Part shown: piece after piece, positions 1 to 64,000 of the stretch
Position numbering within the stretch: position 1 is the first letter of the stretch
Layout of the letters: every line of letters begins with the position of its first letter
Virus record (IMG/VR): IMGVR_UViG_3300011612_000001
Location: 1-64,000 of that record
Origin: an uncultured virus (IMG/VR IMGVR_UViG_3300011612_000001)
Taxonomy: Duplodnaviria > Heunggongvirae > Uroviricota > Caudoviricetes
Reading direction: 5' to 3' (one strand)
Length of the DNA stretch: 64,000 nt
Made by a program: the position numbers and the translations under genes
The notes under the pieces: model-generated
The model's input: the letters and a program-made list of their open reading frames with translations, nothing else
The model's database searches: none
What the model was told of the DNA's origin: nothing

Positions 1-73
1 CTCATGATGAACCCTGTTCCATGGCTCCAGATGACAAACATGATCTCATATCAGGGACTTGTTCGCACCTTCC
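1..73 (-). mobile_element. Left end of an IS5-family insertion sequence (continues out of window)
   Basis: Reverse complement starts GGAAGGTGCGAACAAGTCCCTGATATGAG, the IS5-type terminal repeat; flanked by CTAG (74-77), the YTAR target of IS5. Confidence 0.9.
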
Positions 74-1010
74 CTAGCTTCACTCATAGGCTTGTTCGGA
101 TCATTCCGCCCCGGAAAAACATAACGGTAGTTCCCTGTCATGATCTTGAGTTCTTCTAGTAAATCTAACGCTTGAGTCGATAACGGTACAAGATGTGGCC
201 TGCGCATTTTCATCCTTTCAGCAGGGATTTCCCAAATAGCGTTACCCAGATCAAATTCTGACCATAATGCCGCACGTAATTCGATGGTTCTCACACCAGT
301 GATCATTAGTAGTTTCGTGGCAAGCAGGACAAGCCGACTTCCGGTGTAACCGTTTAAAGCGCGTAGAAAATCAGGTATCTCATCAGCCTTTAGGAACGGG
401 AAGTGATTTGATTGATGTACTTCGAGAGCACTAGAGAGATCAGCCGCAGGATTAAACTCAGCCCTCCCTGTGGCGATAGCATAGCGGAAAACCTCAGAGC
501 AGCGCTGTCGTACCTTACGCATCTTTTCTAACGCCCCGCGCTTTTCAATTTTACGCAGCACGTTAAGCAGCTCTAAGGGCTTAATCTCACCGACTGGTCT
601 TATACTACATACGGGAAAATATCGTTCTGAAAAGCTTCCATGATGTCCGAGGCATATCCTGCCGACCATTTGGCTGACTTCATTTGATGCCACTCTCTGG
701 CAATCTTTTCGAAAGCATTCTCAGACTTGGTTAGCAATGCGAGCTTCTGCTCTTTTCGAACCTCACTAGGGTTCTTTCCTTCCGCGACCAGTTTTCGGGC
801 ATCGTCGCGACGGGAACGCGCATCGGCAAGTGTGATTGTTGGATAAACACCAAGCGAGATCATTTTGGGTTTACCAGCAAAACGATAACGGAACCGCCAA
901 CTCTTGCTTCCATTAGGTTCTATAAGCAATGACAGCCCTTGCCCATCTCCAAGTGTATAGGCTTTAGCTTCAGGCTTAGCGCGGCGAATCTGCATATCGT
1001 TTAAAGGCAT
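74..1010 (-). pseudogene. P4-type tyrosine integrase, frameshifted near 605 and truncated by IS5
   Basis: N-terminal arm-binding domain (MPLNDMQIRRAKP..GDGQGL..SWRFRYRFAGK) ends at DIFPYVV*; the catalytic part (RPVGEIKP..TGVRTIELR..KMRRPH) continues in another frame and stops at the IS end. Confidence 0.9.
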
Positions 1011-1160
1011 GTGTATAGGAATTAAGACCGAACAGGAACATATACACATTCAGTACCGGATTCTACTGGATGGTTACGGACAACCATGGACTAAAGAGAA
1101 TAAAAATCGTTATAAATCAGAGTATTCACGGACTAATACGGACGTTTGAGGAACTTGAGG

Positions 1161-1195
1161 TGGTGCCGATAATAGGAGTCGAACCTACGACCTTC
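1161..1195 (-). repeat. att site: 3' fragment of tRNA-Thr(CGT) including CCA
   Basis: TGGTGCCGATAATAGGAGTCGAACCTACGACCTTC is the reverse complement of the thrW 3' end; 33 bp are directly repeated at 13560-13592. Confidence 0.92.
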
Positions 1196-1311
1196 TATTC
1201 CAATGACTGGCTGCGCAAGTCATTGATTCTTCGAATCGAATGCGCTGTCACTGATAATCGGTACTAACACAACCAGTAGTAGTTGCCCCTGAATATTAGA
1301 TCGGGGGGAAC

Positions 1312-2523
1312 ATGAAATACAAGCCGAATGCGTACTTAGTCAGAGAAAGATCATCATGCTATGCCGTCAAGGTGACCTTGCCGTTTTATATGCGTTCCCT
1401 GTTTGGGAATCGAACAGCGTTCATGCGTTCAACTGGCACGACAGATATTCGGCAAGCCCGAGTCATTCGTGACCGTATAATGTATGAGTTTTTCGCCATC
1501 CGTGATCGACTGAAACCAAAGCCACAGGGAAATAACGTTGATCGCGTATTGAAAGAACTACGTCAGGTTGACCAATACATCACCCAGAATGTGGGGATCG
1601 ACTTCGCCACGGCTCGTGTATGTCCTTCCCTTGTCCAACTGCGTGATGAATTCATTGTCCAACACAGTGACAGGCGCAAGCTGTCCACCCTGAGCAAGTA
1701 CATCAAGGCCGTGGAGGTGTTCACGGCACATTTCAGGTGCAAGGATTTCCGCCTGCACGAGATCAACAGAACGATGGTGACTGACTGGCTCGACAGCGCA
1801 AAACTTGAACGGGCAACACAGACACTGGCAAATTATTTGGGCTGCTTGTCCCAACTGGTGGCGCTGGCCCAGAACCGCTACCACGACGCGCCAAAGGAGA
1901 ACGTCTTCACAGCCCATAAGCTGGACGTGCGACATGATCGCGAGAGTTACGAACCATTCAGCGGTGATGAACTGGCGCAGGTTGTGGATTTGCTTGATCA
2001 GGAGATGAAGGACGTCGCGTTGGTGGGGATGTATACCGGGATGCGGCTTAATGAAATCTGTTCGCTACAGATCGACAATATCAAAACGGTAGAGGGGGTT
2101 TGGTGTTTCGAGGTGACAGAGGGCAAGACGCGCAATGCGGCCCGACAGGTTCCCATTCATAGCAGGTTACAAACTCTCGTTAAACGGCTTATCCAGAATA
2201 ATCACAGCGGCTTCCTGTTCTATCATGCCAGTATAACTGAACGAGCAGACGGCAAGCGCTCTACATGGCACACACAGCGATTCACACGGGCTAAACGGAA
2301 GGCGCTGGGAGAGAAGGGGACAGAAAGAAAGGTCTTCCATAGTCTGCGGGGGATGTTCATCAGTCAGCTTGATCGCGGCGGCGTTCCAGAGGACAGGATT
2401 GCACTGATAGTAGGTCACGAGAGAGGAAAAACTGAATCATTTCGCACCTACAGCCAAGGGGCCAGCATGAAGGAGCTTTCTGGTTATGTCGAGTTGGTGA
2501 GCTACGAATTTTTAGTGCAGTAA
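1312..2523 (+). CDS. Tyrosine integrase of the satellite-like element
   Basis: 403 aa; TGMRLNEI, GKTRNA, HSLR, VGH and RTY catalytic motifs; 116 bp from att. Confidence 0.92.
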   Translation: MKYKPNAYLVRERSSCYAVKVTLPFYMRSLFGNRTAFMRSTGTTDIRQARVIRDRIMYEFFAIRDRLKPKPQGNNVDRVLKELRQVDQYITQNVGIDFATARVCPSLVQLRDEFIVQHSDRRKLSTLSKYIKAVEVFTAHFRCKDFRLHEINRTMVTDWLDSAKLERATQTLANYLGCLSQLVALAQNRYHDAPKENVFTAHKLDVRHDRESYEPFSGDELAQVVDLLDQEMKDVALVGMYTGMRLNEICSLQIDNIKTVEGVWCFEVTEGKTRNAARQVPIHSRLQTLVKRLIQNNHSGFLFYHASITERADGKRSTWHTQRFTRAKRKALGEKGTERKVFHSLRGMFISQLDRGGVPEDRIALIVGHERGKTESFRTYSQGASMKELSGYVELVSYEFLVQ

Positions 2524-2614
2524 TTGAGCATTACGGATTTGTAGAATCCGGTAAACGCTCAAGACATCACCACCGACCCGATGGTATGATCATACATCCA
2601 GTACATAATAGAAG

Positions 2615-2881
2615 GTGTTGTGTATGACTCGTGAAGAAAGACAGTTGCACCAATTGGTAAAATCCCGCCTCGGTGTTTTCACAAACGGAGCCAGATTCTC
2701 GGATAACCAGATGGGGATTACCTTGAACCTCCCTGATGGTGATAAAAAAACAATCTGGGGAGAATGGCGACATATGTCTAAAGTCGGAAGACTCACGGAT
2801 CGAGTAACTATGTTGCAACACGCTATTTATGAAGAATACCCGGAGTACCGTAACCGTATCCCTCAGGAATGGGCAAGGTAA
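2615..2881 (+). CDS. Hypothetical protein
   Basis: 88-aa ORF ending at the convergent terminator. Confidence 0.5.
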   Translation: MLCMTREERQLHQLVKSRLGVFTNGARFSDNQMGITLNLPDGDKKTIWGEWRHMSKVGRLTDRVTMLQHAIYEEYPEYRNRIPQEWAR

Positions 2882-2890
2882 CGCAGGCAT

Positions 2891-2921
2891 AAAAAAACCG
2901 GATGGTTTTACCCATCCGGTT
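2891..2921 (-). terminator. Intrinsic terminator
   Basis: AACCGGATGG/CCATCCGGTT stem next to an A7 run (U-tract on minus strand). Confidence 0.7.
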
Positions 2922-3129
2922 AGCTTACGTCTTTCAATTTCTGTTCAGTCGCGTAGTACAAGATCGCGGCTTCAAGACCATGTGTCGCCACGCGTGATAA
3001 AAAGGTGCTGCGGTGTACACCCAACTTTCTGGCGAGCGCTGACACGTTCAGCAAGTTGGCATCGTCCAGCGTCTTAACCTTGATCGACAGCAGCGGCGAG
3101 TTTCCAACGCCCAGAATCTTCAATTGCAT
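2920..3129 (-). CDS. Small HTH protein (excisionase or regulator candidate)
   Basis: NVSALARKLGVHRSTF HTH-like motif; upstream GAGG SD. Confidence 0.6.
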   Translation of the reverse strand: MQLKILGVGNSPLLSIKVKTLDDANLLNVSALARKLGVHRSTFLSRVATHGLEAAILYYATEQKLKDVS

Positions 3130-3224
3130 ATTTTTACCTCTCCATAATAGCGGAGGGCGGCAATTGCCGCCCCAAAACCGTTAGCTCCTGGGGTTTTATC
3201 CCGTTGGGCTGTTACCTTGCCTGA

Positions 3225-4268
3225 TTACGAAGCATCGTTAGTGATGGCAGTTACCAGATCCGGGCGGTAGCAAATCGGCAACAGGCTGAACTCACTGGAA
3301 AGCGTAATGTTCTTATACGCATCGGTGCTGCTATAGATGCGGAAGTCCACCACGTCAGCAAAGGCCAATTCGAGATTTCGTGATGTAGGCCCGACAAGGT
3401 TGGTAAATGGTGATGCCTGATCAGCGCTTAACGGCTTCTCGAAGACCGGAACCATGAAGCCCTGATCTGCACCGACGCCGTAGAAATCGGTATCGGACAT
3501 CTCGACTACAGTCACGTTATCCAGGACGTAATAGCTGAATGCCGGATTGATCTCTTTATTGAATACCAGACCATCAGGATCAAGCACACCATACTGCACA
3601 AGCTGGCGAACCGATGGGTTAAAACGCAGCTTCTTGAACAGGTTGGAACCCGCGAACAGGTAGATGCCTTTCAGCAGGGAAGCAAGGCCACCCATGCGGC
3701 GTTTCATGGCACTGACCTCATCGGACAGGGATTCTAACGGATCAGCAGCAACCCCCGTGTAGATGGTTCCGGTGCTCTGGTCGTAACCAAATTCCTCTGA
3801 CCAATCCAGGATCGGGCCATCTGCGGTGTATTCCATATCGGTGACACGATGACGGAACAGGCTTTCAGCAAACATGCGTTCACGAGTCGCAGCGAAGCGT
3901 TCATAGTGAGCCAGGCTTTTAGCTGTCACAGCGTCCAGGACGTTGGCCTGTAGCGAAGAGCCGATCTTACGGAATGGCTGCACATCAGCAGCAGTGATCA
4001 CATCCTGCGTGGGGAACAGAGGAAGCTCGATCAGATGATTAGCTGCTTTTGGCTTCGGTGTGCTTCCCCATTCGCTGGAAAATCGATTTGCTGCCGGGGC
4101 GATGGCGATGGTGTCAGCCTGAGCGTTCAGGATGTCCAGACTGGTTTTAAACTGGTCAGTAACGTCACGCTGGAAAATGTTCAGGTTGGTTAAGATACGG
4201 TTTCGAGCCGGAACGTTCGCAAAGGTCGAACTGTAATCGACGTATGAAAAATCTTTTGTAAGAGCCAT
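3225..4268 (-). CDS. Major capsid protein, lambda gpE (Phage_cap_E)-like
   Basis: 347 aa; pattern LPLFPTQDVITAADVQPFRKIG..RFAATRERMFAESL..DWSEEFG..FKKLRFNPSV recognised as gpE-family; follows a small decoration-like gene. Confidence 0.8.
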   Translation of the reverse strand: MALTKDFSYVDYSSTFANVPARNRILTNLNIFQRDVTDQFKTSLDILNAQADTIAIAPAANRFSSEWGSTPKPKAANHLIELPLFPTQDVITAADVQPFRKIGSSLQANVLDAVTAKSLAHYERFAATRERMFAESLFRHRVTDMEYTADGPILDWSEEFGYDQSTGTIYTGVAADPLESLSDEVSAMKRRMGGLASLLKGIYLFAGSNLFKKLRFNPSVRQLVQYGVLDPDGLVFNKEINPAFSYYVLDNVTVVEMSDTDFYGVGADQGFMVPVFEKPLSADQASPFTNLVGPTSRNLELAFADVVDFRIYSSTDAYKNITLSSEFSLLPICYRPDLVTAITNDAS

Positions 4269-4292
4269 GTTGTGATGTCCTTATCGGTAAAA

Positions 4293-4637
4293 TTATTGAG
4301 CGTCAGCCTGCGCTAAGCGGATATTGCCGGATGCAGTCAGGGCAGCGAGGGCAGCAGCACCAACTGATGTCCCCATAACGGCGATCACTGTTTCCGGGCG
4401 GATGTAGACGCCACGGTCAGCAACGATGATGTTTGCATCTGTACCAGCGCGGTGATGGCTCAGAACCAGTAATGCATCATTGCCTGAGGTAAATGCAGTG
4501 CCATCAGCCTTAATAACCGAACCGGGCTGCACTTCGACAGCCAGGTTTGGGATGTTGATTGTTTTCACTGCAAAATTAGCGTCGGCCTGATAGGTCACGA
4601 CATCATTAAAGGTGCGTTGGGATTCGCCCATTTTCAT
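4293..4637 (-). CDS. Head decoration protein candidate (gpD-like)
   Basis: About 114 aa, Ala/Val/Gly-rich, VQPGSVI motif, ends ALTASGNI; directly upstream of capsid gene; GGAG SD. Confidence 0.6.
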   Translation of the reverse strand: MKMGESQRTFNDVVTYQADANFAVKTINIPNLAVEVQPGSVIKADGTAFTSGNDALLVLSHHRAGTDANIIVADRGVYIRPETVIAVMGTSVGAAALAALTASGNIRLAQADAQ

Positions 4638-4771
4638 AAAAGTCACTCCATAAAGTTGTTGTTTGCTGGCCTGTAGGCTTTGGCCTTTCGGGCCGTATCG
4701 TCAGAATTGACGGCGTGCGAGTACAAAAGAGGTCGCCAGTGGCGACCTTCCTTTATTTGTTTCTGCATCAG

Positions 4772-4800
4772 AAAAAAGGCGGGCGGCGAAGATACCGCCC
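4772..4800 (-). terminator. Intrinsic terminator ending the putative ncRNA
   Basis: GGGCGGU/GCCGCCC stem followed by GCC-U6 on minus strand. Confidence 0.7.
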
Positions 4801-5189
4801 CTGAGGAGCAACGAGGATCTTTATCGTTATTTTTCTGAGAGATGGGAATGTGCAGCGCCCTCTACGGGCGTTAGCTCTACTAACCCGGCTTTACCGGGCT
4901 GGAATAAGGGAGCGACAACGGCGGGAGACCTCTGAATCCCTACGCCGTGCGCTCGATGCCGTTTTATGTCCGGCAGACAGCCCGAGGAGAGCCGGGACTT
5001 ATTGCGGTTGTTAGACCGCTGGCAAACCCCATCGCGGAAGGCTAATACCACGGCAGGGGAATAAGCGGCGCTGGAAAGCAAAGATGGCCCGTGCGAGGTA
5101 TCAAGGAGCCAGCGCCTGAGAGGAGATTAAATTACGTTCAATTGGCTGTAGTTCGCAGTAGACTCTTTCGAATCCATTAATCACCCTAT
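4772..5189 (-). ncRNA. Putative structured non-coding RNA of about 420 nt
   Basis: Bracketed by promoter and terminator; roughly ten hairpins, most G-U pairs and a GAAA tetraloop favour the minus strand; no credible ORF. Confidence 0.6.
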
Positions 5190-5195
5190 GTTAGT

Positions 5196-5224
5196 ATTTT
5201 ACCATGAATGATAATCATTATCAA
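5196..5224 (-). promoter_or_regulatory. sigma70 promoter overlapped by a Fur-box palindrome
   Basis: TTGATA-17 bp-TAAAAT with extended TGn; TGATAATCATTATCA (5209-5223) is a perfect 7-1-7 Fur box. Confidence 0.7.
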
Positions 5225-5281
5225 CAAATTTCACGTAAATTCAGTCGGTAACTCATCCTGTATCGGCAATTCTGCCTTGAA

Positions 5282-5650
5282 TCACTCAATTCTTTTAAGC
5301 GGTGTGGATTCGATGATGTGCGAATAGCGTTCAGGGTCTGAGGCGACCACCTGGCGGCATTTATCCCGCGCCAGACGGAGCATTTCCGGATCAATCTCGT
5401 GGGCCTGGAAGCCACCTGCCCCAGCACCAAGCGCCTTTTTGATCTTCGCGGTTTTCTGCTTGGTGTTAGTCACTGGCGCGACTGCTGGCGCTGGCTTCGT
5501 TGATGGTTGCCAATCGGGATGGCGGATTAAATAGTCATCCACGGCGTTTTTTACATTCTGTTTGAGCTGTTCGGTTTCCATCTGTTCGATGGTGCGCCCG
5601 TTCATGGCTGCGGCTATGGAATCGCGAACGGTTTTGAGCAAGTTTTTCAT
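5282..5650 (-). CDS. Hypothetical protein
   Basis: 122 aa, AAGGA SD, part of leftward operon. Confidence 0.7.
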   Translation of the reverse strand: MKNLLKTVRDSIAAAMNGRTIEQMETEQLKQNVKNAVDDYLIRHPDWQPSTKPAPAVAPVTNTKQKTAKIKKALGAGAGGFQAHEIDPEMLRLARDKCRQVVASDPERYSHIIESTPLKRIE

Positions 5651-5750
5651 TTTTGTTTTTATTCCTTAATAGGATAACCAGCCCGTCACGGGCGCAACGA
5701 TACGCCACCCTGAAAGGGCAGGTATGGTAAAAGGTCTATGAGATTCAAGG

Positions 5751-6407
5751 TCAGGCCGTCGCGGTCTGGCTCGCTGTTGTGGTTTGTTGGCTTTTTCTAA
5801 TGCAGCCCGCTTTACGCGCGTTAGCTCCGCTAACGTCACCTCGTGACGCTGGACTAACGCGGCGAACAGGGTTTATTTGAATAGGCCGCGATTTGCTCGC
5901 AGCTTTTCGGGCCACAACACGGCGGTATTCCACGCATAGCGGATCATTGTAATCTGGCATTCGTGGGGCCATTGCGGCCTCGGTAACCCCATCCCCCCGG
6001 AGGGACATCACCACAGTGAACAACGGCAAGCCCAGCGTCTGGCAGATTTCAGATAGCGTCGCCCCTTCACTCCACATAGTGTGGATTAATTTTCCATTGT
6101 TCGGGTTGGCAAATCGTCTGCATTTCGGATTGTAGGAATTATTATATAAATCAATAACCTTTTCCTGCGGCAGACGCAGCAGCAATGCCACGCGTCCTGG
6201 AGAATATCCCGCGATCAACATGTGCTTGCACCTCTGCATAACGTTGCCATCGCGGCAACGCCGTTTATATAGGCGGGTGAGGTCAGGTAATTCTGGGCCG
6301 GATAATGGTTCTGGGAGTTCGGGTAGGTCTGGAAGATCTTCTGGTAAATCTGTTTTTTGTTCTGGGTCGTTCTGGGTGGCGGTCAGCGCCTTGCGTTTCT
6401 CAATCAT
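5751..6407 (-). CDS. Protein with two HTH-like motifs
   Basis: GYSPGRVALLLRLP and GATLSEICQTLGLP; GAGGA SD. Confidence 0.65.
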   Translation of the reverse strand: MIEKRKALTATQNDPEQKTDLPEDLPDLPELPEPLSGPELPDLTRLYKRRCRDGNVMQRCKHMLIAGYSPGRVALLLRLPQEKVIDLYNNSYNPKCRRFANPNNGKLIHTMWSEGATLSEICQTLGLPLFTVVMSLRGDGVTEAAMAPRMPDYNDPLCVEYRRVVARKAASKSRPIQINPVRRVSPASRGDVSGANARKAGCIRKSQQTTTASQTATA

Positions 6408-6413
6408 TATTCC

Positions 6414-7454
6414 TCACATTAAAAATTTAGGCTTGCGATCCTCGTTAATTTCATCTGGCGGTATCACGCCGACCTTTTCCCACACTAAACGGCAGGCATG
6501 ACGCCAGCCAGTCGCGCCAGCAGTGAGCGCCCATTTATAGGCAGCTTCGGTTAAACGCCCGTCACTCTCAAAGGCCATGCCCTGCCAGGGGGCATCATCT
6601 GACTCTGGTTTATTAGGTTGAAACGGTGGATCATCGTCCTGCTCATCCTGGCTCATCTCATGACCACCATTGGTGAGATCATCGCTGCTACGGTTATTGT
6701 CAGATTCCACGCTATAGCGCTGTCCAGCAGTAGACGTGGCAGACTCAGAGGCCATGTTAGCACTTTGATCAGAGTGCTGGCCTGCGGTCGCATCAGTTGA
6801 TGGTGTAGCAGCGGGTGCTGCCTGTTTTGCTGCCTGTTCTGCCTGTGGTTTAACCTTCTCATCGGATTTGCCATCTTCCTTAGCGGTTGTTTCGATATTC
6901 CAGCCCAGCACGGCTAATTTCTCTGCTGTAATCTGAAAAGCGAATTGCATCACTTCCGAATCTGAGAGATCCAGGTCTGCGATAGCTTTCGCCATTTCCT
7001 TTATCCCATGATTGATAGCCAGGGCATCTACTGCCTCGGATTTTCTAAGCAGAGAGTCAAGCTGAGACTTTTTCAGCTTCTTGTCTTGAGGTGTAACTTT
7101 CGCATCAGTCATGCGAGAAACGATGACATCAATTGGCGTACAGGTGTACGTATTGCGCCAGCCATCCTTAAAAGTCTCCTTACCTACCGTCAATAGGCCC
7201 AGCGACTCCAGTTTGTCGATCCTCTCCTGTGCTCCTGACCTGGCCCGCCCCATCACTTTCGCGATGGTGGGGATACTCTGATAACATTTCTTACCCTGCA
7301 CCTCGAAGGTGTAAAAATGGTTGAACCACTTTAGGTCGGTATCAGTAACACGCATTACATCCCCGGAAGGTGTCATCAGGTTTTTGATCCCTTTTAACCG
7401 TGTGGCAGACTGGTCAAAAATTTCTTTATTTTCTGTATTCGTTACGTCCATCAT
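6414..7454 (-). CDS. Winged-HTH protein, replication initiator candidate
   Basis: CYQSIPTIAKVMGRARSGAQERIDKLESLGLL wHTH pattern, low-complexity linker; GAGGA SD before ATG 7454. Confidence 0.65.
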   Translation of the reverse strand: MMDVTNTENKEIFDQSATRLKGIKNLMTPSGDVMRVTDTDLKWFNHFYTFEVQGKKCYQSIPTIAKVMGRARSGAQERIDKLESLGLLTVGKETFKDGWRNTYTCTPIDVIVSRMTDAKVTPQDKKLKKSQLDSLLRKSEAVDALAINHGIKEMAKAIADLDLSDSEVMQFAFQITAEKLAVLGWNIETTAKEDGKSDEKVKPQAEQAAKQAAPAATPSTDATAGQHSDQSANMASESATSTAGQRYSVESDNNRSSDDLTNGGHEMSQDEQDDDPPFQPNKPESDDAPWQGMAFESDGRLTEAAYKWALTAGATGWRHACRLVWEKVGVIPPDEINEDRKPKFLM

Positions 7455-7614
7455 TTCCTCGCTGGTTTTCTGTTTGGTTGTCTGCTTTCGTTTTATCAAT
7501 GATTTTTGCCGCTGTTTGCAGCAATTCACTACACAATCTCGCCATCGGCATATCGCGGCGATTTGCTTCCGTGAGTAACGTTCGGTACGTCTCATCCGGG
7601 AATGAGATATTCAT
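7426..7614 (-). CDS. Ribbon-helix-helix (CopG/Arc-like) regulator
   Basis: MNISFPDETYRTLLTEANRRDMPMARLCSELL; directly upstream of Rep candidate; AGGAG SD. Confidence 0.65.
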   Translation of the reverse strand: MNISFPDETYRTLLTEANRRDMPMARLCSELLQTAAKIIDKTKADNQTENQRGNDGRNEYRK

Positions 7615-7760
7615 GGTTCAAGTCTCCTGTTGTCAGACATGCGGATTTGATCCTGCTATCGCGGATTGCGATCAGGATTCGGCGGCCTTGATGGCCTGCA
7701 TTTGATTTGGTCTGCCATTTCTTGAGGCGATTTGATTGGCTCGGCGTTGCGCCGCTGCGA

Positions 7761-8198
7761 TCAGGCTGGCGACTTCCCGGCAACAGCGCTATAACCGTAG
7801 TTTTCCAGAGTCTCCACACCGTGGGTGGCAACCAGGAACATGATCACCTGTTCGGGCGTCATATCCAGATTGAATTTCTCACGGTACAGACGGCGATAGC
7901 TCTGGAGCACCGGGGCCAGTATCTCAGTCATCGATTGACCGTCAGCGAACTGGCGGGATAACGGTTTCAGGATCGCCTTGACCGCTCGGGCGCTCTTTGC
8001 CTTCTTTCGTTCCTGTTTCAGGATATGAAGTGCAACAGCCAGTTGCGGATGCTTTGCATGTGCGGCGTCTGCACCACCATTACGGCTAATGAACGACCAT
8101 AGTGCGGTTTTGGTGTACGTGCCGTACATGATGGCGTCTGCGATCTGCTCGCCTGTCATGGTGGCAGGGGTGATGCGTTGGGATTTAGGTTTGTTCAT
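7761..8198 (-). CDS. Hypothetical protein, first gene of leftward operon
   Basis: 145 aa, GGAG SD, downstream of promoter 8301-8329. Confidence 0.7.
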   Translation of the reverse strand: MNKPKSQRITPATMTGEQIADAIMYGTYTKTALWSFISRNGGADAAHAKHPQLAVALHILKQERKKAKSARAVKAILKPLSRQFADGQSMTEILAPVLQSYRRLYREKFNLDMTPEQVIMFLVATHGVETLENYGYSAVAGKSPA

Positions 8199-8300
8199 TG
8201 GGTTCCTCCGTAGGATTGAAATTATTACCGGAGGGTCATTCTGTACCCATTTAGTCAGGAGTCATCACCGGGCGGCGACGCACCTTAATTTGTTAAAACC

Positions 8301-8329
8301 ATTGTATCAGAAATACTTACAAATAGCAA
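8301..8329 (-). promoter_or_regulatory. sigma70 promoter
   Basis: TTGCTA-17 bp-TACAAT with TGn. Confidence 0.65.
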
Positions 8330-8869
8330 GCGCAATTAAAGAATGCAATGATTTCGTTATCTTACTATGGCGCAATCCTGATTTCAATGTCAAGATCTTT
8401 TTGATTAACGCTAAAACGCTCCAGAACGCGTTCTAAGCGATTCTAAGGCGTTATGGCTACTATCCTATTACCTGATGCGTTATAAGCGCTCTACGGGCTT
8501 CCTGTGAAGCCTCGGTTGGGTTGATACGATGAAGTTGGCACGGATGTTGCTTATCACACCCCGGCCCACCCCCTCGCGGCCCCATAGACTCTCAATCTAC
8601 GATTTCGTGACAGTGTTTCCAAATTACTGCGCGGGCTGTCGCCCTTGCTGCCCAAAAGGTGGCGAGCCTGTTCGGTCAGAACAGGATAACGAGTCACCGC
8701 ATGGGCGATGCATATCGCGAAGCGCGGAGCGTATGCGACTGAACAGAGACCAGAAAGAAAGAAATGGAGGTCACAACCGGAATCGAAAAGGTGTTGGTCG
8801 TTTGCCCTGCGGTAAGGTCTTCACGGCCAGGGAAGACCGCATAGGATTTTAATGATCTATTAAAGGTGT

Positions 8870-9006
8870 TGATTTAGTTAACGGGTTTAGTTTACAGATT
8901 TAGTTGTTACTGGTTATAACTGGTATACCCCTTTCTGTTATAACAGGTATACCCCCTTCTGTTATAACTGGTATACCCAGACCACCTGTTATAACAGGTA
9001 TACCCC
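8870..9006. repeat. Iteron-type replication origin
   Basis: Four copies of GTTATAACWGGTATACCC at 8913, 8937, 8961, 8988 next to an AT-rich tract with three TTTAGTT. Confidence 0.75.
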
Positions 9007-9799
9007 TTCCCAGTGAAAATCTCCTACCCATGCCTCCGGCGCTGGCGCATCTTTTCTCAAAATAAATGCAGATAAATCCCCGTTAAATACGCGCTAATTC
9101 GACCAGTCCGGGTCAGTCTGAGACAATTTCCGCTCGTGGTAGTGGTCAAGTCACGACCTCCGCGATAGTGTGGAAAACATAACGATCAGGTCTGAGCGCC
9201 GCTCCAATTGCGGCTTCGTCAATTCTGTCTGCCGATATCGTGGCTTGCCTGTTCATCGCGGTGCTAAACCAAGTCCGCTCACAACGAAAAAATAATTCTT
9301 CGCCAAAAAACCAGAAACGATGAGAATCGCCTCGCTTTTAAGCCCGATTTTCAGGCTCACGGGACGCGTTCTGGAGGGCGCTGTGATTGCGGTTATCGTG
9401 ATTCAGATCGTGACGGCAAACGCCGCTAAGGGTTTCTGGTGAAGCGTGGTAAGGGTTGCCGGATGGTGGAAGGGTTGAGGCCGGAAATGTTGTGGGATGA
9501 GTTAAAGACCAGGGCCGGGAACCGGGCCATATCGCCCGTCATGTTGGTGGGGAAAATTGGCCCATAGGGCAGAGGGAAAAGTGAAGCCGTGAAAGTGAAG
9601 ACTTATAGTCTCCACTCTCCAAGTGGTTGATAATACGTAGATGAGCCTGCTCACATCATCAGACAGCCTTTATATGCATCGTTTATGCAGGATCAGGCAA
9701 GGTTTATTCACTTCTCTGATCTGGTGCTCGGGACTCGGGCGGGACTCGATAACCTGACCAGTAAGATATTTGCGAAAGAAGGTTGACTTTTCTCGCGGG

Positions 9800-10005
9800 G
9801 TGTGCTCATACGTCAAGCACATCTGTTGATGTGCAAGGATATTTTCGTGAACGAGACACACAAGAGACGGCCTCTTTAGATTCCCTCCCGGCGGGGGCGG
9901 TGTGCTCACACGTCAAGCACGTCAGACATTGAGTCACCAGGATATTTCCCGGCCTGCCAGCCTCAGGCATGGCCCCTTGTTGGTGTTCCTCCCCGGCGGG
10001 GGAAG
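9800..10005. repeat. Degenerate tandem duplication of a unit of about 100 bp
   Basis: GTGTGCTCAYACGTCAAGCAC at 9800 and 9900; AGGATATTT at 9836 and 9939; CCCGGCGGGGG at 9887 and 9992. Confidence 0.75.
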
Positions 10006-10020
10006 GCATTTACTGCCAAT

Positions 10021-10358
10021 TAAGACCCGTTAAGGCCCGTTAATGCCAATAAAAAATAAATAAAAGTCAAAACCCCCAATAAAACCCATAACTATCAAAT
10101 AGTTACACTTATTTTCCGGTTCAAATTAAATCGAATTAAATCGGATTAAATCAATTTTAATCAGTTTTAATCGTGGAAATAGCCCTGCCTGTCTCGCATG
10201 GTAGCCCTGAGTAGATCCTTCGTGTAGATCCTTCACGTACATCTCCCGCGTGTGCATCTCTCGCGTGTACCTCCCGTGTGTGCATCTTTTTTGTGCATTT
10301 TTCGTGCATTTCTCCGTGTGCGATTCCCGTGTGCACTTTTTGATCATTTTGTGCGATC
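10021..10358. repeat. Arrays of short phased repeats
   Basis: TTAAG(A/G)CCCG-like x3, TTWAATC x5 at exact 10-bp period (10126-10172), and about 10 GTG(T)GCA-like units with pyrimidine tails (10210-10358). Confidence 0.8.
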
Positions 10359-10447
10359 ATTAAATTAAATCACTTTCCATGTTACTGTTTTTGATCAAAA
10401 ATACATCCATTGAAAGATTCAGAGCCGCACGGCGGCAAGGGGAGAAT

Positions 10448-11035
10448 ATGGGTAACGCAATGGTCGCGTTGAAAACCGCCGACGAAGTGAAAGCAGTCAG
10501 CGCGGAGTTAGCAAAGAACAAAAAGACGAACCTGTTTCGCTGCCTCTGGGCGATGCAATTTGAAAGCGCTCTTCGGTTCGGTGACGCCGTCAAATTGACG
10601 TGGGATCAGTTCGCGGAGGGTAAGACGCATCTTTCTATAAAGCAGGAGAAGACGGGGAAAATTCATAAGGTCGCCATTACCCCGGCTATGCGCTCCATAG
10701 TCCAAGCTCGCCGGGAAGAAGCAGCAGACCGCCCAAAATTCGGTGACTACATATTCAGCCTTTCTGATCTGAGATCGAAGGGTAAGCCAGTTTCACACAA
10801 CGCAGTGCTGACGGAGTACGGCAAGTGCGGACGCCGTGCAGGTTTCCAGGATGTGGGAAGTCATACACCACGCAAGAGCAAAGGCCGCATTCTCTTTGAG
10901 AACGGCGCACCGCTGGAGCACATCACAAAGTTGTTGGGCCAGGCCAACCCGGCTTCGACCCTGTTTTACATCGGGTTCACGCAGGAGACGGCTGACACAT
11001 TAGCGGGAGAATATTCTCTCGGGGAGGAATGGTAA
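10448..11035 (+). CDS. Small tyrosine recombinase (catalytic domain only)
   Basis: ALRFGD, QEKTGK, HTPRK, LGQ and TLFY motifs; GGGGAG SD before ATG 10448. Confidence 0.85.
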   Translation: MGNAMVALKTADEVKAVSAELAKNKKTNLFRCLWAMQFESALRFGDAVKLTWDQFAEGKTHLSIKQEKTGKIHKVAITPAMRSIVQARREEAADRPKFGDYIFSLSDLRSKGKPVSHNAVLTEYGKCGRRAGFQDVGSHTPRKSKGRILFENGAPLEHITKLLGQANPASTLFYIGFTQETADTLAGEYSLGEEW

Positions 11036-11277
11036 TGATGAAAAAATGCACAACAAAAGCACCATCAGCAACGGTTTTAACAGTAATGGCCCTACTGGCC
11101 TGCCAGCCATTAGCGGCACACGCAGGCCGGATCACGATGCAACTCACTGAACAAGAGGAGACAGCAAACGGCAAAACCTTATGCCGCTACGAGAATTCCA
11201 TTTACAGCTTCAACTTTGTAACGCGGAGCAAGCATTGTCCGTCCGTGAAGACCTTCGACACGGAGGACTCAGACTGA
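11029..11277 (+). CDS. Small secreted protein
   Basis: Signal peptide (..LALLACQPLAAHA-like), two Cys in mature part. Confidence 0.65.
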   Translation: MVMMKKCTTKAPSATVLTVMALLACQPLAAHAGRITMQLTEQEETANGKTLCRYENSIYSFNFVTRSKHCPSVKTFDTEDSD

Positions 11278-11301
11278 GAACAAACACTATGAGGTACGCA
11301 A

Positions 11302-11445
11302 TTGAACGAAGATCGGGAGCGGTTCAGAAGTCACCTGACAGCACCACAGCAGAAAACAGACTGGTCAGGTTTATGGTGGTGTATCGCCATCGTTGTTGGA
11401 ATCACGGCGGCGTCAGTCGTCGCCTTGTTTGGAGATAAATTTTGA
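11302..11445 (+). CDS. 47-aa single-TM peptide
   Basis: TTG start after GAGGT; MNEDRERFRSHLTAPQQKTDWSGLWWCIAIVVGITAASVVALFGDKF. Confidence 0.5.
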   Translation: MNEDRERFRSHLTAPQQKTDWSGLWWCIAIVVGITAASVVALFGDKF

Positions 11446-11717
11446 TGAGGAAGAAGAAGGAAGAAGCTCTCGCCAGCTTCGTCTGGTGTGGGGCCGTGGT
11501 TCAGGTCTACACGAAGACGGTGACGTTTGCCGGGACGGTTATACAGCGGCATCTGCTACCGAAGAACCTAAGGCAGGCAGTAGATAAGGCGGCGCAGGCT
11601 GAGTGCTTGGCGGTAGACAGCCCGCGCCATATTCAACAAAACCAACGGAGAGTCAGGAATGTCGAACAGCAGCATTATGGGGTTAGCGCTCGCGCTGTGC
11701 AACGTAAGCAACGGTAG
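11442..11717 (+). CDS. Hypothetical protein
   Basis: TGATG coupling to previous ORF, GGAG SD. Confidence 0.45.
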   Translation: MMRKKKEEALASFVWCGAVVQVYTKTVTFAGTVIQRHLLPKNLRQAVDKAAQAECLAVDSPRHIQQNQRRVRNVEQQHYGVSARAVQRKQR

Positions 11718-11821
11718 AACCGTCCGAATACCTGCTATGACAGGAAGCCAGCTACACCTGTTAATGATGTGGCTACAGGCTTTGAGAGGATGATACGAGG
11801 GGGCATGATGCCCCCTTTCTT

Positions 11822-12262
11822 TCAAATCCTATTAAGTGGCGGAGTCTCGCCAAATCTCGCAAGGTAGCTTTGAAAGAATGATTGTTCGAGCGTCGCGGGA
11901 TGATCGCTGATCCACATAAACATTTTCAGGTGTTCATACGGATAACGCTGCTGATATCGTTCATCACTCCAGTAGCGCTGCCCGGTCTGGTGCTTACTCT
12001 GCTGATACTGAGAACTGAAAGAGCGAGCCAGATCGCCTGTACGGTGGCAGAACAGTTTAGCCATACCAATGTACAAAATCCCGTCCCGGTCATCATCCAA
12101 CACTCGCGGTATAGTGAGCGCTTGCCCTGCATCGTTAAAACTGCGTAGAACGTACACACCGCCAGAATTCAGGTATGCAGGGTTTACAGTGGAGTAAAAC
12201 TCGCTATTTGGCAGAAGTAGATCGGAAAGATGCTGTTTGAAACTATAGCCGCTGAGATCCAT
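11822..12262 (-). CDS. GIY-YIG-like nuclease-fold protein
   Basis: GGVYVL..ILYIG..R..LE..PPLNR pattern. Confidence 0.6.
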   Translation of the reverse strand: MDLSGYSFKQHLSDLLLPNSEFYSTVNPAYLNSGGVYVLRSFNDAGQALTIPRVLDDDRDGILYIGMAKLFCHRTGDLARSFSSQYQQSKHQTGQRYWSDERYQQRYPYEHLKMFMWISDHPATLEQSFFQSYLARFGETPPLNRI

Positions 12263-12296
12263 TTATTTTATTTCCCTAATGCCATTTCACTGGTGA

Positions 12297-12689
12297 TTAG
12301 TTGGCTGCGCAAGTCCCGTAGTATTGAGAAGCTAAAATGCCATCAGGATAAACCATACTCCTGCTATGCACCGACTCGCCGTTAGCCATCACGGTTGTAA
12401 CCGTAACATTACCGACTGGTGTAGTTTCTATGAAAGAGTTTCCATTTACCCCATTAGGGACAGGTGTCACCTCCACAGAGCTAACATTGCCAGTCATGTA
12501 CACTTTGTTCGTCTTGGTGTCGATGATGAACGAGAAGACCATAGGATTTTTTGCATTATGAATACCCTCGTGATCACTGTATTTCGGGTAAACACATTTG
12601 AAAGATTGAGTCTCCGCCTGAACTCCGAAAGCAGCAGTCCCCAGAATAGACAAAGCCAAACACTGGCAAACCAGACGATTGATCGCCAT
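12297..12689 (-). CDS. Secreted/periplasmic protein
   Basis: Signal peptide ending VQA; Cys near both ends of a beta-rich mature domain. Confidence 0.7.
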   Translation of the reverse strand: MAINRLVCQCLALSILGTAAFGVQAETQSFKCVYPKYSDHEGIHNAKNPMVFSFIIDTKTNKVYMTGNVSSVEVTPVPNGVNGNSFIETTPVGNVTVTTVMANGESVHSRSMVYPDGILASQYYGTCAAN

Positions 12690-13559
12690 TCATATCCTCA
12701 CGAACATCATTAATTTAGTCCTACCAAAATACTCTGTGCGCCGATTTTAGACAATACAAGCCTAATGCCCGTTGGTGGTCGCCTTAAAACATTGCGTTAG
12801 CCGCTCGCGCTAATTTGATCTCTGCTTCTTCTTCCTGCTTTCTCACAAGCCAGGCTTTACCCTCTGGAGTTGCCAGAAATTTACGGGCGTGGATCTTACG
12901 GTTGTTGCGTTTGATTGCTGCTACATTCTTCGCCATGATTGCCTCCAGATCGGCCCGCCGTTGGGCCACAAAGGCAGGCTATAAAAAAGCTCACTGATAA
13001 GTAAACCTGCAAAATGTCACTGAAAACGAGTTCGACACCCAATAAGTGACCATTACGTGCCGTGTTGGGCACATAAGGAGAGGCGGAGCGAAGCGACTTC
13101 CGCAGTAGATATGATCCCCTCGCGGGAATGATGACGCCTTGTCATGGCTTCTTATCAGGTAGCCGTTGTGATCCGGTGGCTGAAACCGTGGCAGAGCCAG
13201 CCTCTTTCCCGAGCTGGTTAGTCTTCCCAACATTACGCCTGTTTATTCGCTGCACTGCCATCACGGCAGGTTGCATCATGGAGCGCCGCACGAAGCGCGA
13301 GCCACATTGACAAGGGTTCTGGGAAAGGATTAGAGACGCTGGCAACGTCATCGGCTTCAAGTTGTTGGCGGAACGATGTGACTGTTCACACTTTGTACGT
13401 GTTTGAGCCTGGAAACGACACGCCGCTATGAGTTAACATCCCAATTGCCACTATTAACCACAGCGGCAACTGTTACTGAAAGAATCACTGATAAAAAGAT
13501 CGTACATTGAGAGATAAAATCTCTGCAATCGATTGATTTATAAGGATTTTAATGTGTGA

Positions 13560-13603
13560 GTGCCGATAATAGGAGTCGAACCTACGACCTTCGCATTACG
13601 AAT
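13560..13603 (-). repeat. att site: 44-bp tRNA-Thr(CGT) 3' fragment at the satellite/prophage junction
   Basis: GTGCCGATAATAGGAGTCGAACCTACGACCTTCGCATTACGAAT; reaches the anticodon loop, lacks CCA; TGRCACA arm-like repeats at 13669-13727. Confidence 0.92.
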
Positions 13604-13739
13604 TAGTAGCACCACATTTAACTAACTGTTTTTAAAGGCCACAACCGCATTCACACTGCTATTGTTGATGGCACATGATGAAAGACAACGAATAATGATT
13701 TTACGTGCGTGACACAAAGATGGCACACGCACATATCGA

Positions 13740-14063
13740 TCACATCACCGGCGCTTCATCATCCCGCGTTCTGTTAACGAGCCACGTCACCACGCCTATC
13801 ACTTCCACATCATCAAGAGCTTCGCCTTCTATCGCTTCCCCATCTTCCGTGATTAACGCTTTACCCGCCGGCCTGGCAAAATAGTTGCGGCCAAGCCAAC
13901 TGACCAAAACGTACTCGCCCGCTTTTGGCCGCGAACCCTTTTCGACAACCGCATAGCCTGAAGACGTCTCAATAACGAGACTGTTCGCATTAATGCCGCA
14001 TATCGATTCCGGAGTTAACCGTGACTCAACATAGTCTGTTGCCGGGGACGGGAACCCGCTCAT
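13740..14063 (-). CDS. Short UmuD/HumD-like SOS protein
   Basis: MSGFPSPATDYVESRL start and IGVVT end; LexA box upstream. Confidence 0.75.
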   Translation of the reverse strand: MSGFPSPATDYVESRLTPESICGINANSLVIETSSGYAVVEKGSRPKAGEYVLVSWLGRNYFARPAGKALITEDGEAIEGEALDDVEVIGVVTWLVNRTRDDEAPVM

Positions 14064-14082
14064 AATGACCTCCTTACCTACA

Positions 14083-14098
14083 CTGTATACGTATACAG
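14083..14098. promoter_or_regulatory. LexA (SOS) box
   Basis: CTGTATACGTATACAG = CTGT-N8-ACAG, 20 bp upstream of the start codon. Confidence 0.85.
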
Positions 14099-14230
14099 TA
14101 GTTTTAAGCGGAAAGGAGATCAATACGAAGCGGCCTATCAATGCACCTCAATGATGATGCATTTGTGATTGTTAGGTGCGGGCATCTCACCCATGCGGTA
14201 CACTTTGAGCCATCAAAATTTGGTGCATTA

Positions 14231-15289
14231 ATGAACATGAAAAATCAAAGAATTTTATTCCTGGATTATTTGCGCGTCGTTTCTTTTGTCGTGGTAGTGA
14301 TTGGTCATAAATATGGTGCGTTAGTCAGGGATCATCGTTTTGATGATTCACTGCACGTAACAATCAGGATGGCGTGTCAAGTCATTTACTCTATCTGTGC
14401 GGGTGGCGCTCTTGGTGTAGTGCTATTCTTTATGATATCGGGATATATAATCACTCATGTACTAAAAAAAGAAAATGCTCTTGAGTTTTATATAAAGCGA
14501 TTCTTCAGAATTTATCCATTATATGTAGTCGCAATTATAAGCGAAAGCATTTATCTTTATTTTGGCAAGGGTATTCAACCTGATATACATGATTTAATAC
14601 CGAGAATACTGCTCCTTGGTGATTTCTATGGATTACAACCAGCACTTGGCGGGGTAGAGTGGACATTAAGACTTGAAGTGATGTTTTATGTTTATATGGG
14701 GGTTGTTAAGCTTTTACGGCTCAATGTTAATGGTAATGTTTTAGCTTCTGTATTGATGATGTCTTCTATAGCAGTATGGAAAACTAACCCATTCCCTACC
14801 TTCCAGACCTTTAGTTATGCATATGTCTCTATTTATGTGCATTTCTTGTTTATAGGTGTACTGATTTACCTGATTGACAATAAAGAGGTATATATACCAT
14901 TAGCCATTTTCTATATTGGAGCCATGTTTTATATACATCTTGATTTAGTGCAGTTGTATAATCCATTTTGGAAAGAGTTTAGCTATGGCATTTATGGCTT
15001 AACAGTCTTTTCACTGTCCTGCTACTTCAAGCGTTTTTTTATCTTCGATAACAGAGTTATAATCCTTTCTGAAATTACATATCCAGTTTATCTTTTTCAT
15101 AACTGGTTATGGAACATTTTAAAAGATGCATTAAAAATAATTAAATTGCCATTAATTCCGGTAGACATTCAAGTAATATTCATTCTTTTCATTATCTGTT
15201 ACTTGCTAAATAAGTACATTGAAAATAGCGCAATAAAATACGGAAAGCGATTCGTTAACAGTTTGACAATAAAAAACACCGCCCAATAA
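14231..15289 (+). CDS. Acyltransferase family 3 (O-antigen acetylase-like) moron
   Basis: LDYLR, FFMISGYI, FYIKRFFRIYP, WTLRLE and YPVYLFH motifs; multi-TM; AT-rich; opposite strand to tail genes. Confidence 0.85.
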   Translation: MNMKNQRILFLDYLRVVSFVVVVIGHKYGALVRDHRFDDSLHVTIRMACQVIYSICAGGALGVVLFFMISGYIITHVLKKENALEFYIKRFFRIYPLYVVAIISESIYLYFGKGIQPDIHDLIPRILLLGDFYGLQPALGGVEWTLRLEVMFYVYMGVVKLLRLNVNGNVLASVLMMSSIAVWKTNPFPTFQTFSYAYVSIYVHFLFIGVLIYLIDNKEVYIPLAIFYIGAMFYIHLDLVQLYNPFWKEFSYGIYGLTVFSLSCYFKRFFIFDNRVIILSEITYPVYLFHNWLWNILKDALKIIKLPLIPVDIQVIFILFIICYLLNKYIENSAIKYGKRFVNSLTIKNTAQ

Positions 15290-15302
15290 GGGCGGTATTT
15301 GT

Positions 15303-15500
15303 TTATTCTTGTTCTGGATCTGGTTCTGGCCACGATGTTGGCTTTGGAATCGAATCCCTAAAATCTTCAGGCAGTGATTCGTAAAACTGAAGGTATCGTG
15401 GATCGTAAGTTTCAATTTCAATTGAATTAACCTGTGGCGATGCAAACCAGCCGACTACCCGTTGGCCGTCATCGGATAAAACCACGTGAATTTTCGACAT
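15303..15500 (-). CDS. Small tail fibre-associated protein
   Basis: Follows fibre gene; DPRY motif. Confidence 0.55.
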   Translation of the reverse strand: MSKIHVVLSDDGQRVVGWFASPQVNSIEIETYDPRYLQFYESLPEDFRDSIPKPTSWPEPDPEQE

Positions 15501-15509
15501 GTTGCGTCC

Positions 15510-17006
15510 TTAGAATATATATCCAGAAAAATAGACGTTTAGGGCAGGCGATCCGCCAGCTGTGAAGAAGTAATACGCAGTCTGGCTTGTAATGATAGAG
15601 ACGTTACGAAACGGTGAACAGGTTGCCACTGCTGTTCCGCCAGCGCCTGTCGAAGTAACACGAGCTGCATCGATACCTCCTGAATCTGCGGAAATAGTGC
15701 CAACTACTGACGCAGTGCCGGAAATGTTTATTGCGCCCGACCATGCTTTTGCGTTAAGTGGGATAATCGAAGCGATAGAAAACGGCTGGTATCCGCTAGT
15801 CGTTGTGGTAGTTGTCATCGTGGAAACAAGCTGCACACCAAGCTTCCTTCCCTGCTGAAACCCGATGATGAATTTAGAAGTCGCTACCGGCCAGACACTC
15901 ACCAGTGCTGATGCTGTGTAGCCTGACGGCATATTCGCACCGCCGTAAATCTCAGGAACGGCTGCAGACGTCGCGTTGACTGCCAGTAACGCTTTATTGC
16001 CATTTGTCGGATTGTAAATTGCATACAGCGCAATAAATCCGGTGGTTGGCACAGTTCCTGTGTCCATCCCGCCAGCGCCGCTGATCGCCAGGTTAATGTT
16101 GGCGCTGAACGCCTTCACGCGATATTGACGGCCAGAACTGTCCTCAACGATAACGGAATCTGCGGTAAATGTTGCTGTAGCTGACGCAGCAGTCACGTTC
16201 ATTCTGGCGTTACGGGTGTCGCCGACAATACCGCTGAGATTTTCACGAATCAGAAGATTTTGAATCGCGCCTTCTGGTGTCGTTGCGCCGGTTCCGCCGT
16301 TACCGGTACCAATAACATTGGCATTGTTAAACTCTTTCCTAACTGTGAAAACACGCGATCCTTTGGCACCTGTAATTGTGACGATATAGACGTTAAAGTT
16401 ACTGTTTGTGGTGGTGTCAGGGATTAACCTGACTGCCATTCGCCCTGCTGCTGTTGAGCCTTCAACCCGGATAAAAAGTCCAGTTCCTGCTGTATAGCTT
16501 ATTTCTGGTGGCATGTTTATTACGTTAGTTGAGCTAACAAGATAAACAGCCGATGATATTAAGTCAGCCTGCTGCCAGTCGAATGATGTCAAAGATGTTA
16601 TTGCAGTAACACCAATCCCCAGCGCATCAAACCCAAGATTGGTACGCCCCGTAGCGGGGTTTTCAAGATCAGAAAGATTGTTCTGTTTTTGCAGTAGCAG
16701 CGCAAATGACCCGGCGGTCATCATGTTAGCAACCAGATCGTTAGCAGACCACGCTCTGGCAACCGTCCCCTCCTGAGCCCGCTGAATTGTCATCACATCA
16801 CCAGCCCGATCCGTGACATGAACTATCTCGGAGAGGGAGCCCGTCGCGGAATCAACGAGAGTAAGTTTGAAGTAACTGGTGCCGGATACCGGGGCAGGAA
16901 ACAATGCACCTGTCCCGGTATTAACGGTGATCGATGTAGCTGATGAGCTGATTCCCGCCGCCAGAACAGTCTGGGCGTTGTTAGCGGCTAAAAGAGTGAG
17001 TGCCAT
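15510..17006 (-). CDS. Tail fibre protein
   Basis: T/S/G/A-rich, RAQEGT, NNLSDL and GGTGATT fibre motifs; last tail gene. Confidence 0.75.
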   Translation of the reverse strand: MALTLLAANNAQTVLAAGISSSATSITVNTGTGALFPAPVSGTSYFKLTLVDSATGSLSEIVHVTDRAGDVMTIQRAQEGTVARAWSANDLVANMMTAGSFALLLQKQNNLSDLENPATGRTNLGFDALGIGVTAITSLTSFDWQQADLISSAVYLVSSTNVINMPPEISYTAGTGLFIRVEGSTAAGRMAVRLIPDTTTNSNFNVYIVTITGAKGSRVFTVRKEFNNANVIGTGNGGTGATTPEGAIQNLLIRENLSGIVGDTRNARMNVTAASATATFTADSVIVEDSSGRQYRVKAFSANINLAISGAGGMDTGTVPTTGFIALYAIYNPTNGNKALLAVNATSAAVPEIYGGANMPSGYTASALVSVWPVATSKFIIGFQQGRKLGVQLVSTMTTTTTTSGYQPFSIASIIPLNAKAWSGAINISGTASVVGTISADSGGIDAARVTSTGAGGTAVATCSPFRNVSIITSQTAYYFFTAGGSPALNVYFSGYIF

Positions 17007-17170
17007 TTATCCTCCAGGATTACGGGCAACAAAAACCCCGCCGAGACGAGGTTTATGATGGTCATGCTCTACGCCGTAATAATTCCGTGGTAGAGTGTTA
17101 AAACTAAGGAATTTGAGTGAAAATAAAAAATCAATCTGTACTACATGTGACGTCAAATTAAGGGTGCAAT

Positions 17171-17587
17171 ATGAAGATTAAATTACTCAAAACGATGATT
17201 TTTGTGCTTGTTGCTTCAATATCCGGCAAGGCAATCTCCTCCACAGAGAAAACCATAGTAAGAGATTGCACAAAAGTAGCAGGCGAAGAACAAAATAATT
17301 ACGAAAGAAGTTACATTGACGCAATTAGCGAGACAAGAAAAGTTAAACCTCAGTCTTTTGAAATTATTAGCCCAACAACAAAAATGAACCAGGTAAAAAT
17401 GTTTTCAAACGCGTGCGTATTAGCCTTCAGGGCATCCAATGACGGAATTGAAAAAAGCACTTACAGTGACTATTTACTTGAGCAGATATATACAAAAACA
17501 GGAATATCAGAGGTTGACTACTCCTGGTTTAAGCCTGTGTTTATTAAAATGGTTGACGCCGGATATAAACTATCAGATGAAAAATAG
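17171..17587 (+). CDS. Secreted moron protein
   Basis: Signal peptide, AT-rich, antisense to the tail operon. Confidence 0.65.
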   Translation: MKIKLLKTMIFVLVASISGKAISSTEKTIVRDCTKVAGEEQNNYERSYIDAISETRKVKPQSFEIISPTTKMNQVKMFSNACVLAFRASNDGIEKSTYSDYLLEQIYTKTGISEVDYSWFKPVFIKMVDAGYKLSDEK

Positions 17588-17589
17588 AC

Positions 17590-18309
17590 TCAGCCAACGA
17601 TAGTAACCGTTACAGGCTGATAAAATGGCATGTGAAGCAGACCACTGTCAAAAGCCTGCTTGAACAGCGACGCGTATTCGTACTCATTGCTTTTGATGAG
17701 TACACTGGTTTTCTGGTTGTATGCCCGGCTGTTGAATGGCTGCGTGTTATAAATCGATGAATCTGTCAACTTCCTGAAACCTTTAATGATGGAAATGCTT
17801 GCCCCGCCACTGGAGAACAGTACGGAAATACTCCAGTGCTGATCATTAGCAACATCAACACCGTCAACGCCCGTAAGGAAGCGGATAATGCGCCGTTTCA
17901 GCCAGGGGATCGTGAAAGTGAAGCCATCGCCCTTATAAAAGTTCCACGTCATTATCCTTTTAAACAGGTCGTCAGAAACAACGACTTGTTCAGACTGATT
18001 AATCACGATGCGTGAGTTGAAGGGCGCACGGTTGAACATGACTGTATTAAACGGCCCAATAACTATCTGGCGTCCACTCGACAACACAGGCGGTTTAACG
18101 CCGTAAATTCCCCTGGCTATCCATCTAAGCTGGTCTCCTGCGTTGTATCCGCCCACGAATATTGGCAGATTCGCATTTTTCATCCAGTCATAGACGTTTT
18201 TTGCCATCGTGTTATACGCAGTCACGAAAGCCCGGATATTGTCATCATCATTGTACTGCGTGTACAGGTACGAACGGATAATATCCTCAAGCATTTCATG
18301 CTCCGTCAA
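17590..18309 (-). CDS. Baseplate wedge protein
   Basis: Position after J-like gene; AGDQLRWIARGIYG. Confidence 0.65.
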   Translation of the reverse strand: MTEHEMLEDIIRSYLYTQYNDDDNIRAFVTAYNTMAKNVYDWMKNANLPIFVGGYNAGDQLRWIARGIYGVKPPVLSSGRQIVIGPFNTVMFNRAPFNSRIVINQSEQVVVSDDLFKRIMTWNFYKGDGFTFTIPWLKRRIIRFLTGVDGVDVANDQHWSISVLFSSGGASISIIKGFRKLTDSSIYNTQPFNSRAYNQKTSVLIKSNEYEYASLFKQAFDSGLLHMPFYQPVTVTIVG

Positions 18310-19714
18310 CGGTTACGCCATCCGACGCAATATAAAAATAACTGAACGGATCGCCACTGATGATATTTGTGTTTGGGTCAACGCCAGTGATAGCCCCGTT
18401 AACCGTCACAACCACATTCAGTTTTGTAATTAAGCTCATATCGAGAACCGAATTAACAGACTGAAGAAAAGTGTCTTTCAGGTTGTTAATATTAAGTGGT
18501 TTTCCGGCATAAATACCATTTATGTACTGGATAACAGGTGCTGAAACGAGTGTTGCCACCGTGGCGTCGGTGAGATAATTTGCGCCTTCAGTACCCCACT
18601 CAAACCGTACCGTCACCTGCTGCTGTAATGGAATAACAAACGGAATGAGATAACTGTCCGGCCAGTCGTTAATCGTCACAACATTGTTTCTGACATTAGG
18701 CGTGACTTCTCCGCCACCTGTCCATGGACCTGCCGCCGTGGTGTTTATTCCTATTGAAAACGTATTAGGGCTAAGAACTGTTGCCGTTAACGGAACATCA
18801 TTAATCCCGGCCATGCCATTTACGCCAGTAATATTAATCACCTGCCCAGTGGTAAGTCCGTGGGTGATGCCTGTCGTTACAACGCCCGGATTGGCGTTGG
18901 TGATGCCCGTAACGTCAACCGTTGTTCCTTTCAGCCTGCTGATGTCACCGGCGGACTTAAAAATAGCTCCGGCCATTTCATAAATGTCGCCGCCGCCACA
19001 CATGATGATCCAGCTATTACCGTCCTGTACCACTGACACCAGTCGCGCCTGAACACCACTAACATCCGTGAGTTTCTGACGTATAAACCCAGGATAGCCC
19101 TGAACGGTGGACATCTGTGCTTCCCAGACCCGATCGCGAAACTGGTAGTTGGTTTCAGGTTCCAGACCCGGGACGCCCGCTACCGGGTTGTTGCAGGTAA
19201 GGGTAATATCATCAGGAACGCTGGTGATTATCTGGTTGACGGTCCCAACCGGAACCGCCCACGATCCGGTAATAGTGGCCGTACATGTCGCCTGCGCTGA
19301 TACTTCCGATATCGGAATGATAGTCGCGTCATTCAGCGTATAGTTATATGTACCATCAGACACCATAAAACCCTGTGGAACGGAGAAACCAGCAGGCCCG
19401 GTAAACTGCACCGATACGGTAGTTGAACCCTGGGTTTTCTGTGGTGCGATACCAGATTGCTGAGCTAACAGGTTCAGCATGTACATGTTGGCTTTTAGCG
19501 GGCCAACAGAGTTAATCAGGTCAACTCTGGCCTGATCGCAGATCAGCAGCGCGCCAACGTCTGTACTCACGATATCTTCAATCAGTGAGCCAGGTAACTC
19601 GGTGGTGATGCCTGGCGACAGCTGCAACGCCAGTGACACCAGTTGCTCACGCAGGCTTTCGGGGGTTTGCGGTACCGGGCCAGCAGCTGTATAGCTAACC
19701 GATAAATCACTCAT
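18296..19714 (-). CDS. Baseplate J-like protein with inserted beta domain
   Basis: CTATITG, GLEPETNYQFRDR J-family motifs. Confidence 0.8.
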   Translation of the reverse strand: MSDLSVSYTAAGPVPQTPESLREQLVSLALQLSPGITTELPGSLIEDIVSTDVGALLICDQARVDLINSVGPLKANMYMLNLLAQQSGIAPQKTQGSTTVSVQFTGPAGFSVPQGFMVSDGTYNYTLNDATIIPISEVSAQATCTATITGSWAVPVGTVNQIITSVPDDITLTCNNPVAGVPGLEPETNYQFRDRVWEAQMSTVQGYPGFIRQKLTDVSGVQARLVSVVQDGNSWIIMCGGGDIYEMAGAIFKSAGDISRLKGTTVDVTGITNANPGVVTTGITHGLTTGQVINITGVNGMAGINDVPLTATVLSPNTFSIGINTTAAGPWTGGGEVTPNVRNNVVTINDWPDSYLIPFVIPLQQQVTVRFEWGTEGANYLTDATVATLVSAPVIQYINGIYAGKPLNINNLKDTFLQSVNSVLDMSLITKLNVVVTVNGAITGVDPNTNIISGDPFSYFYIASDGVTVDGA

Positions 19715-20043
19715 ACATTCACCGTGGCAATAATTTTCGAACCGGCGTTAGTTATCGCCGATATGTTGTAAACAGGCGGATCATCACTGACTAACGCGAT
19801 TTGCAGCGATGAGAAATAGGGACTGAACTGCTGTTGCAGTCGGTTAACATAATATGTCGGTAAAACTTGCTGTATTACCGATCCGTTCGCCGGGATGCCA
19901 TTATTGGCAAAGAATGGCGATTCCTGCGGTGCCAGTTTCAGGTTTTGTACCAGCGTTGTCAGATGAACTGCGTCGTTGAACCCATTTTCATCCGTTTCGA
20001 CCAGTGTCCACTTACCGTCTGAATTTCTGCCGTAGGTTCTCAT
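19711..20043 (-). CDS. Baseplate protein
   Basis: 110 aa, ESPFFANNGIP; synteny. Confidence 0.6.
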   Translation of the reverse strand: MRTYGRNSDGKWTLVETDENGFNDAVHLTTLVQNLKLAPQESPFFANNGIPANGSVIQQVLPTYYVNRLQQQFSPYFSSLQIALVSDDPPVYNISAITNAGSKIIATVNV

Positions 20044-20756
20044 TCGGTGATATTCCCGTTAAATGGTGTTGTTGTTGCCCCTGTATTGCCACCGCCGTTC
20101 CCGTTAGTGTGCACATGACTGTTGCACCATGCGACGAGAGAAGCCCATCCAGCATGCATGATTGCCGGGCTGGTACTGGCTGTTCCGTCCTCCAGTTTCC
20201 CGGACTGCCCGGTCAGGCTCCACATGCCATTTGTCAGCGTGAAAATGGTCGATCCAACGGTAATTTTAAACTGGCCAGGCGTGACGATGGTTACACTGTC
20301 AGGGGTGAGAAGAAACGTTGTGTTGCTGCCCGCATCCCGGATGGTGACACCCTCAGGCCCGTAAATGGTCACCACCTGGCCGTCGACACCTTCCCACTCG
20401 GTATTACTGATCGGCAGGAACACCAGCGCGCTGAGGTTCGCCGGTGGCGTCAGGTCGGCAATACCGCCACCCTGTCCGCTAACCCCACCAAGATAGGTAT
20501 CCGCCGGGATAACAATGCCTTTGTCGCCTGGCTGCATGGGATATCGGATGTACTGAGGACCAAACAGCGGGATGGTGACCTGAGGAAGCACATAAGGGAT
20601 ATCGCGCAACTCAAAGGCCACCGTGATCATGTTTCCGTCCTGTTTGACCACGCTGGCCGGAAGCACCTTACCCGCCTTTTGCAGGGCATCTTCGACCTTT
20701 CTTTCAGCAAACCGATTCATGCTGCTGCCGAAATTAAGCTTTTGATCGATGCTCAT
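20040..20756 (-). CDS. Baseplate spike protein
   Basis: C-terminal HVH metal-binding tip; PGDKG motif. Confidence 0.75.
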   Translation of the reverse strand: MSIDQKLNFGSSMNRFAERKVEDALQKAGKVLPASVVKQDGNMITVAFELRDIPYVLPQVTIPLFGPQYIRYPMQPGDKGIVIPADTYLGGVSGQGGGIADLTPPANLSALVFLPISNTEWEGVDGQVVTIYGPEGVTIRDAGSNTTFLLTPDSVTIVTPGQFKITVGSTIFTLTNGMWSLTGQSGKLEDGTASTSPAIMHAGWASLVAWCNSHVHTNGNGGGNTGATTTPFNGNITE

Positions 20757-21772
20757 TATCCACCAGCCTTAACAAATGGATATGCCTCAATAATTGTTAC
20801 CCACGCATCGGCAGTTGGCTGCCGACTATTACCAATAAGACGCACCGAACTAACAACAAACTCACCTGTAAAAGCGGAATCTTCTCGATACTGAGAATAT
20901 GATGACGCTCTTATTACTGGGGCGGTTTTTTTAGGCATGCTTATATGGTCACCAACCTGAATATCACTGCGCATAACACACATAAGGCTAATGGTTTTAA
21001 AAGCTACCCATGTCGGCTGACCGATTAAATCAGTAAAATTCAACTCGGTTATACTTGTAACTTCTGAACCTTCAGGATGGTAATTGACATCATTATCCCA
21101 GACTCGAATTTGATTGCCGTTAACTATGGCTATTTCAACACCAGTGTAACCTGAGTCCTTAATCCATGAGCGAGAAAAGGCATTAAGGTCCTTTGCCAGA
21201 GAAACTATATCGCGACAAAACAACCCTCTGTAATGATTCAAAACCAGCCGATCACTAATATTAATATTAAATGTATAACCGCCTATTAACTGGAAGCAGT
21301 TAGTTAAGGCGACAGACAGTTTTTGCCCAACTTTCCAGTCAAACGTTAACGGCAGTGGAGCCGGTTTCTCATCGGGTTTTAATGATACAGGGCCGGTTAC
21401 AATCACAAAATCCAGCCTTAAATCCGTGCCCTGCCAGTTACCAAAAACTTGGTTAATCGTTCCATCCAGTACCAGTCCTGGCGCTTTTAACTTCCCCGCC
21501 AGTGGTAAACCTTGCTTCATACCGAGAAAGATTTTTATTCTTTTGCCGAAAAGGTCCTGTCTGGCCTGCTGCATTTCTTTCGGCCCAATACCCCATATAG
21601 TGAGGTGCGTTTCACCCTGTGGGGTTGACTCACCAAACCTGAGGATATCGAATTCAATCATTAGTGCGCCGGGATTATAAACTCCATCCTTATGGCTTGA
21701 GTGGCGCTGAATTAGTTTTTCTGGCTTATCACCTTCGGCCTGAGAAAATATCTGGATATCGTAGTATCGCAT
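20756..21772 (-). CDS. Baseplate hub protein
   Basis: 338 aa, LIGQPT motif; synteny. Confidence 0.6.
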   Translation of the reverse strand: MRYYDIQIFSQAEGDKPEKLIQRHSSHKDGVYNPGALMIEFDILRFGESTPQGETHLTIWGIGPKEMQQARQDLFGKRIKIFLGMKQGLPLAGKLKAPGLVLDGTINQVFGNWQGTDLRLDFVIVTGPVSLKPDEKPAPLPLTFDWKVGQKLSVALTNCFQLIGGYTFNINISDRLVLNHYRGLFCRDIVSLAKDLNAFSRSWIKDSGYTGVEIAIVNGNQIRVWDNDVNYHPEGSEVTSITELNFTDLIGQPTWVAFKTISLMCVMRSDIQVGDHISMPKKTAPVIRASSYSQYREDSAFTGEFVVSSVRLIGNSRQPTADAWVTIIEAYPFVKAGG

Positions 21773-22047
21773 TAACTTATTACCTCAATTTGCCCGTTCT
21801 TTTCCCGCCAGTACATAGTTGTGAATCTGAAAACACCAGAGATGAGATTAATACCACCAGCGGCAGGCGATCCAACCAAGGCTGTGTTAATAATTGCATT
21901 TTCTGAATTATCAGTAATAAACAAATACCAACGCTGAGCGGCAATATTCCATTTAATGTGGCAGTTATAAACTGCGCCATCCAGAACAGGCGTAAAAGCT
22001 ATGCTTTGCCGCTCATTGCCTGAGAATGGGAAGTATTGAGTTGTCAT
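21772..22047 (-). CDS. Baseplate/tail protein
   Basis: WNIAAQRWY; start MTTQYF overlaps upstream stop. Confidence 0.6.
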   Translation of the reverse strand: MTTQYFPFSGNERQSIAFTPVLDGAVYNCHIKWNIAAQRWYLFITDNSENAIINTALVGSPAAGGINLISGVFRFTTMYWREKNGQIEVIS

Positions 22048-22754
22048 GCGCCTATTCCAAGTTTGCCAAGAAGGCCCGTTATAGCCTCTGAAACAGAACC
22101 ACCAAGAGAGGTGTTGCCCAGAGCATTGACCGTGTTTGTCCATGATGGCTCGGTTACCACGTCTCCAGCGCCAATCTTATTCAGGAAGTTGTTAACCGCC
22201 TGTTTGGCGTTGGCTTCGGTAATCAGCGGCTGCTCAAAGTCCCACATCCACGTCCGTTGCGGTAATGCATCATTGCCGCCGGTGACATCCTTCACGGTGC
22301 GCAATATGCATCTGTTATAGATAACTGAAGGAGTGGCAACGATGAATGTTCCACCGAGATTTGCATGGGCCTGAAGGACGGATTGCAGCGCACTGATGGT
22401 AACCAGCTTTGTCATGGCACCAGTGTTTTCGTTTACCGGCGCTTCCATAACCAGTGAAACGCGCAACGGTTGAGCCAGTAGCGCATTAGCGGCCACAACC
22501 TGGTTAGCGAAAGGGTAGCGGGCAATGTCGTAATCAATAAGCGTCGAGCCCTGCGCTGGTTTCCAGTGACAAAAATACTTATCCAGATCGGTTAGGTTGA
22601 TTGCACCGCCCAAAAGGCCAGTTACAAAACTGGCGCTTTGGGTCAGGGCTACGATCGGAAGCATGCCACCAGGTATTGTCTGAGCAATGCCGTCGCAAAG
22701 GATGACCGGGGATATTTCAAACCCCAGCTTATACATTTCGCGTGTGAATCCCAT
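22044..22754 (-). CDS. Tail tube initiator-like protein
   Basis: 236 aa directly after tape measure. Confidence 0.55.
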   Translation of the reverse strand: MGFTREMYKLGFEISPVILCDGIAQTIPGGMLPIVALTQSASFVTGLLGGAINLTDLDKYFCHWKPAQGSTLIDYDIARYPFANQVVAANALLAQPLRVSLVMEAPVNENTGAMTKLVTISALQSVLQAHANLGGTFIVATPSVIYNRCILRTVKDVTGGNDALPQRTWMWDFEQPLITEANAKQAVNNFLNKIGAGDVVTEPSWTNTVNALGNTSLGGSVSEAITGLLGKLGIGA

Positions 22755-22756
22755 TA

Positions 22757-24757
22757 TTACCGTGCTCCGAGTTGTGCACCCGATACAACAGCATTGCCGC
22801 CAGTATTGTTATAAACAATTACACTACCGCCGCCGGAGCTTCTGCTGCTTTCAATGGACTGCTGTAGGAGTTGGTTGGTTTTCGCCGTATTCCTGGCGAT
22901 TTCTGATGTTTGAGATTGTTGTGGATCATCATGTTTTTTGTTTGCGCCATAAATGGCTGCATATTCATCCCTGACCTTACCTGATGCCCCGGTCTCTATA
23001 ATTTTATTGTCATGACGTGGTATTGGATCGGTTATGTTTGCATCTGCACGCTGGGAATTTGGATTCCCATACATAGATATATAGTGCTCGTAAACACGCC
23101 CCGGATATTCAATATTTTCTTTGCTGCCTCTGTTTTTCCCACCGTTATACCAGCGCAACATCTCTTCTAAATCACCACCAGCCTGTTGCTTAGCCCATGA
23201 CATAACCCTTGCGCCCGCCATGATATTGTCACGAGCGTTAAACGGGTCTTCTCCGGGCAGGAAGTTATAAGGCATTACCTGCATCAATCCTTTAGCGCCC
23301 GCCTTACTTACGGCATTTTTATCAAATGACGACTCGGCACCCGCAACGGCTTTCAACCATTTAGCATCAACCCCCTCTTTTTTGGCGGCCTCTTCGAAAT
23401 ACTGGTCATATTGGGTTGGTGCTACACCTGAAGCCTGTTTACCCCACTTCAGCCATCCCCACACATTAGGATCACTCTCACTGCCTTTGACGTAATCCGG
23501 ACCGCCGTTCGGGTCTTTAACCGTCTCATTACTGAGAATGGATGATGAGCCGGAAAAAAACTCTGTCGCCGTTATCTTCCCGGTTGCCAGGTCAATGATT
23601 CTTCCGATTGTTTGTCCCAGCTTTTTGAGCCCGGACATAAAATCTTCGACATCATTTTTAAACTCAGGAGAGGCAAGATAGTTGCCAAACCGCTGTATTC
23701 CTCCAGCAAGCCCGTCAATCCATTTACCCAACTCTGGCGAGCGCATAACGGTATCGATCGCACCCGACAGCGCATCGGACAATTTCGTCAGCCCCGGTGT
23801 CAGCGGTCCAAGTCCACGGATGAAAGTGTTTTTAATGCTCTGGCTGCTGTAGTCGAGCTGAATGTTGAAGTCCTGCCACTGCCGCGCCTGCTCATCAGTT
23901 ATCTGTAATAACTGCGCATCACGCTTGGCTCGCTTCTCCATCGCCTCAATTTCTGCGTCGCTCATATTTTTAAAGCGGTTCAGATCATCGATGCTGAAGA
24001 AGCTGGTCAGACCGTAGGCATTAGCGCCCTGCAACGTGCCGCCGGTCTGTTTGAAAATATCACGGGCCGCACGGATCATCTCCGGCAGTAACTGGTCCGG
24101 CGAGCGGTCGGCGTTATTAATCCCCATCGCCTGGAACTTCCAGCGCTGGGATAAGTCAGCCTGGGTGTCACGAATTGCCCCCAGCGTAGCCGTCGGGTTA
24201 GCCACGGCCCGCTGGAAGTTAATTGCGGTCGAGTCCAGGGCACCTATGGTGGTATTCAGCCCCATAGATGTAAAACGTTGAGCGCTGGCTGTTGAAGCCA
24301 GGCGATTTAAGCCAAACAACCCACCAGCGCCAAGCACACCAGTAAACAGCCCAACAATTCCGCCCCATGACAATAAATTAACCGTGGCATCTTTGATGTG
24401 GCCTGCAAACTCTTTCGAGTCCTTTTTCAGCTTTCCAAAAATACCTGCTGACCCGGATGTTTTTTTGTTCAGGTCTTCCTGGCGTTTGTTAGCATCCTCC
24501 AGATTGCCGTTGATGCGATCGAGGTTATTCACCATCGCGTTCAGCGCATCAACGCCATCAGAGAACGCTTTAGCCATTCCGCCAGCCTCATCAGAGGCCT
24601 TTGATGTTTCACGGGCGTTGTCACTGATACCCTGTGCAGACGCCCGCCACGCTTCCGGGAGATCATCCAGAGCAGCCTGGTACTCATTGAACTTTTCCAT
24701 AAACGACAAAAACTTTTCGTCATTTACGTCGATTTCAATAATGGATTTAGCTGCCAT
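22757..24757 (-). CDS. Tape measure protein with lytic transglycosylase domain
   Basis: AESSFDKNAVSKAGAKGLMQVMP..DNIMAG..YNGG SLT motifs. Confidence 0.85.
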   Translation of the reverse strand: MAAKSIIEIDVNDEKFLSFMEKFNEYQAALDDLPEAWRASAQGISDNARETSKASDEAGGMAKAFSDGVDALNAMVNNLDRINGNLEDANKRQEDLNKKTSGSAGIFGKLKKDSKEFAGHIKDATVNLLSWGGIVGLFTGVLGAGGLFGLNRLASTASAQRFTSMGLNTTIGALDSTAINFQRAVANPTATLGAIRDTQADLSQRWKFQAMGINNADRSPDQLLPEMIRAARDIFKQTGGTLQGANAYGLTSFFSIDDLNRFKNMSDAEIEAMEKRAKRDAQLLQITDEQARQWQDFNIQLDYSSQSIKNTFIRGLGPLTPGLTKLSDALSGAIDTVMRSPELGKWIDGLAGGIQRFGNYLASPEFKNDVEDFMSGLKKLGQTIGRIIDLATGKITATEFFSGSSSILSNETVKDPNGGPDYVKGSESDPNVWGWLKWGKQASGVAPTQYDQYFEEAAKKEGVDAKWLKAVAGAESSFDKNAVSKAGAKGLMQVMPYNFLPGEDPFNARDNIMAGARVMSWAKQQAGGDLEEMLRWYNGGKNRGSKENIEYPGRVYEHYISMYGNPNSQRADANITDPIPRHDNKIIETGASGKVRDEYAAIYGANKKHDDPQQSQTSEIARNTAKTNQLLQQSIESSRSSGGGSVIVYNNTGGNAVVSGAQLGAR

Positions 24758-24880
24758 TGAAATAGCCCCTTTCCTTTAGTGCGGAGAGAATAAAGCGCTG
24801 ACGATACTGGGATGGGCTGGCAAATTCCTCGCCAGCTATTTCCCGTATGACATGCCTGAAACCCTCACCTGACGCCCAGT

Positions 24881-25468
24881 CTAGGAGGGTATAAACGACG
24901 TTTCCTGCGGGGCATTCTGGTTCGGGGTATCGGTATCCGTTTTCGACGTCGATAAAGAATCGCGCCACTCCGTAGCGCTCGATAAGGTTAACTGACCACC
25001 GAACATACCGATCACGCTCCCCACCGTCGGTTTGATGAGTTCCGGTTTCTGAATGGCAGAGGAAACCATAAAAAAAACGATTTCGCCTTCCACCTCACGA
25101 AACTCATCTGCGGAGAGGATGCCCAGCTTCATCGCCGTTTCTAACGGGGAGGATTTCCATTGCCCGTTATCATTAAAAATCACAGTGGTTTGTCGCTGGA
25201 TTTCATCAACAATATTCGGCCCGGTCTGGCCGGTGACGGCCTGCTCCTGTTTGATTTTCTTGCGAAGCATCATGGCGGCCACGCGCGCCGCTCCGAGACC
25301 GCCAACCTGCGCGATAAAGCTGGTAAACAGGCTGCCGAGCATCAGGCAATGCTCTTCCACAACCTCATAAGGAAACGGTGACGTATGGACGTATACCAGA
25401 GTTCCGTCATCACGGCTGACCGTACAAACCAGATTAAGTTTTTTATCGATTTTCACGGTTAAATCCAC
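24881..25468 (-). CDS. Tail assembly chaperone candidate
   Basis: Between tube and tape measure; overlapped by a -1 frame ORF ending 24747. Confidence 0.6.
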   Translation of the reverse strand: MDLTVKIDKKLNLVCTVSRDDGTLVYVHTSPFPYEVVEEHCLMLGSLFTSFIAQVGGLGAARVAAMMLRKKIKQEQAVTGQTGPNIVDEIQRQTTVIFNDNGQWKSSPLETAMKLGILSADEFREVEGEIVFFMVSSAIQKPELIKPTVGSVIGMFGGQLTLSSATEWRDSLSTSKTDTDTPNQNAPQETSFIPS

Positions 25469-25896
25469 ATGTTGTCGTTAGTGATGAGGTAGCCGCTGAT
25501 GGTTACCACATATCCGGCATCCATACCGTTAAACGGCATTTCGTTGAAGTTAATCAGGTAGCAGTTAAGGAGCGTGAAGTTGCCAAACGTGGTGGCGTCC
25601 GGGGTTACAACCACTTCACCCAGCGCTGTATCGGTCGTAAAGCGCTGTTGATAACTTGAGCCAAGTCCCTGAGTTCTGAGCATGTGAACGGTAAGAGTAA
25701 CCTTCTGATAGGGAACCTGACTTCCCACGGTCCCAGTCATGGTGTCAATAATATCCGTGGCCGGACCTTCCGGGCGGATGCTGATACCGTCTTTGCCTAG
25801 ATACGACGCGGTGACGTTCAGGGCCGGAACATCGGTGACAGAAACCGCGCCACGGACGCGGTTGAGGAATCCCTGCGGTACTAATGGGTTTGCCAT
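25459..25896 (-). CDS. Tail tube protein
   Basis: 145 aa directly after sheath. Confidence 0.7.
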   Translation of the reverse strand: MANPLVPQGFLNRVRGAVSVTDVPALNVTASYLGKDGISIRPEGPATDIIDTMTGTVGSQVPYQKVTLTVHMLRTQGLGSSYQQRFTTDTALGEVVVTPDATTFGNFTLLNCYLINFNEMPFNGMDAGYVVTISGYLITNDNMWI

Positions 25897-25897
25897 T

Positions 25898-27292
25898 TTA
25901 TGCCCCTACAAAATTGGTGACGTTCAGGTTAAACGTGATGGATTCGAAACCACGACGCGGCGTGATAACAGCGCTCAGGCCGTTGTATTTCCCATCCTGA
26001 TAATCAGACGGGTTAAGGCTGGAGTAGTTTGCAAACGGGACTGCGTTGATTACGGCGTTACCAGCGTAAGTGCCCTTTTCATATTCAGTATTGAAATCAG
26101 TCTGAATAAGTTTTGTGCCGATAACGCGACCCAGAATAAGGCCGTAACTAATGCCATTGCGCAACGTCTTAAGCGCTCGATTTTGCAGGCGATCGATGCC
26201 GTTCTGTTCGTAATACAGTGGGTTGGTGGTGGTGTTAGACCCGTTGATAACTTCGTTAGCCAGGTCCAGTTCAAGATTGATGGCCGCCCATGCCACCGCA
26301 TACCAGTAGTTAAACGGCTGTCCGTCCAGCATATGGCCAGCCACCAGCATCTTATTGCTCAGGCCACCTTCAGCCGAGGAACCAATGTAGTTGATGTTAT
26401 TGTCCTGAAGCGTTTTAAGCAGGGTGCCGTTATTCTCAACCGGATATTCAGTTGCGCCGTACATAAATCGGAATGCCATCGGCGGGACCATATTCGATGA
26501 TCCCGGATCATTAGATAAAGCCGACTGAAACGCCGCTGCCATGGAAAACTCAGTAGCCGGAAGGTCTGGCGCCTCTACGCCTGCGAATACAGATTTATTT
26601 TTGGTTGCCACCCAGGACTGATATGTTGCAATCGTGGTTGTGACAAAGAAGTAAACCAGCGATCCCGGGGAGGTGTACTGCCCGGTAAGAGTTTTGAATG
26701 TCGCTTCAGAATCCCACTCACGCGGCACCAGATAAGAAAAGAATTTCTGGTAAGTGTTCCCCAGTGAAATATCCTGGTCAATAAACGTGGACAGCGCTGC
26801 CACCGCATCAACCTGCGACAAATTACCCAGTTCAAGCACGTATACGGCGCGATTCGTTCCCTGAGCCCAGTATGTGTTGTTCATCTGGGTTAGTTCGATC
26901 GCCGCCACCGTCTTAACGATACCCATGGTCGTTGCCGTACCCGGATCACCAGTGAGAGGATATGTAAACGCTGTGGCGCTGGTTGCAGTGGCCGTAAATG
27001 CACCGTTATACCCGGCAGGCGAGACGCCAGATACAACGACCGGGATTGCCTGTCCGATAGTCCATCCGTGCGGAGCGGAAAGCGTGACCGTAACCAGATT
27101 GCTCGCCCACGCAATCGAGGCGATGGTTTTCGCTGACGCCTGCACTGTTGCAAGGTCTGATTTAGAAGTAAGTAGCGTTGACTCGCCGGGGTTAAGCGTT
27201 GTCCCGCCCACGGAGATCATCGCTCCGCTTTTAAGCAGTTGCGACGGCTTCGGCGGATTGGTTACCGACACGTTGATGTTAACAATTGCCAT
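25898..27292 (-). CDS. Tail sheath protein
   Basis: 464 aa; NINYIG..PLYYEQNGI sheath-like C-terminus. Confidence 0.75.
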   Translation of the reverse strand: MAIVNINVSVTNPPKPSQLLKSGAMISVGGTTLNPGESTLLTSKSDLATVQASAKTIASIAWASNLVTVTLSAPHGWTIGQAIPVVVSGVSPAGYNGAFTATATSATAFTYPLTGDPGTATTMGIVKTVAAIELTQMNNTYWAQGTNRAVYVLELGNLSQVDAVAALSTFIDQDISLGNTYQKFFSYLVPREWDSEATFKTLTGQYTSPGSLVYFFVTTTIATYQSWVATKNKSVFAGVEAPDLPATEFSMAAAFQSALSNDPGSSNMVPPMAFRFMYGATEYPVENNGTLLKTLQDNNINYIGSSAEGGLSNKMLVAGHMLDGQPFNYWYAVAWAAINLELDLANEVINGSNTTTNPLYYEQNGIDRLQNRALKTLRNGISYGLILGRVIGTKLIQTDFNTEYEKGTYAGNAVINAVPFANYSSLNPSDYQDGKYNGLSAVITPRRGFESITFNLNVTNFVGA

Positions 27293-27296
27293 TTAA

Positions 27297-28238
27297 TTAT
27301 TTCTCCGGATAAATGGACGGGATTGCAGACAGGATCAGCCCACGGGATACATCACGCATCCGTTGCTGGTAATAATTGATTTTGAATTTGATGGTCTTGC
27401 GCATGGCAATGACGTTCAGTTCGTTTTGGGTAACGCGCTCATCCTGAACAACCGGGATGTTCATCACGCCCATTTCCGCGTCGTCACGTAGCGTGTACTG
27501 CTGGACGTACCGCAGGAAATCTTCAACGGCTGCGTTGCGCAGGCCGGTAATCGAAATCGTCACATCCTCAGAAACCAGTTGATACTGGTTGTCACGCTCA
27601 TCGATATAAAACGAACCGGCAATAGGCGTTACGTTGCTGCACCTGATTGTCGCGAACGGTGGCGACAGGTTTTGCGTTGATAGCATCGCCGGAAACATCG
27701 GCATGTACTGATTCAGCCCCAGCCATACCGGGAGCGAACTGGATACAACAACGTCGCTCAAGTCAATATCGTCCGCAGAGTTAATGATCTGCGAGCGCAT
27801 ATGCGGATACACAGCCTCACCCGTGTAGTGATACAGGTTCGCTGGCTCATTCAGCCCGGTACGGCGTGAGAAAGAAAACTGGATGCCGTAAAACTCGCCG
27901 ATGTAGAGCACGTCCGGCCCGATATCATTAAACGGGTCGATATCCGACTGCGCAGTAAGGGTGACGACGTTTCGGTCATAAAGTTGTTCATCATCCTGGA
28001 TACTCTCCGTCGTCAGGTGAAGGTAGCCTTTTACATCAACTGTGTCCGGGTCAGGATTCGGATCATCAGAAACAATCGACGCTTTTACCCAGAAGACAAA
28101 CCCATCCAGCGGCAAAACTTTTCGGACGTACTTCGTGAATGTGACTATCTGATACTGGCTCAGGTCGTCCAGACCCTGCGTCAGTGTGGCGTTAAGTTCC
28201 GTTTTTGCCGTTTGTTGTAACTCACTCAGAGAAGGCAT
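27297..28238 (-). CDS. Head-tail joining/tail terminator protein
   Basis: Synteny; 313 aa. Confidence 0.5.
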   Translation of the reverse strand: MPSLSELQQTAKTELNATLTQGLDDLSQYQIVTFTKYVRKVLPLDGFVFWVKASIVSDDPNPDPDTVDVKGYLHLTTESIQDDEQLYDRNVVTLTAQSDIDPFNDIGPDVLYIGEFYGIQFSFSRRTGLNEPANLYHYTGEAVYPHMRSQIINSADDIDLSDVVVSSSLPVWLGLNQYMPMFPAMLSTQNLSPPFATIRCSNVTPIAGSFYIDERDNQYQLVSEDVTISITGLRNAAVEDFLRYVQQYTLRDDAEMGVMNIPVVQDERVTQNELNVIAMRKTIKFKINYYQQRMRDVSRGLILSAIPSIYPEK

Positions 28239-28656
28239 TTAACACTCCACTTACCCAGCTACGCATGGCCGCCTGATAGGTTCCGGTATCGATGAATGAA
28301 GGGCGCGGATCACCTTTCTTGTTTTTAAAGCGCTTCGAAATGCCAAGCAGCGCGCGACGCGTTGGAACGCCAGGCATGCCATTCATCTCTTCGTTATCCA
28401 GAAAACCCACAAACAGGTCGTGAACGCGTGACATGGATTCCGCCAGCGGGTCCCTTGATGGCGGCGCGCCTGCCAGCATGTTTTCGAGATTTGCGGCAAG
28501 GTCTTTGCTCATCAGATCTGCAATTTCGTTCCCGTAGCGATCAAAGAACGTCTGCATAATCCGGTACTTTTCCTCAAGCCGTTCAGCCACATCCCCGGTT
28601 GTGGCTCCCTCTCCCTCGTAAGGGATGTCGATAACGCCAAGATGCAGGGTGATCAT
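28222..28656 (-). CDS. Neck/tail completion protein
   Basis: PRPSFIDTG motif. Confidence 0.55.
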   Translation of the reverse strand: MITLHLGVIDIPYEGEGATTGDVAERLEEKYRIMQTFFDRYGNEIADLMSKDLAANLENMLAGAPPSRDPLAESMSRVHDLFVGFLDNEEMNGMPGVPTRRALLGISKRFKNKKGDPRPSFIDTGTYQAAMRSWVSGVLNAFSE

Positions 28657-29081
28657 GACAACCCCCAGAGACTCCCGAACTGCTGAGCAATCATCAGGTA
28701 GCGACGCCCCCACGGGTCCTGAAGCATCTGAAGGTCTGCCAGCGAAAGGTCTTTGAAGAAGTCAGGGACAAGCCGCTGGGCGCTGGTTGAGTTATCCCCG
28801 GCACCCGTAATCACGCCAGTAGCGATATTGTTCAGCCCCATCGCTTTGCGAAACTCAGTGAAAGCGCTCTCTGTCCCGTAGTTGACCAGAAAGGAAGCGG
28901 AAAGGTTGTAAACAGCAACCGCATACAGGTTAGGCATCACCAGTTCAATATCACGGTTTACCCACTCAACCGCGCCGCCGTAAGCCAGGGTGAATGACGG
29001 CGAGTTGTCGGGAACCTGATTAGGGGTGATGCCCATGTCAGCACGAACGAATTCGATAAATCCCGACAGGCTGGTTGTCAT
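28653..29081 (-). CDS. Head-tail adaptor
   Basis: DPWGRRYL motif; synteny. Confidence 0.6.
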   Translation of the reverse strand: MTTSLSGFIEFVRADMGITPNQVPDNSPSFTLAYGGAVEWVNRDIELVMPNLYAVAVYNLSASFLVNYGTESAFTEFRKAMGLNNIATGVITGAGDNSTSAQRLVPDFFKDLSLADLQMLQDPWGRRYLMIAQQFGSLWGLS

Positions 29082-29554
29082 TTTTTGCCCCGTTTCTCGG
29101 TTACGATTTTTTCATTAACGGTTGGCGTGTCGTCAGTTTCATCACGACCTTTCGCCTGTTCGGCGCTAAATTCCATTTCACCGTCATAGCCGATCCCGCT
29201 TTCACGCAGGGAGGTATCCAGCGCGGCAACGGATGCCTGGCGGCGATTGTGCGCGTTGCGCGTAAGATGGTCGTCATTGTCGCGAATCGTCTTTTCGATG
29301 ATGTTCGCGGAGACTGGCTTATCGATGCTGTAGCAAAGGCCAACAAACTGGCGACTCTGGTCGATTTTGGAAGCATCAATCAGGCCATACACCTGATGAT
29401 GTTTGATCACCGCTTCAATCTCATCCGTGCTGCCGTCGAGAACAGCCATTTGCGAGCCGTGTTCAATAGGAATCTGACGCAGGCGACCGGTCTCAAGTAC
29501 ACGGAACGTGAAGATATGGCGTTGTTTGGTGGTATTGGCGATAAAGAGTTTCAT
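29078..29554 (-). CDS. Phage protein
   Basis: 158 aa after capsid gene. Confidence 0.55.
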   Translation of the reverse strand: MKLFIANTTKQRHIFTFRVLETGRLRQIPIEHGSQMAVLDGSTDEIEAVIKHHQVYGLIDASKIDQSRQFVGLCYSIDKPVSANIIEKTIRDNDDHLTRNAHNRRQASVAALDTSLRESGIGYDGEMEFSAEQAKGRDETDDTPTVNEKIVTEKRGKK

Positions 29555-29623
29555 CGGCTTCTCTCATAAAAAAGCCTCTGCGAGGTTACCCGTGCAGAGG
29601 CCAGTTTGCTGAACAAACGATGG

Positions 29624-30652
29624 TTAGTTGTACGCCATCGACAGGATAGTGATGGCTTCCGGACGAACCGCCCAGCCTGAAGTTGAGCGCATTTCAGACA
29701 GCACGTCGATCGCGCCACCAGCAATCGGCGTCGGGATTTCGCGCGGCGCGGCCATGTCGCAGAACATCAGCGCGTTCGCAGCCAGTGACGGCGTCAGTTT
29801 CGCGAATTCGTTGGTGTTCACCGTGGAGTTAACCATCGGAACTTCCACTTCCGGGATAGTGATGATCACAGCATCGGTACCACCAGCACCAGCGCCAATC
29901 AGCGTATCGTCGTATACCCAGTCAACCTGGACATTCGCGCCTTTCAGAATATCCTTAACAGTTCCAGCAACAGTGTTGGTACCGCCACCAGGGCGCTGAT
30001 AAGAGGTAAGTTGTACTGTTTGTTGGATTTCCATCGCACCTAAAACACGCTGAGGCCCGAGGATGACGACGCGCAGTTGGCGACCTAACTGCATGGTTCT
30101 GGTCATTGCTCCCAAAACATGCCCCTGAAGGTACACAGCCATCTGACCGTGATCGTAGGTCAGTACGGTCGTGTTGCCGTCCGTGTCCGCTGGCAGCGTC
30201 TCGGTGGTTGCGCCTGCGGTATTCAGCAGTCCCTCACCACCTGCCGGGTTCATGCCAAACAGCAGTGAAGATCGCAGTTGCTGGAAGATACCCTGGCGCA
30301 TACCAAGGCGCTGGGCTTCCGGCAGCGCGAAGTTCCAGTTACCGGCGGCGGCCAGATCGTGATGGTCGTAAATGCCACGGCAGCGGAACAGGTAGGTTGG
30401 AGTGGAAATCATGCGCGCTTCCATTGCCACACTTGGCAACTGGTTAGCGTTGCCGGACTGGCTTGTCGCAACCTGAGTGCGGATGTCCAGGCGGCGCATG
30501 TAAACATACTGGTCGCCTACACCGAGGCGCACCTGCGGGTTACCGCTGGCAATGGTCTCAAACGCACCTGATGCCTGCTGGTAACCAATGATCATCTCCG
30601 GCGCGATGTACGACGGATTGACGATAGTGTAGCTGGGGGTAATTGCAGCCAT
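29624..30652 (-). CDS. Major capsid protein of prophage 1
   Basis: 342 aa; LLFG..GEGLLN..SGWAVRPEAI; position after scaffold and decoration genes. Confidence 0.75.
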   Translation of the reverse strand: MAAITPSYTIVNPSYIAPEMIIGYQQASGAFETIASGNPQVRLGVGDQYVYMRRLDIRTQVATSQSGNANQLPSVAMEARMISTPTYLFRCRGIYDHHDLAAAGNWNFALPEAQRLGMRQGIFQQLRSSLLFGMNPAGGEGLLNTAGATTETLPADTDGNTTVLTYDHGQMAVYLQGHVLGAMTRTMQLGRQLRVVILGPQRVLGAMEIQQTVQLTSYQRPGGGTNTVAGTVKDILKGANVQVDWVYDDTLIGAGAGGTDAVIITIPEVEVPMVNSTVNTNEFAKLTPSLAANALMFCDMAAPREIPTPIAGGAIDVLSEMRSTSGWAVRPEAITILSMAYN

Positions 30653-30668
30653 TTAATTCAGCTCCCGA

Positions 30669-31529
30669 TTAGAGTAAGACCAGCGCGCAGCTGTCGGTGT
30701 TGTTCCAGGTCAGGAAGCCAGTAGTGCTGTTGTAAGAAACAGTCTTGGAATTCCCGGATTCAATGGCGAGCACCTTAACCGGCAGGGTGATGTCTGCCGC
30801 AGCAACCGCGCCGATAGTTCCCTGAGTGGTAGCGGAACCGCCAGGCGCTGAAACAGGCGCATAGGTAAAGGTGGTGGATGACGGAACGGACAGGACAACC
30901 ACGGTGCCGTTATACGCAGCAGGCGCGACGCCGCTGATTTTCACGTACTGACCCGCACTCAGACCGTGCGCGGATGCGGTGGTTGCCGTTGCCACTCCAC
31001 CCGCATAGGTAACTGCGGTGGTTGCGATATCAGCGCCAGCAAAGCCCGCTGCGGCAGCAGTGGTGATCTGGTTGTTGACGAAATCCCAGGCCAGGGGAGT
31101 TTTCACCGACGCACCAGCGGTGCCCAGCGCCACTACCTGAGCGGACGCTTTCAGCGGCACGCGCATATTGGAGCCAAGGCGATAGTAAGAAACGCTCATG
31201 CCAGACGCGTACAGCGGAACCGGAGACTGCGGTGTGGTCAGGCCATTGTGCGCCTGGTTAAAGACGGTGAAGCCTTCAAGCTCAGCCACAGAAACAGCGC
31301 GGCGGATGCTGGAACCGCGAGGGCTTGACTGGGTGCCGGGGAGCAACTCAGCAACCGGCAGTCCACCCCACAGAGGTTTGGTTTCGCTTGCGGCCACTGT
31401 ACCAGCAGCCAGGTTAAAACGGTTGGCCGGGTCATCCAGAGCCACGCCCTGAATGTAGCCGTCCGACTGAACGCCGAATGAACCCGCCGCGTTGGTGGTC
31501 TGCATCGGGTTAAGAGATAAATTAGCCAT
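30669..31529 (-). CDS. Head decoration/structural protein with inserted beta domain
   Basis: Ala/Thr-rich, between scaffold and capsid genes. Confidence 0.6.
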   Translation of the reverse strand: MANLSLNPMQTTNAAGSFGVQSDGYIQGVALDDPANRFNLAAGTVAASETKPLWGGLPVAELLPGTQSSPRGSSIRRAVSVAELEGFTVFNQAHNGLTTPQSPVPLYASGMSVSYYRLGSNMRVPLKASAQVVALGTAGASVKTPLAWDFVNNQITTAAAAGFAGADIATTAVTYAGGVATATTASAHGLSAGQYVKISGVAPAAYNGTVVVLSVPSSTTFTYAPVSAPGGSATTQGTIGAVAAADITLPVKVLAIESGNSKTVSYNSTTGFLTWNNTDSCALVLL

Positions 31530-31544
31530 GCTTTATAGCTCCCG

Positions 31545-33179
31545 TTAAGCCTGGTTGTTGAAGCTGGTTACCTGGCGTTTGCCAGACTGGAAAGGCGCCC
31601 ACGTTGCCGCCGGATCGCCTTCAAAGGTACTGATCTGACGTCCGGTTGCATCGGCGCGTTTAATTTCGCGCAACATGCCGGGGCCAACGGTCAGGCTTGC
31701 CGCAGACTGAGCATCAGCGTAAATCTGCTTCTCAGCGAAACCGAGCAGCGCAGCGTCGGCGATCGAGGACAGGTCCACCGATTTGAAATCAGGTGAATGT
31801 TCCTGCAACTGCACCAGCAGGCGGCGACGGTACGACAGGGGTTTTTCGCCTGACAGAGGTGCGGGGGCGCGCTTGCCAAACGCAGAGAACACGCTGTCTG
31901 CTTTAACCTGCGCGTCGGCAACTTCATTGCGTTCAGCATCGGAAAGCTCGGTCGGAATGCGTGATTTGAGTTCAGCAAGCTCACGGCGGATATCAGCGTC
32001 AGCTTTTTCTTTGGCTGCCTTATCTTCCGCTTCTTTAGCGTCGGCATCTGCCTTTGCTTTGGCTTCAGCATCAGCTTTTTCCTTCGCGTCCTTCTCTTCC
32101 GCGTCGGCCTTCTCTTTGGCATGCTTTTCTTTAGCCATGCATTCAGCCTCTTCCGCGTCGGCCTTCTCTTTGGCTTCGCACTCTTCAGCGTCAGCTTTTT
32201 CTTTCGCATCGGAGTCGGCCTTTTCTTTCTGCATGTCTGCCAAGCACTCACGCATTAGGGCCTTCAATTCCTCTTTGTCCATATTTTCAGCCTCGTTTGG
32301 AATGGAATCAGATTTAACACCAGTAGGGGCAAGGAGCTTGTCCCATACGCCCTGTTCACAAATTGCAACGTGGTCGAGCAATACCGGGGAACCTTCCACC
32401 AATAGAGGCTGACCGTCGATTTTGATGATTGAGTCCTGCGCTTCGCTATACGTGACGGTTGGCGAGGTACTCAGCTGCCGTGTCGCCATAATTTCGGCGG
32501 CTTCAGCGTCATACACCCGGGCAATAGCCCAGACCTCGCCATTATCAGCAACCCAACTATTCGTCAGGGTTCCGATAACACGCTTCGCAAATTCATCGCT
32601 ATCGAGCTTGTTTTTCTCCGGGTGCAGCCAGATAAGCGGTACACCGGCAACTCGCTGGAGAAACTCTGGGGTGAGATAGTCGTCCGGGTTACGGAAGGCC
32701 ATCTGTTGATCTGCAGAGCGCCAGGTAACCCCTGTTCCGGTTACCCGGATGGCGAACATCCACATGTTGATAAAGAATTGCGGGCTGCTTAGCGTCCCGT
32801 CAGCGATGAGCGCTGCCACTTCGGTTTCATTGAGCGCCTGCTGCGCCAGCATCTCAGCGAAGGGCTGATGAAGCGGCTTGGGCAGGTCGTCAATGTGGAA
32901 CCATCCGGCGGCCAGCGATTCGTCGTTAAGCTTCGCCTCGAACCTCTCCGGCACCTCGGCGCGAAACGTCAGATAATCGCCGTATACGCTGTGCGGGGTC
33001 AGAGGGCCATCGTACTGATAACCCACCTCCTCCAGCACCTCGCGGCGCGCTGCATCTATAGCCAGCTCGCCCGGCTCTACCGTGCCGCCAGGCGGGCACC
33101 ACGTACCATCATCCGAGCGCTGGATCAGGAAGACGAACTTACCCTGACGGAACATTATCCCGCTGCCAAAAATAGCCAC
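31545..33179 (-). CDS. Nudix hydrolase fused to DUF2213-type prohead protease/scaffold
   Basis: Nudix box [26 protein letters not shown] and DHVAIC motifs; KEKADAE repeats. Confidence 0.85.
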
Positions 33180-33191
33180 GTTTTAATGCTC

Positions 33192-34016
33192 CTATGCTGC
33201 TTTCTTCATCGACTCCATGAACTTCTGCCCCTTCTGGGTCAGCATGTATTCAGGAATGCTTCGGAGGTTGTAGATGTAGGTCACGTAGCACTGACAAAAT
33301 ACCTCTTCGCCAGGCTGAGTGATTTCGTCGAGGTAACCGGCTGGCCCTGCTTTCACGTACCCGTTTTTTTGCGCCCAGTTCCCGCGAATCAGGTAATACA
33401 GCTGATCGCGTTCCTTGTGGTCTTCCCGGAAGTCATAACCCGGCCGCCGCCAGTGGCTGTGCCATATCGCTGCAATCGCGTTGTTGCTGGTTGCGATCAC
33501 GTTGTCGATGTTGGCTATCAGCTTATGGTTCTGGTCGATCATCACCCGGCGCGCTTCATAGTCCACCTTCTCGGCGGCCTTCTGAATGTGCGCCGCCGTC
33601 TCCCGCATCGTTCCCTGAATCCCGGTCAGCGCGATACTGTCTGCTGAGGGAATGCTGCTGGCCCAGCCGCTAAACCGCGACAACGTGGTGTCGATGGCTT
33701 TTTTGCGGTTGAGCTGGATAAGGTCGGCGCTGGCGAGGATCCGCCTGTCGAGCTCTGTCCTCAGCTTTGGCTCAAGGTAGTTGAGCGTAAACCGGGATAT
33801 GCCCTGATGGCGCTTCAGCGCGCCAGCACGTCCCACCTGCAGGTCGTATGCTTTCGTCAGGTTTCGGGTGACCATCGCCATGTAGTCATCGGCGGTTTCG
33901 CTTTCGGCGGCCTGGCGGATAATCGCCTGCCAGCGCTCCAGCTCTTCCCGGGACGAGTATCCGTTGCGGAGAAAGAACTTCACCGCATCTCTCACTGTTC
34001 GGGTGAAAGTGTTCAT
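33192..34016 (-). CDS. Head morphogenesis protein (Mu F/SPP1 gp7-like)
   Basis: REDH..PGEEVFCQC. Confidence 0.75.
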   Translation of the reverse strand: MNTFTRTVRDAVKFFLRNGYSSREELERWQAIIRQAAESETADDYMAMVTRNLTKAYDLQVGRAGALKRHQGISRFTLNYLEPKLRTELDRRILASADLIQLNRKKAIDTTLSRFSGWASSIPSADSIALTGIQGTMRETAAHIQKAAEKVDYEARRVMIDQNHKLIANIDNVIATSNNAIAAIWHSHWRRPGYDFREDHKERDQLYYLIRGNWAQKNGYVKAGPAGYLDEITQPGEEVFCQCYVTYIYNLRSIPEYMLTQKGQKFMESMKKAA

Positions 34017-35434
34017 AGCATCATCCCGCCGCCCGGCTCTTCAGCTTTAGGCGGCTCCGGCGGTGGGTTTTCCTTCAGTGAGTCGTAATCGAGGTTAAGC
34101 CGCTGAGGGAAGAGACTCTCGTTGGCGTTGGCGTTTTCACACGCCCACTCGATCAGCGTCGCGCGGTTCTCCGGATCAGCCGTGAGCTGCGGCAGCACCG
34201 TTTCCAGCATGCTGACGATAGCCTTAAACCGCGTTTCGTCGACCTTCACCTTCTCGCTTTCCGGCTCTTTCAGGGAGGATGGCCAGCGATATTCGAAGTT
34301 GTTTATCCAGCTCGCGAAATACACGCTGTAGGTGTTTTTCAGCTCCGGGAAGTCAGCACGCAGCGACTGAAAGAATTCAATGCTCCAGGCGCGGTACTGG
34401 CACACGCGGATGAAGAACGCATAAAGCTGGTCCAGCCACTCTCGGATGTTGTCGATGTACACCGCCACGGCGCGGGCATCTTCAGTGCCTTCACCGAAGC
34501 CCTGAGCGAACGTCTCAGAGTTGAGGATGATCGCCGGCATGTCTGCGGCGGCGGCCACGTTCTCCAGGATGTGCTTACGCGCAGAGTCGAGAGGCTTTTC
34601 CAGGTTGCTCAGGTCGATTGACTCGATGTTGTCGAGTTCGCCGATCTGCAGGACTTCCCCCGTCTTCCCGCGCTTCAGCATCATGCGCTTAATGCCGCTG
34701 AGCTTCTGCATCATGTTGTTGACGACGGAGCTTGGCCCCTTGATTTTCGTCACCAGCAGGCCGCCTTTCACCGCAACCATATCGTCGGTGCGCATGGTCT
34801 GGATGAAAGACTTCAGCGGGTAGAGCGCTCGCTGGTACACGCTACGCCCGGTAAAGCCGAACGCCGCCGAGTTGTACGCGAGGTAAATTGGATCCTCGTT
34901 CTGCACGACGACACAGCGCGATTTGTGATACGGCTTGCCCGCCACCCGGATTCCGTCGACTTTCTGGAAGTCCTGGGCGTTCGGGTCCTGATTCAACACA
35001 ATGCTGCCCGCGGTGTTCAGCGGGTCGAGAATGTTAAAGCTGACGTTGTGCTTGTACAGCGTGCGGTAGTCCAGCGATTCATTTGGTTCCTGGTTATCCA
35101 CCAGCATTGCGATCGCTGATACGCCGTAAATTCGGGCGATGCGCGCGGCATTGGCGATGTGCTGGTTCGCACCCATCGCTTTCCATTCGCGCTCGAACGC
35201 GTCGCGCAGGCGCTGCTCAAGGCCGTACGACTGGGCAACATGCACGGTGCGCGGCTCATTCATCGCCATTTTAATCGGGCGATCCACCATCTTCCCGCCC
35301 AGCGGGTGGTAGAGGTAAACCGTTTTACAGGTCTGATAGCCAGCCGTAGAGCCGGGCTGGATGTCGTCGCTGTCCAGCAATGCCATCAACTCTGAGTGAG
35401 AGCAGCTGCCGATTTCGAAATCGTCTTCGTTCAT
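34013..35434 (-). CDS. Portal protein (DUF1073-like)
   Basis: 473 aa after large terminase; ARIYG and AAADMP motifs. Confidence 0.8.
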   Translation of the reverse strand: MNEDDFEIGSCSHSELMALLDSDDIQPGSTAGYQTCKTVYLYHPLGGKMVDRPIKMAMNEPRTVHVAQSYGLEQRLRDAFEREWKAMGANQHIANAARIARIYGVSAIAMLVDNQEPNESLDYRTLYKHNVSFNILDPLNTAGSIVLNQDPNAQDFQKVDGIRVAGKPYHKSRCVVVQNEDPIYLAYNSAAFGFTGRSVYQRALYPLKSFIQTMRTDDMVAVKGGLLVTKIKGPSSVVNNMMQKLSGIKRMMLKRGKTGEVLQIGELDNIESIDLSNLEKPLDSARKHILENVAAAADMPAIILNSETFAQGFGEGTEDARAVAVYIDNIREWLDQLYAFFIRVCQYRAWSIEFFQSLRADFPELKNTYSVYFASWINNFEYRWPSSLKEPESEKVKVDETRFKAIVSMLETVLPQLTADPENRATLIEWACENANANESLFPQRLNLDYDSLKENPPPEPPKAEEPGGGMML

Positions 35435-35445
35435 TGGTTCTCTCG

Positions 35446-36777
35446 TCAGATTGCGTCGCCGCTGCCGAAGGCGATGATCAGCCCGTAGGTGTAATCATCG
35501 AGCAGGTCATCGGCGCGCTTATGCGCTTTCTTGTCGGCAAGGTGGAATCGGGAAACCTGCTTGTGCAGATGGTTTGCTGTTTCGCCCTTGAAGACGGCAG
35601 TCTTCTCGTAGGCGTGTCGGGATATTTTCGCCAGGCCGCGGTAGTGGTAACCGGAGGCCATAATGGCGCGCTCGTCCTTTCCTTTGCTGGTCAGGGCGGA
35701 TTCGATTTTGTTTACCGGCCATCCCAGGCTTTCGCCTTTCTGCAGGAGGATGCTGCCCATGCTGGCGTCCTCGATGAACACGCCCAGGCTGCCGTTGATG
35801 GCAACACACTGGCCGGAAAGCTCGTTGAGGCGGTCAAATACCGACGGCATCCACGTCTCCAGCAGCGCGCCGTCAATCTGCACCACATCCCAGTCGAGAA
35901 TGGTGAGGCGCTGAATGCCGGGCCGGGTGTCGACGGCGTAATACACCACAGCCGTACCGTCATGTTCTGAACCACCCTTGACGGCGGTATCCATGACAGC
36001 AAAGACGGCCTGGCACATTTCAGGGTAATCGACAGGCTGATCCTGATTCTCACCCTCGAACCATTTGCGGACGTCGAACAGCGAAGCGGCAGACCAGTCG
36101 ACGAACTCGGCCAGAAACTCCTGGCGGAACACGCGCGGGTCGTTGTTGGCCCTCTCCTTCTCGAGTTCTTCCGGCGGAACGAACGGGTTTGAGGATGTCG
36201 GCGCGTGATGCTCGATAAATCCGAGATTCTTGTCATGACAGATGGCGTAGAAGAAGTTCTCTTCGTCCACTCCGTCCGGCGTAGAAAACACGTAGGCCCG
36301 GCCTTTCGTCGTAAGCAGCGTTGGCTTAATCGACTTCGGCCAGATCTCCCTCAGCATCTCCGGCGACTTGGTAAATGCCGCCTCGTCTATCAGGATGATT
36401 TCGTATTCACGACCACGGCCAGCCAGTTTGTTGTCGTTGGTGACCCAGAAGTCGATCTTGCCGCCGTTCTTCAGCAGCAGGCGCTTTTCCTGTCGGCTGA
36501 AGCTCTTTTTTAACGGGAGCAGGGTTTCTTCCAGCTTGTCGTAAATTTCCTGGTACTGACGGTATTCAGCAGTGAAGATACCAACCCGCCCGCCGAGCAG
36601 GACATCCATACCTGGTCGCTTAAACTGCGCGGTGGCGTAGGTTACAGCCGCACTGGAAAGCATGAAGGTTTTACCCCAGCGGCGACCACACCGAACCGCA
36701 TGAAGCTGGTCATCCCACGAATCAGACCAGACCTTTAACTGCCCGTCATGGAGCGTTGGGAGGTAAATATCAGCCAT
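35446..36777 (-). CDS. Terminase large subunit
   Basis: GRRWGKT Walker A, ILIDE Walker B, STP, FRQEFLAEF. Confidence 0.92.
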   Translation of the reverse strand: MADIYLPTLHDGQLKVWSDSWDDQLHAVRCGRRWGKTFMLSSAAVTYATAQFKRPGMDVLLGGRVGIFTAEYRQYQEIYDKLEETLLPLKKSFSRQEKRLLLKNGGKIDFWVTNDNKLAGRGREYEIILIDEAAFTKSPEMLREIWPKSIKPTLLTTKGRAYVFSTPDGVDEENFFYAICHDKNLGFIEHHAPTSSNPFVPPEELEKERANNDPRVFRQEFLAEFVDWSAASLFDVRKWFEGENQDQPVDYPEMCQAVFAVMDTAVKGGSEHDGTAVVYYAVDTRPGIQRLTILDWDVVQIDGALLETWMPSVFDRLNELSGQCVAINGSLGVFIEDASMGSILLQKGESLGWPVNKIESALTSKGKDERAIMASGYHYRGLAKISRHAYEKTAVFKGETANHLHKQVSRFHLADKKAHKRADDLLDDYTYGLIIAFGSGDAI

Positions 36778-36779
36778 GG

Positions 36780-37520
36780 TTATCTTCCGGGGATTGGTAA
36801 GGCGTTATGAACGACCACAGCGTTATCACTGTCACCGTCTTTAATCAGCCCAATTTCAAGCTCAACTTTCTCGGTGGCCGCATCTCTGTAGATGGCATCC
36901 ACATGCATTTTCGCTATTGAGCCTTTTGTGTACTCCAGTGATTCAATGCGGGCGGTGTTGCGATGCATGGCTTTCTGAGCAGACGAAATGAGTTCATGCA
37001 GGTCTTTGGCTGATTCGCTATCCGCCGTTTCCAGTTCAGCTTGCCATCGGCCAATGTTCTCGGCAGCAGTCAGGTTTGCAGCTCTCAACCAGAACAACTC
37101 ATCATCCAGCGTCAGCGCCTGAGCATCTTCCGTTACTGCGTCGGAAAGAAGCATGCGACGACCATATCCGCCATGTTTCAGTGCCTGCTGGTTGCCGGGT
37201 TTAAATGGGTTTGTCGGAGGTGACCGCCTGGTGCCGCGTATCGGTTTCGCGCCTCCGGAAATCGGTGGTTTCTGCGATTCGCCGTTTTCTTCTTGCTTCT
37301 TTACGGTGTTGCGAATGGTCTTTGATGGCTTCTGCGAATTCGCAGCTTTCTTCGCACTTCCCTTTTGCGAATTCGCACCATAACTCGTTACCTTGATATA
37401 GCGCTTCGCACTTGAGTAATTCAGTCCCTGCGCTTCGCACCAGTCTTTTGGGGAAATGCCGGTTTTGGCATGCTCGGACAGGAACCGTTTTTGGAGGTCT
37501 CCCCAGTCCGGTTTTGCCAT
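36780..37520 (-). CDS. Terminase small subunit
   Basis: MAKPDW..YSSAKRYI HTH, GNQQALKHG. Confidence 0.85.
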   Translation of the reverse strand: MAKPDWGDLQKRFLSEHAKTGISPKDWCEAQGLNYSSAKRYIKVTSYGANSQKGSAKKAANSQKPSKTIRNTVKKQEENGESQKPPISGGAKPIRGTRRSPPTNPFKPGNQQALKHGGYGRRMLLSDAVTEDAQALTLDDELFWLRAANLTAAENIGRWQAELETADSESAKDLHELISSAQKAMHRNTARIESLEYTKGSIAKMHVDAIYRDAATEKVELEIGLIKDGDSDNAVVVHNALPIPGR

Positions 37521-37581
37521 GTTGAATCACCTGCTGTTTGACATTATCGGAGCCACTTGATGAATGGCTCCTGTAATGCCG

Positions 37582-38079
37582 TCAGTCGCGTAAATACTCT
37601 TCGGTTGTGAACCCGATTTCACCCGTATGGAAAATCGCGCTGGTAGGATCAATCACGATAATGGAATGAGGATTGGAGTTTTCATTCAGCCATTTAATTA
37701 CCGGCTTTGTCACTTCTTCGAATGAAGAAGATAAGACTCTGTTTGTGTCTGTGACATTGCATTCACCAAGGCATGGACCATTATCAGTGAAGCAGTTAGT
37801 ACATGCGTGGTCGTGAATGTGGTCCGCTGACTTTGGTTCTTCTTCGCAAACCGGAGTACAAACCATACTATCAATCCCGCATGTACGGATGGACATGGTT
37901 TCCAAAGTGCCGGGGGCAGTGAATAGCTCAATAACGAATTCAGCGCCAGGGCGAAAACGAGGTTTGACTGTTGCGTAGCCTTCGAAAACCTGCACCTTGT
38001 TAATTCCGCCACCTGCCATAGCGTGGGATGCCTGATGATGCTGAAATAGCCTCACATGCCAGTACAGAATTTTACTCAT
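37582..38079 (-). CDS. Hypothetical phage protein
   Basis: 165 aa, AAGGA SD; Cys/His cluster and KPVIKWLNEN..PH tail. Confidence 0.6.
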   Translation of the reverse strand: MSKILYWHVRLFQHHQASHAMAGGGINKVQVFEGYATVKPRFRPGAEFVIELFTAPGTLETMSIRTCGIDSMVCTPVCEEEPKSADHIHDHACTNCFTDNGPCLGECNVTDTNRVLSSSFEEVTKPVIKWLNENSNPHSIIVIDPTSAIFHTGEIGFTTEEYLRD

Positions 38080-38321
38080 CTTGATTTCCTTTTAGGTGTG
38101 AGCCTGTCGCACGGGAAAGCCGCCAGAGAGAAACGTTTCCCCAGGCTCACGACTGAAAGACTCTCTTGTTTTGCGCGTGCGATGCGCGGACATTCCCGGA
38201 GCGGTGCCGGGTATTGGTATTACTGAAGGCGCAGCGTTCGCTCTACTTCACAGCAGTACTCAGCCACTTACGGCTTACCCGTCAGCAAGATGTGATCACC
38301 ATCCTTTCGGGGTTACACAAA

Positions 38322-38408
38322 TCATTTGCACTGCGTGTTGATGTAGTCCTGCAAATACTTCAGGGCTTTCTGGTCGCGGATGATTCCGGATCGGATACTG
38401 AGAACGTT
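38322..38408 (-). pseudogene. Orphan 3' end of an Rz gene
   Basis: Translates NVLSIRSGIIRDQKALKYLQDYINTQCK*, resembling the Rz C-termini in this window. Confidence 0.7.
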
Positions 38409-38932
38409 TATTTCACTTCAACCCAGGCTTCTTTTCTTATGATTCGTGAAATCAAAACTTGTGACACTCCATGTTTTTTCGCTAACTCAGCATGCGACAT
38501 GGATTTACAGGAAAGGATGTCAACAACCTGCTTACTGGTTAGTTTTGAATTTGGATGCCGTTCGCCATTAAGCGCTTTCCTCAATCCTGATCGGTAAGCA
38601 TGTGCGTTATTTTGCGATCTGCTTACCCATTCAAGATTAGATGCACGATTGTCGCTCTTAATGCCATTTACGTGATTTACTTCGGCATATGATTGGAGGT
38701 TATCCAAAAATGCAGAAGCCACTAACCTATGGACAAACTGGTAATTTTTTTCACCATCAAGATAAAGGCATACTTTTAAATATCCATCTCTATCTTTTCC
38801 AGGCTTCAACCAACGACCTTTAACCAGCCTACCTGAGCGATTTACTCTTGAGTGTGAATAAACCCTCCCGTCATCGGTAACTGCATACTGGCCTTCGTAG
38901 CCAGAAATATCTTTTGATGTTTCGCTTAGCAT
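38408..38932 (-). CDS. NUMOD4-HNH homing endonuclease
   Basis: GYEGQYAVTDDGRV; VHRLVA..VNHVNG..DNRASNLEW. Confidence 0.88.
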   Translation of the reverse strand: MLSETSKDISGYEGQYAVTDDGRVYSHSRVNRSGRLVKGRWLKPGKDRDGYLKVCLYLDGEKNYQFVHRLVASAFLDNLQSYAEVNHVNGIKSDNRASNLEWVSRSQNNAHAYRSGLRKALNGERHPNSKLTSKQVVDILSCKSMSHAELAKKHGVSQVLISRIIRKEAWVEVK

Positions 38933-38960
38933 TAAGCTACTCCCTAAAGACGAGTTATTT

Positions 38961-39413
38961 TCACTTTAAACATTGATTACGTACGTAATCCTGCAATCCT
39001 GTCAGTTGCTTTGTGACGGTTTCGATTCGCTCTCTGAGGGTGAAATAATCCCGCTCAGCGGCGTCAGTAAGTCGGGGGCCGGTTGCATCATCCATGCCGG
39101 TGGCGCTGGTCGCTCCGTTCGCGGGACATCTGGCGGAGATTTGCAGCCGCTTACGGCCAGCAGCAACATCACGCTCAAGCTGATTAATATTTTCCTGAGC
39201 ATCAGCCAACTCCTTCGTGTATTTAGCGTCGAGTGCCGCGTTGTCACGCTGGCGCACTGTCATGTCGGCTATGGTGTCGTTCGCCAGCTTCAGGTTTTGC
39301 TCGGCATCATCAGCGCGCTTATTCGCATCACTTACCTGACCGAGCAGGACGTAAATAATCAGGACGGACAAGAGCAGTTCAATGCCGATAATCAGCCAGG
39401 CTTTAGAGGTCAT
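38961..39413 (-). CDS. Rz: Rz inner-membrane spanin
   Basis: N-terminal TM, LDAKYTKELADA, ERDYFTLRERI. Confidence 0.9.
   Translation of the reverse strand: MTSKAWLIIGIELLLSVLIIYVLLGQVSDANKRADDAEQNLKLANDTIADMTVRQRDNAALDAKYTKELADAQENINQLERDVAAGRKRLQISARCPANGATSATGMDDATGPRLTDAAERDYFTLRERIETVTKQLTGLQDYVRNQCLK
39002..39202 (-). CDS. Rz1: Rz1 outer-membrane spanin (embedded)
   Basis: Lipobox AVSGC, PAPPAWMM. Confidence 0.85.
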   Translation of the reverse strand: MLRKILISLSVMLLLAVSGCKSPPDVPRTERPAPPAWMMQPAPDLLTPLSGIISPSESESKPSQSN

Positions 39414-39906
39414 TTTTACTCTCCGCCAGGCACATTGATCGCTCCATCTCTCGACGGTTCTGCAATCCCTTCCACTTCATACCGCCTGCGTAAACCCAGC
39501 GGCGCATCTCTTCGCAAGCCCCGTTATGGTCGCCCTTATTGAGTTTGCGAAGCAGCGTTGATTTGGAAAATGCGTCGGAGCCAACATTGAACACGAAGCT
39601 GTACAGCGCCGCCCGCTGGTATTCGTTCAGCGGCACTTTTACCAGTTTGTCCACAGTGCGCTTTGCGGGTTGCAGGTCTTTCCACAGCAACTGATCGCAC
39701 TCCTGGTCGGTATAACGCTTGCCGCGAATGATGTCGGTGCCAGTGTGGCCATCGCACACCGTCCAGACGCCAGCAACATCTTTATAGGCTTCGTACTTGC
39801 GCCCCTCAACGCCATCCTTACCGCCGAGAAATACCGTGGCAATAATCATTGCTCCACCGCCCGCAGCGGCCAGCAATTTATTCCGCAGTGATGATGGAAT
39901 TGCCAT
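39403..39906 (-). CDS. SAR endolysin (GH24)
   Basis: N-terminal Ala/Gly SAR helix; EG..YKDVAGVWTVCDGHT. Confidence 0.9.
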   Translation of the reverse strand: MAIPSSLRNKLLAAAGGGAMIIATVFLGGKDGVEGRKYEAYKDVAGVWTVCDGHTGTDIIRGKRYTDQECDQLLWKDLQPAKRTVDKLVKVPLNEYQRAALYSFVFNVGSDAFSKSTLLRKLNKGDHNGACEEMRRWVYAGGMKWKGLQNRREMERSMCLAESKNDL

Positions 39907-39908
39907 GG

Positions 39909-40148
39909 TCATTCCTCGATTGTGGGACCGTTTACCGGCCACTTGCGAAGGGCTTCGATCTGCGCCAGTGTGGTTTTCCGCTTGTAATACCAGTTAATGG
40001 CAAACGTCAGCAGCGCAACCACAATGCCCGCGATAACGCCAATGGCGCTCCACTCGTCAGGGCTAAGCCGGGTCAGCAAGCCATTAGCCACCGTCCCGGC
40101 TGATGCGCCATAGGCAGCGCCAGAAGCTAATTTGCTCATATTGGACAT
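39909..40148 (-). CDS. Class II holin (pinholin-like) with possible dual start
   Basis: MSNMSKLASGAAYG..WSAIG..INWYYK. Confidence 0.85.
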   Translation of the reverse strand: MSNMSKLASGAAYGASAGTVANGLLTRLSPDEWSAIGVIAGIVVALLTFAINWYYKRKTTLAQIEALRKWPVNGPTIEE

Positions 40149-40351
40149 GTCTCTCACCTCGCTGTTATGCGGGTGCTGTGCGTAGTTGAAATCAGGCCAC
40201 GGACACTCAGATAAAGGTTCGATGGGGGTTGATTGTCCGGGCCTGAAAATAAAAACCCCGGCATTAGCCAGGGTAAGAGGATGTTCTTTTTCGAGTTGCT
40301 TTCATGAGCCGAATGCGGGAGTGATTCGGCTCATGTTTTGATGCGAATGTG

Positions 40352-40426
40352 TGGTGCCGGGCAAAGGAATCGAACCTCTGACGCGCAGCTTACAAGGCTG
40401 CCGTTCTGCCACTGAACTAGACCGGC
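40352..40426 (-). tRNA. tRNA-Thr(TGT)
   Basis: Cloverleaf, loop CTTGTAA, TTCGA, CCA; one acceptor mismatch. Confidence 0.85.
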
Positions 40427-40431
40427 TTATT

Positions 40432-40507
40432 TGGTGGAACCCGATGGAATCGAACCATCTCCTAATGCTCTTCAGGCATCCGCGCGAACCATCTACGCCA
40501 GAGTTCC
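40432..40507 (-). tRNA. tRNA with GAA (Phe) anticodon, atypical D-arm
   Basis: GGAACTC/GGGTTCC acceptor, loop CTGAAGA, GTTCGATTC, ACCA. Confidence 0.7.
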
Positions 40508-40513
40508 GTAATT

Positions 40514-40588
40514 TGGCGGGACAGGAAGGATTCGAACCTTCGACCATTCGGTTAACAGCCGAACGCACAACCGCTGTGCTTCTGACCA
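40514..40588 (-). tRNA. tRNA-Asn(GTT), degenerate
   Basis: Loop CTGTTAA, GTTCGAATC, GCCA; two acceptor mismatches and A at position 8. Confidence 0.65.
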
Positions 40589-40700
40589 GGAAATAAAAAA
40601 GCCCAAGGCGTTAACCTCGGGCTCTAAACCTGTTTACTGCCAGTGCGTACAACATTGGCACGATATCAAATTAGGCTCAATATTGGCCCATTTAGTTCAT

Positions 40701-41381
40701 TTATGCAATACCTTGCTGATAATTAGTTGCCTTTTGTTGTGAACGTGATCGCGAAACCTGAATAAGAGACTGCGAATCAAGGCGTTTAAATATGCTTACC
40801 ATGCACTCCCAGTGCTCTACATAGTTCTGAGACCAGTTGGACTTAGTAACACCAACGAGCGCGGCGAGGTCTGCATATTGATAAGGATCGCTACCTGACA
40901 GGGTGGCTTTAGTGTCCTGCGCAGCAAGCCAGATTAGCGCTTTCAGTCTTTCCAGTGTTTTCCCGGCAATCTTTCGCGCGCCCAGTTGCGCACTAAACTC
41001 TGCCCAGGCCCATCGGGTGATCGCCACCTGGTATTCAAACCGAATGTTTTCGCTGTAGCTCCATAACAGCCAGGCCTTTTGATGCTCATCCATACTCATC
41101 ACCGCGCGGCGCCATGATGCTGTGGAATACTCTACCGGCTGAACCAGCGCTATAGATGAGCCTTTCGCCCTGCTCTGTTGTCCTGGAACGGGATCGCCGG
41201 TAAGCGTGATCATCTTCCCGGTTACCTCATCCCGAACGCGCAGGCGTTTACGCTTCAGTCGATTTGTGTCGAATTGAGCGTTCTCGGTCCACGCTACCAG
41301 TTGCCCCTTTGTCGCGCCGCTCAGATCGGCGGTTGCGGTCATTAACTCCTGACGAACATACTGCAAATATTGCTGAGTCAT
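40701..41381 (-). CDS. Q: Late antiterminator Q
   Basis: ADLSGATKGQL, STASWRRAV; last gene before tRNA/lysis block. Confidence 0.8.
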   Translation of the reverse strand: MTQQYLQYVRQELMTATADLSGATKGQLVAWTENAQFDTNRLKRKRLRVRDEVTGKMITLTGDPVPGQQSRAKGSSIALVQPVEYSTASWRRAVMSMDEHQKAWLLWSYSENIRFEYQVAITRWAWAEFSAQLGARKIAGKTLERLKALIWLAAQDTKATLSGSDPYQYADLAALVGVTKSNWSQNYVEHWECMVSIFKRLDSQSLIQVSRSRSQQKATNYQQGIA

Positions 41382-41624
41382 ACCGCCACTCCTGTTCTGG
41401 CTTTACGTCGTTTCTCGTCGTTTTTGATGATCCGCTCTATCAGCTCGTCCTGGGTTCTTCGTGTCGGCAAATGCCCCAGAGCGCGCATCATTGACTCTCT
41501 CTGATACCGGTTAATTTGCTCACGCGTCAGGCTCATACCTTCCCTGCCTTGCTGGCGTACCAGTCGATAATCAGCAGGATGGACAGCATGGCTACATAAC
41601 TGATCTGGTAGATGGTTTCGGTCG

Positions 41625-41843
41625 TCATGCCATTGCCCTCGCAATAGCTTTGTAACCTCTTAGTGCATGAGCACTGGTGCCGGATAATGTTATCTGGAAG
41701 GTGAGCCCTTTCGATTCCCAGCGCAGCAAGGGCGCAGCTACCGATCCAGAATCAGCGATGCGTTGAGCCTTCCGCAGTTGCCAGAACGGTCCAGTAATCC
41801 AGATGCGGGCATGTGCGCCCATATCGCAATAAGTGACTTTCAT
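41625..41843 (-). CDS. Nin-region hypothetical protein
   Basis: 72 aa, coupled to ninG. Confidence 0.5.
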   Translation of the reverse strand: MKVTYCDMGAHARIWITGPFWQLRKAQRIADSGSVAAPLLRWESKGLTFQITLSGTSAHALRGYKAIARAMA

Positions 41844-42445
41844 ACGGCCTCCTGCTGTTTCAGCGCCCGCAGATTAGCCCTGGCTTCAGCACGGATGCCG
41901 TCCAGTTCTTCGCGGGTGTATCGGTGGGTTTCGTTGTTGTGTTCCAGTGCCAGAACGCGTTCTTCGCCAATCAGTTCAACCAGTGCGGTACGATAGGCTT
42001 CGATGTTCCCCGACTTATGGACGTTACAGGATGGGCACTGGAGCCAGATATTGTCCGGGTTGAAGCGTAACTGCGGCGCGGCGGCGGTAGTTCGGTAGTG
42101 CCCCGCATGCCAGGCGAATGCTGCTTTCGTACCGCAGGATATGCAGCCATGCCCGGCTGCCAGAAGCATTTCCCGTCGCCAGTCATTTACCGCGCGCTGC
42201 GTCATCTGAATCCAGTAGCGGATCGGTTTTAACTCTTTTCGGCGTTCGGCGCGGCGCTGGCGACCTGCTTTTTCCGCCTGGTGCTGCTCTTTAATTTTTG
42301 CGGCCGCATCCTTAACTTTCTTCCTGGCGTGCAACTCCAGCGCGTAGATGGCACCGTGACCGGGTGAGCACCACCAGATATTTGCGTACTGAGGGTGAAA
42401 CCATTCCCCACAGACTTTGCACTTACGGCGGGCTGGCTTACTCAT
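41840..42445 (-). CDS. ninG: NinG/Rap endonuclease
   Basis: CKVC, CISCG, AGHYR, NIWLQC..CN. Confidence 0.88.
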
Positions 42446-43106
42446 GGGCACCGCCCTGCAACTGGCGAATAGTTAGGTTGCCGCAGAAAACAGCACCGGT
42501 GTCGATGTAATACTGATTAGCGAATCGCAGCGGCATGCGCGCCGGAGTGTGGCCGAAAATGAATAGGTCGGCTCCTTTGATTTCTCTCGCCATGCCGTCC
42601 TGTGAATCGGAGATGCGTTCGCGGTTCCATATCACCTGCTGGGTATCGACGGGCTTGTCGAACTCATATTCATCGTGCGGATAGTCGGCGTGACAGATGA
42701 TGTATTTTTTATCGCCGGTCACCAGTTCGATGATCAGCGGAAGTTCTGCGACTTTATGCGCCAGCGCTTTCGCCAGAATCTCTTTGTCGTAATCGAGGTA
42801 GAAGAACCAGTCACCGCCATTGGCGATCCAGTGGTTAACGTTGCCATGTGGGGACAGGCCATCCAACATCATCTGTTCGTGGTTACCACGCACTGCACGG
42901 AACCAGGATTGATTAATCAGGTCCAGGCATTCGACGCTCTCGGCGCCGCGGTCGATGAGGTCACCAACCGAGATCAGCAGATCGCGCGCCGGGTCGAATT
43001 CAACTCGGTCCAGTTCAGACATCAGGAGCGTGTAGCAACCGTGCAGATCGCCAACTACCCAGATATTGCGCCAGTCAGCGCCGTTGATGCGTTGATAGAT
43101 GCTCAT
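42438..43106 (-). CDS. ninI: Ser/Thr protein phosphatase (lambda NinI-like)
   Basis: GDLHG, GDLIDRG, RGNHE, FGHTP, IDTG. Confidence 0.92.
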
Positions 43107-43273
43107 ACATGATTCCTTCTGGCAGCAAGGCGAAGCCATTTCTGGTCAACCAGGCGGGCCGTGTAGTCTTTGAGTGTGGGTATGTCGGACGGCTTAATTT
43201 CCACCTTGCGCTGACGGCGCGAGGGGATGCGGAAGATCGACCGCTCCATCACTTTTGCGAGTGGGCTATGCAT
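43103..43273 (-). CDS. NinE-like protein
   Basis: [34 protein letters not shown]. Confidence 0.65.
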
Positions 43274-43277
43274 CAGT

Positions 43278-43874
43278 TCACCCCGCGAAGTTCATAAGTT
43301 GAGCGGCGGCACTTTCTGCCTCCGCCTGATCGCGAAATGCGCGTGACAATATCCAGCGCCACAGAACATCCAGAGCGGCCCGGTACAACTGCTGGAACTC
43401 GGTCTCGTCCATGTTGGCAAAAGAGATGCTTCGGGGGTGCTTACGGAGAGTGCCGTCAGGCAACTGGATAGCGTCGTAGTGGCCCGCTTCGACAATCACC
43501 CATGCACGATAGGCATCGAATGATTTGCAGATGCTGATACTGCCAGATCGCTTGTCAGCGATGCGATCGAGATACTGTTCAGCCGCATCCATCAACGAGG
43601 CTTCACTACCGCCAAACGATGCGAGATAACGGGCGTAACCAGTCACCAACTTGCGCTCGTTTGATGAAATAGCGCCGCCGGTAGGTTCCCAGTAATCGAA
43701 GCCCAGATTGAGTAGTGCGAAGAATCGGCGGTGAAATGCCGGGTTGCGCACTTTTTTGAAATCGGCAACCAGTACGGTTCCGAGTTTGCATTTCGAATGC
43801 AAAAAGTCGCTGGTCTCCACAGATGCGGGGATCAGGACGCCAGAGGATTGCTTGATAAGGTGTAGCTGCGCCAT
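43278..43874 (-). CDS. DUF1367-family protein
   Basis: RNPAFHRRFFALL..SISFANMDETEFQQLY. Confidence 0.8.
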   Translation of the reverse strand: MAQLHLIKQSSGVLIPASVETSDFLHSKCKLGTVLVADFKKVRNPAFHRRFFALLNLGFDYWEPTGGAISSNERKLVTGYARYLASFGGSEASLMDAAEQYLDRIADKRSGSISICKSFDAYRAWVIVEAGHYDAIQLPDGTLRKHPRSISFANMDETEFQQLYRAALDVLWRWILSRAFRDQAEAESAAAQLMNFAG

Positions 43875-44014
43875 GGTGTTCTCCATAGCGCGGGTAATCA
43901 GCGTCAGTTGTTCAGGCTGACACTGTTATTATGCACAGGGTTTTGGTGGTTTCAAACCTAAAGAATAAAAAAAGCCCCGCTAATGCGAGGCTCTGTTCGT
44001 TGCTGATTCAGGCA

Positions 44015-44212
44015 TCACTCACCGCCCGGTTTCATCTTGCGAATCTCAAACGGGTGAACGGGGACGGCTTTCATTTCGCCATCATCCAGCGCTGTAAGCT
44101 GTGCAGAAACCAGTTTGGCTTCCCACTCGTTCAGAACGCGAAGATAACCCTGACCGGTTGCTGCGTCGGTGAATACCAGCGCCGCGTTAGTCAACTCTAC
44201 GGTGTGCATCAT
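44015..44212 (-). CDS. Hypothetical protein
   Basis: 65 aa, followed by terminator at about 43966-43992. Confidence 0.5.
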   Translation of the reverse strand: MMHTVELTNAALVFTDAATGQGYLRVLNEWEAKLVSAQLTALDDGEMKAVPVHPFEIRKMKPGGE

Positions 44213-45054
44213 TCAGCCTCCTGCTTCGGTGCGGCCGGCAGCGGCATCCAGTGGGTGGCGATAAAGATATCGCCATTGCTCAACTGGAATGCGCACCTAT
44301 CCCCTGCATCCAAGTAAACTGGCAACGCAATTACCATGTCTTCGTGCTCATCAGTAACTAGCACGGAAAAGTAAAATTCAGGCATCCGCTCACCGCACGG
44401 AATCCAGCCCTGCGCAGGTTCGGCAAACTCAAGCACCTCTCGCACCGCTTCAAACGCCGGAGTGACATACTCGACATCCTCCTCACATACGGCATCCAAT
44501 GCGTTTAGCGTATCGCCCATGAACGACATGGCCTGTAGAGCTTTTCCCAGGGCATCGATAACATTGGCCGGCAACGTGTAAGGCTGGCTTACAGGTTCGG
44601 CACCCTGAAGCATGGCGGCGCGGCAGGCGTTCCATCCCTCATCGAATCCAATGATGCCATTATTCAGGGATGGGCGCTCATCCGGCACGCTCGTAACTTG
44701 CGGGGCTGCGTAGAGTGGGATTAATTTTCCCACCGTTTTTGTCATGGCATCCGAAAATGACGTGTATGCAGGCGTAAAAATAATGTCTGCATCTGCCAAA
44801 TCATCCTTCATTACCCACGCTACAGGCTCCGCATCTGCGCGGTACTGCTGTAGCTCGCGGGCCATCGCTTTGAAAATCTCACACATTTGTTTGACTATTT
44901 CAGGGGTAGCATTCAGTGCCTTCACGCCATCTAATAACTGGCGCATATTCGTGCTGTCATCTTCGGTAGTGACTGCCAGTGCTGTAATAAAATCGTCAGC
45001 GGCCTCAATAATTTTATCGAGCGTTTCTGGTGATACGCGTTCGTTGATTGTCAT
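44209..45054 (-). CDS. Eaa/DUF551-type mosaic protein
   Basis: EPVAW, PLYAAP, GWNACRAAML, WIPCGERMP..THWMPLP. Confidence 0.75.
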   Translation of the reverse strand: MTINERVSPETLDKIIEAADDFITALAVTTEDDSTNMRQLLDGVKALNATPEIVKQMCEIFKAMARELQQYRADAEPVAWVMKDDLADADIIFTPAYTSFSDAMTKTVGKLIPLYAAPQVTSVPDERPSLNNGIIGFDEGWNACRAAMLQGAEPVSQPYTLPANVIDALGKALQAMSFMGDTLNALDAVCEEDVEYVTPAFEAVREVLEFAEPAQGWIPCGERMPEFYFSVLVTDEHEDMVIALPVYLDAGDRCAFQLSNGDIFIATHWMPLPAAPKQEAE

Positions 45055-45205
45055 TCTGCAACCTTATGCCCGCATACCGGGCAGTGATTAAACTTGTTGG
45101 CGANNNNNNNNNNNNNNNNNNNNNNNNNNCTTTCGCCCATAGACCTTCGTAAATCCAACGTGAGCCAATCATCCCGACGATACAAACGCTGCATTTGTCA
45201 GGCAT
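45051..45205 (-). CDS. Small Zn-finger protein interrupted by an N gap
   Basis: MPDKCSVC.. before and ..ANKFNHCPVCGHKVAE* after 26 N (45104-45129). Confidence 0.5.
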
Positions 45206-45210
45206 ACCCC

Positions 45211-45882
45211 TCACACCTCCACCGTTAAATTGATGCCAGCTTTAGTCAGCGCCGTTTTCCATTGCTCGTCACGATATGCCGCCGACGCATTCCATCCGTA
45301 ATCAAACTCAGATGTTGAGCTACCATCAGAGTCGCCTTTCCTCTCAGGCAGCCTCACAGTGACCGTCCGCGCTTCCAGTTCGGCTATGCGCTTATTCGCT
45401 GCCGTTAATTCGGACATGTGCTCCCGCAGACTATCTGTGGCAGCTTCCAGCATGTCCCAGTCGGGATTGAAGTTTGCCAGTTGAGCCAATCGCTCTTTCA
45501 GGAAAGCCGTTTTCTTCTCCAGTGCAGCTACCCGGCCGGCGCTCTTTGTTGCGATGGCAGCGTAATCAACCAGGCGTTTATCTTGCTCAGCAATCAACGC
45601 ATCTTTCCGCTCCAGTTCATCAAGCAGCGCCAGCACGTCAGGGTCGGAGTTATTAGCGACAGTTACGCGGGACCGCGCGTAGTGGTTGTCGGCAAAATCC
45701 CGACCTTCGGCGAAAACGTACCCGTCACCATCCGAATCCACCCGACCAGTACACCCATATACCAAACTGCCGCCCCCGGCCCGCTGGATTGTCATTTCTG
45801 CGCCGCAGATATGGCATTTTGGCGCGTTCTGCTCCTGATATCGTTCGCGCAGTTGCGCCAGTTGTTCTGCTGTCATGGTCAT
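45211..45882 (-). CDS. Ead/Ea22-like protein
   Basis: PDVLALLDELE, coiled coil, LEARTVTVRLP. Confidence 0.7.
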   Translation of the reverse strand: MTMTAEQLAQLRERYQEQNAPKCHICGAEMTIQRAGGGSLVYGCTGRVDSDGDGYVFAEGRDFADNHYARSRVTVANNSDPDVLALLDELERKDALIAEQDKRLVDYAAIATKSAGRVAALEKKTAFLKERLAQLANFNPDWDMLEAATDSLREHMSELTAANKRIAELEARTVTVRLPERKGDSDGSSTSEFDYGWNASAAYRDEQWKTALTKAGINLTVEV

Positions 45883-46091
45883 GCGGCACCACCTTTTTCC
45901 ATAGTTTCGCGAATCTCTTTGATGAGCTCCTCGGCGTCTACCTCAAACCGCTTTAATGTCCGACAGCCGCCAACTTTTGCACCAGAAATGCGAGTGCCAA
46001 AACTATCGTTAGAGACACAAAGAGATAGTCCACCATCCTGGTTGTGGCTGATTTCGATATAAACGTTACCTGGCTTTAATTGTTCGATCAT
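45879..46091 (-). CDS. Hypothetical protein
   Basis: 70 aa, coupled in operon. Confidence 0.5.
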   Translation of the reverse strand: MIEQLKPGNVYIEISHNQDGGLSLCVSNDSFGTRISGAKVGGCRTLKRFEVDAEELIKEIRETMEKGGAA

Positions 46092-46783
46092 ACCTGGCTC
46101 CCGCGAAGCTGTGCTGCATGGGCGCGGAGCATGCTGATAGCGTGATGCGCCGGCGCAAAGCGCTCCATCATCGTCAAAATGACATTGATCGCGTCATCAA
46201 CACCCACCGCCCGCTGTTCGTTCACCCATGCGTCCGTTGCGGGGGTGGGTTCCTGCGGCGATACGGCAATACGAATGGTTTCCAGTGCCGGGTCTGTTTC
46301 AACAGTCGGCACCTGGATATAACCAAACTGTACTCCGTTCATGATGAACGTGCGGCGGTCTTCACATATCGCCTTCAGCGCCGCATTCTCTGCTGCAATT
46401 TCTGTCAGTCGTTTATTCGACTGCTCCATGCCATGCTTGTAACATTCGGCGTCAATCTTGCTTTGCTTCAGTTCAGCCGCCAGCGCGTTAATGCGCTCCA
46501 CCAGATCAACCGGTGCGACGTCATCGGCATCCTGCCCGAACCCAAGTGCCTGACGAACGGCGCGAGACTCTGCCATGCGTTGGTCTGCCTCACCGGCAGG
46601 CATTGAATAGCGAGCCAGTTCAGCCGCCAGCGCATCACTACGCGCACTCTGCACGTCCAGCGCCGATGCAAGCTCGGTCAGCAAATTAGCCACGCTGCGC
46701 ACGTCGATCGCGCCGCACTCCGCTTTTAACTCAGACGCCAGATCATGCCCGGCGCGCGCCAGGCTCTTATTGTTATCTGTCAT
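46088..46783 (-). CDS. Eae-like coiled-coil protein
   Basis: AAENAALK, TPATDAW..RAVGV. Confidence 0.6.
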   Translation of the reverse strand: MTDNNKSLARAGHDLASELKAECGAIDVRSVANLLTELASALDVQSARSDALAAELARYSMPAGEADQRMAESRAVRQALGFGQDADDVAPVDLVERINALAAELKQSKIDAECYKHGMEQSNKRLTEIAAENAALKAICEDRRTFIMNGVQFGYIQVPTVETDPALETIRIAVSPQEPTPATDAWVNEQRAVGVDDAINVILTMMERFAPAHHAISMLRAHAAQLRGSQV

Positions 46784-46944
46784 TTCCGCGCTCCTTTAAT
46801 CATCAGGCTGATGTAGCGGTTATCATCCGGGCCGGGAAAACTGTGGCGTTTGAGTAACTCCGATTTGTCTGGCATTGGCTTTACTCTGTGGCGGGCTACT
46901 AATTCGTTAGGGGATATATCAGGGTTGTAGGATTGACCAATCAT
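46780..46944 (-). CDS. Small pL-operon protein (DUF2737-like)
   Basis: YNPDISPNELVARHRVKPMP..ELLKRHSFP. Confidence 0.55.
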   Translation of the reverse strand: MIGQSYNPDISPNELVARHRVKPMPDKSELLKRHSFPGPDDNRYISLMIKGARK

Positions 46945-47240
46945 GATGAGTAACCTTCTTTAAGCCGGTAAACGACGCCTCCAAGCGCCCCGTCTCCCCA
47001 TGGCTCCTTATCCAGTTGGTCCATGATGGTCTTGAGTGTTACCGGGTGGATGATGTGATACTGGTATTCCAGTAGCGTTGACCAGCCTGCGTAATAGGGG
47101 TCTATTTCGTTCAGAGACATTTCGTAAATACCGGAGCCGGATGCCACGTCCGTAAGGTCACCCATCCATCTCCATGACTCTGTAATATGGTTGCGGCTAT
47201 CCCGCCGTAGGCAGGCCAATACCTGCTGAGGTGTGAGCAT
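46941..47240 (-). CDS. Hypothetical protein
   Basis: 99 aa, GGAG SD. Confidence 0.55.
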   Translation of the reverse strand: MLTPQQVLACLRRDSRNHITESWRWMGDLTDVASGSGIYEMSLNEIDPYYAGWSTLLEYQYHIIHPVTLKTIMDQLDKEPWGDGALGGVVYRLKEGYSS

Positions 47241-47260
47241 TTTTGACTCCGGTTATTTAT

Positions 47261-47704
47261 TTAGACTGCGTGTATAGCGTGGCGAGGGAAGGGGAGTCCG
47301 ACAGGTGCAAATGGGATGTCATCATCGAAATCCATAGGCGGCTCGCTGGATTGAGACTGGTTGTTTTGCTGTGTTCGTTGCGACTGATTGTCGCTTCTTG
47401 GCGGAAGGTCAATATCCCGAACGAGAATGGTTGGTGTCTGAACTTTTTCACCGTTATCCCTGGTCCATTCTTCGATGGTAAACTCGCCAACAACCGTTAC
47501 TTTTGAACCTTTGTGCAGAAACCCGGTTAATTTCTCTGCCATCACCCCAAACATTTTGCATTGCAGCCAGGCTGTTCTGGCATTTTCACCGAAACCTGAC
47601 TTCGCGGGGATCGAAAATGTCGCAATATGCTTTCCGTTTGGTGTGACACGCAGGACGGCATCCTTGCCTAAATTCCCGCTTACCACGATATTATTAATTG
47701 CCAT
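47261..47704 (-). CDS. ssb: Single-stranded DNA-binding protein
   Basis: GNLGKD OB fold, DFDDDIPF. Confidence 0.9.
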   Translation of the reverse strand: MAINNIVVSGNLGKDAVLRVTPNGKHIATFSIPAKSGFGENARTAWLQCKMFGVMAEKLTGFLHKGSKVTVVGEFTIEEWTRDNGEKVQTPTILVRDIDLPPRSDNQSQRTQQNNQSQSSEPPMDFDDDIPFAPVGLPFPRHAIHAV

Positions 47705-48312
47705 TACGCTGTTTCTCCTTCGAGTTCATCTTTGCGAATCTGATACACGTCCTGTGCTTTTTGCTGCTCCTCTGTTCCTTCCAGCATCTTCCATGCTTTA
47801 GCGAAAGTTTGTTTAAGCTCCTCAACCGTGTTTTTACGGGAAGCCGCATCTGCGAAGGCAGTGAGGATTTGATTAGGGGTAGGGGATGGCTTAACTTGTT
47901 TCTGAGAGGCTGAATTCTGTTGGTGTTTATGCTCATCAGTATCAGCGTCTTTAGCGTCATCAATGCCGAATAATCCATTCAGGCAGTATTTGCGAGCGTA
48001 AGAGCTTGTAGCTCCAGTAACCTGAGCTGAGTCCATTCCCTTCTTGCTTTCTTCTTCTCTTGCCATAGCGCTTGCTGAGTGGCTGTTTACGCCATCAGTA
48101 ATTGTTGCCGTGGCTTTGACATAATATCTGTCACCAATCAGCACAACCTCATCAGTGATTGAGAGAAAAAGACCATTCAGCAGGGGCTTCACGCCTTCAA
48201 GAATGTCCTCACAGCTTCGGTATTTATATTTTCCGAAATTGTTGTACTGATTCTTTGGTGCGTTGAGGTGCGCCTGAATATCGGCTAATTTGGCGTAGAA
48301 TTCTTTGCTCAC
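47704..48312 (-). CDS. ERF-family single-strand annealing protein
   Basis: GATSSYARKYCLNGLFGI..DAD. Confidence 0.85.
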   Translation of the reverse strand: MSKEFYAKLADIQAHLNAPKNQYNNFGKYKYRSCEDILEGVKPLLNGLFLSITDEVVLIGDRYYVKATATITDGVNSHSASAMAREEESKKGMDSAQVTGATSSYARKYCLNGLFGIDDAKDADTDEHKHQQNSASQKQVKPSPTPNQILTAFADAASRKNTVEELKQTFAKAWKMLEGTEEQQKAQDVYQIRKDELEGETA

Positions 48313-48322
48313 AGCAATATCC

Positions 48323-48793
48323 TCATTTTATGAATGCCCACGCAAGACCACTTTTAATTCGATGGGCATGACCCCTACTGATTCCAAACTTTTTAGCTAA
48401 TTGCCCACATGAGAGTGTCGAGTCCTTAATTTCTTGCACTTTGGTTTCTGAAAGCTTGCAGCGTCCATTTCGCGTACCTTTTGCTTGTCTGTTCCTTTCA
48501 ACCATGTCCTGCGAGTTGTCTTTACAACTACCTAAGATAAGATGGTCCGGATTAATACATAACTTGTTGTCACATGTATGCCTGACAACCATTCCGTCCG
48601 GTATTTCTCCCTTAAAGACCATATAGGATGCCCTGTTGGCCCTTAGGTTTTTGTAGTTCAATCTGATCTGTCCATATCCACTGGATGCCACCGATTTATT
48701 CCAAACCCAGCACTCTCCAACTTTTTTAAATCCAGCAAGAAGCCTGTCCTCCAGTGATTTCGATTTTCTAGGTAGAGTTTTTTTCCCTTCCAT
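48323..48793 (-). CDS. HNH endonuclease
   Basis: CWVW..GYG..HTCDNKLCINPDHL. Confidence 0.85.
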   Translation of the reverse strand: MEGKKTLPRKSKSLEDRLLAGFKKVGECWVWNKSVASSGYGQIRLNYKNLRANRASYMVFKGEIPDGMVVRHTCDNKLCINPDHLILGSCKDNSQDMVERNRQAKGTRNGRCKLSETKVQEIKDSTLSCGQLAKKFGISRGHAHRIKSGLAWAFIK

Positions 48794-48801
48794 TTTTCAC
48801 C

Positions 48802-48984
48802 TCAGAATGGCATTTCATCGCCAAGGAAATCGCACTTGTTAATCCGCTCAACGCGGGCCATATCCAGACAGTGGCGCTTCATTTGTTTATTGCCATCCTT
48901 GCGCCAGTAAAGAGCCTCGATAACGTGGTATTTCCGCTTCAGCCGGCTAAGCTCCGGTGTTCTTGCTGGAGTTACGGGGATCAT
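48802..48984 (-). CDS. Hypothetical protein
   Basis: 60 aa, GGAGG SD. Confidence 0.5.
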   Translation of the reverse strand: MIPVTPARTPELSRLKRKYHVIEALYWRKDGNKQMKRHCLDMARVERINKCDFLGDEMPF

Positions 48985-49081
48985 GATTCCTCCTTTTCTG
49001 GCTCGGGTGATTTCTCTGGTGCGTCAAGGTCTTTCATCAGGCGAATGAGCGCATCGTCTGACCAGTCTTTAACAGGCGTAT

Positions 49082-49225
49082 TCATTTCTTTCTCCGGTAC
49101 CACGGAATATTCACCGCTTTGCGAATTTGCTCGTAGGCCGACATCCACATAACGCCGTCACCCAAATAACGGGCAATAACGGCTTTGTTCTGGGCTGCTT
49201 TAAGTGCAGCGTGGTTTATTTGCAT
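49082..49225 (-). CDS. kil: Kil-like division inhibitor
   Basis: AAQNKAVIARYLGDGVMW resembles lambda Kil; overlaps cIII-like gene. Confidence 0.65.
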   Translation of the reverse strand: MQINHAALKAAQNKAVIARYLGDGVMWMSAYEQIRKAVNIPWYRRKK

Positions 49226-49344
49226 AACGACCTCAACTGGCACATTGCGGCGCGGATAAGCTGGCGAACTTTGCGGTGTAATTCAGATTCAGGCGGGTAA
49301 TAAGCGGACATGACGCCGCTTCCCGCGAGGCTAAGGTGCATCAT
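49216..49344 (-). CDS. cIII: CIII-like protein
   Basis: LAGSGVMSAYYPPESELHRKVRQLIRAA; position in pL operon. Confidence 0.7.
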   Translation of the reverse strand: MMHLSLAGSGVMSAYYPPESELHRKVRQLIRAAMCQLRSLCK

Positions 49345-49427
49345 GGGTAGGTTCCTTTGGTTGTGTGATTGCATAACTAAGCCGCCTCGGCGAGGCGACT
49401 GAGGTATGAAAAACCCGCCGTAGCGGG

Positions 49428-49688
49428 TTAAATGTCTGTAAGTTGGTAGTCGCAAATCATCTCACAACCACTTTTGTCGTCTTCATCTCGGGGGCGTAGC
49501 CCTACCTGCTGAGAATCCTGCTTAATCTCACCCCAGCAGACCTGACCAACTTCATCCGGCCAACCGTCAGCCGCCTCCCCACGGTAGTAATCAATAGCTT
49601 CTTCAGCCGCTGCCTTCGCCTCTTCGGCTGTCTTATACGTTTCGAACCCGTTATCCGGGTCAAACATGAAAAATCTGTAAACTTCCAT
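49428..49688 (-). CDS. Hypothetical acidic phage protein
   Basis: MEVYRFFMFDP..GWPDEVGQVCWG. Confidence 0.55.
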   Translation of the reverse strand: MEVYRFFMFDPDNGFETYKTAEEAKAAAEEAIDYYRGEAADGWPDEVGQVCWGEIKQDSQQVGLRPRDEDDKSGCEMICDYQLTDI

Positions 49689-50137
49689 ACCCTTACCCTC
49701 TGTAGTTACCCGATTATTCGGGATTGTTTGCATGTGGCTAATGGCTGATTAACCATTACTCAGATGCAGCTAAAAAAATGCCCGACATTAAGCCGGGCAA
49801 ATAAACATCAAGGGATGATTTCTCAATCTAACCAGACAGGTCTTCGTCTCCTGACTGATTACGAGCGATATTGCTCGGTGTATCCACTCAGAAGAATGAA
49901 TACACAGCGCTTAATCGATATTTTCTATCACTCACCTCTGTTAACGTTGCTAATAAAAAAGGCCGCCTAAGCGACCTGAGACTCCCATTTGCGGGCATTA
50001 CATCGGTTCATCCATGCCAGCTTTACGTATAAGCCGTGACTTACACCATCACGCACTGCCGCCCTGCATTTTTCGCGATAATGCCGGTAATCCTCGCGGC
50101 ATTCATTGGCAAATTCAGACGCCGTACCTTTCATCAG

Positions 50138-50410
50138 CTACCTCGCTGTAACATTATTTGATTTACGATATCCCGCGCTGTACATCGCTACTTCTGGCAG
50201 GCAGCATGAGCCTTCATAGCGCTGAACCTGTGAAGTGATAGTCACCACCTCAGCCCGCATTGTTGGCTTGCGCTTGCACTGCAACTCAACACGCGCCGGC
50301 GTAGGGCGATGCATCACTTCTGAGCTGATAGCGGCTTCACTCTGAAGGTGAGCACGGCGCTCACGTCTACGAGCTGCCGACGAACCGTTAAATGCTGTTC
50401 TGCGTGACAT
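50138..50410 (-). CDS. N: Antitermination protein N
   Basis: Arginine-rich motif AARRRERRA; downstream of nutL. Confidence 0.8.
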   Translation of the reverse strand: MSRRTAFNGSSAARRRERRAHLQSEAAISSEVMHRPTPARVELQCKRKPTMRAEVVTITSQVQRYEGSCCLPEVAMYSAGYRKSNNVTAR

Positions 50411-50518
50411 AGATACCTCCTGAGTGAACTTTGGTGATGCGATGCCAGGCGCTTATCTTCTGGTTGTCTCGATGGACTGCAATTCGTCGCATCCCAAAGC
50501 ACACGCTTTGGTACTAAT

Positions 50519-50566
50519 TGGCTTTGCAGCCACGTAGGTGAATCCATCACCGTTGTAGAAAGAGCG
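50519..50566 (-). promoter_or_regulatory. nutL
   Basis: boxA CGCTCTTT and boxB TGGCTGCAAAGCCA; matches nutR. Confidence 0.75.
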
Positions 50567-50611
50567 TGTCATCCGTTTCGTTTTCGCCAGCGTCCTGCTG
50601 ATGAAATCAGT

Positions 50612-50679
50612 ATACGCATCGTAAACTTTATTGCAATACGATATGTATACTTTTTTGATGCATTGAATACGTATTGTTG
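50612..50679. promoter_or_regulatory. OL operators
   Basis: ATAC-N5-GTAT-like sites at 50612, 50636, 50667; 50636 is identical to 52712. Confidence 0.7.
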
Positions 50680-50765
50680 ATTTGTATGGATATTTATTTT
50701 TGTAAATGCCTTATCAATCCACCTGTGATAGCTTGTGATGGTCAAAATCTGATCGAGGAAAGGCT

Positions 50766-50975
50766 ATGAATCTGGACGAGGATCGCGTGAACATGATGGT
50801 TGCAGCTATGGGGCGGGCGATTATGGAGCTATCTATCGCCAATCAGCCGATAACTCAGGAAGCTGTCGTTGAAAAGCTGGAGCAGTATCGAAAAGAGACG
50901 GGGAACGTGATTGGGAAAGGTGTTAACAGGGATGCAGCGGAGATAGTGCGAAAGGGAAGTGCTGCGATTGACTAA
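50766..50975 (+). CDS. Hypothetical protein in immunity region
   Basis: 69 aa, convergent with BstA-like gene across a terminator. Confidence 0.55.
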   Translation: MNLDEDRVNMMVAAMGRAIMELSIANQPITQEAVVEKLEQYRKETGNVIGKGVNRDAAEIVRKGSAAID

Positions 50976-51012
50976 TGGGCAATAAAAAACCCGGCACGCT
51001 GGCCGGGTTATA

Positions 51013-51933
51013 TTAATGTGTTTTAGGTAGCTGGGGTCTCATAACTGCTTCTATTATTCTTTCTGCGTCGATCTGTGGCAATGCCCCTTCTGCCGATTTC
51101 TTAACAAGGTAGTTACCCAGTCTATTTGGTATATAGTCAATTTGCATCCACCTGCGGAATTCACCCAATGCATCATCAGGGTAAATCCACGCCTCTACAG
51201 CACCAGCTTTATGTTGAGGAAACCAATCTGGATAGACGTGAGGGTGCTTGGTTCTAGCGCCATATTTAGCATCAAAATCGCTTTTAACCCAATGTTTTGA
51301 CCACATAGTCCCGACGCTGATATCTGGTATTGCTGATGGCCCAAAATCGAAATTACGCTTAACCATTTTTAAGGATAGGTCTGCCATTTCTCGAAAAACT
51401 GAAAAGTATCCAAATGGCACTTGATCATTCATAAGCAGGCGCTCATGGAAGCACTCTAGGGCTCCCCTCTGAGGGTTGTCTGGATCAATACCAACACTTA
51501 GATAAATAAACCTTCTTAACTGTGATCCGGCTAACTTTCTAAAATTGTCTTGAGCGGTCTCTTGGCCTAAATGATTTGCCTCAAAAGCGTAATACTCAAG
51601 AATTGCCATGCAGACAGAATCAGGGAATATATTTGCCTCGGTTCCCTGGATGATACCCTTGGTATAAAGATACTGAAGATTGAGGCCGTTTTTCTTAAGT
51701 AGGGCATCTACAATCTGGCCTCTTGGCTTTGTCCTCTCCTCCTGCCAATTCGATGTAAATCGCAGAAGAGGAGCGTGGTCAACGCCACACAACCTAGCTA
51801 AACCGCGGAGAGTTAAGAATGGTGAACCGTCATTCATCACCCCCATTTGAACACCATCAATATCGGCTTCCTTGACTGGGTATAGCTCAAGGTTAATCTG
51901 TTGCCCTGATAGAACCAAATCTAGATTATCCAT
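51013..51933 (-). CDS. bstA: BstA-like abortive-infection protein
   Basis: 306 aa directly downstream of cI on the same strand; KilA-N-like start (MGVMNDGSPFLTLRGLARLCGV); size and position match BstA. Confidence 0.65.
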   Translation of the reverse strand: MDNLDLVLSGQQINLELYPVKEADIDGVQMGVMNDGSPFLTLRGLARLCGVDHAPLLRFTSNWQEERTKPRGQIVDALLKKNGLNLQYLYTKGIIQGTEANIFPDSVCMAILEYYAFEANHLGQETAQDNFRKLAGSQLRRFIYLSVGIDPDNPQRGALECFHERLLMNDQVPFGYFSVFREMADLSLKMVKRNFDFGPSAIPDISVGTMWSKHWVKSDFDAKYGARTKHPHVYPDWFPQHKAGAVEAWIYPDDALGEFRRWMQIDYIPNRLGNYLVKKSAEGALPQIDAERIIEAVMRPQLPKTH

Positions 51934-51978
51934 ATGAATTAATTACCTTTTAATGTGGTGCCCAAATGCGCTTTTTCA

Positions 51979-52644
51979 CTACTCAAAGATATCCTCAGGC
52001 CACTGCGCCTTAACCACCTTGCCGATGATGCGGCAATTCTCGTTACAAGGAATGCTCTCATAGCGCGGGCTAGGGTTAAGCGGTTCCAGCCAGTGCTTAC
52101 CATCATCCCAGGTGTATTTCTTGAATGTGACCTCGGAGTCGCCAAACACGCCTGCGACGCAGAAATCTCCGGCATCCACCTCTTCAGCCGGGTCTACCAA
52201 GATAAGCATTCCTTCCGGGAAGCTGGGGCGCATTCCCTGCGGTGCGGTCATAGAGTGACCCTTCACCTCAAGCCAGAATGCGTCTTTGCTGGCCTTCTTA
52301 GTCGTTGCTACCCACGCCTTTGCATCATTTTCTGTAAACGATCCAACTTCTGAGAACGCTCCAGCCGGAACAGAAGTAAACAGGGGGTATTCATACTGCC
52401 TGGATAAAACAGGCTCTTGCTCATTCTCACCAACGGTAAACGTGCCATCTGAATTGAATGAGGCATCTTTTACGCCGAGATATTTAAAAATGGCTCCGAT
52501 TTCTTGCAGGGTTGGATTGCGGCGTCCATTCAGCCAATGACTAACAGCACCCTTGGTTACACCAATGTGCTCAGCCAGTTTTTCTTGGTTCAAACCAAGC
52601 GCATCAATCCTTTGCTTTGCGATATCGTACCAGTTCATTTTCAT
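51979..52644 (-). CDS. cI: CI repressor (HTH + S24 peptidase)
   Basis: [20 protein letters not shown] site, GHSM and FKK. Confidence 0.92.
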
Positions 52645-52653
52645 CCTTAAATT

Positions 52654-52724
52654 ATACGATTCGTATCCTTTTAATCGAGGCACAATTCGTATATTGTTCT
52701 TGCAGGTTTGAATACGATATGTAT
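52654..52724. promoter_or_regulatory. OR operators
   Basis: ATACGATTCGTAT (52654), GCACAATTCGTAT (52680), ATACGATATGTAT (52712). Confidence 0.7.
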
Positions 52725-52747
52725 ACTTAGAGGCAAGGAGGGCCCCT

Positions 52748-52957
52748 ATGAACAACATTCGCACTTTCCGTGAGCGCGTTGGGCTAACGCAGTCTGATTT
52801 AGCAAAGATGGTTGGTTGCACACGCGGTGCAATTTGCCATTACGAAACCGGGCGGCGTGGAATGGATATCGATCTATGCCGAACTTTTATCTCTGCTTTC
52901 AAAAAACACGGCGTAGAAGTTTCTCTGGATGATCTTTTCCCGCCAAAAGCCGCCTAA
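52748..52957 (+). CDS. cro: Cro-like repressor
   Basis: [25 protein letters not shown], divergent from cI. Confidence 0.85.
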
Positions 52958-52964
52958 GCATCAC

Positions 52965-53010
52965 CGCTCTTTTCACAACGGACATGACGTCCTACGTCGC
53001 TGCAAAGCGA
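52965..53010 (+). promoter_or_regulatory. nutR
   Basis: boxA CGCTCTTT and boxB TCGCTGCAAAGCGA. Confidence 0.75.
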
Positions 53011-53090
53011 ATCCCAAATCAATAAACAACTATGCGTCACCCGTTATGGGTGTGCGCTCATTAACTATTCACTAAAGGGAAGTATCAACG

Positions 53091-53372
53091 ATGGATCACG
53101 CAAGTAACAGCAAGCTCTCACAGCGAGATATTGACCGGGCAGAAACAGATTTGCTCATCAACCTCTCAACCGTCACACAACGCGGCCTGGCAAAGATGGT
53201 CGGTTGCCATGAGTCGAAGATAAGCCGGACGGACTGGCGCTTTATTGCGGCGGTTCTGTGTGCGTTTGGGATGGACTCGGATATCAGTCCTATCAGTCGT
53301 GCATTCAGGCATGCACTGGAAGGGCTTACAAATGAAAAACCCCAACCGAGCGGTCACTCGATTAGGGCTTAA
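53091..53372 (+). CDS. cII: CII-like activator
   Basis: QRGLAKMVGCHESKISR; position after cro. Confidence 0.85.
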   Translation: MDHASNSKLSQRDIDRAETDLLINLSTVTQRGLAKMVGCHESKISRTDWRFIAAVLCAFGMDSDISPISRAFRHALEGLTNEKPQPSGHSIRA

Positions 53373-53451
53373 AACACTGTGTTACGCCAACACAATCAAC
53401 ACTGAAATTATGCCTGGAATAACTGGATATGTAAACAGTTAGGGAGGGGGA

Positions 53452-53736
53452 ATGGACAGCTACGACTTCAACGTTCAAGTCCAGATGCCTTCAAGTTTCC
53501 ATCCCGATGACGAGAAATGGATACGCGAAATGCTACTCCATCTCGACCCGTCAACGAGAAACAAAATCACCTCGAAATACGGCGAAGTTTTCCAGTCCGA
53601 GTGGGAAATGGAGCCGATTTCCTACAAAAAAAACAACATGGCCCGACACGATGCAAACACCAGGCTGAGGGAATTTGTTCGCAAATATGCGGCTTTCAGT
53701 CGTGGGTATGTCTCAGAGCCTGAGCGACTGGAATAG
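53452..53736 (+). CDS. Hypothetical protein
   Basis: 94 aa, strong SD. Confidence 0.6.
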   Translation: MDSYDFNVQVQMPSSFHPDDEKWIREMLLHLDPSTRNKITSKYGEVFQSEWEMEPISYKKNNMARHDANTRLREFVRKYAAFSRGYVSEPERLE

Positions 53737-53999
53737 CACAAGCCAGGAACACAAGCCAAAAGGCAAGTTCTTCTCTGGCTAGTGTTGCGGAGGCGGGAAC
53801 AGCACAGGGCTGAAGGTCAACTTCAGGGTCAAGTTCAAGGGAAGCCCGAGTCTTCGAGTACTCCACCTAAGGATAAGGAGAGGGTAATTCAACTTTTCCT
53901 TATAAAACATCAATTTAAGCAACATCAAAACGACAGGGTTTGTCGCCTAAGCCGACAACCTTTGTCGTATTCTTTTAAATCATGCACTTACGGTGAAAT

Positions 54000-54443
54000 A
54001 TGAGCGGATTTTCACGAATATTCCGGCGTCATGAACTATTTCGAAGGATTTCCGGACTGTCTCCAGTCGCAATTGAGCTTTACGGATACCTCATCGAGAA
54101 ATGTGACTGGCGGCTTGGAAGGCATGTTGCCAGTACATCGCAATTGGCCCTGGAGTTGAATGTTTCTGAGCGAAGTATTCAGAGAGCAAACAAAGAGCTT
54201 GAGGCAGTGAGCTTACTCAAGGTGAAGCGGGGTATCTACGCGATTAACCCGGAGTTCGCATGGGGAGGGCGTAGCTGGAATATCCCTAAGGCGGCTTATC
54301 ACAGCATCAACGCTAAAACGGCGCAGGTAATCAGCTTTGCCGAAGCATCACAGGCACTGAGCGAGGAATCTGCGGAGAGGGCCGGGCGTGAAACCTTGAG
54401 GGAGATTTCAGCCCGGAAACGTAAGGGGAATCAAACGTGTTAA
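54000..54443 (+). CDS. wHTH replication protein
   Basis: STSQLALELNVSERSIQRA..YAINP. Confidence 0.7.
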   Translation: MSGFSRIFRRHELFRRISGLSPVAIELYGYLIEKCDWRLGRHVASTSQLALELNVSERSIQRANKELEAVSLLKVKRGIYAINPEFAWGGRSWNIPKAAYHSINAKTAQVISFAEASQALSEESAERAGRETLREISARKRKGNQTC

Positions 54444-56074
54444 ATATTAACCCAAAAGAAAAGCAAGTTACAGCGCTCAACATGCTGCGCTCTAACTGGA
54501 AGCAGCACCGGACAATGCTACTGTCCGCCAGCGTTGGTTTTGGTAAAACGGCAATAGCGGCGTTTATCGCTGACGGGCTGGTAAGCCGCGGAATGCGGGT
54601 GATGTTTCTGGCTCCGTATACCGTTCTGCTCGACCAGACTGCAACACGCTTTGTTGAGTATGGGCTACCGGCTGAGGAAATCGGCTACGTCTGGCGCAAT
54701 CATCCGCTCTACGACCCGGAAAAGCTGATTCAGATTGCCAGCGCCGACACGCTGATCCGACGAAATTTTCCTGACAATCTGGATTTGCTGATTGTCGATG
54801 AAGCCCACCTTCGCCGCAAAAAGTTACTCGAAATCATCCGTGATACAGACATTCGCGTTGTCGGACTGTCAGGCACCCCATTTGCGCCGTGGATGGGGAA
54901 TTACTACGAAAAGCTGATTAAGCCGACCACGATGAAAGAGCTGATCAGCATCGGAGACCTGAGCGGATATGAGTTTTACGCGCCGGATCATCCCGATGTC
55001 AGCGGCGTCAAAACATCAAACCTTGCTGCGTTTGGCCGGGACTACAACGAAGACCAGTTAGCCGAAATCATGGGCGACTCAACGCTGGTAGGGAACATCG
55101 TGAAAAACTGGCTTGAGCACGGAGAGGACAGGCCGACAGTTTGCTTTTGTGTCAACGTCAAACACGCCAACTACGTCACGATGGAGTTCGTTAAGGCCGG
55201 GGTTAACGCAGAAGTAATGACCGCTGATACGCCCCACGACGAACGTCAGTACATCATCAACCGGTTCGAAACAGGCGCGACCAAAATCATCGTCAACGTT
55301 GGCGTACTGGTCGCGGGATTCGACAGTGACGTTCGCTGCATAATTTATGCCCGCCCCACTCAGTCAGAAATTCGATGGGTGCAGTGCCTTGGCCGGGGGC
55401 TGAGAACTGCGAAAGGGAAAGACAAATGCCTGATATTCGACCACAGCGGCAGCGTTCATCAGCTTGGATTTCCCGACGAAATTGAATATGACGAACTACC
55501 TGACAGTAGCGACGGCATGAAGCAGCAGGGTAATAACTTCCAGCAGAAAAAAGCCGAGAAGAAACCGAAAGAATGTTCGTCCTGCCACTACATGAAACCA
55601 GCAGGTGTCTACGTATGCCCCAAGTGCGGATTTAAACCGCTGGCCGGAGAAAATGTTGACGTTGATGAAAGCCGTGAACTGACAAAAATGAACGGGAAAG
55701 AGAAAATTTATTCCCGTGAAGAAAAGCAGTCCTGGTGGTCACAGATTAAGTTTTATCAGCGTCAGCGGGAGGAAACAGGAAAGCCGATTTCAGATGGATG
55801 GTGTGCGCACACCTTCAAGAAGAAATTTGGCGTATGGCCGCGTAACCTCCACGACACCCCGGTAGAAATCACACCAGAAGTCAGCAACTACATCCGCTCA
55901 AAACAAATCGCCTGGGCAAAAACTCAGGAGAAACACCAGAAAAAATCCGAACCCGAGCCAGAACCAAGCCAGTTGTCTACAGCGCTGGGTATTGTCCGGG
56001 ATATCAGAGAACAGTTAGCCAATCGGAGATCGCAAGATGAATCCGCAAGAATTGAAACGAATATTACATTATGA
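54437..56074 (+). CDS. SF2 DEAH helicase with Zn finger
   Basis: GFGKT, DEAH, SGT, QCLGRGLR, CxxC..CxxC. Confidence 0.9.
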   Translation: MLNINPKEKQVTALNMLRSNWKQHRTMLLSASVGFGKTAIAAFIADGLVSRGMRVMFLAPYTVLLDQTATRFVEYGLPAEEIGYVWRNHPLYDPEKLIQIASADTLIRRNFPDNLDLLIVDEAHLRRKKLLEIIRDTDIRVVGLSGTPFAPWMGNYYEKLIKPTTMKELISIGDLSGYEFYAPDHPDVSGVKTSNLAAFGRDYNEDQLAEIMGDSTLVGNIVKNWLEHGEDRPTVCFCVNVKHANYVTMEFVKAGVNAEVMTADTPHDERQYIINRFETGATKIIVNVGVLVAGFDSDVRCIIYARPTQSEIRWVQCLGRGLRTAKGKDKCLIFDHSGSVHQLGFPDEIEYDELPDSSDGMKQQGNNFQQKKAEKKPKECSSCHYMKPAGVYVCPKCGFKPLAGENVDVDESRELTKMNGKEKIYSREEKQSWWSQIKFYQRQREETGKPISDGWCAHTFKKKFGVWPRNLHDTPVEITPEVSNYIRSKQIAWAKTQEKHQKKSEPEPEPSQLSTALGIVRDIREQLANRRSQDESARIETNITL

Positions 56075-56525
56075 TCCTGAATCAGGAGTTTTCGTTTGGA
56101 AAGTTAAACCAAGCATGATAGTCGATTCTGGTGATATTGCTGGAACCATATGCACTGACGGATACATAAATATTTTAATAAAGCGAAAAAGATATAAGGC
56201 ACACCGATTGGCATTTTTATATATGACTGGAGAGTTTCCTGAATATGTAGACCATATCAACGGAATACGTGATGACAATCGATGGAATAATTTACGGGAA
56301 TGCAACAGAAAGCAGAATGCGCAAAATGCAAAACTTAGAACAGATAATTCAAGCGGGATAAAAGGCGTGTACTGGCATTCGCGTGCCAAAAAATGGGCAG
56401 CGCAAGCAAGGATGGATGGTAAAACAAAAATCATAGGATATTTCACAGACATAAACGAAGCGATATTAGCAAGGACAGAGTTCGTGAATAAAAACTATGA
56501 CAAGAGGTTTTATCGTGAACACTAA
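56037..56525 (+). CDS. HNH-AP2 endonuclease
   Basis: AHRLAF..DHINGIRDDNRWNNLR..SGIKGV. Confidence 0.88.
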   Translation: MNPQELKRILHYDPESGVFVWKVKPSMIVDSGDIAGTICTDGYINILIKRKRYKAHRLAFLYMTGEFPEYVDHINGIRDDNRWNNLRECNRKQNAQNAKLRTDNSSGIKGVYWHSRAKKWAAQARMDGKTKIIGYFTDINEAILARTEFVNKNYDKRFYREH

Positions 56526-57492
56526 ACTAAAGACAGTCGAAGCAGTCCGGGGTCGCTGGCCTGAAATCTTCCAGCATTACGACTTACCACCAGTGACAGG
56601 GAAGAATCACTTCAAGGGAGAGTGCCCTGTCTGCGGAAGGAAAGGGAAATTCAGGATAGATAACAAGGATGGCAGGGGGGAATGGATTTGCACCTGCGGC
56701 GCTGGCGACGGATGGAAACTACTGGAATTAACGCAGGAAAAGGACTTTAAAACGCTCGCCAGAGAAATCGATCAGTTAATCGGCAACACCTACCAGCCTC
56801 AAACACAGCAGACAAAGCCCGCGCCAGTACAGGATTATCGAAGCCGGGTCATCACAAAGTTTTCAACCCTTACCCCATTGCGAGAGACGGCGGCCCAGCA
56901 ATATTTCGCCAGTCGCGGCATCCATGAACTACCGGCAACGCACATTCGTTTCAACTGTGAAGAAAAAACCAGCGATGGTGTTTTCCAGTCAGTGTGGGCG
57001 GTGGCTACGGATGATAAGGGCGCGGGCTGCTATCTTCACCGCACCTTCCTGGCTGACGGCAAGAAAGCAGCAATCCAAGCCAGCAAGAAAATGACCAAAC
57101 TACAGGATGACGGTTATCTGAACTTTACCGGCTCGGTAGCTATCAGGATGTTCCCGGTTTCAACAACGCTGGGTGTTGCGGAAGGTATCGAGACAGCACT
57201 GTCCTGCAAGCAGATTTACGGATGCAACACCTGGTCAACCCTGAACAGCGGATTTCTTCGCAAGTTCCGGGCACCGAAAGGCGTAAAGCACCTGATCATC
57301 TTTGCTGACAGCGACGCCAACGGCGCGGGACTGGCAGCGGCGTTTGAGTGCGGGCACCGCAATATCCTCAGCAACAACGATGTAGAAATGGTAAGTGTTC
57401 GCTGGCCGGAGTTCGGCATGGATTTTAACGACATGCTTCAGCATGGCTCAAAAGTATTTCAGCAGCAACTTTATCGAAAAGACGCTGCGTGA
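56515..57492 (+). CDS. Primase (Zn finger + Toprim)
   Basis: CPVCG..CTC, AEGIETA, FADSD, DFND. Confidence 0.88.
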   Translation: MNTKLKTVEAVRGRWPEIFQHYDLPPVTGKNHFKGECPVCGRKGKFRIDNKDGRGEWICTCGAGDGWKLLELTQEKDFKTLAREIDQLIGNTYQPQTQQTKPAPVQDYRSRVITKFSTLTPLRETAAQQYFASRGIHELPATHIRFNCEEKTSDGVFQSVWAVATDDKGAGCYLHRTFLADGKKAAIQASKKMTKLQDDGYLNFTGSVAIRMFPVSTTLGVAEGIETALSCKQIYGCNTWSTLNSGFLRKFRAPKGVKHLIIFADSDANGAGLAAAFECGHRNILSNNDVEMVSVRWPEFGMDFNDMLQHGSKVFQQQLYRKDAA

Positions 57493-57534
57493 CAGGGCCA
57501 CTTACACAGTGGCCTTTTTATTTGGAGATAAATC

Positions 57535-57828
57535 GTGAAAGTAAAAACATCAGAGCAGGAAGAGTCACGGAAACAGTTTGAGGCGTGGATTACACAATGG
57601 TGGCCACAGGTGAAAGGTAATATTTGTCGTGATGGTGACAGTTATTCGAATCATTTTATGAACTACGCATGGGAAGGTTGGCAGGAAAGCAGGCGGGCCA
57701 TTGCGGTAAACCTCGGAAAGCCGATTTATGTGAAGCATAACGGTGACTATATCCATGCATGGCCAGCTTATAACGTTGATATAGCCATCCGCGCCGCTGG
57801 TCTTACAGTAAAAGGAGACAGCAAGTGA
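57535..57828 (+). CDS. Hypothetical phage protein
   Basis: SRKQFEAW..AWEGWQESR. Confidence 0.6.
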   Translation: MKVKTSEQEESRKQFEAWITQWWPQVKGNICRDGDSYSNHFMNYAWEGWQESRRAIAVNLGKPIYVKHNGDYIHAWPAYNVDIAIRAAGLTVKGDSK

Positions 57829-58043
57829 GCGAGTTGAAACCTTGTCCATTTTGCGGTGGGCATGTGGAGACTTTTACGACTGACGGAACTGAAGTTGGCA
57901 CCTATTGGTATTGGGCGGAGTGCTGGGTTTGTGAAAGCAGGTCAGGACTCCATGAAACCGCAGAGAAAGCAGCAGAGGCATGGAATCAGAGGGTCAGCCA
58001 TGAAGCAAACATACCTGCTTCGCAACGAAGCAATCAGAAATAA
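57825..58043 (+). CDS. Lar-like restriction alleviation protein
   Basis: LKPCPFCGG..CxxC..AAEAWNQR. Confidence 0.7.
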   Translation: MSELKPCPFCGGHVETFTTDGTEVGTYWYWAECWVCESRSGLHETAEKAAEAWNQRVSHEANIPASQRSNQK

Positions 58044-58068
58044 CGCAGGAGGTTTGATTGCAATTTGA
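58000..58068 (+). pseudogene. NinB N-terminal stub
   Basis: MKQTYLLRNEAIRNNA then runs into the RBS of the next gene. Confidence 0.55.
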
Positions 58069-58507
58069 ACTGGTGAAACATCCGGGCGGCGTTTTTTCTC
58101 CAGCACACGATATTGACCTCGAACGACTCCAGCGATTCAAAAACGGCGAGATGTACACCGCCGAAATAAAGCTAACCCGCAATCCTCAACTTCACCGCAA
58201 GGTATTGGCCTTCTTTAGATTCTGTTTTCAGTACTGGAATGCAGACAAAGCAGGGCTCAGCAATGCCGATGAAAGAACTCAGTTCAACCGATTCCGGAAA
58301 GACCTGACGATACTGGCTGGCTTCTACGACACGGTTGTGAATATTCGCGGAGAGGTGAGGGCTGAGGCGAAGAGCATCGCTTACGCCAACATGCAGCAGG
58401 ATGAGTTCGAGGAGCTATACAACGCATTGATAAACGCGGCCATAAAACACGTGTTTGGACGCACAACTGATCCAAACATTCTCAACCAGCTTTACAGTTT
58501 CTTTTGA
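58058..58507 (+). CDS. DUF1367-family protein
   Basis: RNPQLHRK..SIAYANMQQDEFEELY. Confidence 0.75.
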   Translation: MQFELVKHPGGVFSPAHDIDLERLQRFKNGEMYTAEIKLTRNPQLHRKVLAFFRFCFQYWNADKAGLSNADERTQFNRFRKDLTILAGFYDTVVNIRGEVRAEAKSIAYANMQQDEFEELYNALINAAIKHVFGRTTDPNILNQLYSFF

Positions 58508-58514
58508 GGTGATT

Positions 58515-59099
58515 ATGGATGAAATATGGATTCCTGTATCAATCTGCCCGGACTATGAAGTAAGCAACATGGGAAATGTTAGGTCTGTAGATAGGACTGT
58601 TATTTGTAATTCAAGTAACAGAGCTAAAGAATACAAAAGATTCTTTAAAGGTAGAAAAATAAATCCATTCATTTGCAAATCTACTGGATATTTTCAGATA
58701 AGAGTTAAGAAAAGGAAATGCAATGTCCATCGGCTTGTAGCATTTGCGCATTGCAAAGGTTATTCAGATGGCCTCGTTGTTAATCATAAAAACGGAATTA
58801 GAAGCGATAATAGGGCTGAAAATCTGGAATGGGTTACTCAGTCAGAAAATAACCTTCATGCATTTAGAGTTAATGGGCGAGTTCCCACATCGCTTGGGAA
58901 ATTCAGCGGGCAACACCCTACCAGTAAGGCAGTTATTTCAGTAGATATGAAAACTGGAGAGGAAAAATTTTATGAAGCAGCAATGGATGCGGTAAGGGAG
59001 GGGTTCGACAGCTCTTCTATTAGCAGGTGCTGCCACGGTGAGACCGCTTACCACAAGGGACGATATTGGCGTTTCGCAAATGAAAAGGCGGCGGCATGA
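58515..59099 (+). CDS. NUMOD4-HNH homing endonuclease
   Basis: YEVSNMGNVRS; VHRLVA..VNHKNG..DNRAENLEW. Confidence 0.88.
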   Translation: MDEIWIPVSICPDYEVSNMGNVRSVDRTVICNSSNRAKEYKRFFKGRKINPFICKSTGYFQIRVKKRKCNVHRLVAFAHCKGYSDGLVVNHKNGIRSDNRAENLEWVTQSENNLHAFRVNGRVPTSLGKFSGQHPTSKAVISVDMKTGEEKFYEAAMDAVREGFDSSSISRCCHGETAYHKGRYWRFANEKAAA

Positions 59100-59272
59100 C
59101 ACGACGACGAAGCGTTACCCAAATAGCGATAGACAATATGATTTTCCGCGTCACCACCCGCACTAAACGCAAGCCAGAACCAAACCCATCCGACATTAAA
59201 TCATTCCCGTATACCGCTCATCTCACCCAGGTGAAATGGGACCGTATGCGTGCGAGGAAAAGACATGACTGA
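59096..59272 (+). CDS. NinE-like protein
   Basis: IDNMIFRV..PSDIKSFPYTAHLTQVKW. Confidence 0.65.
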   Translation: MTRRRSVTQIAIDNMIFRVTTRTKRKPEPNPSDIKSFPYTAHLTQVKWDRMRARKRHD

Positions 59273-59498
59273 CAATGTAAATCATCCCGATCATTACACA
59301 CAGGCTGGCATTGAGTGCATAGACGCCATATCTGCCGCCACCATTAACAAGCATGGTATTCAGTCCGTGTGTGTCGCTAACGTGATCAAATATCTTTGGC
59401 GCTACGAGAAAAAGAATGGGCTGGAAGATGTGAAAAAAGCCCGCTGGTATCTGGAGCGATTAGTTCTGGAACTGGAGGCCAAAAATGCTTTCTCCTGA
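59265..59498 (+). CDS. DUF3310 protein (T7 gp1.7-like nucleotide kinase domain)
   Basis: VNHPDHY..IECID..KYLWRYEKKNGLEDVKKARWY. Confidence 0.8.
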   Translation: MTDNVNHPDHYTQAGIECIDAISAATINKHGIQSVCVANVIKYLWRYEKKNGLEDVKKARWYLERLVLELEAKNAFS

Positions 59499-59664
59499 AT
59501 CCATCCGCCAGTATCAGGCCGAAAGTAATTGTCGCGCCGGATACTGCCTGCATTGCGGAACGATACTCGCGATGGTTGAAACTTATGTATGCGACCAGTG
59601 CGCCATAAACCTTTATCCGGACCCCAACACCACCATGTTTGATGAGGACGAGGAAGATGGTTAG
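59485..59664 (+). CDS. NinF-like protein
   Basis: MLSPESIRQYQAES..CLHC..ETYVCDQC..DPN. Confidence 0.65.
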   Translation: MLSPESIRQYQAESNCRAGYCLHCGTILAMVETYVCDQCAINLYPDPNTTMFDEDEEDG

Positions 59665-59849
59665 CAAATACAGACGTTTTCTCACTGAAAAAGAGACTGC
59701 ATACATCCGGCGTGTGGCAGGTAAAGCGCCCGCATGGGTTATTGCTCGCCAGATAAAGCGCAAAGAGAAAGACATTTTCAGCTGGGGCTCACGCAATCAC
59801 GTCAGCCTGCGAGTACCCAGTCATATTATGAATAAGTACTGGAGGGGTC

Positions 59850-60434
59850 ATGGTAAAGGCCAGGAAACCGCCTAAGCCCAAGAAATGCAAATGCTGCCCT
59901 GAAAAGTTTATCCCCCGCACTACCACACAAACAGTCTGCTCCCCCAAATGCGCACTCCATCTCGCAAAGCAACTAGCCAGACGCAAGCAAAAGCAGCAGG
60001 AAAAAGCCGAACGCGCCGCCTGGAATAAGCGCAAAGCCGATGTTAAGCCGTTAAAGCACTGGGAGGATGCAACCCAGCGTGTGGTTAACGACTACATCCG
60101 GGAAAGGGACAGGGATTTACCGTGTATCAGTTGCGGAACATGGGTAACCGTTCAGTGGGAAGCCGGTCATTTCAGGTCAAGAGGCGCAGCGTCACACCTC
60201 AGATACAACGAAGACAATATCCATAAGCAGTGTCACCGGTGCAATGCCGAACTATCAAGCAATGCCATCCCATACCGGGCTGGGCTGGTCGTGAAAATCG
60301 GCTCTCAGCGCGTCGAGGCGCTCGAAAACAACAACACCCCACACCGATACACCCGCGAAGAACTGAAGAGCATACGCATGCACTACAGGGCGTTAATGCG
60401 CGAGTTAATCAAAACCAGAGAGGAGGCAGCATGA
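59850..60434 (+). CDS. ninG: NinG/Rap endonuclease
   Basis: CISCG, AGHFRSRG, NIHKQC..CN. Confidence 0.88.
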   Translation: MVKARKPPKPKKCKCCPEKFIPRTTTQTVCSPKCALHLAKQLARRKQKQQEKAERAAWNKRKADVKPLKHWEDATQRVVNDYIRERDRDLPCISCGTWVTVQWEAGHFRSRGAASHLRYNEDNIHKQCHRCNAELSSNAIPYRAGLVVKIGSQRVEALENNNTPHRYTREELKSIRMHYRALMRELIKTREEAA

Positions 60435-60779
60435 CGACGCAAAACACTCTCGCGTTACTCAATATGTACCGGTTGATAAACGTACAGGCAGTGAGAACGC
60501 CATCAGGAATTGTTTTTATGGGAGTGAAAAACCTTCGCGAGGAGGAGAAGAGAAATCTTCTTTCCATTCCACAAGACGAGCTTGAGGCGGCTCTAAGGTG
60601 GCAGCAATGAACTCTATAACTCCCATCAACTCAGCACATAAGCGCCACAAAGACCGGGAGATGCTGGAAAGCATCCGACACCAGAAGGAGAACCTGCGAA
60701 AGGTAATTGAAGGGCTGGAGCGCCTTGAAAGGGACTTGCAGAAGAACCTTGGCATTAATCCGGACGGAGGCGACGCAGC

Positions 60780-61559
60780 ATGAGACTTGAAAGCGCCGTT
60801 AAGTTTCACTCACCCAAATCACCACAACTAACAGACTCACCCAGGGCTACAGCCTCCGAGGCGTTAACAGGTACGGATGTGATGGCGGCATTCGGCATGG
60901 TGCAGAGTCGCGCTTCGCTCGGGTTCAGTGCTTTCAGCGGCAAGATGAACCTGAGCGATAACGACAAAAGGAAAGCAGTTCAGTTACTGGTACAGCATGG
61001 GATGAAGCATTGCGACAAGGTTGCAGCCTTTCGCAAGCTCGAAACCAATATTAAGGGCAAGGTCGTGCAAACGCTCGCAACTTTCGCGTACCAGGATTAT
61101 TGCCGCTCTGCCGCCAGTCAGCTTACCTGCCCGTGCTGCAAAGGCGCAGGGGTTATCAGGAAAAAGGAAATGGTGGTAAAGCACCCGGGATGCGGAGAGA
61201 AAACCCCAGCCAAAACAGCGGAGGAAACGGTGGAGGTGACCTGCACCAAATGCAAAGGTCGTGGAGTTCTCTCGACATCGTGCGTTAAATGCAGGGGGCG
61301 CGGTGTTGCTCTGGACAGGAAGAAATCAGAAGAGCAGGGCGTGCCGGTTATGAGTCCCTGTAAGCAGTGCTCAGGGCGTGGGTATGAAAAGTTGCCAGCA
61401 GCTTCATGTTACAGAGCAATCTGCAAGTTTACCGATGCTATCTCCCCGGGCGTGTGGGATAAGGCGATCAAGCCATTCTATGAGTCATTAATACTGGAAC
61501 TCGAAAAGGAAGAATCCGCAGCAGATGCCATTTTGGCGAAAGTTACGAGCAAAGTTTGA
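60780..61559 (+). CDS. Q: Late antiterminator (Zn-finger Q type)
   Basis: LTGTDVMAAFGM, four CxxCxGxG repeats; before lysis block. Confidence 0.8.
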   Translation: MRLESAVKFHSPKSPQLTDSPRATASEALTGTDVMAAFGMVQSRASLGFSAFSGKMNLSDNDKRKAVQLLVQHGMKHCDKVAAFRKLETNIKGKVVQTLATFAYQDYCRSAASQLTCPCCKGAGVIRKKEMVVKHPGCGEKTPAKTAEETVEVTCTKCKGRGVLSTSCVKCRGRGVALDRKKSEEQGVPVMSPCKQCSGRGYEKLPAASCYRAICKFTDAISPGVWDKAIKPFYESLILELEKEESAADAILAKVTSKV

Positions 61560-61734
61560 ATCCGGTAACGATTGCACCTTGCAAAATGACGAAAGCTAGA
61601 ATATCATCGACCTAACACTATAAATCCGTCTGAATGTTACGGTGGATTTAAAGAGAAGCCCTGAGTTAATAGCTCGGGGCTTTTTCGTATCTGCACAACA
61701 GGCAATTGAGTTAAATCACTGAATATTTTCTCTA

Positions 61735-62265
61735 ATGGTGCTAGCTATGTTCATTCTACAAACCAACTATCTGGAGAAGGGGATGCGAATTAGCTATGAC
61801 ACGCTGATCGAAAAGAAAAGAGAGCTTCTCGATAAGCAATCAAAGAGAAAAGAAGAACTACAGGCTGATGCTATCGACCTGTTTAGAGAGTTTAAAGACT
61901 CTCTTAATTTGCCTGATGATTACACAATTGATTGTGAAGGCCGTAAAATTCAATATACGAGCACCTGTATCAAGAACGATTCTGGGTATTTCGAGCCTAG
62001 ACCTCCACACGCATTGCAGCCAGGTTCGGATTATCAACTCATTTTCTACATTGGTGTGATGGTTAACTCTGGCGAGCCTGGCGGAGACTGGATATTCATT
62101 CCGATTGAGATGTGGTACGAGCGAAAATCTTTGATAGTGGTGTCTGGGGTGGAGCGCGCAAGCTTAAGGGTGCACTCAGATAAGTCAGATGGTCGCTTCT
62201 TTGAAGTTGCGGCAATGATTAAACAGAGCTGCCTCAAAGCGCTGACAGATCCCCGCCTTGAGTAA
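61735..62265 (+). CDS. Moron of unknown function between Q and holin
   Basis: Lies between terminators at about 61657-61686 and 62288-62309; likely start ATG 61783. Confidence 0.65.
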   Translation: MVLAMFILQTNYLEKGMRISYDTLIEKKRELLDKQSKRKEELQADAIDLFREFKDSLNLPDDYTIDCEGRKIQYTSTCIKNDSGYFEPRPPHALQPGSDYQLIFYIGVMVNSGEPGGDWIFIPIEMWYERKSLIVVSGVERASLRVHSDKSDGRFFEVAAMIKQSCLKALTDPRLE

Positions 62266-62518
62266 CTAAATGAAAATCATCATAACAGGTCGCTAATGCG
62301 GCCTTTTTTATTGCCTTATTCGCATCAAAAAATGAGCCGAATAACTCCCTCATTCGGCTCATCAAAGCAACTCGAAAAAGAACATCCTCTTGCCCTGGCT
62401 AATGCCGGGGTTTTTATTTTCAGGCCCGGACAATCAACCCCCATCGATTGCTTAACCGAGTGTCCGTGGCCTGACCCTTCGACTACTCACAGCACCCCCT
62501 GACAACTGGAGGTGTGGA

Positions 62519-62818
62519 ATGCATCGCATGAATACAAACAACGGCTTTTGGTCGTATTTCTGGTCTTCAATAACAGGATTTCTGACCATGCTGACATTGC
62601 AGGATGTGCTGTTTGCATTTGGCGCGGTGGTCTCTGCGTTGTTCGCATGGCTGACCTACCGGTCAAACGACAGGAAAAATAAAGCCGAAACTGAAGAAAA
62701 CCGGAAGCGAACGGAAATACTCAAGGCAGCTTATGCGCGGGGTGACGTTAACAGCATCCCGGAAGCGGCAAAAATCGTTCAGGACATCGACGCGGTAATG
62801 CAGCCGCAGGATAAATAA
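62519..62818 (+). CDS. Holin
   Basis: Hydrophobic N-terminus, charged C-terminus, upstream of endolysin; GGAGG SD. Confidence 0.7.
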   Translation: MHRMNTNNGFWSYFWSSITGFLTMLTLQDVLFAFGAVVSALFAWLTYRSNDRKNKAETEENRKRTEILKAAYARGDVNSIPEAAKIVQDIDAVMQPQDK

Positions 62819-62819
62819 C

Positions 62820-63356
62820 ATGACACCGAGAAATAAGCTTAGCGCCGCTGTGCTTGGACTTATTCTGGCCGGTGCATCTGCCCCTGCAATTCTCGATCAG
62901 TTCCTGAACGAGAAAGAAGGTAACAGCCTTACCGCCTATCGTGACGGGTCCGGCATCTGGACTATTTGCCGTGGTGCCACGCAGGTAGATGGTAAGCCGG
63001 TACGTCAGGGTATGAAATTAACTCAGGCTAAATGCGACCAGGTGAATGCTGTTGAGCGAGACAAAGCGCTGGCATGGGTTCAAAGAAATATCCGCGTATC
63101 GCTGACCGAGCCCCAGAAAGCCGGTATTGCTTCTTTTTGCCCGTACAACATCGGTCCAGGTAAATGCTTCCCTTCGACGTTTTACCAGAGAATTAACGCC
63201 GGTGACCGGAAAGGTGCATGCGAGGCCATTCGCTGGTGGATCCGCGACGGCGGTAAAGACTGCCGCTTAACCAGGGGCCAGAAGAATGGCTGTTACGGTC
63301 AGGTAGAGCGACGTGACCAGGAAAGTGCGCTGGCATGCTGGGGACTGGACAAATGA
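62820..63356 (+). CDS. SAR endolysin (GH24)
   Basis: EKEGNSLTAYRDGSGIWTICRG. Confidence 0.9.
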   Translation: MTPRNKLSAAVLGLILAGASAPAILDQFLNEKEGNSLTAYRDGSGIWTICRGATQVDGKPVRQGMKLTQAKCDQVNAVERDKALAWVQRNIRVSLTEPQKAGIASFCPYNIGPGKCFPSTFYQRINAGDRKGACEAIRWWIRDGGKDCRLTRGQKNGCYGQVERRDQESALACWGLDK

Positions 63357-63805
63357 CACTGAAAGCCTGGCTGATTATCGGCATTGAACTGCTCTTATCT
63401 GTCCTGATTACTTATGTTCTGCTCGGACAAATCGTCGATGCGAAAAAACGCGCTGCTGATGCCGAGCAAAGCCTGAAGCTGGCGAACGCGACCATTAACG
63501 ACATGCAGGTGCGCCAGCGCGACGTCGCAGCACTGGATACCAAATACACACAGGAATTAGCCGATGCGAAAAAGCAGCTTGATGATTTGCAGCGTTGCGT
63601 TCGTGATGGTAAGTGCGGGTTGCGCATCAACGCCAAGTGTCCCGCGAGCGGAGCGACCAGCACCGGCGGCATGGGCGATGCTTCCTCCCCCCGACTTAAT
63701 GACTCCGCTGAACGGGATTATTTCACCCTCAGAGAGCGAATCGAAATAGTGACAAAGCAGGTTGGTTACCTGCAGGACTACATCAACACGCAGTGTCTGA
63801 AATAA
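63353..63805 (+). CDS. Rz: Rz inner-membrane spanin
   Basis: Close homologue of 38961-39413. Confidence 0.9.
   Translation: MTLKAWLIIGIELLLSVLITYVLLGQIVDAKKRAADAEQSLKLANATINDMQVRQRDVAALDTKYTQELADAKKQLDDLQRCVRDGKCGLRINAKCPASGATSTGGMGDASSPRLNDSAERDYFTLRERIEIVTKQVGYLQDYINTQCLK
63564..63749 (+). CDS. Rz1: Rz1 outer-membrane spanin (embedded)
   Basis: Lipobox SAGC, PAPAAWAM. Confidence 0.8.
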   Translation: MRKSSLMICSVAFVMVSAGCASTPSVPRAERPAPAAWAMLPPPDLMTPLNGIISPSESESK

Positions 63806-64000
63806 AAAATCTTGACCGCACTTTGCAAAGTACAAAGTCCATTAAATGAGCCTCGCGAATATGCGGGGCTTTTTTATGTCCGCAGTAAAACGCGCGTCGC
63901 AGCGCATAGATAACCCGAGTCTTTCAGAAAGCTGAGCCTGAGAACTGCCGTATATGGTGGCGACCATCTCGGGGCGGCTTTTCTGTGCGAACAGGCTCAT

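Follow-up and report, generated by a model that had tools for sequence, protein, structure and literature searches.

Among phage satellites, the model Gram-negative PICI, EcCICFT073, carries a capsid protein and a head decoration protein as its sole structural genes (Fillol-Salom et al., 2018, PMC6092414). In the CFT073 record this pair matches PF03864 (5.4e-51) and PF02924 (2.5e-17) and lies beside genes for AlpA and a D5-type primase. Of 29 reference Gram-negative PICIs, 21 are reported to carry a capsid gene (PMC10111431), and the SatelliteFinder report places "capsid morphogenesis" among the PICI core components (PMC10085698). Deletion of the capsid or the head decoration gene of EcCICFT073 left normal lambda plaque formation unrestored, so that neither gene accounts for interference (PMC6092414), and PICI capsid genes are reported to be dispensable for helper-assisted transfer (PMC10111431).

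P4-like satellites, about 12 kb in size and integrated at a tRNA gene, have no capsid gene. A plasmid life is possible for them, and their Psu protein serves a decoration function. The cf-PICIs supply their own capsid protein and are reported to add a portal, a protease, head-tail connectors, and terminase subunits (PMC10085698; PMC13612085). In the Gram-positive SaPIbov5, as its report describes, a capsid homologue termed Ccm, recognisably related to the helper capsid, fills pentamers and redirects capsid size, without a portal or terminase of the satellite's own (PMC8569155). Finally, "twilight-zone" HK97 mini genomes, reported from gut metagenomes at an average of 8.75 kb, combine an integrase, Rep-type genes, a scaffold gene, and an encapsulin-like capsid gene but lack portal, terminase, and tail genes (PMC13669383).

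The element described here lies in a window of 64,000 nucleotides, the whole stretch of DNA that was analysed, from an uncultured virus (IMG/VR IMGVR_UViG_3300011612_000001). It resembles the P4-like satellites in size and in its tRNA site, but has a capsid gene and no match to Sid, Psu, Delta, or the alpha primase. Like the cf-PICIs it supplies a capsid protein, but their additional head and packaging genes are absent; like SaPIbov5 it encodes a phage-capsid homologue, but with a decoration-like partner, and no helper capsid emerged from the phage collection searched. The first-pass annotation held that no known satellite has a capsid and a decoration protein alone, and proposed a distinct satellite class. 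That premise fails, since EcCICFT073 carries such a pair and capsid genes are reported for most reference Gram-negative PICIs, and the proposed class falls with it.

A Discrete Element in tRNA-Thr(CGT)

Two exact 33-bp direct repeats (1163-1195 and 13560-13592, minus strand) bracket 12.4 kb, as first annotated; these are the only two matches in the window, where 100 shuffles gave an expectation of 0.00. The repeat is the 3' part of tRNA-Thr(CGT). ARAGORN calls neither copy in the window as a whole tRNA, and the identification comes from an independent genome, Raoultella terrigena (locus L006), in which ARAGORN calls a tRNA-Thr(cgt) at 658-731 that contains this 33-mer, with a second copy of the 33-mer 12,410 bp away. 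The left, distal att copy carries the CCA end (1160-1162), while the right, tRNA-proximal copy extends 11 nt further into the tRNA, as far as 13603, and then diverges at the junction with a neighbouring prophage. Contigs from three other runs (X7, X10, and X15) pass from 13603 directly into other sequence, which a by-eye reading, made with no alignment to the L006 tRNA, takes as the remainder of the tRNA. Contigs begin or break at 1166/1167 in all four runs, the left flank of X3 differs, and contigs from other runs have different flanks on both sides of the element. The 12.4-kb unit is a discrete element that its own tyrosine integrase has inserted into tRNA-Thr(CGT). Immediately to its left lies a separate P4-type integrase remnant.

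The integrase (403 aa, 1312-2523, plus strand) reads inward, convergent with the main operon. It looks intact: it matches PF00589 (1.7e-18) and phrog_1 (1.2e-37), its translation contains the R, HxxR, and Y motifs by eye, and it shares 92% identity with the L006 integrase at a dN/dS of 0.07. A variable slot between it and the late operon holds an 88-aa ORF (2615-2881, plus strand; phrog_31850, 1.7e-29), and run X10 has 774 other bases in place of 2475-3028. The second recombinase noted at first pass is a short tyrosine recombinase (218 aa, 10379-11035, plus strand; PF00589, 7.2e-18; phrog_216, 5.9e-30) that may serve multimer resolution; a serine invertase/resolvase occupies its position at three related loci (L004, L005, and L012). 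The cargo (11029-12689) comprises 82-aa (phrog_4641), 91-aa, 146-aa, and 130-aa proteins, and PADLOC returned no match for the element.

The Head Module and Its Putative Control Region

The major capsid protein (3225-4268, minus strand) belongs to the lambda gpE family, as originally called: it matches PF03864 (1e-17) over positions 8-328 of the 329 in the profile, and its family profile matches the solved Phi92 gp124 capsid protein in a PDB profile search (3.4e-11). The nearest phage capsids by sequence are those of phi92-, phAPEC8-, and Otagovirus-type phages, at 21-26% identity (tblastn). These phages, annotated as myoviruses, have genomes of 96-155 kb with full virion modules, unlike the element. 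No capsid in the phage collection searched exceeds about 26% identity, a level that is low for co-assembly with helper parts and too low to name these phages as helpers. The helper may, as the first-pass annotation suggested, be a virulent phage.

Directly upstream, as without exception in the related loci, lies a decoration-like gene (4293-4637, minus strand) that encodes 114 aa from a conserved ATG, the ORF extending to a GTG at 4646. Its assignment as a decoration protein is weak: the position before the capsid gene and a match of 4293-4646 to phrog_2680 "head decoration" (3.6e-6) argue for it, whereas PF02924 is matched by only one of 18 homologues (E 0.063) and the AlphaFold model, at pLDDT 55.7, is unusable. 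Both genes are under strong purifying selection: at dS 0.2-1.35, dN/dS is 0.05-0.085 in the capsid gene and 0.07-0.12 in its decoration-like partner. Their products are the best-conserved element proteins across the four close relatives L004, L005, L006, and L015 (92-99% and 80-96% identity, respectively); their neighbours range from 29 to 99%.

The final gene of this operon encodes a small HTH protein (69 aa, 2920-3129, minus strand), which may be an excision or regulatory factor; all four homologues scanned give sub-threshold HTH matches, and tblastn matches to the gene lie beside the capsid gene at all 12 loci searched. A terminator-like hairpin, found by consensus scan only, closes the operon (2896-2921, minus strand). 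At the upstream end, a promoter-like site (TTGATA-17-TAAAAT, 5224-5196) is followed by a conserved untranslated stretch of roughly 470 nt. Together these occupy 4801-5224 (minus strand) up to two terminator-like hairpins (4748-4730 and 4800-4781, minus strand), in which the stretch ends. In 10 of the 12 loci, the 260 nt ahead of the decoration-like gene contain at least one such hairpin, and the second hairpin shows compensatory changes. The conserved block that separates the terminators from the decoration-like gene contains a dyad (4699-4712, minus strand), a candidate activator site. The best reading of these features is that the head genes form a putative terminator-gated late capsid operon.

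A Plasmid-Type Replicon

The leftward early operon (minus strand) opens with a 145-aa protein (7761-8198) that has homologues in 11 of 12 related loci compared and no family match; three promoter-like sites lie upstream (8301-8393, minus strand), a count from a consensus scan that is not above that of shuffles. Next comes a 62-aa protein (7426-7614), 82% identical to its L006 homologue. First described as RHH, it is possibly so, given sub-threshold matches in relatives (E 0.021-0.12), but the window's own copy gives none. The winged-helix gene of the first pass corresponds to a Rep-like initiator (6414-7595; true start probably near 7454). This ORF has an HTH_36 match (4e-4) that misses the Pfam cut-off and a match to phrog_8102 (8e-7), annotated as "replication initiation protein"; the proteins in this position in L006 and L009 also match replication-initiator PHROGs. 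A 218-aa protein with two HTH-like helical domains (5751-6407; homologues in nine of 12 loci) has a model of pLDDT 69.7 with weak, paired-domain-like fold matches, and its Atlas leads are limited to HTH_23. A conserved 122-aa protein (5282-5650; seven of 12 loci) gave no family match in profile scans.

Rightward of the early operon, four iterons with a 19-nt core and spacings of 24, 24, and 27 follow an AT-rich stretch (8912-9005, plus strand). Already noticed at first pass, they compare with 0.02 copies expected and form a candidate origin. All eight relatives examined have their own, different direct repeats at this position, the pattern that joint change of initiator and iterons would produce. 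With its Rep-like initiator, own iterons, and small recombinase, the element carries a plasmid-type replicon.

Missing Virion Genes and Related Loci

Among the element ORFs scanned, none matches a portal, terminase, or tail family, and since the longest encodes 403 aa, a portal or large terminase cannot be hidden. Capsid and decoration-like genes do occur without these partners in a discrete element, as had been proposed. The adjacent prophage is a complete myovirus whose capsid is indeed unrelated, and no element protein has a tblastn match elsewhere in the window. Nor does element DNA match any phage record or that prophage, so these comparisons revealed no cos or pac site in common.

The order 145-aa, Rep-like, HTH, 122-aa, decoration-like, capsid, and small HTH gene recurs at 10 genome loci and two viral-contig loci, and again in four loci around more distant capsid matches. 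All 15 related loci are small elements that share this gene order. Their integrases and sites vary, and include tRNA-Thr, tRNA-Gly, and positions beside thiamine-kinase genes, which flank five loci. Across the 15 loci, 85 flanking ORFs of 140 aa or more were scanned, all no further than 9.5 kb from the capsid gene. Not one matches portal, terminase, protease, or scaffold PHROGs, and tail-category matches are limited to tape-measure-like proteins and a single lysin-like gene, which lies outside an element. Near-identical head modules are spread over Rahnella, Biostraticola, Raoultella, and E. coli, the last yielding only truncated, IS-cut pieces (integrase, small HTH, capsid, and decoration-like genes).

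Interpretation and Alternatives

With somewhat better than even confidence, the comparisons above suggest a helper-dependent phage satellite, similar to the Gram-negative PICIs in its working, of a separate, undescribed Enterobacterales lineage. It does not amount to a new class, since EcCICFT073, the model satellite of E. coli, has the same gene pair. Upon induction or helper infection, the element would excise and replicate from its iterons, and the head module would then be expressed from the late unit. Two terminators would insulate this unit from the early operon, and its expression should need an antiterminator or activator, possibly helper-supplied. The capsid protein would build, or co-assemble into, shells on the helper portal and scaffold, which the helper terminase would fill and the helper tail complete. 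Control of the packaging site, the late genes, or excision may fall to the bipartite-HTH protein (218 aa) and the small HTH protein. Several observations count against a satellite: the contigs of the four runs contain no excised circle, the element yielded no terminase small subunit or Rpp-like protein, the decoration assignment is weak, and even in EcCICFT073 neither head gene accounts for interference.

Distant cousins of the element occur as circular 13-kb plasmids, so that it could live like a plasmid with no packaging step. The element might then be an integrative plasmid-like island whose capsid pair is solely anti-phage, for example by poisoning head assembly of an incoming phage, and which is never packaged. 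Its iteron and Rep replicon with a resolvase-type recombinase and its lack of any packaging gene or site found are in keeping with such an island, as are reports of capsid homologues that interfere with helper phages (PMC8569155). However, the low capsid identity makes poisoning by co-assembly improbable except against phages not yet sampled, the spread of the head module over four taxa needs a transfer route and no element ORF matched a conjugation or mobilisation gene, and PADLOC finds no defence system; we regard such an island as unlikely.

Equally unlikely is a true but very divergent Gram-negative PICI, sharing ancestry with EcCICFT073, in which the AlpA and primase modules were replaced. 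Both elements are of one size class (EcCICFT073 is about 11 kb), integrase-bounded, and equipped with their own replicon, a PF03864 capsid, a decoration-type gene, and no other virion genes, and the SatelliteFinder authors report that regulator and replication modules are exchanged among satellites (PMC10085698). Tests of PICI membership nevertheless found neither PF05930 (AlpA; 3e-18 in EcCICFT073) nor a D5-type primase in profile scans, no tblastn match of any element protein on EcCICFT073 (E up to 0.01), and an hhalign probability of 0.2 between the capsid profile and c1499. EcCICFT073 genes are all co-oriented with the integrase, whereas here the integrase is convergent; its capsid gene precedes the decoration gene, the reverse of the present order; its decoration protein belongs clearly to PF02924; and it uses a lambda-like helper. 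The element shares none of these features.

Clearly less probable still is a portal-less HK97-fold entity that makes shells without a helper, akin to the twilight-zone genomes or an encapsulin-like compartment. The metagenomic genomes of that kind are likewise small integrase/Rep genomes with a capsid but no portal, terminase, or tail; as reported, however, they come mostly from gut samples and have encapsulin-like capsids with a scaffold (PMC13669383), whereas the present capsid is gpE/phi92-type with a decoration-like partner, no cargo-loading or scaffold gene was matched, and the tape-measure-like gene in relatives points to tailed particles. Last, a prophage decayed through loss of portal, terminase, and tail genes, which the IS-cut pieces in E. 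coli and the failure of any of 5021 matching records to cover 80% of the element might suggest, is highly improbable, as the first-pass annotation had also argued: it is contradicted by the 15 small loci of one gene order, the 85 flanking ORFs, dN/dS of 0.05-0.12 in the head genes, and two intact ends that are identical in the independent L006 genome.

A capsid gene and a decoration-like gene without other virion genes

The protein encoded at 3225-4268 on the minus strand is, judging from its profile matches, an HK97-fold capsid protein of the lambda gpE type, as the first-pass annotation had supposed. It matches PF03864 at full length (1e-17; 64.7 bits against a cut-off of 22.9; profile positions 8-328 of 329), and the profile of its family matches the solved phi92 capsid protein among PDB sequences at 3.4e-11. 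Its nearest phage homologues, at 21-26% identity, are not lambda-type and belong to phi92-, phAPEC8- and Otagovirus-type phages of 96-155 kb. The label of decoration protein for the gene upstream (4293-4637, minus strand) is much weaker than that of capsid. The fixed place of this gene directly upstream of the capsid gene and a match to phrog_2680 (3.6e-6) are suggestive of that role, but PF02924 is touched by a single homologue among 18, at an E-value of 0.063. The profile of the protein has no match among PDB sequences at E up to 10, and its AlphaFold model (pLDDT 55.7) is too poor for a fold search.

The head pair formed by these two genes reads as a module that is swapped as a unit and as the most constrained part of the element. 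Against close relatives, dN/dS is 0.05-0.085 for the capsid gene and 0.07-0.12 for the decoration-like gene, at dS of 0.2-1.35. In four related loci (L004, L005, L015 and L006, the last from Raoultella terrigena), the capsid and decoration-like proteins are 92-99% and 80-96% identical to those of the window, amid neighbouring proteins of 29-99% identity. In two others, L023 and L024, the tape-measure-like and HTH proteins are 74-94% identical to those of other members, and the 145-aa protein of L024 reaches 91%, whereas the capsid and decoration-like proteins are just about 33-35% and 42-44% identical. Divergent pairs amid conserved neighbours, and conserved pairs amid divergent ones, thus argue that the two genes move together.

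A family of small elements

Surveyed across genomes, the element is one of a family of small elements and not a prophage remnant, as gene content indicates. Relatives of the capsid are few: they form 29 clusters in a set of 5.8 billion proteins and, in another of 1.84 billion, 93 representatives with E no higher than 0.001. Of 401 genomes sampled from the order, just 3 have a match at E up to 1e-8, one being the Raoultella genome used as centre. Ten loci lie in species-representative genomes of Rahnella, Biostraticola, Raoultella, Winslowiella, Enterobacter, Citrobacter (two), Pseudenterobacter, Buttiauxella and Dryocola, with further loci on three IMG/VR contigs. Apart from one of these contigs, a 4.7-kb fragment that was set aside (L017), and a locus reduced to a truncated remnant (L013), all have one gene order in common, and it recurs at four loci whose capsid matches are more distant (28-35% identity). 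The insertion sites vary (tRNA-Thr, tRNA-Gly and places beside thiamine-kinase genes, which flank five loci), and so do the integrases.

Across 15 loci, we scanned 85 previously unassigned ORFs, each 140 aa or longer and no more than 9.5 kb from the capsid gene. None matches portal, terminase, protease or scaffold PHROGs; the only tail-category matches are tape-measure-like proteins and, beyond the bounds of an element, a single lysin-like gene. This count, together with the low dN/dS of the head genes (0.05-0.12), bears out the earlier contention that the element is no simple decayed prophage.

In most relatives, a tape-measure-like protein of 600-720 aa (PHROG matches 1.4e-11 to 1.4e-80) is encoded beside the head pair, at L010:6846-9005, at the same position in L008, L009, L011 (split), L012, L016, L023 and L024, and at L022:10987-12534 and L025:7159-8979; the window's subgroup has a conserved non-coding unit in its place. 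Tape-measure genes are, in the words of one passage of a 2025 preprint, almost unknown in satellites (PMC12822802).

Only pieces of the element, cut by IS elements, are seen in E. coli. Two E. coli chromosomes (L001, L002; 90-92% DNA identity) keep the integrase, small HTH, capsid and decoration-like genes only, with IS elements cutting just upstream of the decoration-like gene; the best match falls in the 90-95% band for 611 records, two of which were inspected. A search of viral contigs for the surroundings of the closest outgroup capsids returned nothing for P0056 or P0057, and an alignment of 20 distant capsids was too divergent for use as a query.

Insertion site and flanks

The element is discrete, 12.4 kb long and inserted at the 3′ end of a tRNA gene, its boundaries being settled by independent genomes. 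It is bracketed by two exact 33-bp direct repeats, 1163-1195 and 13560-13592 (no such pair arose in 100 shuffles), and both are the 3′ part of a minus-strand tRNA-Thr(CGT) gene, which we take to be thrW in E. coli naming. ARAGORN found no whole tRNA at either repeat; the CCA end belongs to the left copy, the right one extends 11 bases deeper into the tRNA, and unrelated DNA begins at 13603. In R. terrigena the 33-mer lies within an intact tRNA-Thr(cgt), with a second copy 12,410 bp off, and the boundaries are the same, in agreement with the first-pass annotation, which had placed an element of this size between tRNA-Thr repeats. Contigs of three other sequencing runs carry different sequence past 13603, by eye (an unaligned reading) the remaining tRNA; the left flank differs in one run, and contigs break at 1166/1167 in all four runs. 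Among the joints listed for contigs of four runs, which break at the repeat, there is no excised-circle junction.

Between the element and the rest of the tRNA sits a complete myovirus prophage (13.6 to beyond 64 kb). It encodes a capsid protein of its own, a portal and the two terminase subunits, together with sheath and baseplate proteins and a Q-like antiterminator. The prophage, at 13603-64000 in the window, meets the tRNA fragment in the anticodon-loop region; it also carries tRNA-Thr(tgt), tRNA-Phe and tRNA-Asn genes (40352-40588), a UmuD-like gene (13740-14141) and an O-acetyltransferase-like gene (14141-15289). The virus record totals 65.7 kb, of which the window is the first 64 kb; its remainder (searched over 62000-65696) holds neither a tRNA nor a copy of the prophage junction, and the record stops short of the prophage's far att site.

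To the left of the element, at 46-1049, a P4-type integrase is split into two overlapping ORFs. An intact homologue of this integrase precedes Psu-like genes at L015:12899-18622, where the neighbouring island matches Psu-like PHROGs, which argues for a P4-like satellite, the element and the prophage standing in tandem at one tRNA gene.

Gene content and replicon

A 403-aa tyrosine integrase (PF00589, 1.7e-18) lies at the left end on the plus strand, and the core genes are all on the minus strand, reading toward it. The early operon, which starts near 8200, encodes a 145-aa protein, a 62-aa protein, a Rep-like initiator (HTH_36, 4e-4; phrog_8102, 8e-7), a 218-aa bipartite HTH protein (5751-6407) and a 122-aa protein. 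A 630-bp stretch with no conserved ORF lies between the 122-aa gene and the late genes, which encode the 114-aa decoration-like protein, the capsid protein and a 69-aa HTH protein (2920-3129) whose HTH matches are sub-threshold. The right part holds a second tyrosine recombinase (218 aa) and small cargo genes with no defence-system match. The integrase, iterons and second recombinase named in the first-pass annotation were all recovered; of its DNA-binding proteins, the RHH label survives as a possibility for the 62-aa protein, from sub-threshold matches in relatives, and the HTH label as the HTH_36 match at 4e-4.

Among the element ORFs scanned, the longest of which is 403 aa, no portal, terminase, protease, scaffold or tail family was matched; that annotation had named portal, terminase and tail as absent. 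The same ORFs yielded no family match for a small terminase homologue or an Rpp-type packaging redirector, no D5_N or primase family (Pfam, PHROG and NCBIfam scans), and no AlpA/MerR/Stl-type regulator, neither PF05930 nor another regulator family appearing at E up to 0.01. The NCBIfam scan gave recombinase rows only, all below cut-off; PADLOC gave a single chance-level row for 15 ORFs, Rfam no match over 1-14200 at E up to 0.1, and Foldseek no PDB match at E up to 0.001 for the 218-aa HTH protein (model pLDDT 69.7), with weak paired-domain-like rows only. Atlas look-ups served as leads only.

The replication role would be filled, in place of a primase, by the Rep-like initiator and four iterons (8912-9005; 0.02 expected) upstream of the operon. 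Different direct repeats occupy the iteron position in all eight relatives examined, and the initiators vary among family members. Iterons and initiator varying together point to a predicted iteron-type theta replicon, in which the family assignment of the initiator is weak.

Several smaller features accompany this core. Upstream of the second recombinase, at 10122-10340, a run of TTAAATC-like repeats is followed by about eight GTGCA-containing repeats, and these could be recombination or partition sites. Stretches 2475-3028 and 5189-5472 are replaced in other runs (X10, X15) by 774 and 334 unrelated bases; they look like variable slots, one separating the integrase from the late operon and one sitting where the 122-aa gene ends. 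Two ORF-like stretches kept in relatives, 8529-8852 and 9272-9505, probably belong to conserved non-coding DNA around the origin: both have an implausible composition, and in the window the reading frame of one is interrupted by a stop codon.

Regulation of the head genes

A strong consensus-like promoter site (TTGATA-17 nt with TG-TAAAAT; 5224-5196, minus strand) precedes about 470 nt that are conserved in four close relatives, with frame-breaking indels and no conserved ORF. This stretch ends in two minus-strand terminator-like hairpins (4800-4781 and 4748-4730), and a conserved 92-nt block with a dyad lies between them and the decoration-like gene on the same strand. In 10 of 12 loci, terminator-like hairpins of differing sequence lie upstream of the decoration-like gene at a distance of at most 260 nt, and the pairing of the second hairpin is kept via compensatory changes. 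The minus-strand segment 4722-5224 is a candidate non-coding RNA or regulated leader; the leader of about 470 nt has no Rfam match, and consensus folding of 5 sequences gives a covariation term of about 0. The head genes would then form a late unit insulated from the early operon, requiring antitermination or activation. In one other run (X15), an RNA-library contig of the early region at depth 126 ends at 4801, where DNA contigs continue, and depth is 9.4 in an RNA contig that spans the decoration-like gene and reaches into the 5′ part of the capsid gene; as contigs of one metatranscriptome from one study, they are at most a weak hint of late-gene insulation.

Comparison with known satellites

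The premise of the first-pass annotation that no known satellite carries capsid and decoration genes alone does not hold. EcCICFT073, the model Gram-negative PICI, encodes on the E. coli CFT073 record, in order, an integrase, AlpA, a D5-type primase, a PF03864 capsid protein, a PF02924 decoration protein and a few small genes. Separate deletion of its capsid or decoration gene is reported not to have restored normal lambda plaque formation (Fillol-Salom et al., 2018; PMC6092414). A capsid gene is counted in 21 of 29 reference Gram-negative PICIs in one published passage, which describes it as not required for transfer (PMC10111431); an excerpt on SatelliteFinder counts "capsid morphogenesis" among the five core components of PICIs (PMC10085698), and another reports the resizing of heads by SaPIbov5 via a capsid homologue (PMC8569155). 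Given these precedents, a capsid gene, with or without a decoration gene and lacking other structural genes, is a known kind of satellite equipment.

The element shares with PICIs the att repeats and site-specific integrase that bound an island of 10-20 kb, as well as the capsid homologue, its decoration-like partner being weakly supported. Unlike Gram-negative PICIs, it has neither an AlpA/MerR/Stl-type regulator next to the integrase nor a primase-replicase with a downstream origin; the AlpA of EcCICFT073 scores 3e-18 in the scan that gave no PF05930 here. PICI genes are co-oriented with the integrase, whereas here a plus-strand integrase faces early and late operons that read from the minus strand, and the capsid-then-decoration order of EcCICFT073 is reversed. 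None of the element's proteins has detectable similarity to those of EcCICFT073. On these differences, and on a capsid nearest to phi92 types, we file the element as one that would work like a PICI yet form a separate lineage. The portal, protease, head-tail adaptor and connector, and terminase subunits of cf-PICIs find no match in it, nor do the Sid, Psu, Delta and alpha primase of P4-like satellites (PHROG and Pfam), and no PHROG annotation points to PLEs or PICMIs. No description of this family was found in the literature searched.

Even in the model EcCICFT073, the lone capsid and decoration genes appear dispensable. The present lineage has acquired an equivalent pair from a different capsid clade, under stronger constraint than its other genes, and the family offers a second system for finding the function of the pair. 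Current satellite finders, which are keyed to AlpA and primase, probably overlook satellites that bear a capsid gene and replicate by a plasmid-type replicon.

Helper and lifestyle

Module swapping and strong constraint argue that the head pair has a real, helper-tied function, and we put the chance that the element is a helper-dependent satellite slightly above even. The neighbouring prophage would be no obvious helper, because the two appear to have no sequence in common: comparison of the element with the rest of the window gave one 16-nt match and zero protein matches, and the initial impression had been that the capsid of the adjacent prophage is unrelated. Family and sequence searches identified no helper, packaging site or packaging protein, and blastn of 4293-8300 against phages gave no match.

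The element may instead lead a plasmid-like life, as distant cousins occurring as 13.2-13.7 kb circular E. coli plasmids would suggest, or its head pair may be purely defensive. A bolder and rather unlikely elaboration of the helper-dependent satellite is that these are unclassified plasmid-replicon satellites which parasitise large virulent myoviruses of the phi92/rV5 type, or unsampled relatives, and build small decorated heads of their own; cousins that add a tape-measure protein would re-tailor both head and tail of the helper, and life would be spent integrated or as a 13-kb plasmid.

The plasmid records may be episomal cousins of the family. Four E. coli records are concerned, three of them circular and 13.2-13.7 kb long and the fourth of 39.6 kb; each is typed as a non-mobilizable plasmid and encodes a capsid protein 22-23% identical to that of the element. 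CP134895.1, the sole plasmid inspected, has a 111-aa gene directly upstream of its capsid gene, and it also encodes a protein annotated as tape measure and an HTH protein related to the 218-aa protein of the element.

What the first reader, a model, noticed from the sequence alone, without database searches (positions are those of the whole stretch)
4772..5189. Structured ncRNA of about 420 nt with repeated anti-Shine-Dalgarno motifs, upstream of the satellite capsid genes
Seen on the minus strand: promoter (5196-5224), terminator (4772-4800) and about ten stems between them. Examples are UGGAUUC-GAAA-GAGUCUA, GGCGCUGG/CCAGCGCC, a three-way junction closed by GCUUAUU/AAUAAGU, CCCG-GCUCUCCU-CGGG and AGCCCGGU/GCCGGGUU. 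By hand count UCC occurs 13 times in 4801-5130 versus 2 on the other strand, including CUCCU x4 and CUUAUUCC x2, several in loops or linkers. UUAUUCC is complementary to GGAAUAA in the RBS of the element's own genes starting at 6407 and 5650 (short matches). Known analogy: C-rich loops of S. aureus RNAIII block RBSs. Inference: a multi-target translational repressor of helper or element mRNAs, or a leader gating capsid expression. An antisense GGA-rich CsrA sponge is a less favoured alternative.
Basis: partly seen in the sequence, partly recalled or inferred. Interest (0 to 1): 0.82.

Follow-up and report, generated by a model that had tools for sequence, protein, structure and literature searches.

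The report
New folded RNA before satellite capsid genes
A roughly 420-base RNA with its own promoter and terminator, folded into about a dozen conserved stems, sits directly in front of the capsid genes of a small, undescribed phage-satellite-like element and most likely gates their expression.

Summary
On the window's minus strand a strong sigma-70 promoter (5224-5196) precedes about 417 nt with no conserved ORF, ending at an intrinsic terminator T1 (4800-4772). A second terminator T2 follows (4748-4730).

I recovered 43 full-length copies (34 distinct) from related elements. In 37 of 37 loci with enough downstream sequence the RNA lies directly upstream of a decoration-like gene and a major capsid gene, even where the capsid protein is only 28-34% identical.

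Two covariance models give significant covariation. G-U outnumbers A-C 25 to 1 in the three best-aligned helices, so the minus strand is the RNA. Rfam 15 has no match, and this is not a VIPR RNA.

CUCC motifs are real: a family median of 6 against 0 GGAG, several in hairpin loops. The proposed pairing to the element's own ribosome-binding sites is no better than chance.

RNA-library contigs are deeper over the RNA than over the capsid genes (126 vs 9.4; 64 vs 10.6) and break or thin at T1.

Best reading (about 0.45): a structured leader/attenuator that gates capsid expression, whose terminated product accumulates. A trans-acting role is the main rival. The trigger is unknown.

The parts
5196..5224 (-). 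Sigma-70 promoter of the RNA: -35 TTGATA (5224-5219), 17-nt spacer, TG (5204-5203), -10 TAAAAT (5201-5196)
   Evidence: 10 of 12 matches, TG present. The -10 hexamer, TG and TTG of the -35 are conserved in 35 distinct upstream regions from 44 loci, while the spacer varies.
4772..5189 (-). The non-coding RNA, about 417 nt, from the predicted start (about 7 nt after the -10) to the U run of T1
   Evidence: 43 full-length homologues of 337-448 nt, 34 distinct. No conserved ORF: longest sense ORF 43-111 aa, lengths mod 3 = 10/14/10. No Rfam match.
5122..5185 (-). 5' three-way domain. The invariant GGUGAU (5185-5180) pairs with AAUCUCC (about 5128-5122) and encloses the P1 GNRA hairpin (5176-5159) and a UGCG/CGUA helix
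   Evidence: Per-sequence folds of 24 distinct 5' segments give the same closing helix and the same P1. P1 variants are compensatory. GGTGA is invariant in 34 of 34.
5067..5116 (-). H4: long stem GGCGCUGG (5116-5109) / CCAGCGCC (5074-5067) with two inner helices and a conserved GCACGRGCC tip
   Evidence: Model R2. Helix 1 is 98.1% paired. Inner helices have 3 of 4 and 2 of 3 pairs with changes on both sides.
5033..5052 (-). P5 hairpin CGUGG (5052-5048) / CCGCG (5037-5033), loop AUUAGCCUU
   Evidence: helix 4 (2 of 7 pairs changed on both sides). 18 distinct variants; cognate -6.8 vs chimeric -3.8 kcal/mol.
5021..5030 (-). Conserved single-stranded GGGGUUUGCC (GGRUUWGCC in the family); partner unknown
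   Evidence: GG.TT.GC is invariant in 34 of 34 distinct sequences. Used as an anchor.
4910..4996 (-). 3' core: HpA (4996-4981, loop CUCUCCU), HpB (4975-4957) and the long PC stem GAGCGC...GCGCUC (4954-4910) with tip AGAUUCAGAGGUCUCC
   Evidence: Model R1 finds it in 43 places in 50 sources, all with E <= 2.6e-8. 92.6% paired vs 87.5 +/- 0.5 shuffled; 7 of 19 pairs changed on both sides. G-U 25 vs A-C 1 in helices 1-3.
4851..4902 (-). Optional cloverleaf-like insert: closing stem CAGC/GCUG around three 4-5-bp hairpins
   Evidence: Present in only some members and at other places in others. No match in E. coli genomes.
4809..4838 (-). Invariant UCAGAAAA plus an A-rich stretch (4838-4829), followed by the small PD hairpin AACGA/UCGUU
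   Evidence: TCAGAA.A is invariant in 34 of 34. PD has 14 distinct compensatory variants; cognate -2.7 vs chimeric -1.3 kcal/mol.
4772..4808 (-). Single-stranded GCUCCUCA followed by intrinsic terminator T1 (stem 4800-4781, U run to 4772)
   Evidence: A terminator is at this place in all 43 copies, though the T-run was part of the extraction rule. 19 distinct stems; cognate -12.8 vs chimeric -9.9 kcal/mol. RNA-library contigs break here.
4724..4748 (-). Second intrinsic terminator T2 (stem 4748-4730 plus a T run)
   Evidence: Present in many members, absent in L044 and L058.
4699..4712 (-). Dyad / hairpin CGUCA-AUUC-UGACG in the leader between T2 and the decoration gene
   Evidence: It varies with compensation (GUCA/UGAC, GGCG/CGUC, GGCA/UGCC). 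The same half-sites flank the -35 of the RNA promoter in some members.
4293..4646 (-). Head-decoration-like gene, the first gene after the RNA
   Evidence: phrog_2680, E 3.6e-6. A 110-140-aa ORF follows the RNA in 40 of 42 loci; the other 2 are cut short.
3225..4268 (-). Major capsid protein gene (Phage_cap_E family)
   Evidence: PF03864 E 1e-17 and phrog_29. A homologue follows in 37 of 37 loci with enough sequence, at 28-98% identity.

Best explanation
This is a new family of independently promoted, highly folded non-coding RNA (337-448 nt; 417 nt here) that forms the first unit of the capsid module of a small integrase-bearing satellite-like element.

Shown:
- A strong sigma-70 promoter starts the RNA at a conserved RRGGUGAU.
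- The RNA folds into about 12 helices.
- An intrinsic terminator T1, often backed by T2, ends it 125 nt before the decoration and capsid genes.
- RNA-library contigs are 6- to 13-fold deeper over the RNA than over the capsid genes. The low-depth capsid contigs reach into or across T1/T2.

Inferred:
- The unit works as a leader/attenuator. In the resting state nearly all transcription stops at T1/T2, and the terminated RNA accumulates.
- When a helper phage or an element-encoded factor acts on the leader or on RNA polymerase, transcription reads through into the decoration and capsid genes.
- The RNA core keeps its sequence while the capsid protein falls to 28% identity. This suggests it contacts conserved host machinery (RNA polymerase, ribosome or an RNA chaperone).
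- The trigger and the contact are not identified. The CUCC loops and the A-rich/hairpin/U-tail 3' end may give the terminated RNA a second, trans-acting role.
For: - Promoter and terminators.
- Conservation: 43 full-length copies, 34 distinct. Model R1 finds 43 hits in 50 sources. 4 of 151 family-level genomes carry it, one copy each.
- Structure: one search gives 92.6% paired vs 87.5 +/- 0.5, and 31 cells changed on both sides vs 11.5 +/- 3 (0 of 500 shuffles); slid controls pair 34-46%. One search gives 89.3% vs 84.0 +/- 0.6, and 9 of 22 pairs changed on both sides vs 3.8 +/- 1.3 (0 of 500); slid controls 28-52%. Cognate halves fold better than chimeric halves for all eight single helix modules tested.
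- Strand: G-U 25 vs A-C 1 in helices 1-3.
- Synteny: a decoration-like ORF follows in 40 of 42 loci. A capsid homologue follows in 37 of 37, at 28-98% identity.
- Transcripts: run X1 has a contig of depth 126 covering 4801-5189 and a separate contig of depth 9.4 covering 4100-4786, which runs through T2 into T1. Run X9 has depth 64 at 4984-5159, 18 at 4820-5013 and 10.6 at 4516-4849, the last bridging T1 and T2.
- No sigma-70 promoter-like site was found between T1 and the decoration gene.
- No conserved ORF.
Against: - No antiterminator, pause element or alternative anti-terminator pairing was identified.
- The -10-like hexamer after the start is not conserved: its A2 position varies.
- The promoter region has no similarity to the two PR'-like regions downstream of the Q genes in the same window or to any phage record.
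- A simple gate would not need 12 conserved helices.
- A dyad between T2 and the decoration gene could be an operator of a weak, activator-dependent capsid promoter. That would make the RNA an insulated, independent gene.
- Logan contigs cannot show strand, ends or local depth, and may include DNA. Run X13 is flat at about 24 throughout, and the raw-read run X23 laid no reads.
- Both alignments used for pair counts were fitted to the model.
Confidence: 0.45

Rival explanations
1. A stand-alone trans-acting regulatory RNA. The terminated RNA is the product. Its CUCC-bearing loops and single strands pair with GGAG-type ribosome-binding sites of helper (or host) mRNAs, perhaps with Hfq bound to the A-rich stretch and U tail. 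This would shut down helper late proteins while the satellite's own capsid genes are expressed from their own promoter.
For: - CUCC has a family median of 6 against GGAG 0, and 17 of 34 members have at most 5 of 200 shuffles as high.
- CUCC sits in the HpA loop in most variants (loop list) and in the PC tip.
- The 3' end is an invariant UCAGAAAA plus A-rich run, a hairpin, UCCUCC, a terminator and a U tail.
- There are two terminators, and the RNA is more abundant than the capsid region in RNA libraries.
- Satellites with abundant ncRNAs complementary to gene leaders are known: the PLE IIR transcript and P4 CI (passages of PMC7567579).
Against: - No target was found. Pairing to the element's own ribosome-binding sites is at chance level.
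- The helper is unknown, so helper targets were not tested.
- Strict adjacency to the capsid genes (37 of 37) is not required by a trans role.
- Low-depth contigs run from the capsid genes into T1.
- Some CUCC copies are paired inside the RNA with the 5' GGUGA.
Confidence: 0.25
2. A folded RNA cofactor that binds a conserved protein or the capsid machinery. Examples would be a sponge for a host RNA-binding protein, or an assembly/packaging cofactor for satellite-sized capsids in the manner of the phi29 pRNA.
For: - The sequence of the core is conserved far beyond that of the neighbouring capsid proteins (R1 hits with E <= 2.6e-8 where the capsid protein is 28-34% identical).
- A GNRA tetraloop on P1 and many junctions are typical of RNAs with a tertiary fold (the typicality is recalled).
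- The RNA, decoration and capsid genes travel as one block while the integrase and replication modules are swapped.
- The element has no recognisable scaffold, protease or portal gene.
Against: - There is no direct evidence.
- No similarity to pRNA or any other Rfam family.
- The 5' domain has two different architectures in the family: R2 finds 37 matches in 51 sources and misses the L003-type clade. That is unexpected for a rigid cofactor.
Confidence: 0.1
3. A DNA-level site (packaging cos/pac site or replication origin) rather than an RNA.
For: - Satellites need a packaging site, and none was identified.
- The upstream 218-aa protein has a bipartite helix-turn-helix fold with weak terminase-small-subunit-like leads.
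Against: - G-U 25 vs A-C 1 in the best-aligned helices shows strand-specific pairing.
- Promoter and terminator are conserved.
- Iterons typical of an origin lie elsewhere, at 8911-9036, and there are no repeats inside the region.
- No similarity to any phage record.
Confidence: 0.05
4. A GGA-rich CsrA-type sponge transcribed from the plus strand, or a decayed coding sequence.
For: - The plus strand has 13 GGA and 6 GGAG in 4801-5130, and hairpin loops would display them.
- The plus strand folds slightly better (z -2.9).
- An 84-aa ORF exists at 4827-5081.
Against: - No promoter or terminator faces that way.
- On the plus strand the G-U pairs of helices 1-3 would become mismatches.
- ORFs are not conserved, and lengths are spread over all three residues mod 3.
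- The 84-aa ORF matches no Pfam or PHROG family.
Confidence: 0.02

Closest known systems
Lambdoid late-gene control: PR' promoter, short terminated transcript (6S RNA / StxS), tR', Q antiterminator
   Same: A strong promoter is followed by a terminated non-coding transcript directly upstream of structural genes. Expression of those genes then needs read-through of one or more terminators.
   Different: - There is no Q gene upstream: the 122-aa and 218-aa neighbours match no Q family.
- No conserved -10-like pause element.
- No similarity to the two PR'-like regions in the same window.
- The RNA is 2-5 times longer and has about 12 covarying helices, which a Q-type leader does not need.
Satellite and phage regulatory RNAs: P4 CI / P1 C4 antisense RNA and the PLE IIR transcript
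   Same: An abundant non-coding RNA encoded by a phage satellite and proposed to regulate the element's own or the helper's genes (passages of PMC7567579).
   Different: - No Rfam C4 match.
- No complementarity to the element's leaders beyond chance.
- Much larger.
- Located before capsid genes rather than replication genes.
HK022 put RNA and EAR: cis-acting RNAs that make RNA polymerase terminator-resistant
   Same: A folded RNA transcribed just after a promoter and upstream of terminators and a long operon. It could explain why the sequence is conserved independently of phage proteins. (Recalled; not tested.)
   Different: - put is about 70 nt with two stem-loops, whereas this RNA is about 420 nt.
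- RNA-library contigs suggest T1 stops most transcription, so any antitermination must be conditional.
Large ornate RNAs of phage-like elements (GOLLD, ROOL) and C-rich-loop regulators such as S. aureus RNAIII
   Same: Large size, many helices, residence in a mobile element and unknown function (GOLLD/ROOL). Pyrimidine-rich loop motifs complementary to Shine-Dalgarno sequences (RNAIII; recalled).
   Different: - No Rfam match to GOLLD, ROOL or RNAIII.
- Not next to tRNA genes.
- Enterobacterial host.
- No demonstrated target.
VIPR solo vrRNAs of F5 satellites (bioRxiv 10.64898/2026.10.15.759431; abstract, introduction, results parts and one method section read)
   Same: A conserved non-coding locus in an E. 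coli-type phage satellite.
   Different: - vrRNAs are arrays of GGYNN units with a 40-nt tail. The window has no run of 4 or more such units on either strand.
- F5 satellites carry tape-measure and baseplate genes, not capsid genes.

Membership tests
Any Rfam 15 family | Covariance-model score at or above the family's gathering threshold | tested here: not met
   Window: only 3 tRNAs pass. In 4400-5600 with E up to 10 there are 7 weak matches, all far below gathering. In 12 diverse homologous loci only a chromosomal TPP riboswitch passes.
Lambdoid PR'/qut/tR' late leader | Lies directly downstream of a Q antiterminator gene | tested here: not met
   The upstream genes (122 aa, 218 aa) match no Q family in Pfam or PHROGs. 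The 218-aa protein folds as a bipartite helix-turn-helix.
Lambdoid PR'/qut/tR' late leader | Strong promoter, short terminated transcript, structural genes beyond the terminator | tested here: met
Lambdoid PR'/qut/tR' late leader | Conserved -10-like sigma-dependent pause element in the first ~25 transcribed bases | tested here: not met
   The candidate hexamer TAGGGT varies at its first two positions (TA, CA, TG, TT, CG, AG) across 35 distinct sequences.
P4 CI / C4-type antisense RNA | Complementarity to leader sequences of the element's own operon | tested here: not met
   The best inverted repeat involving the RNA is 25 nt at 72% with a 10-nt perfect core. About 3 such matches are expected by chance. 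Duplex z-scores run from -2.4 to +1.25 for six ribosome-binding sites.
CsrB/RsmZ-type protein sponge | Many GGA motifs in loops on the transcribed strand | tested here: not met
   There are 2 GGA on the RNA strand and 13 on the opposite strand. The opposite strand is excluded by G-U 25 vs A-C 1 and by promoter and terminator orientation.
VIPR vrRNA | Tandem GG[C/T]NN units (at least 4; typically 10-12) followed by a conserved tail | tested here: not met
   No run of 4 or more units, and no 8-unit window with 6 or more conforming units, on either strand of the 64-kb window.
Hfq-dependent sRNA (3' module) | Intrinsic terminator with U tail preceded by A-rich (ARN-type) or U-rich single strand; Hfq binding | not testable with these tools
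   The sequence features are present (UCAGAAAAAUAAC..., hairpin, terminator, U run). Binding cannot be tested. The motif definition is recalled.
RNAIII-like C-rich-loop translational repressor | Pyrimidine-rich motifs in hairpin loops that pair with Shine-Dalgarno regions of defined targets | tested here: inconclusive
   The loop motifs are present and conserved. No target is supported, and the helper mRNAs are unknown.
Protein-coding gene (decayed) | A reading frame conserved among homologues | tested here: not met
   The longest sense ORF is 43-111 aa. Lengths mod 3 are 10/14/10 among 34 sequences. Hairpin-sized indels are seen.

The most novel reading that the evidence does not exclude
The RNA is itself the switch. 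It would be a large folded RNA that binds conserved host machinery (RNA polymerase or the ribosome) and senses a helper-infection cue, converting the polymerase that made it into a terminator-resistant form. This would be a put/EAR-like processive antiterminator several times larger than any known, dedicated to timing satellite capsid production. Alternatively it doubles as a cofactor for building satellite-sized capsids.
Probability: 0.15. Interest if true: 0.85.

Novelty: new variant of a known kind. Interest (0 to 1): 0.68.

Why it matters
How satellites time the production of their own structural proteins to a helper infection is known for only a few systems.

This is an unrecorded RNA family, absent from Rfam 15. 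Three literature searches found no description of it. It is tightly and universally linked to the capsid module of a satellite-like family that carries only a capsid and a decoration gene, a family that also appears undescribed.

The RNA core is better conserved than the proteins beside it. That points to a direct interaction with conserved host machinery.

Intact copies occur in public strains, among them three DSM/NBRC collection strains (Rahnella woolbedingensis DSM 27399, Biostraticola tofi DSM 19580, Raoultella terrigena NBRC 14941) and E. coli strain C21-2. The hypothesis is therefore directly testable.

A similar promoter / long RNA / multiple terminators / capsid-gene layout was noted by this scan in an unrelated element. 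The architecture may be a general satellite strategy.

Tried and rejected
- **Rfam.** Gathering and E-value modes on the window and on 12 homologous loci: nothing.
- **BLAST of the RNA against phage records**: no match.
- **VIPR vrRNA idea.** Followed after reading bioRxiv 10.64898/2026.10.15.759431: no GGYNN arrays.
- **Replication origin.** Iterons are at 8911-9036, not in the region.
- **Pairing to the element's own ribosome-binding sites and antisense targets**: at chance level. A first, larger duplex run timed out.
- **Whole-RNA MAFFT plus RNAalifold**: only 18 pairs, because variable hairpins misalign. Replaced by module folds and two covariance models.
Replaced by 110- and 102-position models.
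- **Q-INS-i** is not installed.
- **Pattern scan of viral contigs for the 3' motif**: one known locus and one unrelated GC-rich chance match.
- **Cloverleaf insert against E. coli genomes**: no match.
- **Similarity of the RNA's 5' end to the boxB hairpin** of the neighbouring prophage's nutL, GGTGATGGATTCACC: a single site and a post-hoc resemblance, so no weight was given.
- **Raw-read run X23:** no reads laid, so no test.
- **Fold of the 218-aa neighbour**: weak paired-domain/Tc3-like bipartite helix-turn-helix (best E 0.037), not an N- or Q-like antiterminator.
- **Whole 5'-end segment halves** (D5a, from the 5' end to CUCUCAGG): cognate -15.04 vs chimeric -14.86 kcal/mol, no difference.
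- **Optional hairpin module:** cognate -5.97 vs chimeric -6.07 kcal/mol, no difference.
Full report
**What is there.** Reading the minus strand gives, in order:
- the stop of a 122-aa ORF at 5282;
- a sigma-70 promoter, TTGATA (5224-5219), 17 nt, TG, TAAAAT (5201-5196), with 10 of 12 consensus matches;
- about 417 nt without a meaningful ORF (one search lists only an 84-aa TTG ORF);
- an intrinsic terminator T1 (stem 4800-4781, U run to 4772);
- a second terminator T2 (4748-4730);
- a small dyad/hairpin (4712-4699);
- the ribosome-binding site and start of a 117-aa head-decoration-like gene (4646-4293; phrog_2680);
- a major capsid gene (4268-3225; PF03864 E 1e-17).

Upstream on the same strand lie genes of 218 aa and 393 aa, the latter replication-initiator-like (phrog_8102). 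An integrase reads the other way at 1312-2523. No terminase, portal, protease or tail gene belongs to this ~9-kb block. The window is an IMG/VR record. The rest of it is one or two lambdoid prophages. I call the block satellite-like; that is an inference from gene content.

**Is it more than chance?** The single-sequence fold is only modestly better than shuffles (z -2.2; opposite strand -2.9). The case rests on comparison.
- Close relatives of the capsid gene were found in Rahnella, Biostraticola and Raoultella genomes, one viral contig and E. coli.
- An alignment of the 218-aa protein (A2) brought 3 viral and 39 metagenomic loci.
- blastn with nine seed regions hit 37 of these 42 loci. The 5 misses are contigs that end too soon.
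- A motif-anchored script extracted 43 full-length copies, 34 distinct, of 337-448 nt.
- All 43 copies carry the -10 hexamer plus GGTGA and a T-run end, but both were part of the extraction rule. Independently, 35 distinct upstream regions keep the -10 hexamer, the TG and the TTG of the -35, while the spacer is free.
- GGTGA at the start, GGRTTWGC, GAGYRC...GCTC and TCAGAAAA are invariant or nearly so.
- Hairpin-sized insertions and replacements are common.
- The longest ORFs vary from 43 to 111 aa, and lengths fall evenly in all three classes mod 3.

**Structure.** RNAalifold on the raw MAFFT alignment failed, giving 18 pairs, because replaced hairpins misalign.

Folding each module on its own showed the same hairpin at the same place with different stems. 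Examples:
- HpA: CCCGG/CCGGG, CCUGG/CCAGG, CCUGC/GCAGG, CCGGG/CCCGG, CCUUUC/GGAAGG.
- P1: GGAUUC-GAAA-GAGUCU, GUCUG-GUAA-CAGAC, GAUUC-GUGAU-GAAUC.

Cognate halves fold better than chimeric halves for all eight single helix modules tested:

| Module | Cognate (kcal/mol) | Chimeric (kcal/mol) |
|---|---|---|
| HpA | -5.2 | -2.2 |
| HpB | -6.0 | -4.1 |
| PC | -21.6 | -18.8 |
| PD | -2.7 | -1.3 |
| T1 | -12.8 | -9.9 |
| P1 | -5.2 | -3.6 |
| H4 | -19.4 | -17.0 |
| P5 | -6.8 | -3.8 |

Two further comparisons showed no difference: the whole 5' segment (-15.0 vs -14.9) and the optional hairpin (-6.0 vs -6.1).

Two covariance models gave formal counts:
- **R1 (3' core, 19 pairs)** matched 43 places in 50 sources with E <= 2.6e-8. 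On 30 distinct rows, 92.6% of cells pair against 87.5 +/- 0.5 in shuffles. 7 of 19 pairs change on both sides. 31 such cells are seen against 11.5 +/- 3 (0 of 500). Slid controls pair 34-46%.
- **R2 (H4 plus P5, 22 pairs)** gave 37 matches in 51 sources. On 27 distinct rows, 89.3% pair against 84.0 +/- 0.6. 9 of 22 pairs change on both sides against 3.8 +/- 1.3 (0 of 500). Slid controls pair 28-52%.

Both alignments were fitted to the models, which favours pairing. The both-sides counts and the slid controls are the more robust numbers. R2 misses the L003-type clade, whose 5' domain has a different architecture. The conserved unit is therefore the start, the 3' core and the tail.

**Which strand?** In the three well-aligned helices of R1 there are 25 G-U cells and 1 A-C cell. 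Over all five helices the counts are 32 and 12. Promoter and terminators face the same way. This settles the minus strand and removes the plus-strand CsrA-sponge idea.

**Not a known family.** Rfam 15 gives nothing for the window or for 12 diverse relatives. blastn against 50,697 phage records gives nothing. A recent preprint reports solo guide RNAs in another satellite family (bioRxiv 10.64898/2026.10.15.759431; abstract, introduction, results sections and one method section read). Those are GGYNN arrays, and the window has none.

The counts are exact. In the window alone they do not exceed dinucleotide shuffles. Across the family CUCC has a median of 6 and GGAG a median of 0, and the motif recurs in the HpA loop, the PC tip and just before T1. 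The motif is therefore a conserved feature. Pairing to the element's own ribosome-binding sites is not supported:
- z is -0.06 for the site at 5650.
- z is -2.4 for the site at 6407, and this rests on a 10-nt complement. Roughly three such matches are expected by chance in the element.
- At least one CUCC copy is paired inside the RNA with the invariant 5' GGUGA.

**Context.**
- A decoration-like ORF follows the RNA in 40 of 42 loci; the other two are cut short. A capsid homologue follows in 37 of 37 loci with enough sequence, at 28-98% identity to the window's.
- The RNA core thus stays recognisable where the capsid protein has fallen to 28-34% identity.
- Integrase and replication genes are exchanged between members.
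- The capsid protein has no close phage relative: at most 26% identity in the rows listed, all 120 matching records under 60%. It is unrelated to the neighbouring prophage's capsid protein. The helper is unknown.
- The family is rare. The capsid gene is in 3 of 401 order-level genomes, the RNA core in 4 of 151 family-level genomes, and the capsid module in 22 of 5426 E. coli genomes.
- In 19 E. coli genomes only the last ~95 nt of my query remain. In the one I opened, IS fragments abut the break.

**Transcripts.** Nine runs on record as RNA hold part of the stretch, and several more are of uncertain type. I laid four.
- **X1 (metatranscriptome):** one contig of mean depth 126 covers 4801-5189 and continues upstream through a variant segment. 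A separate contig of depth 9.4 covers 4100-4786, running from the capsid genes through T2 into the 3' half of T1.
- **X9 (isolate transcriptome):** depth is 64 at 4984-5159, 18 at 4820-5013 and 10.6 at 4516-4849. The last contig bridges both terminators.
- **X13:** flat at about 24, with a bridging contig.
- **X23 (raw reads):** no reads laid.

Contigs carry no strand or end information, their depth is a contig-wide mean, and DNA may contaminate such libraries. With that caveat, the pattern fits a unit transcribed more strongly than the capsid genes, a 6- to 13-fold drop at T1, and low-level capsid transcripts that are continuous with the RNA.

**Mechanism.** I favour a leader/attenuator (0.45). 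A strong promoter, a long folded leader, one or two terminators and then structural genes is the logic of lambdoid late control. The synteny and the contigs agree with it, and no sigma-70-like promoter was found between T1 and the decoration gene.

Against it:
- No Q-like gene, pause element or anti-terminator pairing was found.
- The 218-aa neighbour looks like a bipartite helix-turn-helix DNA binder.
- A mere gate does not explain a dozen conserved helices.
- The dyad after T2 could be an operator of a separate capsid promoter. Its half-sites also flank the RNA promoter in some members.

The main rival (0.25) is a trans-acting RNA using its CUCC loops and an Hfq-like 3' module. A protein-binding or assembly cofactor (0.10), a DNA site (0.05) and the plus-strand or coding readings (0.02) follow.

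I did not test it. It suggests the architecture recurs, but it is not independent support.

**Novelty.** The RNA family is new to Rfam 15. It was not found in three full-text searches (listings and abstracts seen, passages of PMC7567579 read, the first of two parts of PMC12772148 read and found irrelevant). The kind, a terminated leader RNA before late genes of a mobile element, is known. The size, fold and satellite setting make it a new variant.

Noticed in passing
window 4851-4902 (-); also L006/L060 earlier in the RNA, L007/L008/L039/L040/L053 between T1 and T2, L041/L058 upstream of the promoter, nested copy in L058: A ~50-nt cloverleaf-like module: closing stem CAGC/GCUG around three 4-6-bp hairpins with 4-5-nt loops. 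It sits at different places in different elements, inside and outside the RNA, as if it were a small mobile insert. No match in 5426 E. coli genomes.
   Followed up: partly
window 5209-5223 (-): A perfect dyad TGATAATGATTATCA overlaps the -35 and spacer of the RNA promoter and resembles a Fur box (15 of 19 to the consensus as I recall it). It is kept in some members (L005, L008, L017 variants) and absent in others, so it looks like an element-specific operator.
   Followed up: partly
window 4699-4712 (-) and promoter regions of L039/L040/L047-type loci: CGTCA/TGACG half-sites form the dyad after T2. In some members they also flank the -35 of the RNA promoter about 16 nt apart, hinting at one regulator for both places.
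   Followed up: no
window 8911-9036: Three to four direct repeats of CTGTTATAAC(A/T)GGTATACCCC with internal palindromes. These are probable iterons of the element's replication origin, upstream of the replication-initiator-like gene.
   Followed up: no
window 5751-6407 (-): The 218-aa protein is conserved with the RNA (43-88% identity in 22 sequences). It has an invariant basic stretch T-R-x-x-K-x-R-x-R. Its model is two helix-turn-helix domains with weak likeness to paired/Tc3 bipartite DNA-binding domains (best E 0.037) and weak terminase-small-subunit leads.
   Followed up: partly
E. coli records (e.g. L004, NZ_CP026399.1): In 19 of 5426 complete E. coli genomes the capsid module is present but only the last ~95 nt of the RNA-to-leader region remain. 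In the one record opened, IS3/IS110/group II intron fragments lie at the break.
   Followed up: partly
window 50537-50551 (-): The neighbouring prophage's nutL has boxA CGCTCTTTCTACAA and a boxB hairpin GGTGATGGATTCACC. Its halves, GGTGAT and TGGATTC, also occur at the RNA's 5' end (GGTGATTAATGGATTC). There is a single site and the resemblance is post hoc.
   Followed up: partly
L003, L018, L045, L055, L056 (RNA positions about 45-75): The alternative 5' domain of this clade contains a hairpin followed by a U run (AAAGCGGUUUUGUCAGAGCCGCUUUUAUU) that looks like an early intrinsic terminator inside the RNA.
   Followed up: no
window 40355-40588 (-), 40701-41381 (-), 60780-61559 (+): There are two different Q-like antiterminator genes. 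The first is followed by a short terminated leader and three tRNA genes. The window therefore holds parts of two lambdoid prophages beside the satellite-like element.
   Followed up: no
window 46-1049 (-): A P4-type integrase is split into two overlapping ORFs (Arm-DNA-bind_3 plus the catalytic part), probably frameshifted. With two further integrase genes at 1312-2523 and 10379-11035, this suggests a tandem integration hot spot.
   Followed up: no
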